Shown piece after piece: positions 1 through 33,700 of a DNA stretch of 33,700 nt. The translations under genes were made by a program, and so were the position numbers. The notes under the pieces were generated by a model, which did not search any database, had not been told where the DNA came from, and saw nothing but the letters and a program-made list of their open reading frames with translations. Source of the stretch: Acidobacteriota bacterium (GTDB taxonomy: Bacteria; Acidobacteriota; Blastocatellia; RBC074); contig JAGNMH010000001.1 in assembly GCA_017991275.1 (NCBI GenBank), positions 1-33,700 on the forward strand. Reading direction: 5' to 3'. How positions within the stretch are numbered: the stretch's first letter is position 1; each line of letters begins with the position of its first letter.

Positions 1-82
1 TTTTTCTTTGAGCATCAATTTTCAGGCGTGTCGCAAATTTGCCGGCGAGCCAGAGAACCGGCGGCATTGCGTCGAAAGTAGG

Positions 83-112
83 TTGTCAATTGGCAAAAGG
101 CTTCTGCTATAA
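83..112 (+). promoter_or_regulatory. Candidate sigma70-type promoter for the HtrA-family gene (TTGTCA, 18-nt spacer, TATAAT)
   Basis: TTGTCA lies at 83-88 and a perfect TATAAT at 107-112, about 90 nt upstream of the ATG at 200. This is a motif match only, with no transcript data. Confidence 0.35.
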
Positions 113-199
113 TCCGCCTCGCTTAATCGAAGTGGTTTTCTCCTCTCATTCGACCCTGATATTCAAACTGACAGAGCAACAAACTTTTTAGCAAGCGGT

Positions 200-1762
200 A
201 TGGTTATGAAGAATTTCGCTCAAGACAACAGCGAATTGCTCGAAAATTATCGTCGCTCTCGGCGGCGTGCAATTCTGGTTTCTGTGGCAGCCTGTTTTCT
301 GGCTGCCGGAGTCATCATAGGTGCCGCGCTTTCGCGTCAGCCCAACCCCGTCAAAGCGGGCAACAAAGAGGTCAATTCTGAATTGGCTTCAGCTTTTGTC
401 GAAGTCGCCCGCCTGGTCGAACCCGCAGTCGTCAACATTTCTACCGTCACTAAACCCGTCAAACAGCAAAGCCGTGATTCTGAGTTGTATGCGCTTCCCC
501 GTCCGTCGCTGGATTCAGCTTTGCCATACAGCAACAACGAACAGGCTCAGCGAGGCAATGGCTCAGGGGTGATAGTTGATCCGCAAGGCTACATTCTGAC
601 CAATCGCCACGTCGTAAATCAGGTTGACCGGATCAAGGTTCGACTTTCCGACGGAACTGAGCTTACGGCTCGGTTGATCGGGAGCGACGCTGAGGTTGAT
701 CTGGCAGTCGTCAAGGTTGACCCGATTGCTCCGTTGACTGCGGTCAGGCTTGGTGATTCTGAAAAAATGCGCGTGGGAGATTGGGTGCTGGCAATCGGTT
801 CTCCGTTCGGGCTGGATCAAACTGTCACCGCCGGAATCATCAGCGCCAAAGAACGCGATTCGTCCGAGTTGTACAAACGAGTCGGCTTTCAATTCTTTCT
901 GCAAACCGACGCGGCCATCAATCGAGGAAACTCCGGCGGGCCTCTCATCAATTTGTCGGGCGAACTGATCGGCATCAACTCCGCAATTGCCACCAGCACA
1001 GGAGATTACAACGGCATCTGTTTTGCGCTTCCTTCGCTGGAAGCCATTGCTGTTTACAGACAGTTGGTTAAGAATGGCCGGGTCGTTCGCGGTTTTCTTG
1101 GTGCAATGACCGAGCGTGTAACTCCTCAAATCGCTAAAATCTATAACCTACCGGTTGCTCGTGGAGCGATCATTAGCAACATCAGCGACACAGTGTTAGC
1201 TGGCAACCGTGCGGTAGAAAGCCCTGCTGCGAAAGCAGGTTTGAAACTAAACGACATTGTACTTGAGTTTCGTGGCGACCGAATCAAAGACGATTCAGAC
1301 CTTGTCAGGCGAGTCGCTTCGGCTCCTGTCGGTGCTCCGGCGCCAATCAAGATTTTTCGTGATGGCAAAGAAATGACACTCTCAGTTGTCATCAGTCAGC
1401 GACCAGGTTCGGATTTTCCGGCTGTGACTAATTCGTTAAAAGCTAGCGAATCAGAACTTTCTCCGCGGCAAACCATTGGAATCTCTGTTCAAAACCTGAC
1501 ACCGACTCGAATCCTGGAACACGCGCTTGGCTCAGTTATGGGTGTCACCGTCATTCGAGTCGAAGCTGGAAGTATTTCAGATGATGCTGGCTTGAAAGTA
1601 AATGATGTGGTCGAATCTATAAATCGGCAACAAGTCAGAAATGTTGAGGGTTTCAAGGAAGCTCTTTCTGACATCAATGCTGGTGAGCCTATTGTTCTTC
1701 AAGTTTACAGACAAAAGTTTTACCCGAATCCGCGAATTTTTATCTCTTTCAACAGGCCTTAA
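200..1762 (+). CDS. HtrA/DegP-family periplasmic serine endoprotease (S1C) with N-terminal membrane anchor and two PDZ-like domains
   Basis: 520-aa ORF. The catalytic triad contexts TNRHVV (His), DLAVVKV (Asp) and GNSGGPLIN (Ser) are typical of HtrA. There is a hydrophobic N-terminal segment AILVSVAACFLAAGVIIGAAL, and the C-terminal half has two PDZ-like segments. Confidence 0.93.
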   Translation: MVMKNFAQDNSELLENYRRSRRRAILVSVAACFLAAGVIIGAALSRQPNPVKAGNKEVNSELASAFVEVARLVEPAVVNISTVTKPVKQQSRDSELYALPRPSLDSALPYSNNEQAQRGNGSGVIVDPQGYILTNRHVVNQVDRIKVRLSDGTELTARLIGSDAEVDLAVVKVDPIAPLTAVRLGDSEKMRVGDWVLAIGSPFGLDQTVTAGIISAKERDSSELYKRVGFQFFLQTDAAINRGNSGGPLINLSGELIGINSAIATSTGDYNGICFALPSLEAIAVYRQLVKNGRVVRGFLGAMTERVTPQIAKIYNLPVARGAIISNISDTVLAGNRAVESPAAKAGLKLNDIVLEFRGDRIKDDSDLVRRVASAPVGAPAPIKIFRDGKEMTLSVVISQRPGSDFPAVTNSLKASESELSPRQTIGISVQNLTPTRILEHALGSVMGVTVIRVEAGSISDDAGLKVNDVVESINRQQVRNVEGFKEALSDINAGEPIVLQVYRQKFYPNPRIFISFNRP

Positions 1763-1870
1763 AAAAAGTCACGCGGCTTGATGGCCTATTCAATCGCAGT
1801 AACCGTTTCTGGGTTTACGCGCTGCGAATCATTGTTAACGACAATCCCATGCCCCGGAGGTCAATAAACG

Positions 1871-2440
1871 ATGCACTTACGCAAACTCTCCCTGCTCCTC
1901 ACAGGCCTGTTGGCTGCTGCTGTTTTAATAACAGCAAACACGATTTCGGTTGAAGCCAAAGGTAAAAAGAAAAAAGCCGTTGCTTCATCAGCTAAAAGTA
2001 AAAAATCAAAAACTGCCCGGAGCAAATCGGCCCGCCGAACAGTCGCTAAAAGAAGCAAACGATCGCGAAGGTATGCGGAAGAAAAGTATGCACCAGACCC
2101 TTCGCCAAAAATTGTTCCCGACCGCATAGAAGTTCTAGAATACGGCTCAACCAACTCAAGCGAGTTGTCCAAATTATTAAGCCCTCCGCAGCCTAGCAAT
2201 CAGTTGAGCAACGATGTCGGAACCATTACTCCCTCGCGCAAAGTGAATATTGACACGATGCGGGTAATTCAGATTCAACAGGCTCTGGCAAGCAAGGGGT
2301 TTTACTCCGGTGAAACTTCCGGCAACTACGACGAAGCCACGATTGATGCAATGCGTCGCTTCCAGTCTACCAATCAAATTTCCGCTACGGGCTATCCTAC
2401 CGCTCACGCGCTCAAACGATTGGGACTCGCAAGCTGGTAA
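1871..2440 (+). CDS. Secreted polybasic protein with C-terminal peptidoglycan-binding (PG_binding_1-like) domain
   Basis: 189-aa ORF with a GGAGG about 10 nt upstream. It has the signal peptide LSLLLTGLLAAAVLITANT and a K/R/S-rich tract (KGKKKKAVASSAKSKKSKTARSKSARRTVAKRSKRSRR). The C-terminal IQIQQALASKGFYSGETSGNYDEATIDAMRRFQ matches the peptidoglycan-binding repeat pattern. Confidence 0.8.
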   Translation: MHLRKLSLLLTGLLAAAVLITANTISVEAKGKKKKAVASSAKSKKSKTARSKSARRTVAKRSKRSRRYAEEKYAPDPSPKIVPDRIEVLEYGSTNSSELSKLLSPPQPSNQLSNDVGTITPSRKVNIDTMRVIQIQQALASKGFYSGETSGNYDEATIDAMRRFQSTNQISATGYPTAHALKRLGLASW

Positions 2441-2463
2441 TCAGGAATTTAGACGTATCTCAC

Positions 2464-2498
2464 GAGCTGCGAGCTGTAATTACAAAAGCTCGCAGCTC
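2464..2498 (+). terminator. Hairpin terminator candidate downstream of the PG-binding gene
   Basis: A perfect 12-bp stem, GAGCTGCGAGCT (2464-2475) with AGCTCGCAGCTC (2487-2498), encloses an 11-nt loop. It is followed by the pyrimidine-rich TTCTCCTTCC. Confidence 0.55.
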
Positions 2499-2738
2499 TT
2501 CTCCTTCCCCAACAACCAAGCTCTTGATTTGCCGTCTTCCCCATTTGATAATCCCACCGGTCGCAGTTTTAGACCTCATTTTTAGCCAGCAGTTCAGCAA
2601 CTTCTTCATAGTCGGTCAGCTTTCTCAACAGACTCATTTGTCGGGTTGTGTCTTGCATTGACTGTAAAGACTGCTGAATTTGTCTGCCAGCGATTAATCG
2701 AGGCTTCATCAAGCCGTACTTTTTTCTTCTATTATCTG

Positions 2739-3308
2739 ATGCGCAATAACTGGCAACCAACGCCGGAAGATTTCAAGCTTTTTCTTCGCTGGCTGGATCA
2801 AAACGAAGAAATTGCTGCCCAACGTTACGAAGGCATTCGCCGCAACCTGATAGCCATCTTTAACCGACGCGGCTGTCACTGCTCTGAAGACCTGGTTGAC
2901 GAAACTTTCAACCGCGTTATGCGCCGCCTGCCGAGCATGATTGAAACCTACGAGGGTGAACCCGCACGTTACATCATCGTCGTAGCGCGAAACCTACATC
3001 TGGAATACGTCAAAGAGACTGACCGCTTGGAGCCATTGCCGGAGCACGATCACACCAGCCTGTCAGCTAACTCTGTTGACGAAACAAAAGAAGAGGAATT
3101 TAGCTGCCTGGAACACTGCTTGAAGCAGCTAACTCCGCCACAGCGCAAGCTCGTTGTCGGTTATTACCAGGAGAGCAAACGAGCCAAGATTGACCACCGC
3201 AAACAAATTGCAGATGAACTGGGAATTGGCCTGAATGCGTTAAGAATTCGTGCCCACCGCATAAGAGGCTCGCTGGAGGAGTGCTTGAGGCTGTGCTTGA
3301 GATATTAA
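2739..3308 (+). CDS. ECF-type (sigma-70 family, group 4) RNA polymerase sigma factor
   Basis: Region-2-like DLVDETFNRVMRRL and region-4 HTH-like LTPPQRKLVVGYY...QIADELGIGLNALRIRAHRIRGSLEECL. I chose the ATG at 2739 (MRNNWQPTPEDF...). The ORF-track start at 2646 is a TTG that adds a non-conserved-looking extension. Confidence 0.85.
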   Translation: MRNNWQPTPEDFKLFLRWLDQNEEIAAQRYEGIRRNLIAIFNRRGCHCSEDLVDETFNRVMRRLPSMIETYEGEPARYIIVVARNLHLEYVKETDRLEPLPEHDHTSLSANSVDETKEEEFSCLEHCLKQLTPPQRKLVVGYYQESKRAKIDHRKQIADELGIGLNALRIRAHRIRGSLEECLRLCLRY

Positions 3309-3394
3309 CAGGACCAAAGGCGAAACACTTTACCAAATTGCTCCTTAAACGACTGGCAGAACTATCCTAACCACTAAAGGGGCTGAGCATGTAA

Positions 3395-4414
3395 ATGAAA
3401 AAAGAAGCTTTAGGAAACGACACACAATTACGTAGCTACTTGCTAGGTGAATTACCGGCAGACCAGCAACAATTGATTGAAGAGCGTCTGTTGATTGACA
3501 ACGATTACATGGAGCAGATGCTGATCGTCGAAGAAGACCTGATTGACGATTACAGGACAAACCAATTATCCCCTCAACAAAAGGTCAATTACCAAAAACT
3601 ATTTTTGGCATCACCAGAAGGCCGGCAGAAGCTGAAAATCACACAGGTTCTGAAGAAATACTTAAACGATTTCCCTGCTAAAACGGCTCCGCAAGCAGCT
3701 TTTTGGGAGCGAGTTCAAAACGCACTGGCTCAAGTCTTTCCCCCTCCCGTGTTAAAAGCAGCAACGGCACTGTTGGTGATTGGATTCGGTATATTCAGTT
3801 GGTGGGCCTTACTTCAATCCGACTTGAGAACTGGCATCAACGCCTTGAAAGGTGCCTACGGCGAACACAGACCGCTCGAAGCCCGAATCACAGGCTTTCC
3901 TTATGCCAATTTCTCAGGCTCACCAAAGTCCCCCAATCAATCCAGCGCTGCCAAGCTAAAAATTGCTGATAAAGCGTTTCAGGAATTGATGAGTGAAAAG
4001 CCAACTGCTTCTTCTCTTCATGGGCTGGGAAAATACTACCTAACCCAAAAAAAATTCGACGAAGCCATCGCTAACCTGAACAATGCGGCAATGGCAGCTT
4101 CAAATAACCCGGCGGTTCATACCGATCTGGCTGTAGCGTTCCTTGAAAGAGGCAAGCTCTACTTGGCCGGTTCTCAACCGGAAAAAGCGCAAGCTGATTT
4201 CGATAATTGCAAGAAGCATCTGGATCAGGCACTCAGCCATAATCCAACATCAGCCGACACGATTTTCAACATTGCGCTGTTTTACCAGACTACAAAATCC
4301 TGGAAAGAAGCGGAAGAAAGTTGGCGACGCTTTTTGGTCGTCGAACCAAAAACTAAATGGTCTGAAGAAGCCAGCCGTTATCTCAATATCGCTGTCGAAT
4401 CTCAGAAAAAATAG
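3395..4414 (+). CDS. Putative membrane-anchored anti-sigma factor with extracytoplasmic TPR domain
   Basis: The gene lies immediately downstream of the ECF sigma gene. It has an N-terminal LRSYLLGELPADQQQLIEERLLIDNDYMEQMLIVEEDLIDDY motif, one TM helix (AATALLVIGFGIFSWWALL) and C-terminal TPR-like repeats. No HxxxCxxC zinc motif is present. The function is inferred from context. Confidence 0.7.
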   Translation: MKKEALGNDTQLRSYLLGELPADQQQLIEERLLIDNDYMEQMLIVEEDLIDDYRTNQLSPQQKVNYQKLFLASPEGRQKLKITQVLKKYLNDFPAKTAPQAAFWERVQNALAQVFPPPVLKAATALLVIGFGIFSWWALLQSDLRTGINALKGAYGEHRPLEARITGFPYANFSGSPKSPNQSSAAKLKIADKAFQELMSEKPTASSLHGLGKYYLTQKKFDEAIANLNNAAMAASNNPAVHTDLAVAFLERGKLYLAGSQPEKAQADFDNCKKHLDQALSHNPTSADTIFNIALFYQTTKSWKEAEESWRRFLVVEPKTKWSEEASRYLNIAVESQKK

Positions 4415-4442
4415 AAACTTATCTTTGCCTGTAAGGACAAGG

Positions 4443-4481
4443 CGCCCTGCTTTTGCGAATCATGATTCAAAAAGCAGGGCG
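4443..4481 (+). terminator. Intrinsic terminator-like hairpin between convergent genes
   Basis: CGCCCTGCTTTT (4443-4454) pairs with AAAAGCAGGGCG (4470-4481). The loop contains the palindrome GAATCATGATTC (4457-4468). TTT follows the stem. Confidence 0.65.
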
Positions 4482-4512
4482 TTTACATTACCGGACCTCA
4501 CTGACGAGCCTA

Positions 4513-5010
4513 TTATTCCAGATAAGGCTCTGTTCCATCCGAAGCTCTGGCCGACAGATTGTTTCGCATGATAATTCTGGCACAGGCGTTCCAGCGCAAA
4601 ATCGAATCGTCATTGCCTTCGGGACGACAGACTTCAGCTTTTTCAAAATGGCGCATAGCTTCACGCAAGTATTCGTAAGCATCGTGGCTGCTGCCTGGCC
4701 CGCCGTGGTTGAGCCGAGCCTTGGCTTGCCGCTCGCAGAGAATTCCGGCGTAATAATCTCGCTGATAATCATCCTTGATGCGCGGCAAAACTTCTTTGGC
4801 CTGAGTCACACCACTGCCATAGCCTTTGGCAAAGCGATCAGTTAACGCCAGGAGCAAAGTCACTAAAGCATCCTGATTTTCTGGCTCGATTTCCAGAACG
4901 TCCAGACAAATGCTTTCGGCCTCGCCCGGTTCATTCAGCAAGCGGTAATGATGGGCTTTTTCCAGCGCCTGATTCAGCGCGTCTTTGTGAATTGGCTTTA
5001 GCTCGAACAC
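4513..5010 (-). CDS. Conserved hypothetical TPR-like helical protein
   Basis: 165-aa ORF with a GTG start at 5010, preceded by GGAGAG at 6-nt spacing. The helical repeat-like sequence (ALEKAHHYRLLNEPGEAESICLDVLEIEPENQDALVTLLLAL) has no catalytic motif. Confidence 0.8.
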   Translation of the reverse strand: MFELKPIHKDALNQALEKAHHYRLLNEPGEAESICLDVLEIEPENQDALVTLLLALTDRFAKGYGSGVTQAKEVLPRIKDDYQRDYYAGILCERQAKARLNHGGPGSSHDAYEYLREAMRHFEKAEVCRPEGNDDSILRWNACARIIMRNNLSARASDGTEPYLE

Positions 5011-5039
5011 GAATTCTCTCCGAATGGAATTAAATGGTT

Positions 5040-5117
5040 CACGCCAAGCCGCAAAGTCGCCAAGAAAAAAAGAAAGTCACCTTCTGACCTTTCTTTGCGC
5101 CTTTGCGGCTTGGCGTG
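5040..5117 (-). terminator. Long compound hairpin directly after sdhB (putative operon terminator / REP-like element)
   Basis: Perfect 17-bp arms CACGCCAAGCCGCAAAG (5040-5056) and CTTTGCGGCTTGGCGTG (5101-5117). An inner stem pairs AAAGAAAGTCA with TGACCTTTCTTT around a CTTC loop. The element starts 19 nt beyond the sdhB stop on the minus strand. Confidence 0.6.
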
Positions 5118-5135
5118 GGGGACAAACTTGAACAC

Positions 5136-5876
5136 TTACTTCTTGCCTTTGCCGGTCAGCTTGCGAATCACCCACATAACCGGATCGTAATGATCGTCAA
5201 CCACGCGCTCTTTCAACGGGATGATGGCGTTGTCGGTAATGTGAATGTCTTCTGGGCAAACTTCAGTGCAGCATTTGGTGATGTTGCAAAATCCTATACC
5301 GAGTTCGTCTTTCAGTAAATCCGTGCGTGAAAGGCTGTCCAGCGGGTGCATATCCAGCCCGGCGACGCGAACGAAAAAGCGCGGGCCGCCAAACTCTTCG
5401 GTCTTCTGGTGATCGCGCAAGACGTGACAAACGTTTTGGCAAAGGAAACATTCGATGCACTTGCGGAACTCCTGCACGCGATCAATGTCGTCCTGTTGCA
5501 TTTTCCAGTCGGTGTTTTCGCGCGGCGTGAAGGCCGGAATCTTTTTGTTGATTCGGTAATTCAGCGAAACATCCGTCACCAAGTCTTTGATGAGTGGAAA
5601 AGTTTTTAGCGGGTTAACCACGATTGGTTGATCCAGCGGCAGCGCATCCATTCTGGTTTTGCAGGTCAAGCGCGGACGGCCATTAACTTCGGCGGAACAC
5701 GACCCGCACTTGGCGGCTTTGCAATTCCAGCGAACGGCCAAGTCAGGAGCCTGGTGCCCCTGAATGTAATGCAGCGCGTCCAGCACAACCATTCCAGGGG
5801 CAATGGGAACCTGGAAATCCTGGTGTTCGCCGCCGTCTTTATCGCCGCGATAAACTCTTAAAGTTGCTTCAGCCAT
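5136..5876 (-). CDS. sdhB: Succinate dehydrogenase/fumarate reductase iron-sulfur subunit
   Basis: Cysteine clusters CKAAKCGSCSAEVNGRPRLTC (2Fe-2S), CIECFLCQNVC (4Fe-4S) and CNITKCCTEVCP (3Fe-4S). The start overlaps the sdhA stop as TAATG, which suggests translational coupling. Confidence 0.95.
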   Translation of the reverse strand: MAEATLRVYRGDKDGGEHQDFQVPIAPGMVVLDALHYIQGHQAPDLAVRWNCKAAKCGSCSAEVNGRPRLTCKTRMDALPLDQPIVVNPLKTFPLIKDLVTDVSLNYRINKKIPAFTPRENTDWKMQQDDIDRVQEFRKCIECFLCQNVCHVLRDHQKTEEFGGPRFFVRVAGLDMHPLDSLSRTDLLKDELGIGFCNITKCCTEVCPEDIHITDNAIIPLKERVVDDHYDPVMWVIRKLTGKGKK

Positions 5877-7603
5877 TATTTATCCTCCGCCAAGACTTGC
5901 TTCAATTCGTCGGGCATTTCCATCAGCTTGCGCTGGCTCAAATTCATGCTGCCATCGCTGTTGCGCTTGATGATGTTGTGCTGTTTGCCCCAAATCTCAT
6001 CGTCGAGTTTTTCAAAATCCACGCGCGCGTGAGCGCCACGACTTTCTTTGCGTTCGCGCGCCGACAACGCGACGGCTTCAGAAACGATGAGCATGTTTCT
6101 GAGGTCGCGCGCCAGGTGCCAGCCAGGATTGAACATGCGCGAACCATCCACGCGGACTTTCTTTGCGCGTTCCTTGAACTGTTCGATGTTGTCCAAGCCT
6201 TTGGTCATGTCTTCCTGATTGCGGAAGATGCCCACCAAATCCTGCATTGACTCCTGCAAGTCACGATGCACGTCGTAAGGCGATTCGCCTGAAGTTCGCT
6301 CAAACGGTTCCAGCATTTCGCGCGCTGCGGCTTCTATTTGGTCGTTGCCGATGGCAGACGTTCCCGCGCTGTTGGCGTGTTGAGCGGCGGCCATTCCAGC
6401 TCGACGGCCAAAAACCAGCAGGTCTGATAGCGAATTTCCGCCAAGACGATTTCCGCCGTGTAATCCGGCGGCGGCTTCTCCGGCGGCATAAAGCCCTTTG
6501 ACAGTGGCCGCGCCAGTTTCGGCTTCGACGTTGATTCCGCCCATCACATAATGACAGGTCGGGCCAACCTCCATCGGGCCTTTGGTGATGTCAACGTCGG
6601 CCAGTTCCTTGAATTGGTGATACATGCTCGGCAGCTTTTTCTTCACGTAATCGCCCGGCTTATGCGAAATGTCCAAATACGCGCCGCCGTGTTCAGAACC
6701 ACGTCCTTCGCGGACTTCGGTGTAAATCGAACGCGCCACAACGTCGCGTGTCGAAAGTTCCATTCGTTTCGGGTCGTACTTTTCCATGAAGCGTTCGCCC
6801 TGTTTATTGCGAAGGATTCCGCCTTCGCCGCGCACAGCTTCAGTCACCAGAATTCCCTGCACTCCCGGCGGCCATACCATTCCAGTCGGATGAAACTGGA
6901 CGAACTCCATATCTTTGAGTTCGGCTCCGGCGTCGTAAGCCAGCGATTGGCCGTCGCCTGTGTACTCCCACGAATTGGAAGTCACGCGCCAGGCTTTGCC
7001 AATACCGCCGGTGCAAATGACTATGGCTTTGGCTTTGAAGACAACAAAACGCCCCGTTTCGCGCCAATAAGCAAAAGCTCCGACAACTCGGTCGCCATCT
7101 TTCAACAACCTGGTGACTGTGCATTCCATGTAAACATCAACGCCTTGCTGAACTCCGCGATCTTGCAAGGTGCGGATCATTTCCAAGCCTGTGCGGTCGC
7201 CGACGTGAGCCAGGCGTTTATAAGTATGGCCGCCGAAAGCGCGTTGCAAGATTTTGCCGTCAGGGGTTCGGTCAAATAGAGCGCCCCACTTTTCCAGCTC
7301 CAGCACGCGATCCGGCGCTTCCTGGGCATGAAGCTGAGCCATGCGCCAGTTGTTCATGAATTTACCGCCGCGCATTGTGTCGCGGAAGTGCGGTTTCCAA
7401 CCGTCGGCAGCGTCAACGTTGGCCATCGCAGCAGCGACTCCGCCTTCGGCCATGACTGTATGAGCCTTGCCCAGCAGCGATTTGCAGACGACTCCAACCG
7501 AAGCGCCATGATTTAGAGCTTCAATCGAGGCGCGCAACCCAGCACCACCAGCGCCAATGATAAGTACATCGTGTTCGTGAGTTTCGTATTTTTCGTTTGC
7601 CAT
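5876..7603 (-). CDS. sdhA: Succinate dehydrogenase/fumarate reductase flavoprotein subunit
   Basis: FAD-binding VLIIGAGGAGLRA, a covalent-FAD histidine context (KAHTVMAEGG) and an active-site-like HPTG/RGEGG region. I chose the ATG at 7603 (MANEKYETHEHD...). The ORF-track start at 7624 is a TTG, and neither start has a clear SD. Confidence 0.93.
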   Translation of the reverse strand: MANEKYETHEHDVLIIGAGGAGLRASIEALNHGASVGVVCKSLLGKAHTVMAEGGVAAAMANVDAADGWKPHFRDTMRGGKFMNNWRMAQLHAQEAPDRVLELEKWGALFDRTPDGKILQRAFGGHTYKRLAHVGDRTGLEMIRTLQDRGVQQGVDVYMECTVTRLLKDGDRVVGAFAYWRETGRFVVFKAKAIVICTGGIGKAWRVTSNSWEYTGDGQSLAYDAGAELKDMEFVQFHPTGMVWPPGVQGILVTEAVRGEGGILRNKQGERFMEKYDPKRMELSTRDVVARSIYTEVREGRGSEHGGAYLDISHKPGDYVKKKLPSMYHQFKELADVDITKGPMEVGPTCHYVMGGINVEAETGAATVKGLYAAGEAAAGLHGGNRLGGNSLSDLLVFGRRAGMAAAQHANSAGTSAIGNDQIEAAAREMLEPFERTSGESPYDVHRDLQESMQDLVGIFRNQEDMTKGLDNIEQFKERAKKVRVDGSRMFNPGWHLARDLRNMLIVSEAVALSARERKESRGAHARVDFEKLDDEIWGKQHNIIKRNSDGSMNLSQRKLMEMPDELKQVLAEDK

Positions 7604-7685
7604 GATTGTCAGGGAAGAGGTCAATACTGTGGTCGGTTGGGAGCGGCTATCTTTGCTGCCCTCTTGTTACCGCACGCAGTGCTGA

Positions 7686-8444
7686 CTAAAGCAGTCTCAG
7701 ATCGGTAATCGCGCCTACGCACACCAGCTTGATGTACAGATCGGTCAAGGCGACAGAAAACAAGCTCAGCCAGGCAAAAAACATATGGCGTTCATTCATA
7801 AAACTGACGCCTTTCCACGCCTTGTAACGCGTGCCGCCTGCAACCGCGCAGGAAAAACAATCCAGCTTGCCGCCAATGATGTGTCGTAGTGAATGGCAGG
7901 AAAAGGTATAACAGCCCAACAGAACTACGTTTACTGTCATCACCAACGAGCCAACACCAACGCCGAAACCGTCCGCGAAAAAGAACGCCTTGACCGCGTC
8001 GTAAGCCAGAATGGCGATGAACAGTATCGCCAGGTACAAAAAATACCGATGCAGGTTTTGCAGAACAAATGGAAATTTGCGTTCGCCTGAGTAACTGCCT
8101 GCTCCGCGCCCAGTGACTGCACAGGAAGGCGGCGATAGAAGGAATGCACGATACAAGGCTTTACGATAGTAGTAACAGGTTCCCCGAAAGCCGAGTGGCG
8201 CGACCAGAATCAATAATGCCGGCGATAGAGGCCACCATTTATGCTCTGGATCAATCAATGGCGAGTAGAAAGGTGACAGGTAAGGCCCCCATTCGTAATC
8301 CGCCCCCTGAAACGCACGCCAGGTAGCGTAGAGGCTGAAGCCTCCCATAACGGCGACAATCGGCAAAACCTCCAGCCACCAGGAATCGCGCCTGAAGGTG
8401 GAGCCGAAGCGCCTGTTTTGTAAGTCAGTTCGTGATTCAGCCAT
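7686..8444 (-). CDS. Single membrane-anchor subunit of the succinate:quinone oxidoreductase (non-canonical, Cys/His-cluster containing)
   Basis: 252-aa polytopic membrane protein placed first in the operon with sdhA and sdhB. It has multiple hydrophobic helices and a CHSLRH...CFSC cluster (aa 183-199). The assignment rests on operon context. Confidence 0.75.
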   Translation of the reverse strand: MAESRTDLQNRRFGSTFRRDSWWLEVLPIVAVMGGFSLYATWRAFQGADYEWGPYLSPFYSPLIDPEHKWWPLSPALLILVAPLGFRGTCYYYRKALYRAFLLSPPSCAVTGRGAGSYSGERKFPFVLQNLHRYFLYLAILFIAILAYDAVKAFFFADGFGVGVGSLVMTVNVVLLGCYTFSCHSLRHIIGGKLDCFSCAVAGGTRYKAWKGVSFMNERHMFFAWLSLFSVALTDLYIKLVCVGAITDLRLL

Positions 8445-8539
8445 TTCGATCTGACGACAATCATTAGTTGCCTGACTGCCGTCATATCTCCTTTCTAAGA
8501 TGGTCTAAGTTGTTATTGAAGCTACGACTCAACAATCTG

Positions 8540-9685
8540 TCAGCAGCCCTTACAAGTCATTGTTTGTCCGCCGCCGGAACTATTCTTTGCCACCTGCACC
8601 CAGTCCGACAAAGTCGCGTCGGAACCGTCAGTTGTATAGAAAAAGAACGTGATCGTAGTATCAGTCGCTTCGGCCAGAATTGCGCCGTATTCTCCGGTGA
8701 TGTACTGCTCTTTTCCGAAATCGCTACCCAACTTGCTGCAATGATGCTTCAACTCGGTTCCGCCCGCTCCATTGGTGATGTATGGGTGATCCTTGGAACT
8801 CTTTTTGGAAAACCGCTGGTAAACATGTTGATGCCCCGTCAGCACGGCGCTTGTTCCCATACTTTCAAAATCCCATTGCATCCACTCAGAGTTGTCGCTG
8901 TCGTTGTTGCAGGAGTAAGGTGCGTGATGAAAGTAAGCAATCTTCCAGGGTTCGGTCGCTTGACCGACCGCGGCTTTGTACCAGTTGTACTGAACCGATC
9001 CGACTGTCGCGCCATCAGGTTCGAAAGTCGCCGTGCTTCTGGTCAATTTGCAATTCCCTTCGTAAGCCAACGGGTCTTCGCTGTCTATCGCAAACAGGTG
9101 AACCGGCGAAGACTGATTGTCGCGCGTCTTCCAGGTCAGGTCGTAATACCGCTGATTAGGCTGGGTCCCGCTGCTGTTGGTTGGCAAGCGCGTAAAAAAT
9201 TGGAGGTATGGCGTCGCGTTCGCCGAATACCACTCGTGATTTCCAGGCGCAGGAAAAAAAGCGTTTACCTGATTTGTCGTGGCCGTCCCGGCACAAGGTG
9301 AAGGCATAGCTCCAGGGTTATAAATGTAATCGCAATAAGGCTGGCTGTTGGCAACGATTGTGCTGGCCTTGCCACAAGGATAATTGTTATCGCCAACGGT
9401 GATGATGAACTGCGGCTCCCAGCCAAGAACCATACTGGCAACATTCTGTTCAGGGCTGCCGCTATCGTTGTTTTGATCCCCGAAATCCCCAAGCACAGCA
9501 AAGCGCACGCAGCTTTTGGCGGTTTTATCGCAGGAAGGACTTGGGTCTTGCGTGGTAGTTGGGGCAGAAATCGAAGTCTCAACCATCGGTTTTTCGACCG
9601 CCGGCTTGTTTTTATTACAAGCCGAGGAGATGGCAAAAACAAACGCCGTTGCAGTGACAACGATAAATGTCTTTGTGCTATTCAT
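8540..9685 (-). CDS. Secreted lipoprotein, calcineurin-like metallophosphoesterase
   Basis: Metallophosphoesterase motifs GDFGD, VGDNNY, PGNHEW and GHQHVY. It has a lipoprotein-type signal ending AISSAC. I chose the ATG at 9685 (MNSTKTF...). The ORF-track start at 9697 is a GTG four codons upstream. Confidence 0.85.
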   Translation of the reverse strand: MNSTKTFIVVTATAFVFAISSACNKNKPAVEKPMVETSISAPTTTQDPSPSCDKTAKSCVRFAVLGDFGDQNNDSGSPEQNVASMVLGWEPQFIITVGDNNYPCGKASTIVANSQPYCDYIYNPGAMPSPCAGTATTNQVNAFFPAPGNHEWYSANATPYLQFFTRLPTNSSGTQPNQRYYDLTWKTRDNQSSPVHLFAIDSEDPLAYEGNCKLTRSTATFEPDGATVGSVQYNWYKAAVGQATEPWKIAYFHHAPYSCNNDSDNSEWMQWDFESMGTSAVLTGHQHVYQRFSKKSSKDHPYITNGAGGTELKHHCSKLGSDFGKEQYITGEYGAILAEATDTTITFFFYTTDGSDATLSDWVQVAKNSSGGGQTMTCKGC

Positions 9686-9916
9686 TCCCCAAGTCACCTA
9701 AACTTAAGTAAACGAAGACGCTGGCCAGCAAAGCGGTCTTTCGACCGGCAACCAGACGGCATAGACTTACAAATTTTCTAAATTGATTTACTTCTGAATG
9801 CGCTCGGCTGGAAATTAGCGCCGAGCCAAGATAGTCAAGAACGCGGCGTAGTCTACGCATACAGCCGACAACCGTCAACGTGCGCTCTCGGCATCTAAAA
9901 ATAGGAACAAGAAAAC

Positions 9917-11269
9917 TTATCGGCTTAAAAACAAATCTCTATCGAACTGACTGGGTTCACCGGCGACGGCAAAATGAAAATTCTTAAGATATGTTCGGCA
10001 GACGCGAGTAATGTCTTCAGGTTTGACTTTGTTGACGGAGTCAATCCAGGTCAGCAATCTATGCCAGTCTCCGCCAAGCAACTCGTATTCAGCCAGTCTG
10101 GCCGCCTGGGCATCGTTGGTTTCCAGCTTGGTGTAATACTTGGTTAAAAAGCCGCTGACGATAGAACTCAACCCCTCTTCGCGAATGGTTTGACGCTGCA
10201 AAAAATCTATTTGATCGAACATTACTCGGATAGTTTCGTTCGGTTTGGGAGTTGTGACCGTCAAAAAACCGGAGTTGGCTCGATTAGAAAGCACAGTAGC
10301 ATCAGCGCCGTAACTAAGATTACGACGTACCCGGACTTCCTGAAAGAAAAGTTGCCCAAGAATGTCTATGGCCACCGAAAACGCCGGGTAATCAGGATGA
10401 TCCAGCGGCGGCGCGGCAAATGTCCCGCGAATGTAGTTGGTGGCTACGTTACGTTTAATGACTTCGAACTCTGGAGTCTTGGCTTTGGCAAAAGCCTGAA
10501 TGGTCTCGTTTTTGAAATCGCCTTTGGACAACTTGCCAAAACTGGATTCAATCTTCTGGCGGATTTCCGGCGACGTGACGTTACCGACCACAACAGCAAC
10601 CATTCTTCCCGCGCCCAGAATTTTGGAGTGATGAGCTTTCAGATCGGCAGCCGTTAAAGCTCCAACCGATTCAACTGTGCCATCAGGTGAATTGTCATAA
10701 GGATGCGATGAGTAGAGAAGCTTGTTACTAAGAATTGCCACCGAGCTTTCAGGATTATCATCTTGTTGACGCAACCCGTTAATGGTTTGGTCTTTGAGCA
10801 AGGCGACTTCTTTTTCGTCAAACAGCGGATTCAGAATAATGTCGGTCAGCAACTCCCACGATCTATCAAAGTTCTTCCGCACGCAGCGCATGGCAATCAC
10901 GCTGAAATCGTAACCGCCAGCCGAATCAATGATTGTCCCCATCCTGGCCAGTTCGCGATTGAGCTGGCTCTTGCTGAAGTTTTTGGTTCCCTGTTGAGCG
11001 GCTTCAAACATCAGTGATTCAATACCGGCATTCTTTTCCGTGATGTTGCGAGTTCCACCGCGAAAGTATATTTGCACGGCCACAACTTCATTGCCGGTTA
11101 CCTGACGATGAATCGTTTTCAAACCGTTGGCCAAGGTGAAATCGGTCGTCGTATCGGAAGCTCTGGCTGGAGCAGAGGCTTGGGCATAAGCCGAAACCGA
11201 CAACATAAAAACAAGCGCGATGTTTAGAGCGATGAGAGGAATTTTGGCGAACGGAGTTTTTATATTCAT
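9917..11269 (-). CDS. M16-family (pitrilysin/insulinase-like) peptidase, non-catalytic partner subunit
   Basis: 450-aa protein with a signal peptide and M16 two-domain length. The position expected for HxxEH reads GIESLMFEAAQQG, with no zinc ligands. It lies directly downstream of an active M16 paralog. Confidence 0.85.
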   Translation of the reverse strand: MNIKTPFAKIPLIALNIALVFMLSVSAYAQASAPARASDTTTDFTLANGLKTIHRQVTGNEVVAVQIYFRGGTRNITEKNAGIESLMFEAAQQGTKNFSKSQLNRELARMGTIIDSAGGYDFSVIAMRCVRKNFDRSWELLTDIILNPLFDEKEVALLKDQTINGLRQQDDNPESSVAILSNKLLYSSHPYDNSPDGTVESVGALTAADLKAHHSKILGAGRMVAVVVGNVTSPEIRQKIESSFGKLSKGDFKNETIQAFAKAKTPEFEVIKRNVATNYIRGTFAAPPLDHPDYPAFSVAIDILGQLFFQEVRVRRNLSYGADATVLSNRANSGFLTVTTPKPNETIRVMFDQIDFLQRQTIREEGLSSIVSGFLTKYYTKLETNDAQAARLAEYELLGGDWHRLLTWIDSVNKVKPEDITRVCRTYLKNFHFAVAGEPSQFDRDLFLSR

Positions 11270-11342
11270 CTTTGGTTTGTTGGTAAAGAGTTATGCTTTC
11301 TTCGTGTCTCTTCGTGTATCTTGGCAGAGAACATTTTTCCGG

Positions 11343-12836
11343 CTACGGTTTCGGCTTGGCCTTACCAACCGGTTTCTTGGCCGACACGCCTTTGCCGCCT
11401 ATTTTTGGCGCGGGCTTGTCAGCGACAGCAGCGCCAACCGCATCCAATCGTGCAAGCAAATCCTGATCTGTCAGGCCGATTCGTTTTTGATCTGCTTCGG
11501 ATACCATGACCGTCACGACACGGTTTTTGTTCTTGATGTATCTGCGCACGTATTGCTTCAAATCTTCGCGCGTGACTTTATTCAGGTTGTCAATGTACCC
11601 ACCAAAATAATCCAGGCCGGAACTTGCCCACCAAAAACTGAGTACGTGGGCGTACTCCGACGGCTTTTCGCGCTCATAAATTCCGTTCACATCCAGTAAT
11701 GTTTTGGCGCTTGCCAATTCCTCGTCGGTGAAATAATCAGCCGAGTCGAATTTAGCAATTTCGGCATTGATAGCTTTCAGCGCAGCCTTAAGCTTTTCAG
11801 GACTTGCCTGGGCCGTGATCGAAATCGGCCCGACATTTTTCTGAGTGTAATAATTGATCCCGCCTGCAGTTGTCAGTCCCGTATCAACCAGGGCGCGAGT
11901 GAATTGCGAGTTCGGCTGGCTCAAAATAAATGAAAAAACATCAGCGGCGTAAGTCCCCGGAGCATCAATATCCGTGGAAGGGCCAAGCCAGGAAATTTGA
12001 ATAGTCGCCGAATTGACAGGCTGATTGACAATCACCACTGCGTCTTTCGGCAGCGGTGGATGACGCGGGATCGGATCTTTGATGAAAGGGTCTTCGCCGC
12101 GAGGCCAGTCTCCGAAAATCTCGCCGGCAAGCTTGAAAACCTCCTGGGCACTGACATCTCCCGCAACAACCAGGGCTGAATTATTCGGGATGTAAAACTT
12201 CTTCTGGATGACGCGCATCATTTCCGGTGTAGCCTTGGCCACGGTTTCCGGGTCACCACCGGGGCGTTTGCGCGAAGGATATTTGTACCAAAGCCTCTGA
12301 TTGGTAGCTTCAAACAGATAGTTGAATGGGTTGGAAAGGTGCTGGTTCAATTCGTCAATCACGATCTGAATTTCCTGATCCAGTTCCTGCTTGTCGAAAA
12401 GTGGGTAACGAATTGAATCGCGTATCAGAGTCATGGCTTCGCTCAGACCGGAATTGATAGTCGTGGTGAAATAGTTGACGACTTCTTCGCGCGTAGTCGC
12501 GTTGCTGAGCATTCCAAGTTCGGACGCGCGGTCATGATAGCCCTCGGCTTTAGACTTTTCGTTCGATTTGAAAAACATGTGCTCGTATAAATGCGACAGT
12601 CCGTTGTATTCCGGCGGTTCGGTGTAAGCGCCATTCTTGACGGCAATTTCAACCGTAACCAGTGGCACTGAACGGTTTTCAACGACAATCACATCCATGC
12701 CATTTTTCAGCTTCAGCAACTGCCATTGCGGTTTGGCTGAAACGCCAGTCGAACTGAGCGAAAAAACCGCAATCAAAGCCAGAACTGTTGCCAACTTGAC
12801 GACCGGCCTGATGTTAAATCTAAGCTTGATAATCAC
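11343..12836 (-). CDS. M16-family zinc peptidase, catalytic subunit
   Basis: The inverted zinc motif HxxEH is present as GLSHLYEHMFFK. It has a signal peptide (VLALIAVFSLSSTGVSA) and a GTG start at 12836 preceded by GGAGAA. The C-terminal tail is Lys/Pro-rich (KKPVGKAKPKP). Confidence 0.9.
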   Translation of the reverse strand: MIIKLRFNIRPVVKLATVLALIAVFSLSSTGVSAKPQWQLLKLKNGMDVIVVENRSVPLVTVEIAVKNGAYTEPPEYNGLSHLYEHMFFKSNEKSKAEGYHDRASELGMLSNATTREEVVNYFTTTINSGLSEAMTLIRDSIRYPLFDKQELDQEIQIVIDELNQHLSNPFNYLFEATNQRLWYKYPSRKRPGGDPETVAKATPEMMRVIQKKFYIPNNSALVVAGDVSAQEVFKLAGEIFGDWPRGEDPFIKDPIPRHPPLPKDAVVIVNQPVNSATIQISWLGPSTDIDAPGTYAADVFSFILSQPNSQFTRALVDTGLTTAGGINYYTQKNVGPISITAQASPEKLKAALKAINAEIAKFDSADYFTDEELASAKTLLDVNGIYEREKPSEYAHVLSFWWASSGLDYFGGYIDNLNKVTREDLKQYVRRYIKNKNRVVTVMVSEADQKRIGLTDQDLLARLDAVGAAVADKPAPKIGGKGVSAKKPVGKAKPKP

Positions 12837-12892
12837 GAATCAATTCTCCGGTTAGGGAGTCAGCACCGTGAGTGGCACTAACTCAATGAGTC

Positions 12893-13705
12893 TTATTTCC
12901 AAAATGCAAACCAACTCTTTTTACGGCCAAGCAGAGCGTCCATATCCACATCCGGCTGAACAGGAATCGCTCGGTCATTGACCAGAGCTTCAGGGTTATC
13001 TTCGACCATTGCACGGGCATAATCTTCGCCAACCAATTCGGCGGCGACAGCAACGGCAGCGGACAGAATCGGGCGACGACGATCCTGATGATGCGCGTCC
13101 GTAGCAATGAAATGAGCCAACCCGGCTTCCAGAATTTTTTTTGCTGACTGATACGATTCCGGCCCGAAGCTTTTGGTCAAACTGCCTGCGTCCACTTGAG
13201 AGAAGGCTCCGCGTTCGACCAGGTCGGCGATGATTTTAGGATTGTCCTGGATGCGTTTGTTGCGTTCAGGATGAGCAATGACCGGCGTAATGCCTAAGCT
13301 CAGAATCTGAAAGATGGTCATTTCAATGTTCGGTGGGATTGATTGAAAAGGAAACTCCAGCAACATGTATGAAGTGCCGTTGAGCTTGATCCGAGTGTTA
13401 GGGTTTTCAGCTTCCTGGAAAATCTCGTAACTATATCTGACTTCTCCGCCGGGAACGATTTGAACACAATTGTCTGCCGCAGCCATTACCCTATCAATCC
13501 TGCGACGAATGGATTCGCTGTCGGGAGTGGTATGAACTCCGTCGAACATATGCGGAGTGGCGATGATGGTTTTGATTCCATCTGCTGCCGCTGCTCTGCA
13601 CATCGCGACTGACTCTTCCACAGAAGTCGCCCCATCGTCCGTTTCCGGCAGGATGTGACAATGAATGTCCACCATTTTTTGCGTCATCTTTGGAGTTTCC
13701 AGCAT
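12893..13705 (-). CDS. CpsB/CapC-type PHP-family manganese-dependent protein-tyrosine phosphatase
   Basis: The N-terminal VDIHCHILPETDDGA, then ATPH, IAHPER and TDAHH motifs, match the CpsB/YwqE pattern. The start is ambiguous, with ATGs at 13705, 13687 and 13675. The family usually starts just before the DIHxH motif. Confidence 0.85.
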   Translation of the reverse strand: MLETPKMTQKMVDIHCHILPETDDGATSVEESVAMCRAAAADGIKTIIATPHMFDGVHTTPDSESIRRRIDRVMAAADNCVQIVPGGEVRYSYEIFQEAENPNTRIKLNGTSYMLLEFPFQSIPPNIEMTIFQILSLGITPVIAHPERNKRIQDNPKIIADLVERGAFSQVDAGSLTKSFGPESYQSAKKILEAGLAHFIATDAHHQDRRRPILSAAVAVAAELVGEDYARAMVEDNPEALVNDRAIPVQPDVDMDALLGRKKSWFAFWK

Positions 13706-13973
13706 CAGCGGTATGCAGCTTCCTTACAAAACAAAACTTATACCCGACATTGCTTGAACAAGCACGGGCATTATCTGGTATCAAGCCAACCCGTTCAAGC
13801 AGCCTGCCTGAAAAGCTTTTACACCAATGCCCGCCGGCAGCAGGCCGAAAATTAGCTTTCCGACAGGCTGTCTTTCTTTTTTAGGTTTAGCCAACCGCTT
13901 TGCTTGCCCCAAACGGTCTGTAAGGGTAGTTTGAGGAACATCCCAACCAACACAATTAGACAAAAGGAGCACC

Positions 13974-14861
13974 ATGAAGTTCAAGATATTCCTCGCGGTC
14001 GTATTGCTTTTCGTTCTGACCAATGTCGTTCAGGCGCAAAAAGTTATTCGTTTATATCCGGGCGCTGCGCCGGGTTCGGAACATTGGAAGCATCAAGAGA
14101 AAGAGTACTTCTCTCAGATTTGGAACACTCAAGTCGTCACCAATGTCGTCAATCCGACGTTGACTGTCTTTTCACCTGAAGCAGATAAAGCCAATGGAAC
14201 TGCTGTGATTATCTGTCCCGGCGGAGGTTTCCACGCGCTTTCAATCAACAGCGAAGGCGTTGACGTAGCCAAATGGCTGGCGGCTCGTGGAGTTACCGCT
14301 TTCGTTTTGAAATACCGGTTGGTTCCAACCGGCGAAGACGGAGTGAAAGAAGTGATGGCCAAAATGGGCGGCGGCGCTCGTGTCAATGTTGATGCCGCAA
14401 ACGTTGACGTAGTTCCGCTGGCAGTTGCCGACGGTCTGGCGGCAATGAGTTACGTTCGCAAACACGCAGCCGAATTTGGAGTAAACGCGAATCGCATTGG
14501 CTTTATGGGATTTTCTGCTGGCGGAACGGTGACGGCTTCGGTCGCGTTTCAGTACTCGGCGGATAACCGCCCGGACTTCGTTGCTCCAATTTATGTTTAC
14601 CTGGGAGCGGTCAAACCAGCCGAAGTTCCGAAAGACGCTCCACCGATGTTCATAGTGGCGGCAACCGATGATCAACTTGGCTTGGCTCCTGACAGCGTCA
14701 AACTTTACAGTCAATGGATTGCCGCGAAGAAGCCCGCCGAAATGCACCTGTATTCCAAAGGCGGCCACGGCTTCGGAATGAAGAAACAAAACCTGCCGTC
14801 TGATCAATGGATTGATCGCTTTGGCGACTGGCTTGGCTTGCAGGGATTGCTGAAGAAATAA
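13974..14861 (+). CDS. Secreted alpha/beta-hydrolase esterase (lipase/acetyl-esterase-like)
   Basis: Signal peptide, an oxyanion-hole-like CPGGGFH, the nucleophile elbow GFSAGG and C-terminal Asp/His contexts (ATDD, GGHGF). AAGGAG lies 7 nt upstream of the ATG. Confidence 0.88.
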   Translation: MKFKIFLAVVLLFVLTNVVQAQKVIRLYPGAAPGSEHWKHQEKEYFSQIWNTQVVTNVVNPTLTVFSPEADKANGTAVIICPGGGFHALSINSEGVDVAKWLAARGVTAFVLKYRLVPTGEDGVKEVMAKMGGGARVNVDAANVDVVPLAVADGLAAMSYVRKHAAEFGVNANRIGFMGFSAGGTVTASVAFQYSADNRPDFVAPIYVYLGAVKPAEVPKDAPPMFIVAATDDQLGLAPDSVKLYSQWIAAKKPAEMHLYSKGGHGFGMKKQNLPSDQWIDRFGDWLGLQGLLKK

Positions 14862-14871
14862 CAAAAAGCCT

Positions 14872-14935
14872 GTAGTCCCGCCTTTAGGCGGAAGGTCTCG
14901 GCGACCAGACCCATTCTGCCCAAAAGCGGGACTAC
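14872..14935. repeat. Nested palindromic intergenic element (REP-like / attenuator-terminator candidate)
   Basis: The outer 10-bp stem pairs GTAGTCCCGC (14872-14881) with GCGGGACTAC (14926-14935). The inner hairpin is CCGCC-TTTA-GGCGG (14878-14891). The element lies between two co-oriented hydrolase genes. Confidence 0.5.
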
Positions 14936-14956
14936 GAACTTTTAGGAGCGTACTCA

Positions 14957-17014
14957 ATGACAAAACATCGTTTTCATCTCGCCGGATTGTTCATCGCGGC
15001 AGCAGTAATCATTGCCTGCTCAATCAATGCCGAGGCGCGCGTTATTCGGATTCTGATCGAACAGAAACAATCGCCCATCAGCGAAGGCAAATCATTCGGC
15101 AATGTCGGCCAATACGAAATGCTGACAGGCAAGGCCTTTGGAGAGCTTGATCCAAAAGACCCGCACAATTCGATCATCACCGACATTCAATTTGCTCCGC
15201 GCAATGCGCGAGGAATGGTCGAATACGTCGCCACTTTTATGATGCTGAAACCGATTGACCTCACCAAAACGAACGGCGTATTGCTTTACTCAGTGCCGAA
15301 TCGCGGCAATCGAGCCTTAAGCGGCGGTTACAGCGTCGCGGGCGAATCCGGCGAAGAATTTTTGATGAAGCGCGGTTACGTCATTTTGTTCAGCGGTTGG
15401 CAGGGCGATTTGGCTCCGCGCGCCGGCTTTGAAACCATTAGCGTGCCGATTGCCAAAAATCCAGACGGTTCCAGCATCACCGGAACGGTGCTGGCTCGTT
15501 TCAGTAATATGCCAGGAAGCACAAATACTTTACCGTTGCCGGTTGCTCACACGGCGGCATCGCTCGACACGACCAAAGCCACTTTGACTCGCCGGGCTTC
15601 TGAAGAAGGCGCGATCATTCCAATCGCCAGTTCTGAATGGGCGTTTGCCGATTGCGGCAAATCTGCTTTCCCAGGCTCGCCTGACGCCAACAAACTTTGC
15701 CTGAAAAACGGTTTCGACCCGGCCTATCTTTACGAACTGGTTTACACGGCCAAAGACCCGCTGGTGTTGGGCATTGGCTTTGCGGCCACGCGAGACATCA
15801 CTTCGTTCTTTCGGCGCTCGGCCACGGATGATGCCGGAACTGCCAATCCAATCGCCGGTCGAATCACTCACTCAATTGCTCAAGGAAATTCGCAATCCGG
15901 CAACTTCATCAAGACTTTCATTCACCTGGGATTCAATCAGGACGAAGCCAATCGAATCGTTTGGGAAGGCGCGAACGATCACATCGCCGGGCGACAAATG
16001 GCGCTGAACATTCGCTTCGCGCATCCTGGCGGCGCGGCAAATATGTACGAACCCGGCAGCGAAGCAGTTTTATGGTGGGGCAAACACGAAGACGCTGTCC
16101 GCGGCAGAAAAACGGCAAGTATGTTGGACAGATGCGCAGTGACCAGAACTTGTCCGAGGATTTTCGAGACTTTCGGTTCGGCTGAATTCTGGGGATTGCG
16201 AATGTCGCCGAATCTGGTTGGCTTGAAAGCCGACGCAGACATTCCGCTGCCAACAAATGTTCGGCGGTATTACTTCCCCGGCACGACTCACGGCGGAGGA
16301 CGCGGCGGATTCAGCACAACCTTGGCTTCGGCAACAGCTTCACAAACGACAGGCGTGGGCGCATGTGAATTGCCCAACAACAACAATCCGCAATCAGACA
16401 CGACACGGGCATTGTTCGTAGCTCTGACCGACTGGGTGATAAAAGACATTGCTCCACCGCCTAGCCAATATCCTCGGTTGGAGCAAAACCAACTGGTTTG
16501 GCCGCGAGCGGCAGCAATGGGCTTCCCTGCAATCCCAGGCTGGCCGCTGCCTGACAACCTGCTCAACGCTTTTCTGGATTACGATTTTGGCGCTGAGTTT
16601 AATTACAACGACCTGTCAGGAGTTCTGACAATTCAACCACCGACCATCAAGCGAGTGCTGCCTCTGCTTGTTCCGAAAGTAAATGCCGACGGCAACGAAA
16701 CAAGCGGTGTAGCCTCGGCGCTGCATCAGGCTCCGTTGGGTACATACCTGGGCTGGAACGTCACACGCGCCGGTTTTTACAAAGGCCGTGTCTGTGGCTT
16801 TTCAGGCGGCTTTATTCCATTCGCCAAAACCAAAGCCGAGCGTGAAGCAGTTGGCGATCCGCGACCTTCGCTGGAAGAACGTTACCGCGATCACGCCGGT
16901 TATGTGGCCGCTGTGCGCGCGGCGGTTGAGAAACTGTTGCAGCAAAAATTCCTCTTGCCTGAGGATGCCGAAAGGCTGATACGCGAAGCCGAAACCAGCA
17001 ATGTCTTACGCTGA
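14957..17014 (+). CDS. Secreted 685-aa conserved hypothetical protein, probable alpha/beta-hydrolase-fold enzyme
   Basis: AGGAG RBS and a signal peptide (LFIAAAVIIACSINAEA). A possible nucleophile elbow is AQGNSQSGNF (15884-15901). The fold assignment comes from remembered similarity to uncharacterised alpha/beta hydrolase domain proteins and is not verified. Confidence 0.8.
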   Translation: MTKHRFHLAGLFIAAAVIIACSINAEARVIRILIEQKQSPISEGKSFGNVGQYEMLTGKAFGELDPKDPHNSIITDIQFAPRNARGMVEYVATFMMLKPIDLTKTNGVLLYSVPNRGNRALSGGYSVAGESGEEFLMKRGYVILFSGWQGDLAPRAGFETISVPIAKNPDGSSITGTVLARFSNMPGSTNTLPLPVAHTAASLDTTKATLTRRASEEGAIIPIASSEWAFADCGKSAFPGSPDANKLCLKNGFDPAYLYELVYTAKDPLVLGIGFAATRDITSFFRRSATDDAGTANPIAGRITHSIAQGNSQSGNFIKTFIHLGFNQDEANRIVWEGANDHIAGRQMALNIRFAHPGGAANMYEPGSEAVLWWGKHEDAVRGRKTASMLDRCAVTRTCPRIFETFGSAEFWGLRMSPNLVGLKADADIPLPTNVRRYYFPGTTHGGGRGGFSTTLASATASQTTGVGACELPNNNNPQSDTTRALFVALTDWVIKDIAPPPSQYPRLEQNQLVWPRAAAMGFPAIPGWPLPDNLLNAFLDYDFGAEFNYNDLSGVLTIQPPTIKRVLPLLVPKVNADGNETSGVASALHQAPLGTYLGWNVTRAGFYKGRVCGFSGGFIPFAKTKAEREAVGDPRPSLEERYRDHAGYVAAVRAAVEKLLQQKFLLPEDAERLIREAETSNVLR

Positions 17015-17038
17015 GTGAAAATCTGAAGCCAAGAGACC

Positions 17039-17076
17039 AAAAAGCCCGCGAACCTTCTGATTCGCGGGCTTTTTTT
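17039..17076. terminator. Bidirectional intrinsic terminator between convergent genes
   Basis: AAAAA, then stem GCCCGCGAA (17044-17052), an 8-nt loop, stem TTCGCGGGC (17061-17069), then TTTTTTT. This is a classic A-tract/stem/T-tract architecture. Confidence 0.85.
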
Positions 17077-17100
17077 CATCCACAGCATTTTTATTGTCTA

Positions 17101-18216
17101 TTAGTTGCCCGGTGGCTTTTCGCCTTGCTTGCGAAGCGTCGGGCGGTCTTTTGTTTCAGGCTCACTGCTTGCGCCGCCGGAACTGGCGTCACTATTTTCG
17201 CCAGGAGCGCCGGGCTGGCGACGTTTCAAAGTCGGGCGCTTGCTGTCGGCTTCAGTAGCACCGCCACGACCGCCTGTCGAACGAGCATTGGTAATAGAGA
17301 TCAAACGATTTTTGACTTGCTGGAATTCTGAAGTATTGATTGTGTACTCGCTGCGCTCAGGGAACCGCGCGATCAGAGAATTCACTTTTTCAATACGATC
17401 GCCAACCACCGGATGCGTGCTGAAAATTTTGTTGATCGTGCCTGGCTTTTTCTTTTCCTGTGCTTGCAGTTTTTCAAAGAAGCTCGCCATTGAACGCGGA
17501 TCGTAACCAGTAGCCCACAGATACTGCACTCCCAACATATCGGCCTCGTATTCGGCATTGCGGCTGAATTTCAGAAAGCCGACAGGGATGAAGATACTGG
17601 CCGCCTGCCGAGCGCCAAAACCTCCCCACCCACCAAGAAAGATCAACGGCAAAGTACTCCAATTGACCAGCTCGCCCTTTGAGGCCTGCTCGACTCCGTG
17701 ACGAGCGGCAACGTGTGCGATTTCGTGAGCCATCGGCCCAGCCAATTCAGATTCGTTATCAGCCGCCAGAATCAATCCTTTATTAACGTAAAAGAACCCG
17801 CCGGGCAAAGCAAAAGCATTGACTTCATCGGCGTCAACCACTTTGATCGTAAAAGGAACTTTTGCATCTGAATGAAGCACCAGATTCTGGCCAACTTTGT
17901 TGATGTATTCGACGATGATCGGGTCTTCAACCAATTTGGCAGAACGATCCACTTCCTGAGCGAACTGGCGGCCAACACCGACTTCCTTGTCTATCGAATA
18001 AAAATTTATTTGGTGTTTGTTGATGTTTCGCTTGCCAATCAGTTCAGGGTTTTCCTGTTCTTCAAGAGGGGCGGTTTTTGCAGCAGCCTGCTTATCAGAT
18101 GAGGTGGATGGTTTCTGGGAATCGTTTTGAGCAAAAGCCGGTGTGGCGAGCAAAAGAAAGCTCAGTGCAATTCCAACCCGCCTGCAACTTGAGAGCGATT
18201 TTTCCGATAAACTCAT
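17101..18216 (-). CDS. Exported M48-family zinc metalloprotease (BepA/YfgC-like catalytic domain) with disordered C-terminal tail
   Basis: HEIAHVAARH (HExxH) and a downstream NAEYEADMLG third-ligand context. It has a signal peptide (IALSFLLLATPAFA) and AAGGAG 8 nt upstream. The tail is Gly/Ser/Pro-rich and contains KRPTLKR and DRPTLRK. Confidence 0.9.
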   Translation of the reverse strand: MSLSEKSLSSCRRVGIALSFLLLATPAFAQNDSQKPSTSSDKQAAAKTAPLEEQENPELIGKRNINKHQINFYSIDKEVGVGRQFAQEVDRSAKLVEDPIIVEYINKVGQNLVLHSDAKVPFTIKVVDADEVNAFALPGGFFYVNKGLILAADNESELAGPMAHEIAHVAARHGVEQASKGELVNWSTLPLIFLGGWGGFGARQAASIFIPVGFLKFSRNAEYEADMLGVQYLWATGYDPRSMASFFEKLQAQEKKKPGTINKIFSTHPVVGDRIEKVNSLIARFPERSEYTINTSEFQQVKNRLISITNARSTGGRGGATEADSKRPTLKRRQPGAPGENSDASSGGASSEPETKDRPTLRKQGEKPPGN

Positions 18217-18520
18217 TTCTAAATCTCCTTACCGAAATCTTTTTGAAATTCAATTGCCTGACTTTTCATTGGCACAGGCAATTCTGTTAATCATAAATAG
18301 ACGAGCAGTCAAAATGGCTGTATTCAACGTATTGGAACTGTTCCACTATGAAGTGATGGCATTATACTCGGCGTTAATAATTCATGCCGCAACTTTGTAA
18401 TTAATCTTCTCTCAGCCCTTTGCGTTAGTTAGCTTTAAGCCGAAAGGCCAGTAGACTATCGGCGATACTTCAAGCCTTCCTTATAGCGTTTTTCATTTGA
18501 GTGCGACCTGTACATTAAGA

Positions 18521-18549
18521 GGTGGAACAGGCTCTGAACCTGTTCCACC
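18521..18549 (-). terminator. Hairpin about 40 nt downstream of the PQQ-like gene pair
   Basis: A perfect 11-bp stem, GGTGGAACAGG (18521-18531) with CCTGTTCCACC (18539-18549), encloses a 7-nt loop. There is no clear U-tract. Confidence 0.5.
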
Positions 18550-18590
18550 AAATCAAGAAGTCGCACGCACCTGCAAATAGCTATAATGGC

Positions 18591-20243
18591 TCAATGCTCC
18601 ATTGGATAGCCGAAAGCGTAAATCGTGCCGTCGTGTGTTGTCAGATAAAGCTGCCCTATCCCGCCCGACAACGCGCCGCCATGCGCAAAAGACGTGATCG
18701 TTGTTCCGCTGTTCCACAACTCTTTGCCAGTTGCGCCATCCAGCGCGTAAAGCACAGCTTTGCCGGAACGAGCAGCCCGCATTGTCGCTGTCACCTTGCT
18801 GTCATTTGTCAGGAACTCACCGCTGGAAGTTGCAAAGACCACGCCGTTGATGGCCGTTGGCGTCAATGGAGAAACCAGATTGCGCGAAGCCCAACCTGGC
18901 GTCAGCGAAAGTTTGCCGTTTGTCTCAACCAGTTTCCAAGCCAAAATTGCGCCTTTGGTCACTGCCGTTCCTGTAAATCCGGCGGGCAATGCACCAATGT
19001 GCGCGGCCAGAACCCAGCGCGTTCCATTGGCGTCCTGGTAACTCGCCAACGAACCCGGCGCTGAGTCTTTGCCCGCCGCCGCTGTCGTCGCAACCGCTGT
19101 CGAAAGATTTGCAACGTCCAGCAAATGTACGCTGCCATCTTTGGTTGCAGCGGCAATCAGCGTTTTGCCGCTGAATTGAAACACCACCGGCGTCGAAGAA
19201 AATTCCTGACCCGCAGCAGTGTATGAACCTTTGACTTCCAGAGTTTTCGGCGCAAGCGCGGTGACGCCCTTTGTCGTGGTGACATAAACCGTGCCGTCTC
19301 CGCCAAAGGCTGCTCCCGCTGAGCCGACGATTTCACCTTTCCAGGTGGCTACCTTTTGAGATTCAAAATCATAGGCGTAAAGGCCATTCGCAACTCCACC
19401 GCAACTTCCTGAAGTTGCGGCGTAGGCTGCGCCGTCAACAATAATCAATCCGCTGGCATTCGCTCCGGGCGGCAGGAATTTGATTGGCTCCTGATACGCC
19501 GCGCCATTCGACAAGTGCATGCCATGCAACATGCCATCGCTGGCAAGCGCGAAAACTACGCTTACGCCGCCAAACCCTGCACCGATGGGAGGAGCGCTTG
19601 GGCGATTTGCGCCACCGGGGCGTTGCTGTTGTTGCGGCGTCGCCGCCTGTGTAGCAGGCGCTGGTCCCGTCGGCCTCGGTGGCAGTGCAGCTAAATTCGC
19701 TGCGCCTGCGCCAGGTTCGCCAACAGTGCTTTTTCCTGGATTGCTGCGACCAGGCCCAGACCCGCCTCCGGCAGCAATCATGGAAGTTGCTGGACGGACG
19801 ACTCCGGTGGTCATTCCGCCGGGACAAGCCAGAGTGCCGGGAGTTGGCGAAGGCGTAACCTTTAACTTTTTCTCCCACTCCATACGGCCTAAGTCAGTGT
19901 CAATCGTAAACAAGTTGTCATCGCTACCAGCGATAAAACCCAACATACGAAAGCCTTTATAACCAATCAGCCTTTCCAGCGTGGCCGGAGGCGTCAGGCT
20001 GTTCAATTGTCGCGGCTGGTTTTTCAGCTTCACTTTCCACAGGAATTGAAAGCTCTTTGGATTGGTCACCGAGTCTTTGTTGATCTTGCCGTCGGTTTTA
20101 ATCGTTGCCGTGCGCTGAGCGTCGGCGTTTTCGGTCATCCAATCATTGTTGCCGCCGCGTTGCGCTTGCGCGGTGACGACGCAGGTAAGACAGAAAATCC
20201 CGGACAAAATTCCAGACGAAATTATTGTTTTCATTCGCTTCAT
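18591..20243 (-). CDS. Secreted PQQ-like (BamB/quinoprotein-type) beta-propeller repeat protein with Pro/Ala/Gly/Gln-rich insertion
   Basis: Signal peptide, and propeller repeat signatures such as NLFTIDTDLGRMEWEKKL and AVLYALDGATGKELWNSG...DGTIYAFG. It is a paralog of the upstream gene. Its start abuts the upstream stop (TAAATG). Confidence 0.85.
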   Translation of the reverse strand: MKRMKTIISSGILSGIFCLTCVVTAQAQRGGNNDWMTENADAQRTATIKTDGKINKDSVTNPKSFQFLWKVKLKNQPRQLNSLTPPATLERLIGYKGFRMLGFIAGSDDNLFTIDTDLGRMEWEKKLKVTPSPTPGTLACPGGMTTGVVRPATSMIAAGGGSGPGRSNPGKSTVGEPGAGAANLAALPPRPTGPAPATQAATPQQQQRPGGANRPSAPPIGAGFGGVSVVFALASDGMLHGMHLSNGAAYQEPIKFLPPGANASGLIIVDGAAYAATSGSCGGVANGLYAYDFESQKVATWKGEIVGSAGAAFGGDGTVYVTTTKGVTALAPKTLEVKGSYTAAGQEFSSTPVVFQFSGKTLIAAATKDGSVHLLDVANLSTAVATTAAAGKDSAPGSLASYQDANGTRWVLAAHIGALPAGFTGTAVTKGAILAWKLVETNGKLSLTPGWASRNLVSPLTPTAINGVVFATSSGEFLTNDSKVTATMRAARSGKAVLYALDGATGKELWNSGTTITSFAHGGALSGGIGQLYLTTHDGTIYAFGYPMEH

Positions 20244-21890
20244 TTATTTGGCTCCTTTCGACGCCGACTGCGCCGCTCCGTTCGCAATTCCAAAGCAATA
20301 CTGATAGCCATCAAAAGTGCTGATGTAGACGCGACCATTGGCGACAGACAACCCACTCCAATGATTCCACGAAGCGATGGCGTCGCCGCTGCTCCAAAGC
20401 TCTTTGCCGGTTTGCGCGTCCAACGCGTACAGCACGGCTTTGGTGGAATTTTTAATACGGTTTTCCTGACGGTTATAAGATAACCCTATGTCGAACGCGG
20501 CCTGATCGGTGTCTTCGCCGCTGCCATAACTAAAGACAACGCCATTAGCGATGATCGGCGGTTCGCCGCGATCCATATCGCGCGAAATCCACGCCGGTGT
20601 CAGCGTAGGTTTGCCCGCTTTGTCATCAGTGACTTTGAAAGCCACGACGCCGCCTTTTTTGACAACGCCGTTTTCAATCGGAGCTTTGAATTTGGAATGC
20701 TTCGGCCCCCAGAACGGCGACAAAACCCAGCGCGTGCCTTTGCTGTCTTCCCACGTCGCCAGCGATCCCCAGACGCCCGCCGAAGCGAAATTGACTTCTT
20801 CGTTGCAATACAGCGGCGTACGATGCAGCGGCGTGCGATGATCGTCGCCGCCGATGGAATCCAAATCCATCAGATACATCACGCATTCCTTGCCAGCATC
20901 CACCATCAATTCTTGGCCTTTGTATTTGAAGATTGAAGCGGTGACCTGCATATCCAAATCGCGTTTCCACAACCATTCGGCGTTTGAGGGGCCGTAATAA
21001 TCCACCAACTTTCCGGCTTTGGTCACGGGGTCTTGAGCAACGCCGATAATGCCGTTGCCGTAAATACCATTTTCAGGATTCCACGGGCCGTCACCTGTTC
21101 CGGTGTACATCACGCCTTTCGAGCTGATTGCGCCGCCAGTGCGTCCCCACATTCCGCCGCCTGCAGGCCCCCAGGCTCCAACGCGATCCGTGGCCAGATC
21201 GTAAATGTAAACCATGTTCGGGTTGCCGCCGCAGCCTTGCGCTGTGTGAACGTAAATCGCGTTCTTGTACATGTTCAGCGCGTAAGGTTTGCCGTTCGGC
21301 GGCATGAATTTCGAGGCTGGGGCTATTTCTTTGCCGGTCGCCAAATCCACCCGGCGCAATCGCCCATCCCACGAAGCCGCATACACGATATATTCGCCCG
21401 CCGCTTTGCCAGGCGCGATGATTGGTGTTGCGGTGATGCCTCCTGGGCACAAAATTCCTGCGCCTCGCCCACCTGAGGCTGGCGGCGTCCAGTCGCTTTC
21501 AAAATGCAGCTTCCAAAGCAGCGCACCTGATTCGGCATCCAACGCATAAAGATTGTCCGTTACGCCCGTCACCAAAACGACCTGTTTCAATCCGTTCAAA
21601 GTTTTGACATTGCTGGCAATCAGAGCTGGCAGCAAGTTGTGCATCTGGCGCGGTTCATTGTCGAGCTTTGTTTTCCACAGCAGCTTCATGTTTTTGACGC
21701 TGGTGGGTGAAAGAATGTGTTCGTTCTTTTGCCAGCCGGTGCGTTCAACGTCGCCGCCGTCCATCAGCCATTCTGCTGGCCGGTCAGCCGGTTTGCCGCT
21801 TTGCGCCTGTGGGTTCAGGCTCAAATCAGCCAAACAGGCCAACAACAAAAGAGCGAGTCCGAAAACTCTAAAACTTATTCGATATTCCAC
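20244..21890 (-). CDS. Secreted PQQ-like beta-propeller repeat protein
   Basis: GTG start at 21890 with AAGGAG 8 nt upstream, and a signal peptide ([18 protein letters not shown]). Repeat signatures include [18 protein letters not shown] and [18 protein letters not shown]...DGYQYCFG. Confidence 0.88.
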
Positions 21891-21968
21891 GGGTAAGACT
21901 CCTTATTGTGAACAGGTATTTTTTTTAGGGAAAGCCAGGACTTCTCACTTCGTCGGACTGGGTTTCGA

Positions 21969-23417
21969 TCATGCCAACAATTTGTCCACGACCATTCCAT
22001 GCACATCCGTCAGGCGAAAATCACGGCCTTGATAACGATAAGTCAGTTTCGTGTGATCGAAACCCAACAGTTGTAACAAGGTCGCGTGCAGGTCATGCAC
22101 GTGAACAGGGTCTTCGGCAACGTTGAAACCGAACTCGTCGGACTTGCCTAACGTCAAGCCAGGTTTGAAACCTCCGCCGGCTACGAACAGCGAGAAAGCT
22201 TTATTGTGGTGGTCACGTCCCAGGCTGCGATTGGCGTCGGGGTCAGATTCGACCATTGGCGTCCGTCCAAATTCCCCGCCCCAAATGATTATGGTGTCGT
22301 CCAACAATCCGCGTTGCTTCAAATCCAGGATCAACGCCGTTGTCGCCCGATCAATCAGCTTCATTTGTTTGCGCACCCCCTTTACCACTTCGGAATGATG
22401 ATCCCAGGCCTCGTGGTTAAGTTGGACGAAACGCACTCCGCGTTCGATCAAACGACGCGCCAGCAAACAGTTGTTGGCATAAGATGCCTTGCCTTCTTCA
22501 GCGCCATAAAGCTCCAGAGTCTCTTCCGATTCCTTTGAAAAATCCATTAACTCCGGCCCGCTTTCCTGCATACGAAAAGCCATTTCAAAGGCGTTGATGC
22601 GCGTGGCGGTCTCAGCATCACCGGTTACGCCCAGGTGCTCTTCGTTTAATTGTTTCAGTGTATCCAATGAACGGCGTTGCATATCGCGCGTTATGCCTCG
22701 CGGATTCTTCAACGACAAAATAGGCGGGCCAGTGCGTTGAAACGGCACTCCCTGATAAAGCGTGGGCAGAAAACCCGCCCCCCAATTGGCTGAGCCGCCG
22801 CTGGTTCCGCCGCCCGACGAAAGCACGACATAAGCTGGCAGATTTTCGGTCTCGCTTCCTAATCCATACGTCACCCACGAACCAAAGCTGGGACGCCCGA
22901 ACTGAATCGAACCGGTTTGCATAAATACCTGCCCTGGTGCGTGGTTGATCGCGTCGGTCATCATCGAACGAATGATGGTAATGTCGTCGGCAACTTTTGG
23001 CAGATGCGTCCAGGCGTCGGAAAGCTCTGCGCCGGATTTCCCGTGTTTGGCGAATTTGAACTCCGAGGCATAAAGCCCTGCATCCGGGCGAATGAAGGCG
23101 TAGTTTATGCCTTTGGTAAATTCCTTAGGCACTGGCTGGCCGTTGTACTTCGCCAGACTGGGTTTGTAATCGAACAGGTCAAGTTGCGACGGGCCGCCAG
23201 AATGAAACAGGTAAATTACACGCTTGGCCTTTGCCGCAAAGTGGGGACGTTTCGGAGCCAATGGGTTATTCGATTGCGGGTTGCCATCGGCAATCGCCTT
23301 ATTATTCAGCAAAGATACCAAGGCCATTGACCCAAGTCCGACGCCGCATTCTTTGAAAAACCATCGCCGTGAATAATGTTTTTGTAGCTCTCGTCCAATC
23401 TCTTCGTTGTAATTCAT
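21969..23417 (-). CDS. TAT-exported DUF1501-family protein (alkaline-phosphatase/sulfatase-like fold)
   Basis: Twin-arginine signal [18 protein letters not shown]. Family-typical motifs are [26 protein letters not shown] and GRDHH. I chose the ATG at 23417, preceded by AGGAGAG. The ORF-track start at 23435 is a TTG. Confidence 0.9.
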
Positions 23418-23469
23418 CGTCAACTCTCCTATCAAAATTGCCTTTAATCCGTAACCAAAGCGTCTGCAA

Positions 23470-26400
23470 TTATTCCTTCGTCAGCGTTTCATCCAGATTC
23501 AACAAAACACGAGCGACCATCGCCCAAGGCGCGATTTTTTGCAGATCAATGTCTTCCGGCAGCTCGCTCAAATCCGAACTGGAAACGTAAACTGCCGCCG
23601 CTGTGCGCCCCTTGAAGATTGGTCGCTGATCGGCCAGCAACTTCATCAATGCCTTTAATTCGGATTTGGTAGGTTTACGCCCTGTGCATAGACGAAAACC
23701 GTAAATCATCTTTTCTTTATCGCTTGAGCCGCCTTCTTTCCACATACGCAAACCTAATCCCTGCGCAAATTCGACAAATGTCTGGTCATTGAGAGTGGTC
23801 AGCGCCTGAAGCGGAGTGTTTGAACGTAACCGCCGAGTACAGGAAAAATCACCAATGGGTTGATCAAAAACCAGCATCGAAGGATAAGGCACGTTGCGTT
23901 TCCAGAATGTGTACATCCCGCGACGATAACGGTCTTCGCCCTTGCTGGTAGGCCATGGCATGGCGCTGCCATAGCCAAGACTAAGCACTCCATCTGGAAT
24001 TGGCGGATACACGCTTGGGCCGCCAATTTTGTGGCTAAGCAATCCACTGACTGCCAGCGCGATGTCGCGTATGGTTTCGGATTCCACGCGCAGGCGAGGC
24101 GCGCGAGCCAATAATGAATTAGTGGGGTCTTTTTCCTTCAACTGCGGAGTGACATTTGACGATTGCCGATAAACAGCAGAATTCGCAATCAGCCGATGCA
24201 AATGTTTGAAGCTGCCTCCGCTGTCCATAAATTCCACAGCCAGCCAATCCAGCAGCTTCAAATTCGGAGGTTCGTCACAGCGCATGCCGAAATCTTCGGG
24301 CGTCGAAACCAGGCCTTCGCCGAAATACTGTTGCCACACTCGATTGACTATGACTCGCGCTGTCAGCGGATTCTTTCTGTCAGTGATCCATTGCGCCAAG
24401 CCCAGCCGATTGAGCGGCGCGTCATTCGGAAAAGGGTGCATCAACGCCGGTGTACCGGGGGTCACAGATTCGCCAGGGCGTTTCCAGTCTCCACGACGAA
24501 ATAAATTGGTTTCGCGCGGCCATTGGCGCTGAGCCAGCGTCAATGTCGTCGTTCCGTAAGGCCAATCGCTCAACAAGTCATCAATCTTTTTGTTGGTATC
24601 GCCCCAATCGGCAACTGTCGTGCGATAAAAACTGAAGACTTCGTGTTGCTGCTGCTCTGTTCGTTCGGCAACCGGGATTGCCAAAATGCTGCGCACGTTG
24701 GAAGGCAGCGGGTCGGCATACGGGTTGGCCGCCGTTGTCACAGACAAACGGAAACGCCCAATGTTTGGCTGCGGCGTACGAATCTCTTCGTTGAATCTTT
24801 GAATCAACTGGAATGACAGAGTCGTTCCTCCGTCAACACCGACAGGTTGCGCAGCAGCAAAGACCATCTTGCGATCCTGGTTACGGCTGACTGGGCCGGC
24901 ATCGCTGAACCAGTGAGTTTTCTGGTTGCCATCAATTACATTTTTAATCGGAAAATCCGAGCGTTCATAATCAACCGTCGGATTTTGCAGAGTGATACGT
25001 GTCTGTTTTTCAGGCGCAGAAGCCGGCGCAGCGTCAATCATCAATTCTGAAACGTAAAACTTGCCATCAAAATCCCGCCCCGGCCCGGTGCGTGGCAGGT
25101 TAGGGCTGGTCAGAAATTCCACTCGGAAACCTGTAATGTTTTTAAGCGTAGTGCGCGCTTTGATTTGATAATTGTTCCCGGTCGCATTGTCTCCGCGCGC
25201 CAGAAAAGAACCATCGGGCAACTTCTCAAACTTGACTCCGTAAATGGCGTGGATATCCGTATCCATCAACGGCGCCCACTGGCTTTCGTCGTAAGCCATC
25301 TTCTTTTCCCACTCGGCGATCCGGTCTTTTAAGTCAGGCGTGGCAGCGACCAATTCATTTTCCAGCTTGGAGATGTCTGCTTGGATAAGTTGACGTTTGG
25401 TTGTGATTTTTGCGTCGGGGACTTCCATTTCCGGTTCGTCATCGGAATTCAGGAAGGCGTAAAACTGGTAATACTCTGTTTGCTTGATTGGGTCGAATTT
25501 GTGGTTGTGGCATTGCGCGCATTTAATTGTCAGTCCCAAAAACGCATTGCCTATGGCGTCCACGCGGTCAATCAACCCTTCGACACGGAACTGTTCAGGA
25601 TCAACTCCACCTTCCTGATTGAGCATTGAATTGCGCAAAAAACCTGTGGCGACCCGCTGTTGTAAAGTTGAATGAGGGAGCAAGTCCCCGGCCAGTTGTT
25701 CAATTGTGAACTTATCGAATTTCTTGTCTTCGTTGAAGGCTTTGATCACCCAGTCACGATAAGACCAGATTGAACGCGGCAGGTCTTTTTCAAATCCATT
25801 GGTGTCGGCATAACGCGCAGCGTCCAACCACCAACGCCCCCAGCGTTCGCCGTAATGCTTGCTTGCCAGCAGCCTGTCAATCTGCTTTTCCCAGGCATCG
25901 GGCGAATTGTCAGCCAGAAACTCGTCAATCTCTTTTAGCGTAGGTGGCAAGCCGGTCAAATCCAGGCTCAGGCGGCGAAGCAATGCTTCTTTTGAAGCTT
26001 CGGGCGAAGTGGTCAAACCGCGTTTTTCGATTTCCGTCAGTATGAAGCGATCTATGGGCGTCCGCGACCAGGTCGTATTTTTCACTTCAGGTAAAGCCGG
26101 GCGAACCGGCGCGACAAAAGCCCAGTGCTGCGGAGCTTCGTTCGCCCCGTTGCCTTGTGCAGTCTCGTCCGACCATGCGGCCCCTTCATCAATCCAGCGT
26201 TTGATCAGCGCGACTTGCTCCGATGTCAGCGCAGTTCCGCCCAGCGGCATGCGCTGCTCACCACCCTCCCCAAGAATACGATGAATCAGGCGCGAATCTT
26301 TGCTTGAGCCAGGCTTAATGACCGCACCGGAAAGCCCCCCCTTCATCGCCAACGCCTTTACATCAAGTTTCAACTGGCCAGAGGCTTTGGCTCCGCCGTG

Positions 26401-26556
26401 GCATTTGTAACAACTCGCAGCAAAGATGGGTTGAATATCACGAGCAAAGTCCACCTTTGCCTGTGACCAGAAAGAACGAGCAGATATCCCTGCCAAGGGT
26501 AGCAACAACACACTACAAGCAAGCAGGAGCAGAATTTTTAGCAAACGCGGCTTCAT
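23470..26556 (-). CDS. Exported multidomain protein: cytochrome c (PSCyt1-like) + DUF1549 (PSCyt2) + beta-sandwich insert + DUF1553 (PSD1)
   Basis: Signal peptide and an N-terminal heme motif CYKCH (26398-26412). A DUF1549-like block reads LDLTGLPPT...[24 protein letters not shown] second CxxCH, CAQCH, lies at 25507-25521. There is a central discoidin-like [14 protein letters not shown] segment, and the C-terminal part is DUF1553-like ([18 protein letters not shown]...). Confidence 0.9.
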
Positions 26557-26562
26557 ATTATT

Positions 26563-26638
26563 CAGACTCTATTTGGCCAGACAGACCCCATTTGGCCAGA
26601 CAGACTCTATTTGGCCAGACAGACCCTATTTGGATTGG
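26563..26638 (-). repeat. Tandem direct repeat, 19-nt unit x4, immediately upstream of the PSCyt gene start codon
   Basis: The plus-strand units are CAGACTCTATTTGGCCAGA (26563-26581), CAGACCCCATTTGGCCAGA (26582-26600), CAGACTCTATTTGGCCAGA (26601-26619) and the degenerate CAGACCCTATTTGGATTGG (26620-26638). The array ends 6 nt from the ATG at 26556. Confidence 0.9.
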
Positions 26639-26665
26639 AATTGTTGTTCGTTGTAATCGCAGAAA

Positions 26666-26716
26666 ATTGCGGGCGAATAATTGCATAAGTAATTCGATTT
26701 CACCATTCGCCGCAAT
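26666..26716 (-). terminator. Hairpin starting at the NHL gene stop codon (terminator candidate)
   Basis: ATTGCGGGCGAAT (26666-26678) pairs with ATTCGCCGCAAT (26705-26716), with one bulged base. On the minus strand the stem is followed by TTTTCTGCG. Confidence 0.5.
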
Positions 26717-27813
26717 CATTCCTTTTGTGAATTCAAAATTCGAACTCGGTGCGCTTCGCTGTCTCCAATAAAAATCTTGCCGTTCTTATCCACAAACACT
26801 CCATGCGGACGAGCCAGCGCGCAGGCCAACGGATCGCCATCCGAACCGTTTCCCTTCTGGCCGGTTCCGGCGACCAATTCTATGGTCATTTTTTTTAGAT
26901 CAATCATCCGAATGGAATGGCTTTCGGTGTCGGCCAGATAAACGTTTCCGTTCGGAGCTATGCTCAACCCTTTCGGCCCGGACAATGCAGCCAGCCTCGC
27001 CGGGCCACCGTTGCCCGTGAAGCCTTGCTTGCCGGTTCCGGCGATATGGTGAATTGTCCCGGCTTTCAAATCCAGTTTGTAAACAGCATTTCCTTCTCGC
27101 AAAGCCAGCCAAAGATTTCCTTGCCCGTCGAAGTCAATCGCGCGTGGGCCGTTCAAAGGCGTTCCGGCGATCTTGGCTCCGTCCGGCGTAGCTTTCTTTT
27201 CGCCTGTTCCGGCAAAAGTCGTGATTCCCCCATTCTTCATATCAACCTTGCGAATGCGATGGTTGAGTATGTCGCAGATGTACAAATCACCTTTGTTGTC
27301 GAATTGAATGCTGTGAGGTTGATTCATCTCGGCTTTGGTCGCCGCTCCGCCATCGCCGGAAAAACCAGACTGGCCAGTTCCGGCAATCGTCGTGATGATT
27401 TGAGTCCGACGATCCACCCGGCGAACAACGTGGTTCATTCGCTCGACGACGAACAGGTTGCCGTTTCGGTCAAAGCGCACTTCGTAAGGTTCGTTCAACT
27501 CGGCTTTTGTCGCCGCTCCGCCGTCGCCGGAATAACCTTTCCTGCCCGAACCGGCGACAGTCGTGATCACGCCTTTGCTATCAATGCGACGAACGGCGTG
27601 ATTCATTGTGTCGCAAAAATAGATGGCGTTATCCGGGCCGACGACTACACCAAACGGATTGTTCAACTCAGCATTTGAAGCTTGACCGCCATCGCCCGAA
27701 TATCCGGCCTGACCGGTTCCCGCAATGCTTCTGATTTGAGTTTTCGGCGACTGACCGGCTATGCCGATGACAACCGTGAACAACATCAACGCGATACATC
27801 CGAATCTTTTCAC
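26716..27813 (-). CDS. Secreted six-bladed NHL-repeat beta-propeller protein
   Basis: Six consecutive repeats of about 50 aa follow the pattern G(Y/F)SGDGG.A..A.LN.P..v..d..Gn.y..D..NH..R..d. I chose the GTG at 27813, preceded by GGGAGA, which gives the signal peptide VKRFGCIALMLFTVVIGIAG. The ORF-track ATG at 27891 adds 26 residues before the signal peptide and has no RBS. Confidence 0.85.
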   Translation of the reverse strand: MKRFGCIALMLFTVVIGIAGQSPKTQIRSIAGTGQAGYSGDGGQASNAELNNPFGVVVGPDNAIYFCDTMNHAVRRIDSKGVITTVAGSGRKGYSGDGGAATKAELNEPYEVRFDRNGNLFVVERMNHVVRRVDRRTQIITTIAGTGQSGFSGDGGAATKAEMNQPHSIQFDNKGDLYICDILNHRIRKVDMKNGGITTFAGTGEKKATPDGAKIAGTPLNGPRAIDFDGQGNLWLALREGNAVYKLDLKAGTIHHIAGTGKQGFTGNGGPARLAALSGPKGLSIAPNGNVYLADTESHSIRMIDLKKMTIELVAGTGQKGNGSDGDPLACALARPHGVFVDKNGKIFIGDSEAHRVRILNSQKE

Positions 27814-27927
27814 GCTTTGTTTTCTCCCTGGACAAGATTGGTTTGACCACATTGGAAGGCTGCCATAAGATGCGCGCCATCCGCAACACATCTGAAGTAG
27901 TTCAACATTTCAACCGGAGAAAAGATC

Positions 27928-30186
27928 ATGATCGGCAGCAAAAATTTCAAAGTCGCGCTGTTGATTCTCGCGCTAACCTGCGCGGGTTGGGCGGTTTCCG
28001 ACGAACGAAAGTTCAGCGAAGACGAAAAGAATTATTGGGCCTTCCAACCTGTTCGCAAACCTGCTGCGCCCGCAGTTAATCAGGGCGCCTGGGTAAAAAC
28101 CCCAGTTGATGCTTTTATCCTGAAAGAACTGGAAGCCAAACAAATTGCACCAGGTGCGGCTGCCGACAAAGTTACTCTGATTCGCCGAGCAACCTTTGAC
28201 CTGACCGGCTTGCCGCCGACACCTGAAGAAGTCGCCGCCTTTGTCGCCGACCGGTCGTCAAAAGCCTTTGAAAAAGTCGTTGACCGCCTGCTCGCTTCGC
28301 CGCATTACGGCGAAAAGTGGGCGCGGCATTGGCTTGATCTGGCTCGATACGCCGACAGCGATGGCTTCAAAGCCGACGACACTCGCCCAAACATCTGGCG
28401 TTACCGCGATTACGTCATCAAATCCTTCAACGCCGACAAACCTTACAACCGATTCGTCAAAGAACAACTTGCCGGAGACGAACTTTGGCCGGAAGACCCT
28501 GAAGCAGTGGTGGCAACCGGTTTCAACCGCCACTTCCCCGACGAATACAACGCTCGTAATTTATTGCAACGGCGGCAGGAAATTCTGAACGACATCACCG
28601 ACACCACGGGCGCGGTGTTTATGGGAATGACTTATGGCTGCGCACGATGCCACGATCACAAATTCGATCCGATTCTGCACAAAGACTATTACAAGCTTCA
28701 GGCATTTTTTGCCGGTTCACGAGCCAAAGACGATTACGTGTTGGCTTCGAAAACCCAGCAAGCCGAATACAATCGCCAACGCGCCAACTGGGAATCGCAG
28801 ACCAAAGACTTGCGCGAACAAATGACCCAACTGGAAGCGCCCGCCCTGAAATCGCTTTATGACGACGGTTTTGAAAAGTTCACTGAAGACGTCAAAGACG
28901 CCATCAACACCGAACCGGAAAAGCGCAGTTCGATGCAGTGGTTGATGTACCACAAAGCTCAGTGGCAATTACATTACGGAGTTGACGAAGACGGCAACGG
29001 CATCGGCCAAAAGCTGAAAGGCGAACAGAAAAAAGAGTGGGAGGCGTTAAGAAAACAACTCGCTGCCTTCGATTCCATCAAGCCTAAGCCGTTGCCAATC
29101 GGCTCCGGCCTGACTGATGTTGGCCGTGAGGCCCCCGCAACTCACATTTTGAAAGTCGGCGCTTATGACGTTCCCCTGGCCGAAGTGCAGCCGGGCTTTC
29201 TAACAATCATTGACCGCCAACCGGCGAAGATTCTGCCAACTGCAAATCCGAATTCAACAGGCCGACGTGCTGCGCTGGCCGCCTGGCTGACCGATCCGAA
29301 AAATCCGCTGACCGCTCGTGTCATGGCCAATCGGATATGGCATTACCACTTTGGCCGTGGCCTGGTGGCCACCCCCAGCGACTTTGGCTTTGCAGGAGAA
29401 ACCGACGGTAATCTGGAACTGCTGGACTGGCTGTCCAGCACATTTGTCGAGCAAGGCTGGAGCATCAAGAAAATGCACCGGACGATTATGCTGTCCAGCG
29501 TTTACCAACAAAGCTCCGCGTTCAATGAATCCGCCGCCAAAGTTGATCCTGACAACAAACTGCTCTGGAGATTCCGCCGCCAGCGACTGACCGGCGAAGA
29601 AGTCCGCGATGCCGTGCTGGCCGTCAGCGGGCAACTTAATCGGCAAATGTTCGGCACTCCCGTCTTTCCTGAAATACCGGCTGGTTTGGACATCCGCGGT
29701 GGGTGGAAAAAGGGCGAAAGCGAAGAAGCCAAAAATCGCCGCAGCATTTATGTTTTTGTCCGTCGCAACTCGCGCTATCCGATGTTCGCGGCTTTCGATA
29801 TGCCTGACACTCACGAAAGTTGCGCCCGCCGTTCTGTAACCACGACCGCGCCGCAAGCATTGTCTTTGCTTAACGACAATATGATTTTACGCGCCGCTCG
29901 AAACTTTGCTGGGCGAGTGCTGACCGATTGCCAGAACGACGTAAATGCTCAAATCAATGCGGCTTACCGGTTGGCGTTTTCGCGCGAACCCGATGCCGCC
30001 GAACGAAAACTGGCCGTCGAGTTTCTGCGAAAACAAACGGCGCTGGTCAAATCACCGACGAATCAAAAGAACTCCGCTGAGTTCACTGCCAAACTGTCGT
30101 CAACAATTGATCCGGCTCACGTCGCAGCCTTTACCGATTTCTGCCACGTGCTGCTCAACTCAAACGAATTCGTTTACGTCAACTAG
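27928..30186 (+). CDS. Exported DUF1549 (PSCyt2) + DUF1553 (PSD1) protein lacking the N-terminal cytochrome c domain
   Basis: GGAGA RBS and a signal peptide. Family blocks include [12 protein letters not shown]...HYGEKWARHWLDLARYADSDGFK, the CxxCH motif CARCH (28639-28653) and NPLTARVMANRIWHYHFG. It is a shorter paralog of the 1028-aa protein. Confidence 0.9.
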   Translation: MIGSKNFKVALLILALTCAGWAVSDERKFSEDEKNYWAFQPVRKPAAPAVNQGAWVKTPVDAFILKELEAKQIAPGAAADKVTLIRRATFDLTGLPPTPEEVAAFVADRSSKAFEKVVDRLLASPHYGEKWARHWLDLARYADSDGFKADDTRPNIWRYRDYVIKSFNADKPYNRFVKEQLAGDELWPEDPEAVVATGFNRHFPDEYNARNLLQRRQEILNDITDTTGAVFMGMTYGCARCHDHKFDPILHKDYYKLQAFFAGSRAKDDYVLASKTQQAEYNRQRANWESQTKDLREQMTQLEAPALKSLYDDGFEKFTEDVKDAINTEPEKRSSMQWLMYHKAQWQLHYGVDEDGNGIGQKLKGEQKKEWEALRKQLAAFDSIKPKPLPIGSGLTDVGREAPATHILKVGAYDVPLAEVQPGFLTIIDRQPAKILPTANPNSTGRRAALAAWLTDPKNPLTARVMANRIWHYHFGRGLVATPSDFGFAGETDGNLELLDWLSSTFVEQGWSIKKMHRTIMLSSVYQQSSAFNESAAKVDPDNKLLWRFRRQRLTGEEVRDAVLAVSGQLNRQMFGTPVFPEIPAGLDIRGGWKKGESEEAKNRRSIYVFVRRNSRYPMFAAFDMPDTHESCARRSVTTTAPQALSLLNDNMILRAARNFAGRVLTDCQNDVNAQINAAYRLAFSREPDAAERKLAVEFLRKQTALVKSPTNQKNSAEFTAKLSSTIDPAHVAAFTDFCHVLLNSNEFVYVN

Positions 30187-30196
30187 AGGTGTCGAG

Positions 30197-31645
30197 ATGA
30201 AGCGATCAAACCGGGAAACTTTATCTGCTGAAACCAGCGCGTTAATTAATCGCCGTAATTTCCTTTCACAATCCGGCGCGGGGTTGTCTTCGTTGGCGCT
30301 GACTTCGATGTTGGCCGAAGACGGATTTGCTTTCGGCGAACAAAAACCACTTGACCCACTGACCCCCAAAAAGCCGCATCACACGCCAAAGGCGAAGTCA
30401 GTCATCTTTCTGTTTATGGAAGGCGGCGTCAGCCACATTGACACCTTTGACCCGAAACCGGCGCTGGATAAACTGGCGGGCAAGCCGATGCCGGAATCTT
30501 TTGGTCGTCCGGTGACAGCAATGGGGACGGCTTCAAACACGATTATGCCCAGCCGCCGCACCTGGAAAAATTATGGTCAGAGCGGCATTCCAGTTTCCGA
30601 CTGGTTCCCCAACGTAGCCGAACACGTGGACGATCTGGCGATAATTCGATCCTGTTGGGCTGACGGATTGAATCATGTTGGTTCGGTTTGTCAGATGAAC
30701 ACCGGTTCGATTCTGGCCGGACGGCCTTCGCTCGGAGCCTGGGCGACTTACGGACTTGGGACTTCGAATCAGAATCTGCCTAGCTTTGTCGTCATGGCCG
30801 ACGACAAAGAAGTTCTGGGAGGCCCGAAAAACTGGAGCGCAGGTTTTCTGCCAGCGGTTTATCAAGGCACTCAGTTCCGCACAGGTGATGCGCCCATCTT
30901 CCATCTGAAAACGCCAGACAGCATCAGCGAAGCTCAGCAACGCGGCAAACTGGATTTTCTGGCGCAACTTAACGAACGGTTTTCAGCAGACAAAGCGGAC
31001 GATAACGAATTGCTGGCCAGACTGAATTCTTACGAACTGGCCTATCGAATGCAGTCCGCCGCTCCAGAAGCCGTTGACCTGACCAAAGAATCCGAGGCAA
31101 CAAAAAAGTTGTATGGAATTGATAATCCAGCAACTGCCAAATTCGGCACAATGAGCTTGCTGGCCAGGCGATTGGTCGAACGCAACGTCAGATTCGTGCA
31201 GTTGTATTCCGGTTCCGGCAGTGCCTGGGACGCTCACAACAACCTGGAAGGCAATCACACAAAGATGTGCCTGAGCGTGGACAAACCAATTGCCGGTTTG
31301 CTGGCCGACCTGAAAGCGACTGGCTTGCTGGATACGACGCTGGTCGTTTGGGGAGGCGAATTTGGCCGCACTCCGTTCAACGAAAAAGGCGATGGCCGAG
31401 ATCACAATCCTTGGGGATTCACGATGTGGATGGCTGGCGCTGGAATCAAAGGCGGCCAGATCATCGGTGTGACTGATGAAATAGGTTTGAAGGCGATTGA
31501 AAAACGCGCTCATGTTCACGACCTGCACGCGACGATCATGCACTTGATGGGGTTGAACCACCTGAAGACGACTTACTTTCACAACGGTCGCAACGAACGC
31601 GCGACAATCAACGACGGCGCAGTGATACGCGAACTTGTTTCGTAA
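30197..31645 (+). CDS. TAT-exported DUF1501-family protein (second copy)
   Basis: The ATG at 30197 lies 10 nt after the upstream stop, with GAGG upstream. The twin-arginine signal is INRRNFLSQSGAGLSSLAL. Family motifs are [25 protein letters not shown] and GRDHN. The ORF-track start at 29945 would overlap the upstream gene. Confidence 0.9.
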   Translation: MKRSNRETLSAETSALINRRNFLSQSGAGLSSLALTSMLAEDGFAFGEQKPLDPLTPKKPHHTPKAKSVIFLFMEGGVSHIDTFDPKPALDKLAGKPMPESFGRPVTAMGTASNTIMPSRRTWKNYGQSGIPVSDWFPNVAEHVDDLAIIRSCWADGLNHVGSVCQMNTGSILAGRPSLGAWATYGLGTSNQNLPSFVVMADDKEVLGGPKNWSAGFLPAVYQGTQFRTGDAPIFHLKTPDSISEAQQRGKLDFLAQLNERFSADKADDNELLARLNSYELAYRMQSAAPEAVDLTKESEATKKLYGIDNPATAKFGTMSLLARRLVERNVRFVQLYSGSGSAWDAHNNLEGNHTKMCLSVDKPIAGLLADLKATGLLDTTLVVWGGEFGRTPFNEKGDGRDHNPWGFTMWMAGAGIKGGQIIGVTDEIGLKAIEKRAHVHDLHATIMHLMGLNHLKTTYFHNGRNERATINDGAVIRELVS

Positions 31646-31650
31646 CTAAC

Positions 31651-31754
31651 AATGCCATTAACCATTAGCCATTGACCATTAAGCATTATCGGTCAGGGTA
31701 CAAAAGGCTTCCCCTATCGGTTAATGGGTAATGGCGAATGGGCAATGGTTAATT
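31651..31754. repeat. Heptad-phased inverted repeat (CCATT x5 left arm, AATGG x4-5 right arm)
   Basis: CCATT/GCATT cores start at 31655, 31662, 31669, 31676 and 31683. AATGG cores start at 31723, 31730, 31737 and 31744, with a degenerate one at 31751. The arms pair at the cores (9+5+5+5 bp) with 2-nt mismatched spacers. A TATCGGT direct repeat lies at 31687 and 31715. Confidence 0.8.
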
Positions 31755-31767
31755 TCTGAAAAGGCAG

Positions 31768-32445
31768 ATGAAAGAGACAAAAGAGCAGCTTAAAACCCGC
31801 ACTCAACAAATCATCCGCGCTTTGAAAAAAGCCTACCCCGAAGCCGAATGCGCTCTGAATCACTCCAATCCATTCGAGCTTTTGGTTGCCACAATCCTGT
31901 CGGCTCAATGCACAGACGAGCGAGTCAACATCGTCACTTCAACACTTTTCAGAAAGTACCTAAGCGTCGCCGACTTTGCCTCCGCTGATCCGGCTGAACT
32001 TGAGAAGGACATCAGCTCAGTCAATTTCTTCCGCAACAAAGCCAAGTCCATCCAAACGACTGCCAAGCTGTTGCTGGAAAAACATAACGGCGAATTGCCT
32101 CAGACGTTGGAAGAACTGACGCAGCTTGCCGGAGTTGGCCGCAAAACAGCCAACGTTGTTTTGGGCACGGCTTTCGGAATTCCAACCGGAGTGGTCGTGG
32201 ACACTCACGTTTCGCGGCTGACTCAATTGCTTGGGCTGACGAAAAACAAAGACGCGGTAAAGATCGAACAAGATTTGATTGAATTGGTGCCGAAGAAAGA
32301 ATGGATTGATTTTTCGCACCGGCTGATCTGGCACGGTCGCCGAGTCTGCAAAGCTCGCAAACCGAATTGCGCCGAATGCTCGCTGGAATCGCTTTGCCCG
32401 TCTTCTTTGCTGAAATCGGCTACTGACAAAAAGAAGACAAGATAA
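31768..32445 (+). CDS. nth: Endonuclease III (DNA-(apurinic or apyrimidinic site) lyase / thymine glycol glycosylase)
   Basis: HhH-GPD motif LTQLAGVGRKTANVVLG with the catalytic Lys, and an Asp in VVDTHV. The C-terminal 4Fe-4S loop is C-x6-C-x2-C-x5-C (CKARKPNCAECSLESLC). Confidence 0.95.
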   Translation: MKETKEQLKTRTQQIIRALKKAYPEAECALNHSNPFELLVATILSAQCTDERVNIVTSTLFRKYLSVADFASADPAELEKDISSVNFFRNKAKSIQTTAKLLLEKHNGELPQTLEELTQLAGVGRKTANVVLGTAFGIPTGVVVDTHVSRLTQLLGLTKNKDAVKIEQDLIELVPKKEWIDFSHRLIWHGRRVCKARKPNCAECSLESLCPSSLLKSATDKKKTR

Positions 32446-32498
32446 CGGAACAGACGGAAATCTCCGTTTCTTCCGTTATTTCCGTCTGTTCCGTTATC
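32441..32498. terminator. 21-bp perfect inverted repeat between convergent nth and cupin genes (bidirectional terminator candidate)
   Basis: GATAACGGAACAGACGGAAAT (32441-32461) pairs with ATTTCCGTCTGTTCCGTTATC (32478-32498) around a 16-nt loop. The element is built from ACGGAA/TTCCGT units and overlaps the nth stop codon. Confidence 0.65.
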
Positions 32499-32513
32499 TC
32501 TCCAACCATTCAC

Positions 32514-33494
32514 TCAAAGGGAACTGGCCTGCAACAGGTCAGCTGGCAAACTCACTTCCAACAACTCAAGTCCCGCGCCTGGCTCTAACGAAAAATCCAA
32601 GCCAGCAGGAACCACGCAACTGTCACCAGACAACAATTGATGCTTCCCTTCTTCGCGGCTAACAAAGCCAAGCTCTCCATTCAGCACAAACAGAAACAGA
32701 AATTCGCCTTCGTGCCGTTGCTTGCTGGCTGACGCCTTTGCCACAAACCGATGAACTCGTGCCGAAGCCAACCCATTCGTAGCCGCCGCGATTCCCGTGT
32801 CGCGTTTTTCGCAACCGGCAATCGGTGAAGCCGTCCAGTTGGCTTCGCTGGCGATGTGACGAACGAATCGCTGACCGCCGAAAAGCCGTTCTGGCAAAAC
32901 TCGCCCGGTTGGAAGCTGCAATTGGTGTTCGACAAAAGTTTCGTGAACCGCTGGGCTGCCGATTTCTATCACTTCCAAGCCCGGCGAAGACTCCAGCACT
33001 CGATGGCGAATCTCCGGCGGCTGCAACACGCAGTCTCCAGGATGAAGCACGAACGGTTCGCCCTGATCCTCGTAAACCACGCGCACCCATCCAGCTTTGC
33101 AGTAAATCATCTGAAAGCGAACTTTGTGGAAATGAACGTAATCCGGCACTTCTCCGCCGCCGGGAATGCGAATGTGCGAAGCGATAAAGCGCCCACTCAA
33201 TCTGCCTGGAATCAAATCGCGGTATTCCATCCCGGCTCGCCCAATGTGCCATGCGTCGGCGGAACTCGCCCGGCTGATGACCAATCCTTTGGCATCGTTC
33301 GCCAACTCGCCATCTGTTTGGGTGGAATCCAACCGCAAAGTGACGCCGTGACCGGACACCACGGCTGCACGCGGAGCATCCGCCGGAACAATCATCTCCA
33401 ATCGGAAGCCCAGACGGTCAGTAAAAAACTCTATCGCCTCAGTCAGATCAGGACATGGCAACGCGATTAAACTGGTTTGTTTATCAATGCTCAT
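32514..33494 (-). CDS. VOC/glyoxalase-like N-terminal domain fused to a bicupin
   Basis: The N-terminal LPCPDLTEAIEFFTDRLGFRLEMIV resembles a VOC fold. Two cupin-like barrels follow (GGEVPDYVHFHKVRFQMIYCKAGWVRVVYE...PPEIRHRVLE and HEGEFLFLFVLNGELGFV). The substrate is unknown. Confidence 0.8.
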   Translation of the reverse strand: MSIDKQTSLIALPCPDLTEAIEFFTDRLGFRLEMIVPADAPRAAVVSGHGVTLRLDSTQTDGELANDAKGLVISRASSADAWHIGRAGMEYRDLIPGRLSGRFIASHIRIPGGGEVPDYVHFHKVRFQMIYCKAGWVRVVYEDQGEPFVLHPGDCVLQPPEIRHRVLESSPGLEVIEIGSPAVHETFVEHQLQLPTGRVLPERLFGGQRFVRHIASEANWTASPIAGCEKRDTGIAAATNGLASARVHRFVAKASASKQRHEGEFLFLFVLNGELGFVSREEGKHQLLSGDSCVVPAGLDFSLEPGAGLELLEVSLPADLLQASSL

Positions 33495-33622
33495 TCGTCT
33501 CTTATCCCTGTCAGTAAAACTAAAGCAAGGTCGCTACTTTTCTTCTCAACACATCGCCGCTCTGTTAAATTCCTTGCCGCTGTAAAACCGCAAACTCAAC
33601 CCACAATCAAAAGGAGATTCCC

Positions 33623-33700
33623 GTGAACGATAAATCGTCTCAACAACCGTCTCGCCGCGATATGCTCAAAACCACTGTGGCCTCACTCGCCGGTCTAGGC
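33623..33700 (+). CDS. 5-prime end of a TAT-signal protein (partial, runs off the window)
   Basis: The GTG at 33623 lies 6 nt after AAGGAG (33611-33616). The translation VNDKSSQQPSRRDMLKTTVASLAGLG has a twin-arginine signal pattern. Only 26 codons are visible. Confidence 0.6.
   Translation, partial: MNDKSSQQPSRRDMLKTTVASLAGLG

Follow-up and report, generated by a model that had tools for sequence, protein, structure and literature searches.

The 'PSCyt/PSD1 + DUF1501' module was first described in Planctomycetes and Verrucomicrobia, i.e. in the PVC group. Kamneva et al. 2012 (PMC3542564) already described the pair of a PSCyt2-PSD1 protein and a Tat-exported DUF1501 protein, with the same Tat and cytochrome inference. 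CBM fusions and sulfatase neighbours have been recorded for genes of PSCyt-domain proteins; the literature searched contained no experimental activity for the pair, and its function is explicitly given there as unknown.

Two such pairs are encoded in the window, the 33,700-nt stretch of DNA analysed here, which stems from a MAG contig of a soil acidobacterium of the Blastocatellia (Acidobacteriota). In view of the published description, the pair is not newly recognized. The 13-kb region very probably consists of three independently conserved periplasmic modules side by side, and modules 1 and 2 each contain a copy of the already known pair of a cytochrome-motif protein and DUF1501. The best overall explanation combines the three adjacent modules with the mechanism proposed below, and we assign a probability of about 60% to it.

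Gene arrangement and export signals

The region contains seven genes:

18591-20243, minus strand: PQQb, 550 aa, Sec-exported (module 3)
20244-21890, minus strand: PQQa, 548 aa, GTG start, Sec-exported PQQ-like beta-propeller (module 3)
21969-23417, minus strand: DUF1501_A, real start ATG at 23417 with GGAGAG 5' of it (module 2)
23470-26556, minus strand: BigA, 1028 aa, Sec-exported large protein (module 2)
26716-27813, minus strand: NHL, 365 aa, likely start GTG at 27813 with GGGAGA 5' of it (module 1)
27928-30186, plus strand: BigB, 752 aa, Sec-exported large protein (module 1)
30197-31645, plus strand: DUF1501_B, ATG start at 30197 with GAGG 5' of it (module 1)

The intergenic gaps from PQQb to DUF1501_B are 0, 78, 52, 159, 114, and 10 nt. 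The start codon of PQQb abuts the stop codon of PQQa, DUF1501_A lies 52 nt past BigA, the divergent genes NHL and BigB are separated by 114 bp, and DUF1501_B starts 10 nt past BigB. The mechanically called NHL reading frame extends to 27891, beyond the likely GTG start. Sec-type N-termini were read by eye for BigA, BigB (MIGSKNFKVALLILALTCAGWA), PQQa, PQQb, and NHL. Direct reading of the sequence also revealed the Tat signals of DUF1501_A (SRRWFFK, nt 23352-23372) and DUF1501_B (NRRNFLS, nt 30248-30268), in which the residues R17, R18, and F20 are invariant among 35 homologues. The seven open reading frames, their domain assignments, gaps, Sec and Tat signals, and CxxCH motifs all matched the initial annotation. 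Pfam recovered the families that it had named, i.e. DUF1501, PSCyt1, PSCyt2, PSD1, and NHL, while the PQQ-like label turned out to be weak.

The propeller pair and the 8.3-kb block

The PQQ_2 scores of PQQa and PQQb were 42.7 and 29.7 bits (cut-off 27.6), and PF01011 matched only PQQa, with 30.4 bits over 135 of 595 model positions. TIGR04528 yielded 30 bits (cut-off 650), and close relatives of the PQQ-like propellers were absent from the PDB. PQQb is a paralogue of PQQa with about 30% identity and a Pro/Gly-rich insert. Relatives of PQQa with identities of 63-84% were present in 79 metagenome loci, and a second propeller gene adjoined PQQa in 47 of them. Genes that recurred around PQQa were those of a GDSL esterase, in 41 loci, of a small cytochrome c with CSQCH, in 32, and of an outer-membrane barrel, in 21. 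Only two of the 79 loci had DUF1501 or PSCyt genes in the neighbourhood, and wherever the upstream flank was 3 kb or longer (45 loci), the BigA-DUF1501 pair of the window was missing upstream of PQQa. The closest relatives (L080 and L084; 80-84% identical) have an outer-membrane barrel gene upstream and no pair. PQQa and PQQb constitute an independent pair that is widely conserved among acidobacteria and has partners of its own.

Three features of the region from PQQb to BigA are relevant here:

18416..26715: 8.3-kb block of BigA, DUF1501_A, PQQa, PQQb, and spacers, defined by gene order and spacer alignment
18501..18566, minus strand: nested GC-rich hairpin just past the PQQb stop codon, dG -36.7 kcal/mol, z = -3.8
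26563..26633: 19-nt tandem repeat, 3.7 copies, TRF score 121, directly upstream of the BigA start

The block, which comprises modules 2 and 3, is present in the window, L003, and L166. It is absent from the close relatives L159 and L160, in which M48 follows NHL directly and the order cupin-EndoIII-DUF1501_B-BigB<->NHL-M48-Abhydrolase_10 equals the window flanks without the block. The NHL-M48 spacer of L159 aligns over nearly its full length with window positions 18217-18415 (score 151), i.e. the M48-proximal spacer was retained in the window, and no alignment with the L159 spacer was obtained for the NHL-BigA spacer. The block lies directly 3' of the NHL stop codon and was either inserted here or deleted from the relatives. 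The four genes also occur in another context, after a GH78 rhamnosidase, in L008/L027 and L037, where BigA is 73-76% and PQQb 53-56% identical to the window proteins. The tight spacing (52, 78, and 0 nt) and the occurrence in two contexts leave room for a lineage-specific link between modules 2 and 3.

Such a link would amount to a four-gene operon specific to a Blastocatellia clade, in which BigA-DUF1501_A works together with PQQa-PQQb. For example, the propellers would oxidize a substrate and electrons would pass to the cytochrome c domain of BigA, which would take the place of the small cytochrome c usually encoded after PQQb. The block has been kept whole in both contexts despite divergence, its genes are closely spaced, and the only strong hairpin follows PQQb. 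Moreover, neither the small cytochrome c nor the GDSL esterase of other PQQ loci is encoded in the window block, and BigA carries PSCyt1. However, L008 and L037 contain both the PSCyt1 domain of BigA and a small cytochrome c, so that no replacement need be assumed. Outside the species, the loci with the most similar BigA proteins (L002 and L004) have no propellers, the closest PQQa relatives have the barrel rather than the pair upstream, and PQQ binding or a redox role is not supported by the TIGR04528 score and the PDB search. Taken together, we regard such an operon as rather unlikely.

None of 200 shuffled sequences folded as well as the hairpin. The hairpin lacks a U-tract and presumably serves as terminator for the unit BigA..PQQb. 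The 19-nt repeat gave three matches versus 0 expected by chance, and it was not found in the spacers of L001 and L003. In L002 and L004, the open reading frame after the pair has a SecA-like N-terminus, as judged by eye.

The large proteins and their DUF1501 partners

Of the 68 evaluable loci, which came from Acidobacteriota, Planctomycetota, and Verrucomicrobiota, 37 had the large gene and the DUF1501 gene directly side by side and 48 had them at most 6 kb apart; the two are thus conserved neighbours, as had been stated before. No recurring third partner was found in the BigA-type loci compared. The two copies in the window are indeed diverged versions of the pair, with identities of 36-43% between the large proteins and of 42% between the DUF1501 proteins. 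The domains of the large proteins are:

aa 49-104, nt 26245-26412, minus strand: BigA PSCyt1 cytochrome-c domain, CYKCH at residue 49
aa 167-371, nt 25444-26058, minus strand: BigA PSCyt2, CAQCH at residue 346 (nt 25507-25521)
aa ~432-607, nt 24736-25263, minus strand: BigA CBM-like beta-sandwich (AF2 model and Foldseek)
aa 716-973, nt 23638-24411, minus strand: BigA PSD1 (Pfam)
aa 59-264, plus strand: BigB PSCyt2 (Pfam), CARCH at aa 238-242 (nt 28639-28653)
aa 446-700, plus strand: BigB PSD1 (Pfam)

The PSCyt2 scores were 294 bits for both proteins, and the PSD1 scores were 308 bits for BigA and 311 bits for BigB. PSCyt1 matched only BigA (48.5 bits), and this domain is of the class-I cytochrome c type with CxxCH and a conserved Met-Pro. 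Of 79 related loci, which belong to three phyla, 75 encode the PSCyt2 motif CxxCHxHK[FY]DP. The AF2 model of BigA had a pLDDT of 72.8, with low confidence for the CxxCH loop. In Foldseek the beta-sandwich resembled CBM29/32/35/61 (probability 0.9-1.0, TMt 0.4-0.47), and the helical parts had no PDB analogue at E<=1e-3. No Pfam family matched the BigA insert. The large protein may bind heme, as judged solely from the CxxCH motif.

DUF1501_A and DUF1501_B reached Pfam scores of 508 and 501 bits (cut-off 27). With the AF2 model of DUF1501_A, which is of low confidence (pTM 0.72, pLDDT 63.6), Foldseek retrieved only structures of the alkaline-phosphatase superfamily, namely sulfatases, LtaS, YejM/PbgA, and alkaline phosphatase, with TM of about 0.3. 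Within these limits, DUF1501 models as an alkaline-phosphatase-superfamily fold, and the model and the search agree with the fold attributed to it earlier. Among 55 sequences with 42-98% identity, the conserved polar residues were S/T77 (kept in 53 sequences), D83, K85, N158, H159, D339, H341, E382, D402, and H403, which sit after predicted core strands. The formylglycine motif of sulfatases is absent. In contrast to active sulfatases and LtaS, DUF1501 also lacks the strand-1-terminal Asp that canonically binds the metal, and in weak profile alignments to these proteins (E 0.3-1) the canonical 'DH' pairs with 'EF'. Therefore, the active site of DUF1501 is atypical, and its chemistry could be other than ester hydrolysis.

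Module 2 is very probably a diverged second pair whose large protein, BigA, has gained the N-terminal class-I cytochrome c domain and the CBM-like beta-sandwich. As to the mechanism, we hypothesize that both pairs are examples of the PVC-group module. The large subunit, exported by Sec and mostly helical, contains the invariant CxxCHxHK[FY]DP site, at which heme c or a metal may be bound, and the glycan-binding-type module of BigA would recruit the substrate. DUF1501 would be a Tat-exported metalloenzyme of the alkaline-phosphatase superfamily with a Ser/Thr nucleophile, acting on carbohydrate-derived periplasmic substrates by cleavage or transfer of a phospho- or sulfo-ester-type group. This proposal draws on the fold matches and conserved polar residues of DUF1501, the Tat signals of both copies, the CxxCH motif, the CBM-like insert, the sugar-oxidation genes listed below, and the published CBM fusions and sulfatase neighbours. 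Taken by itself, this mechanism is tentative, possible rather than probable.

The pair could instead be neither redox-active nor hydrolytic. The large protein would then have a structural or binding role, with CxxCHxH as a metal site of the Cys2His2 type or a disulfide site, and DUF1501 would be a non-catalytic or non-hydrolase member of its fold with a role in envelope biogenesis or ligand binding. The largely non-catalytic YejM/PbgA is among the best structural matches of DUF1501, the strand-1 Asp and 'DH' are not conserved, C346, C349, H350, and H352 of BigA could together bind a metal, and no known cytochrome resembles the helical domains. However, the conserved Tat signal is typical of cofactor-bound export, the polar residues invariant in three phyla cluster where active sites of the alkaline-phosphatase fold lie, and BigA contains a standard class-I cytochrome c domain, which makes this alternative improbable.

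The NHL gene and the divergent pair

NHL is of the six-bladed-propeller type (Pfam: NHL 81 bits, TEN_NHL 114 bits), and its best 120 homologues listed had identities of 69-92% where a figure was given. Of 11 other genomes, 10 have NHL next to BigB, and the remaining one (L167) retains a 38-aa BigB remnant. Likewise, context look-ups around NHL homologues revealed an adjacent BigB orthologue in 7 of 8 cases, with L167 as the exception. BigB orthologues (66-87% identical) adjoin NHL orthologues in L001, L003, L159-L165, and L168, and DUF1501 follows BigB in eight of these genomes (L001, L003, and L159-L164), with DUF1501_B orthologues that are 74-93% identical. The far side of NHL varies between M48, GH39, VWA, SDR, GT4, and Fic. 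NHL belongs with the divergent 752-aa pair, with which it forms a conserved trio, and not with the four co-oriented downstream genes. Of the three propellers, viewed earlier as possible accessories of the pairs, NHL is a conserved neighbour of the BigB pair and the PQQ propellers are independent. Genes of sugar oxidation recur in the surroundings of the NHL trio and of the PQQ pair, namely Gfo/Idh/MocA, 3-keto-disaccharide hydrolase, KDPG aldolase/DGOK, GH39, and GH78.

The modules largely assort independently in the genomes compared. The initial annotation had viewed the seven genes as one extracytoplasmic system of two hydrolase/heme pairs and three propellers for substrate binding or as scaffold, a very improbable reading despite the export signals on all seven products, the tight spacing of the five minus-strand genes (0-159 nt), and the recurrence of the full arrangement in L003, L166, and at least partly L001, because the recurrences come from nearly identical relatives (BigA 86-97% identical), the trio and flanks occur without the four genes in L159 and L160, L002, L004, and L005 (BigA 76-83% identical) carry the pair without propellers, neither DUF1501 nor PSCyt genes lie in the vicinity of PQQa in 77 of 79 loci, and BigA-type loci share no third partner.

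One further element lies between NHL and BigB:

27843..27871, plus strand: sigma-70-like promoter TTGACC-17-TAAGAT, directed towards BigB (consensus scan)

This candidate promoter may drive BigB. By eye, the spacers between NHL and BigB in L162 and L163 also contain TTGACx-N17-TAAGA(A)T, and the block around the element is conserved in L001, L003, L159, and L160. On a general look, the corresponding spacers of L161 and L164 resemble it as well.

Gene content and family assignment

The ORF list, translation, and inspection of start codons and ribosome-binding sites resulted in the following seven genes:

18591–20243, minus strand: PQQb, one of two tandem PQQ-like propellers
20244–21890, minus strand: PQQa, the other PQQ-like propeller of the tandem
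21969–23417, minus strand: DUF1501_A, the DUF1501 partner of BigA
23470–26556, minus strand: BigA, a 1028-aa protein with PSCyt1, PSCyt2, a CBM-like insert, and PSD1
26716–27813, minus strand: NHL, an NHL propeller
27928–30186, plus strand: BigB, a 752-aa protein with PSCyt2 and PSD1
30197–31645, plus strand: DUF1501_B, the DUF1501 partner of BigB

The intergenic gaps of 0, 78, 52, 159, 114, and 10 nt are identical to those of the initial annotation. Within each pair, the two genes are adjacent and co-oriented, with 52 nt between BigA and DUF1501_A and 10 nt between BigB and DUF1501_B. BigA and BigB, and likewise the two DUF1501 proteins, are diverged paralogues with identities of 36–43%. Export-type N-termini could be read directly from the sequence for all seven products, five of the Sec type and two of the Tat type. 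The Tat motifs are SRRWFFK in DUF1501_A and NRRNFLS in DUF1501_B, and residues R17, R18, and F20 of the signal were invariant in 35 homologues. The source is a MAG contig of the Blastocatellia (Acidobacteriota), and the nearest public locus is 97% identical in BigA. In the public record of the contig, BigA has only 994 aa (P0122), as its start was placed 34 codons late and the signal peptide was thereby lost. The longer form of 1028 aa is supported by homologues with lengths of 1028–1033 aa. Exact-sequence look-ups with PQQa, BigA, and the 994-aa version retrieved no contig.

Both DUF1501 proteins matched PF07394 over the full length of the model (positions 1–390 of 390) with 508 and 501 bits, the cut-off being 27. 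Each of the two large proteins matched PSCyt2 (DUF1549, PF07583) with 294 bits, the CxxCH being retained as CAQCH and CARCH, and PSD1 (DUF1553, PF07587) was matched with 308 and 311 bits versus a cut-off of 28.5. PSCyt1 (PF07635), a class-I cytochrome c domain, was found in BigA (48.5 bits, cut-off 22) and is absent from BigB. It contains CYKCH at residue 49 and an M103-P104 that is at least 90% conserved; it resembles cytochrome c6 weakly, and weak cytochrome c6 matches were also all that a PDB sequence search with the BigA N-terminus retrieved. The CxxCH motifs are thus located at residues 49 and 346 of BigA and at residue 238 of BigB. The extended PSCyt2 motif CxxCHxHK[FY]DP was present in 75 of 79 loci with BigA relatives. 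Heme c may be bound at this site, as is implied by the family name and going by the motif alone; the loop has a pLDDT below 50 in the AF2 model of BigA. At E ≤ 10, no additional Pfam family was recovered from either the BigA insert or the PSD1 region, DUF1800 being among those absent; the pairs may be related to the widespread DUF1800/DUF1501 pairs.

The NHL propeller scored 81 bits with PF01436 (cut-off 20) and 114 bits with PF25021 (TEN_NHL, cut-off 27), and it matched the SGL (SMP-30/gluconolactonase/LRE) and Vgb_lyase models more weakly, which places it close to the six-bladed propellers of these groups. It differs from the curated equivalogs, with 79 bits versus a cut-off of 350 for ScyF and 17 versus 600 for Vgb. 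In contrast to SGL/Vgb-type propellers, its top 120 homologues are unusually conserved and its gene is fixed beside the PSCyt2-PSD1 gene.

The label "PQQ-like" is much weaker and consists of repeat-level PQQ_2 matches and a partial PF01011 match of PQQa only. PQQa and PQQb share with PQQ dehydrogenases and with NCBIfam TIGR04528 (acido-empty-quinoprotein group A) the design of exported beta-propellers of about 550 aa, and their N-terminal W..DGGD..RTGW region matches both PF01011 and TIGR04528. As with quinoprotein dehydrogenases, a gene for a small cytochrome c comes after the propellers in other genomes. Unlike quinoproteins, they score far below the cut-offs, PQQb contains a long Pro/Gly-rich insert, and PQQ binding is putative. 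The PDB sequence search yielded repeat-level matches only, and no solved quinoprotein matched significantly.

Three specific identities were rejected. A sulfatase (S1) identity of DUF1501 was discarded, as neither copy contains [CS]x[PA]xR or matches Pfam Sulfatase. BamB (TIGR03300/PQQ_2) was not retained for PQQa/PQQb, which reach 28 bits versus a cut-off of 285, have about 550 aa, and lack a lipobox. A PQQ-dependent dehydrogenase was dismissed because PF01011 matched PQQa only (30.4 bits, 135 of 595 positions) and TIGR04528 gave 30 bits versus 650.

Gene order in related genomes

Among the loci compared, three modules assort independently, namely NHL with the divergent BigB-DUF1501_B pair, the BigA-DUF1501_A pair, and the PQQa-PQQb tandem. 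We give this anatomy of three side-by-side modules a probability of about 85%.

For BigA, a scan with one genome per species resulted in 79 loci from Acidobacteriota, Planctomycetota, and Verrucomicrobiota, with identities of 33–97%. A DUF1501 gene followed the BigA relative directly in 37 of the 68 evaluable loci and was at most 6 kb away in 48 of them. No recurring third gene family was found around BigA-type pairs in 89 loci. The PQQa-PQQb tandem was present at L003 (97%) and at L008/L027 and L037 (73–76%) only, and NHL together with BigB and DUF1501_B occurred at L001 and L003 only. Three further loci (L002, L004, and L005; BigA 76–83% identical) contain the BigA-DUF1501 pair alone; the ORF after DUF1501 in L002 and L004 has an N-terminus that looks SecA-like by eye.

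The homologues of NHL had identities of 69–92% among the best 120 clusters where an identity was listed. The genomic neighborhoods of eight of them were looked up, and a BigB orthologue (750–754 aa, 66–87% identical) was situated divergently beside NHL in seven. A DUF1501_B orthologue (74–93% identical) followed BigB in six contexts, sometimes after one extra gene, and at L168 a 3-keto-disaccharide hydrolase gene lies between NHL and the BigB orthologue. The far-side neighbors of NHL differ in almost every genome. On the basis of this adjacency, NHL, BigB, and DUF1501_B are regarded as a conserved trio. A sigma-70-like element, TTGACC-17-TAAGAT, is directed at BigB, and the surrounding sequence is conserved in L001, L003, L159, and L160; TTGACx-N17-TAAGAAT was also seen by eye in L162 and L163, as was a similar sequence in L161 and L164. 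One genome has lost the BigB/DUF1501 pair: at L167, a 38-aa remnant of the BigB N-terminus (6698–6811, 50% identical) is found at the expected place beside the NHL orthologue, showing that NHL can persist without the pair. The NHL/BigB spacer of L003 contains a duplication of about 800 bp of the BigB 5′ region (5152–6003) that includes an N and is probably an assembly artefact in the MAG.

The neighborhood of the PQQ-like propellers is of a different kind. A metagenome scan with the PQQa/PQQb alignment yielded 79 loci with identities of 63–84%, and in 47 of them PQQa has a second propeller gene as its neighbor. Genes that recur as partners encode a GDSL-like esterase (41 of 79 loci), a CSQCH protein of about 170 aa that is read as a small cytochrome c and has HHH_3 as its only Pfam match (32 loci), and an outer-membrane beta-barrel with a length of about 1200 aa and a CarboxypepD_reg domain (21 loci); genes for Gfo/Idh/MocA oxidoreductases and for 3-keto-disaccharide hydrolases are further recurrent neighbors. 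Any DUF1501 or PSCyt gene was nearby in just two of the 79 loci. Because they have partners of their own and co-occur so rarely with DUF1501 or PSCyt genes, PQQa and PQQb form an independent acidobacterial module and not a general accessory of DUF1501 pairs, and therefore they should not be annotated as such. The association of propellers with the pairs proposed earlier thus holds for NHL beside BigB and fails as a general one for PQQa/PQQb. In the window, the usual GDSL esterase, small cytochrome c, and outer-membrane barrel are absent.

The acidobacterial cluster itself is widely conserved (L080–L158, e.g., L084 6096–14627 and L008 14557–19212). It comprises the barrel (CarboxypepD_reg and OMP_b-brl_4), a PQQa-like and a PQQb-like propeller, the CSQCH/HHH_3 protein read as a cytochrome c, and the GDSL esterase, and genes for Gfo/Idh/MocA and 3-keto-disaccharide hydrolase are frequent in its vicinity. 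The cluster appears to represent a separate, uncharacterised periplasmic system.

The second and third modules are joined in the window in a block of 8.3 kb that contains BigA, DUF1501_A, PQQa, PQQb, and their spacers. In L159 and L160 (NHL 83–86% identical), the flanks of the window are present and BigA to PQQb are absent, the gene order being (cupin-)EndoIII-DUF1501_B-BigB, divergent NHL, and M48(-Abhydrolase_10), with the cupin gene seen in L160 and Abhydrolase_10 in L159. Window positions 18217–18415, the last 200 bp or so before M48, align with almost the whole NHL-M48 spacer of L159, and the NHL-BigA spacer of the window does not align with it. This alignment indicates that the region of about 18416–26715 is present or absent as a unit from the NHL stop codon onward. 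At L008/L027 and L037, these four genes also form a block, in another context, downstream of a GH78 rhamnosidase gene and ahead of the small cytochrome c and GDSL genes. The full arrangement recurs in L166, a third near-identical copy. A search for direct repeats or target-site duplications at both block ends gave a best match of 12 nt, no better than in shuffled sequences; tRNA genes and Rfam families were not found in the whole window; and the GC content is 0.529 in the block, 0.532 in the trio, and 0.516 in the window. The block thus carries no mobile-element signature.

Given that the four genes persist as one block in two contexts, a less likely alternative is a lineage-specific four-gene operon in which BigA and DUF1501_A would work with PQQa and PQQb. 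In none of the 45 PQQa loci whose upstream flank spans 3 kb or more does the window's BigA-DUF1501 pair precede PQQa, and one of them, L137, contains a fragment similar to BigA/BigB. The anatomy of three modules is the reading that we prefer. The single exported system of seven genes, as which the region had been framed, fails the comparison with related genomes.

Predicted structures and possible function

The AF2 model of DUF1501_A is of modest confidence (pLDDT 63.6, pTM 0.72). In Foldseek, all 30 matches with E ≤ 1e-3 belonged to the alkaline-phosphatase superfamily (E about 1e-4, TM about 0.3), including PDB 3lxq, LtaS, YejM/PbgA, arylsulfatases, and the TAB5 alkaline phosphatase. A PDB sequence search with DUF1501 gave no match at E < 0.2, and the profile search reached E values of 0.3–1 only. 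Conservation was analyzed with an alignment of 55 sequences with identities of 42–98%. The polar residues D83, K85, N158, H159, D339, H341, E382, D402, and H403 are conserved and stand immediately C-terminal to the predicted core strands. Position 77 is Ser or Thr in 53 of the 55 sequences, and the strict invariance of S77 suggested by close homologues was abandoned.

The core alpha/beta fold of the model would be shared with the superfamily, as would the Ser/Thr after strand 1 and the Asp/His after later strands, and L..GLLddT.vvw.G can be aligned with the part of sulfatases/LtaS located ahead of the metal-binding DH motif. In weak profile alignments, EF is found at the position of this DH. 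Compared with the superfamily enzymes matched, identity is at most 13%, the C/S-x-P-x-R formylglycine motif and a conserved Asp at the end of strand 1 are lacking, export is typically by Tat, and none of the matched structures has a counterpart of the obligate large partner. We infer an active site that is intact but atypical and metal-dependent. The DUF1501 subunit, of predicted alkaline-phosphatase fold, retains the Ser/Thr and a D/H/E cluster and has no sulfatase motif.

In the AF2 model of BigA (pLDDT 72.8), the N-terminus forms a cytochrome-c-like domain; the other parts are the helical domains PSCyt2 and PSD1, a long helix, and a beta-sandwich. The whole model gave no Foldseek match at E ≤ 1e-3, and the helical domains have no PDB analogue at that limit. 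The beta-sandwich (aa 432–607, approximately) matched CBM29, CBM32, CBM35, and CBM61 with probabilities of 0.9–1.0, TMt values of 0.40–0.47, and E values of 0.02–0.2; identity to these modules is 6–11%, and no Pfam CBM model matches it.

The pairs observed in the initial annotation are real and were carefully described, and they are an instance of a known module. According to Kamneva et al. 2012 (PMC3542564), the gene of a PSCyt1/PSCyt2/PSD1 protein, sometimes with carbohydrate-binding domains, is situated next to that of a DUF1501 protein, which frequently has a twin-arginine signal, mainly in Planctomycetes, Verrucomicrobia, and Lentisphaerae and also in "a few" Acidobacteria; electron transport at the membrane or in the periplasm, involving a cofactor-bearing enzyme, was inferred there and the function left unknown. 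He et al. 2017 (PMC5615132) described the same families in freshwater Verrucomicrobia, with CBM fusions and sulfatase neighbors, and also left the function unknown. As module and inference had been published by Kamneva et al., the core proposal of the initial annotation restates an existing hypothesis. The pairs of the window share with the PVC module the Pfam families, the order of the two genes, the Tat signal of DUF1501, the signal peptide and CxxCH of the large protein, and the optional CBM-type insert. In contrast to the PVC module, they are found in Blastocatellia, one with a divergent NHL gene and the other in a block with the PQQ-like tandem, and the architectures of Kamneva et al., as far as covered here, include neither an NHL nor a PQQ-like association. 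Modestly new are the NHL trio and its conservation, the PQQ-like module as an independent unit with partners of its own, and the indel of the block.

Literature searches on DUF1501, DUF1549, DUF1553, DUF1800, and PSCyt retrieved no functional study. In Planctomycetes, Verrucomicrobia, and some Acidobacteria, few gene families of unknown function are as expanded as these pairs, which reach tens to hundreds of copies in PVC genomes, and to our knowledge no activity has been assigned to any of them since their description in 2004–2012. The BigB/DUF1501_B version, which is single-copy-like and highly conserved and has a fixed NHL partner and a promoter-like element conserved in the relatives compared, could be a cleaner experimental target than the swarms of PVC paralogues.

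Each pair would form a periplasmic two-protein unit, in which the large subunit, possibly heme- or metal-bearing, would recruit the substrate and the Tat-exported DUF1501 metalloenzyme of the alkaline-phosphatase fold would act on groups of the ester type in substrates derived from carbohydrates. The link to carbohydrates is based on the CBM-like insert, on CBM fusions in the literature, and on sugar-related genes that recur near the NHL trio and the PQQ pair (Gfo/Idh/MocA, 3-keto-disaccharide hydrolase, KDPG-aldolase/DGOK, GH39, and GH78). This chemistry is tentative and somewhat unlikely to be right. We consider it quite unlikely that the trio is a dedicated, vertically conserved periplasmic machine (66–93% identical across Blastocatellia) in which a structurally novel helical protein, binding heme or a metal at its CxxCHxHK[FY]DP site, would activate or redox-couple to an atypical enzyme of the alkaline-phosphatase fold, with the propeller as third subunit or as lactonase-type partner in oxidative glycan breakdown. 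If true, it would offer the first functional foothold on the family.

Flanking genes and regulatory features

The flanks (200–18216 and 31768–33494) contain apparently ordinary housekeeping and envelope genes, many of them for exported proteases or hydrolases, namely an HtrA-like protease with PDZ domains, a TPR protein, a succinate dehydrogenase/fumarate reductase flavoprotein, two M16 peptidases, a CpsB/CapC phosphatase, two alpha/beta hydrolases, an M48 peptidase, endonuclease III, and a bicupin. No link of any of them to the PSCyt/PSD1 and DUF1501 pairs is evident.

The terminator scan of the window gave 21 sites versus 22.6 in shuffled sequence and thus no excess, and the promoter scan gave fewer sites than expected (4 versus 9.2). 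Three repeat or hairpin features were observed. Just 3′ of the PQQb stop codon, a nested hairpin (18501–18566, minus strand) has stems of 13 and 9 bp, a dG of −36.7 kcal/mol, and a z of −3.8, and it lacks a U-tract; it is compatible with the genes from BigA to PQQb being one transcription unit. Directly upstream of the BigA start, a 19-nt tandem repeat with the consensus CAGACCCTATTTGGCCAGA is present in 3.7 copies (26563–26633). The corresponding spacers of L001 and L003 lack the repeat, which may have expanded locally and influence BigA expression. A long hairpin of heptamer repeats (31653–31754), with (CCATTAA)n opposite (TAATGGG)n, is located after the DUF1501_B stop codon and before the endonuclease III gene; it has a dG of −41.9 kcal/mol and a z of −4.0 and could be a terminator or a REP-like element.

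Follow-up and report, generated by a model that had tools for sequence, protein, structure and literature searches.

The tandem array of 19-nt units which precedes the gene of an exported PSCyt protein is best explained, at a probability of about three in four, as an ordinary lineage-specific slippage minisatellite, grown from the sequence before the PSCyt ATG, nearly neutral, and acting neither as an operator nor as a switch. The array lies at positions 26563-26638 on the minus (coding) strand of the window, i.e. the whole stretch of 33,700 nucleotides analysed here, and consists of three good units and an older-looking distal copy. A single copy of its 14-nt core occupies the same site in four relatives of the same genus, and two adjacent cores occupy it in a fifth lineage.

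The window is one whole contig of a MAG (G000; 847 contigs, 5.69 Mb, 52% G+C, 83.6% complete). A planctomycete context had been assumed. However, the best relatives of the PSCyt protein come from Blastocatellia/Acidobacteriota MAGs, and the organism is a Blastocatellia acidobacterium. Several close relatives (82-86% protein identity to the gene of the window) have been deposited as 'uncultured Heliomicrobium sp.' or 'Heliobacteriaceae'; their sequences are Blastocatellia-like, and they probably represent mislabelled TPA MAGs.

The description of the array as four head-to-tail 19-nt repeats ending 6 nt from the PSCyt ATG was confirmed by the sequence, by TRF and by a pattern search. TRF delimited the array to 26563-26633 (period 19, 3.7 copies, 90% matches) with a score of 121, the strongest among the tandem arrays of the window. 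The pattern search, allowing ≤3 mismatches, returned exactly three units in the window, 0.00 being expected from 100 shuffles. Read along the coding strand, the spacer runs CGATTACAACGAACAACAATT-CCAAT-CCAAATAGGGTCTG, TCTGGCCAAATAGAGTCTG, TCTGGCCAAATGGGGTCTG, TCTGGCCAAATAGAGTCTG, AATAAT-ATG, with ACAATT directly 5' of CCAAT. The start-proximal copy 1 (TCTGGCCAAATAGAGTCTG, 26563-26581) is identical to copy 3 (26601-26619), and copy 2 (TCTGGCCAAATGGGGTCTG, 26582-26600) carries two A>G changes relative to both. The degenerate copy 4 (26620-26638), composed of CCAAT and the core CCAAATAGGGTCTG, abuts the conserved leader ATT and departs from the unit at four of its first five bases and at one further position. 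These relations had been given correctly in the initial annotation. The unit itself is made up of a 5-nt TCTGG linker, missing from copy 4, and a 14-nt core, CCAAAYNGARYCTG; in copy 1 this core sits where the relatives have their single copy. Each unit also contains a near-palindrome, TCTGGCCAAA, which arises at the junction of linker and core and is not present in the single-copy relatives. Since the units abut without any spacers, the unique spacers of similar length that characterise a CRISPR are missing.

The spacer of 159 nt which accommodates the array is composed of a 49-nt hairpin at the stop codon of the upstream NHL gene, 28 nt of unique sequence, the 76 nt of the array and a further 6 nt; the array thus does fill most of the space left between the hairpin and the ATG, as had been proposed. 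The upstream gene (26716-27891, minus strand) codes for an NHL-repeat beta-propeller protein, its longest ORF comprising 391 aa, and public gene calls place a 356-aa start at 27786. The hairpin (26667-26715, minus strand; stem of ~14+6 bp, 20-nt loop) follows the NHL stop immediately; its sequence is partly conserved in the congeneric genomes G010 and G012, and its stem is weakened in a strain assembly, L118, described below. The unique leader segment AATTTTCTGCGATTACAACGAACAACAATT (26639-26666, minus strand) shows the highest conservation within the spacer when G000, G010, G012 and the metagenome contig L109 are compared. The six nucleotides AATAAT between the array and the ATG (26557-26562, minus strand) have similar counterparts in the relatives (AATAAC-T, AATA-T), which indicates that the start context was left untouched by the expansion. 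The PSCyt1/PSCyt2 (DUF1549)/PSD1 (DUF1553) gene (23470-26556, minus strand) begins with the ATG at 26556 and encodes an exported protein of 1028 aa; its ATG and its MKPRLLK signal peptide line up with those of the orthologues. A DUF1501 gene and then two PQQ-like propeller genes are located downstream of it, and the plus strand carries a second, divergent pair of PSCyt2/PSD1 + DUF1501 genes.

Public gene callers place a 53-codon ORF over the spacer on Logan contigs (26558-26719, minus strand). This frame overlaps the NHL stop (ATGA), ends 1 nt short of the PSCyt ATG and is open solely for want of an in-frame stop in the array. In G010 and L109 a stop ends it after 6 codons, and the ORF is therefore judged to be probably spurious. 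With the units abutting directly and the ORF across them not conserved, the earlier view that the array is neither coding nor a CRISPR still holds. The AGAG of the proximal copy, which had been pointed out as the sole purine-rich stretch near the start codon, is indeed the only purine run near the PSCyt ATG, at a distance of 10 nt. Its equivalents in G010 (CAGAAC) and G012 (CGAATC), however, are not purine-rich, and the motif was rejected as a conserved ribosome-binding site.

Among 40 relatives searched at the DNA level, G010 and G012 proved to contain the NHL-PSCyt junction, and G001 and G003 the PSCyt start. All four belong to the same genus, and in the alignment each has one core, which follows a conserved ATT and precedes the ATG: ATT-CCAAACAGAACCTG-AATAACT-ATG in G010, ATT-CCAAACCGAATCTG-AATAT-ATG in G012, ATT-CCACATAAAATCAG-GTCAT-ATG in G001 and ATT-CCACATAAAATCAC-AAAAT-ATG in G003. 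In other Acidobacteriota, none of some 16 upstream regions of orthologues has an array at the ATG. The 90%-identity cluster to which the NHL homologue belongs led to a JGI metagenome contig, L109, as well as to a set of Logan assemblies. In L109, whose NHL gene is about 89% identical to that of the window and about 90% identical to that of G010 at the DNA level, the site contains two adjacent cores with a period of 14 nt and no linker (CCAAACAGAATCTG, CCAAATAGAGTCTT), followed by AATGAT-ATG. Of the 14 nucleotides, 13 agree between the proximal core of L109 and the G000 core, and 13 also between its distal core and the single copy found in G010 and G012. Metagenome contigs searched with the start-codon junction and with the conserved hairpin yielded no match, and no identical protein was retrieved for the NHL and PSCyt proteins as translated from their longest ORFs.

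The orthologous site thus exists in three copy states, namely one copy (G010, G012, G001, G003), two copies (L109) and four copies (the G000 species), the last of these together with the 19-nt unit containing TCTGG being confined to the G000 species. As G000, G010 and L109 are about equidistant from one another (10-11%), both orders are admissible for the two-copy state: either it is ancestral and G010 lost a copy, or it arose later.

Some further features of the orthologous loci were noticed in passing. By eye, an apparent tRNA gene on the opposite strand, and not an NHL gene, lies upstream of the PSCyt orthologue at L013 and L014 (G001:C18 and G003:C51). In the same two genomes a TTGCGC-17 nt-TAAAAT arrangement, also recognised by eye, ends 8 nt before the PSCyt ATG; if this were a promoter, the PSCyt mRNA of G001 and G003 would be leaderless or nearly so. 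Short-period arrays are also found 60-370 nt upstream of the gene at three planctomycete loci with PSCyt-family paralogues (L085:1364-1442, 15 x 5.3; L089:1237-1296, 16 x 3.8; L093:1129-1204, 12 x 6.3), and their units are unrelated to the 19-nt unit.

The array probably originated as follows. The 14-nt stretch CCAAAYNGARYCTG immediately 5' of the PSCyt ATG would have been duplicated in tandem through slipped-strand mispairing or unequal exchange; the 5-nt TCTGG linker would then have been acquired and the resulting 19-nt unit reiterated, lengthening the spacer by 57-62 nt. The start-proximal copy together with AATAAT-ATG would have been kept as in the ancestor, and with both of them retained the initiation region of the PSCyt gene would be unchanged. 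The extra copies would lie in a transcribed leader or in NHL-PSCyt intercistronic RNA, paired with one another in a hairpin of their own, and the expansion, most likely neutral or nearly so, is fixed in the sampled population. Slippage is the mechanism we infer, and the probable near-neutrality of the array is suggested by its lack of conservation. A single round of simple duplication, starting from the ancestral sequence, does not account for the TCTGG linker. A 38-nt double-unit duplication, considered for the alternating GGG/GAG pattern, was dropped since it does not fit the linkers.

Other loci of the same genome contain arrays of a comparable kind. TRF detected 430 non-overlapping arrays in the whole assembly, 81 of which combine a period ≥8 with ≥2.8 copies and ≥85% matches; about 35 of these are intergenic as placed by a crude custom gene caller, and their units all differ. 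In spacers with a gene start on one side and a gene end on the other, 9 arrays lie nearer the start and 11 nearer the end (longest-ORF starts being used), hence arrays are not biased toward gene starts. Two further arrays, which were compared with the relatives, end 7-15 nt before an ATG, with the start-proximal copy intact in both. The one at C159:2544-2648 (L103) has an 18-nt unit, present in ~1 copy in G012, 1.8 copies in G010 and 5.8 copies in G000, and its last unit provides a GAAGAGG ribosome-binding site. The other, at C316:2096-2205 (L097), has a 16-nt unit, present in ~2 copies in both G010 and G012 and in 6.9 copies in G000. Both are expansions of the same kind as the PSCyt array. 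The density of arrays per Mb amounts to 14.2 in G000, 17.5 in G012 (400-kb sample) and 3.3 in G010 (603-kb sample), differences to which the assemblies themselves may contribute; given the similar density in the G012 sample, the idea that G000 is exceptionally array-rich was rejected.

Several additional observations concern the repeats of this genome. A run of Ns at C159:2350-2450 is flanked by a duplicate of the sequence preceding the 18-nt array and represents a scaffolding artefact, so that the copy numbers of longer arrays in the MAG may be inexact. Arrays with periods of 7, 14 or 21 are in strong excess (178/430 in G000), and their densities are similar in the G010 and G012 samples. A single heptamer (GCGGATT type, canonical AATCCGC) is shared by 40 of the 89 period-7 arrays and constitutes a dispersed heptamer satellite; the heptad arrays of the window (31655-31688 and 31722-31753) use CCATTAA/TAATGGG. 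The palindrome GTAGTCCCGCCTTMAGGCGGGACTAC is common to a number of longer-period arrays (C466:8333-8471, C101:8911-9347, C635:16-268, C385:7591-7710, C157:3-78 and C796:2821-3036) and resembles a dispersed element of the REP type that has a GTAG end (cf. PMC3733652). Meanwhile, a decamer-type unit, TCTTCGTGTA / ACACGAAGAAG, forms short arrays at 11299-11322 of the window and at C142:4516-4547 of G000, and recurs in another Blastocatellia MAG downstream of the PSCyt orthologue (L026:4667-4694).

The 19-nt unit of the PSCyt array, in turn, is unique. At ≤3 mismatches no other match was found in the window, in line with the initial annotation, or in the other 846 contigs. A search of 185,579 species genomes, one per species, returned one single-copy match to the 19-mer, in a Bacteroidota MAG; by our own arithmetic about 4 matches to a 19-mer are expected by chance in 596 Gb, with which this lone match is consistent. 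The possibility that the unit is a generic dispersed repeat, named earlier as an outcome that would speak against specific regulation, was accordingly rejected.

The same searches bear on the proposal that the array is an iterated operator, offering four direct-repeat sites to a regulator of the PSCyt operon. Direct repeats of iteron-like length near a gene start, each containing the near-palindrome TCTGGCCAAA, would suit such a role. The near-palindrome, however, was made at the duplication junction and is not found in the single-copy relatives, and no other lineage that has this gene shows the iteration. Nor is the 14-nt core overrepresented in the rest of the genome: outside the array it has 25 matches at ≤2 mismatches, permuted cores giving 26.8 on average, and 23 of the 25 fall inside genes. 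The genes around the array code for exported propellers and for PSCyt/DUF1501 proteins, with no gene for a regulator or any other DNA-binding protein adjacent to the array. A 19-bp period, moreover, does not set successive sites on one face of the helix. The operator proposal, one of three put forward in the initial annotation, is thus highly improbable.

The third proposal of that annotation was a slippage-prone tract conferring phase-variable expression, with inspection of strain variants for copy-number change as the suggested check. Nine independent Logan assemblies from other runs (L110-L114, L116-L119) include the spacer, and in each of them the array has four copies and is identical base for base. 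Runs that contain the locus include SRR28715692, SRR28715701, SRR26871261, SRR14932585 and SRR14092368. These assemblies represent very close relatives (flank identity of at least 99.7%, a patch in L118 being set aside), and their consensus gives the majority allele only. The array and the 6-nt spacer show 0/82 differences from the window in all nine, and 2-32 substitutions relative to the window occur elsewhere in the locus. The absence of differences is not significant even for the most diverged strain (P about 0.31), and selection on the array sequence was rejected as an explanation for it. A separate feature of the locus is seen in L118 (SRR14092368), which differs from the window over 26686-27786, where its NHL gene has 25 substitutions and its hairpin 6; its flanks differ at 1 of 348 nt in PSCyt and at 0 of 698 nt upstream. 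By its sequence, this tract looks like a recombination patch ending between the hairpin and the array, in a strain that is otherwise almost identical.

The nine assemblies also settle the question of whether the array was created during assembly. The MAG is fragmented into 847 contigs and its C159 array adjoins an N gap with duplicated flanks, which would make an artefact conceivable; a 76-nt array with a variant copy, reproduced exactly in nine independent assemblies, refutes this, and the artefact may be considered excluded for practical purposes.

A contingency-type tract, in which gain or loss of units would alter the expression of the PSCyt-DUF1501-propeller genes within populations, could be reconciled with the copy numbers of 1, 2 and 4 in different lineages and with the variation of other G000 arrays between species. 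The nine assemblies, however, come from several run series and agree in both copy number and sequence, which speaks against a rapidly switching tract. The array has only three good copies of its 19-nt unit, one of them a variant, and a few imperfect copies of long period are a poor substrate for slippage compared with the known contingency tracts. It is located outside the PSCyt ORF, no -35/-10 pair flanks it, and folding predicts an accessibility of the start that is independent of copy number. What stands of the proposal is the slippage-type duplication, seen in the one, two and four copies of the related lineages; that the tract switches expression is very unlikely.

The effect of copy number on the leader was modelled by folding the spacer and 60 nt of coding sequence with the array trimmed to 4, 3, 2 and 1 copies. 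The MFE was -58.5, -50.6, -35.9 and -34.4 kcal/mol, respectively, and the mean unpaired probability of positions -12..+3 was 0.61, 0.61, 0.58 and 0.52; G010 and G012, whose leaders naturally have one copy, gave 0.55 and 0.54. With this probability so little changed, no effect of copy number on the accessibility of the start is predicted. The extra copies pair mutually into an imperfect 66-nt hairpin (26563-26628, about -24 kcal/mol). The control of ribosome access by a repetitive leader element, the second of the earlier proposals, consequently finds no support in the model, where the extra copies fold on themselves and the start region has an unpaired probability of 0.52 with one copy and 0.61 with four.

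The same hairpin could be taken for a functional leader RNA element, an imperfect duplex fixed by selection and serving mRNA stability, cleavage by a double-strand-specific RNase to uncouple NHL from PSCyt expression, or ribosome standby. In its favour are the stability of the hairpin, the folding of the whole spacer, which is better than that of shuffles (z = -2.3), and the fixation of the array in identical form in nine assemblies. Against it, the hairpin follows automatically from a unit which carries the TGGCCA palindrome made at the duplication junction, the start region keeps its predicted accessibility, and the identity of the array is not unexpected at the observed divergence. The hairpin is absent from all relatives, which implies that the PSCyt gene works without it. 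A search of Rfam 15 yielded three matches to microRNA hairpins at 18-19 bits, far from their gathering scores of 70-97, and no family at threshold. On balance such an element is unlikely. The more specific idea that the four-copy leader was fixed by selection as a long cis-acting RNA duplex, be it a processing site uncoupling NHL from PSCyt-DUF1501 or a 5' stabiliser, must be rated a little lower still; if it were true, the genus would repeatedly build leader structures by duplicating pre-start sequence, as at C159 and C316.

In the region 26557-26715 neither a sigma-70-like hexamer pair nor a terminator-like site was found, although the sigma-70 model may not cover the promoters of this phylum. 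A promoter in or flanking the array was rejected, there being no match to the consensus; inspection by eye also showed that the 19-nt period does not generate a -35/-10 pair. The one unique stretch of the spacer that is well conserved is situated upstream of the array, inside which no promoter was seen, and this places the array most likely in transcribed RNA, either a leader or an intercistronic one. The conserved segment at 26639-26666 would accordingly be situated upstream of or at the transcript start, or else within an intercistronic transcript.

By itself the array, viewed as a near-neutral minisatellite, matters little. It is, however, a well-documented case of the birth of a short tandem array beside a start codon with the initiation region undisturbed, the series running from one copy through two at a 14-nt period to four at a 19-nt period. 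It also calls for caution, in that no regulation should be read into arrays of this sort and the public 53-codon ORF should not be trusted. Should the array be found to alter expression, it would be a simple natural instance of a leader evolving through duplication, in an uncultured lineage of acidobacteria.

Among the known systems of short direct repeats, plasmid iterons and direct-repeat operators are made of tandem direct repeats of 17-22 bp. The PSCyt array is likewise composed of tandem direct repeats within the iteron length range, but it has no cognate Rep or regulator gene, its iteration is not conserved, there are no further sites elsewhere, and its locus is chromosomal, between two genes for exported proteins. 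Contingency loci, known from Neisseria, Haemophilus and Campylobacter, contain units of 1-8 nt in many perfect copies; their tracts are located in an ORF or between promoter hexamers and vary within clonal populations. With these the array has in common a repeat tract near a gene start which arises or changes by slippage. It differs from them in its 19-nt unit with three good copies, in occupying neither of the two positions, and in being invariant in nine assemblies.

Intergenic DNA is in general enriched in short tandem repeats, and around prokaryotic genes the enrichment is only weak (PMC12699852). In Mycoplasma hyopneumoniae, tandem repeats occur in the 5' upstream regions of transcription units, and expression measured by qPCR is reported to differ among genes with variable repeat numbers (PMC5179023). 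The PSCyt array resembles those repeats in being short, in lying just upstream of a coding sequence and in having a copy number that varies between related genomes. In contrast to the qPCR differences reported there, folding predicts no effect of the PSCyt array on the start region.

The class to which the array is assigned here is that of the intergenic VNTR or minisatellite loci. Loci of this class are made by slipped-strand mispairing and are used in MLVA typing. The array shares with them head-to-tail units of a length (19 nt) within the VNTR range of 10-100 nt, the absence of spacers, a non-coding position, a locus-specific unit, a copy number which differs at the same site between related lineages, and the lack of a dedicated function. 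It departs from them in that its unit includes a 5-nt linker not found in the ancestral sequence, and in showing no copy-number polymorphism among the nine consensus assemblies, which makes it a fixed and not a currently variable marker. The array is therefore classed as a VNTR-like expansion that is fixed and lineage-specific, as distinct from a demonstrated variable locus.
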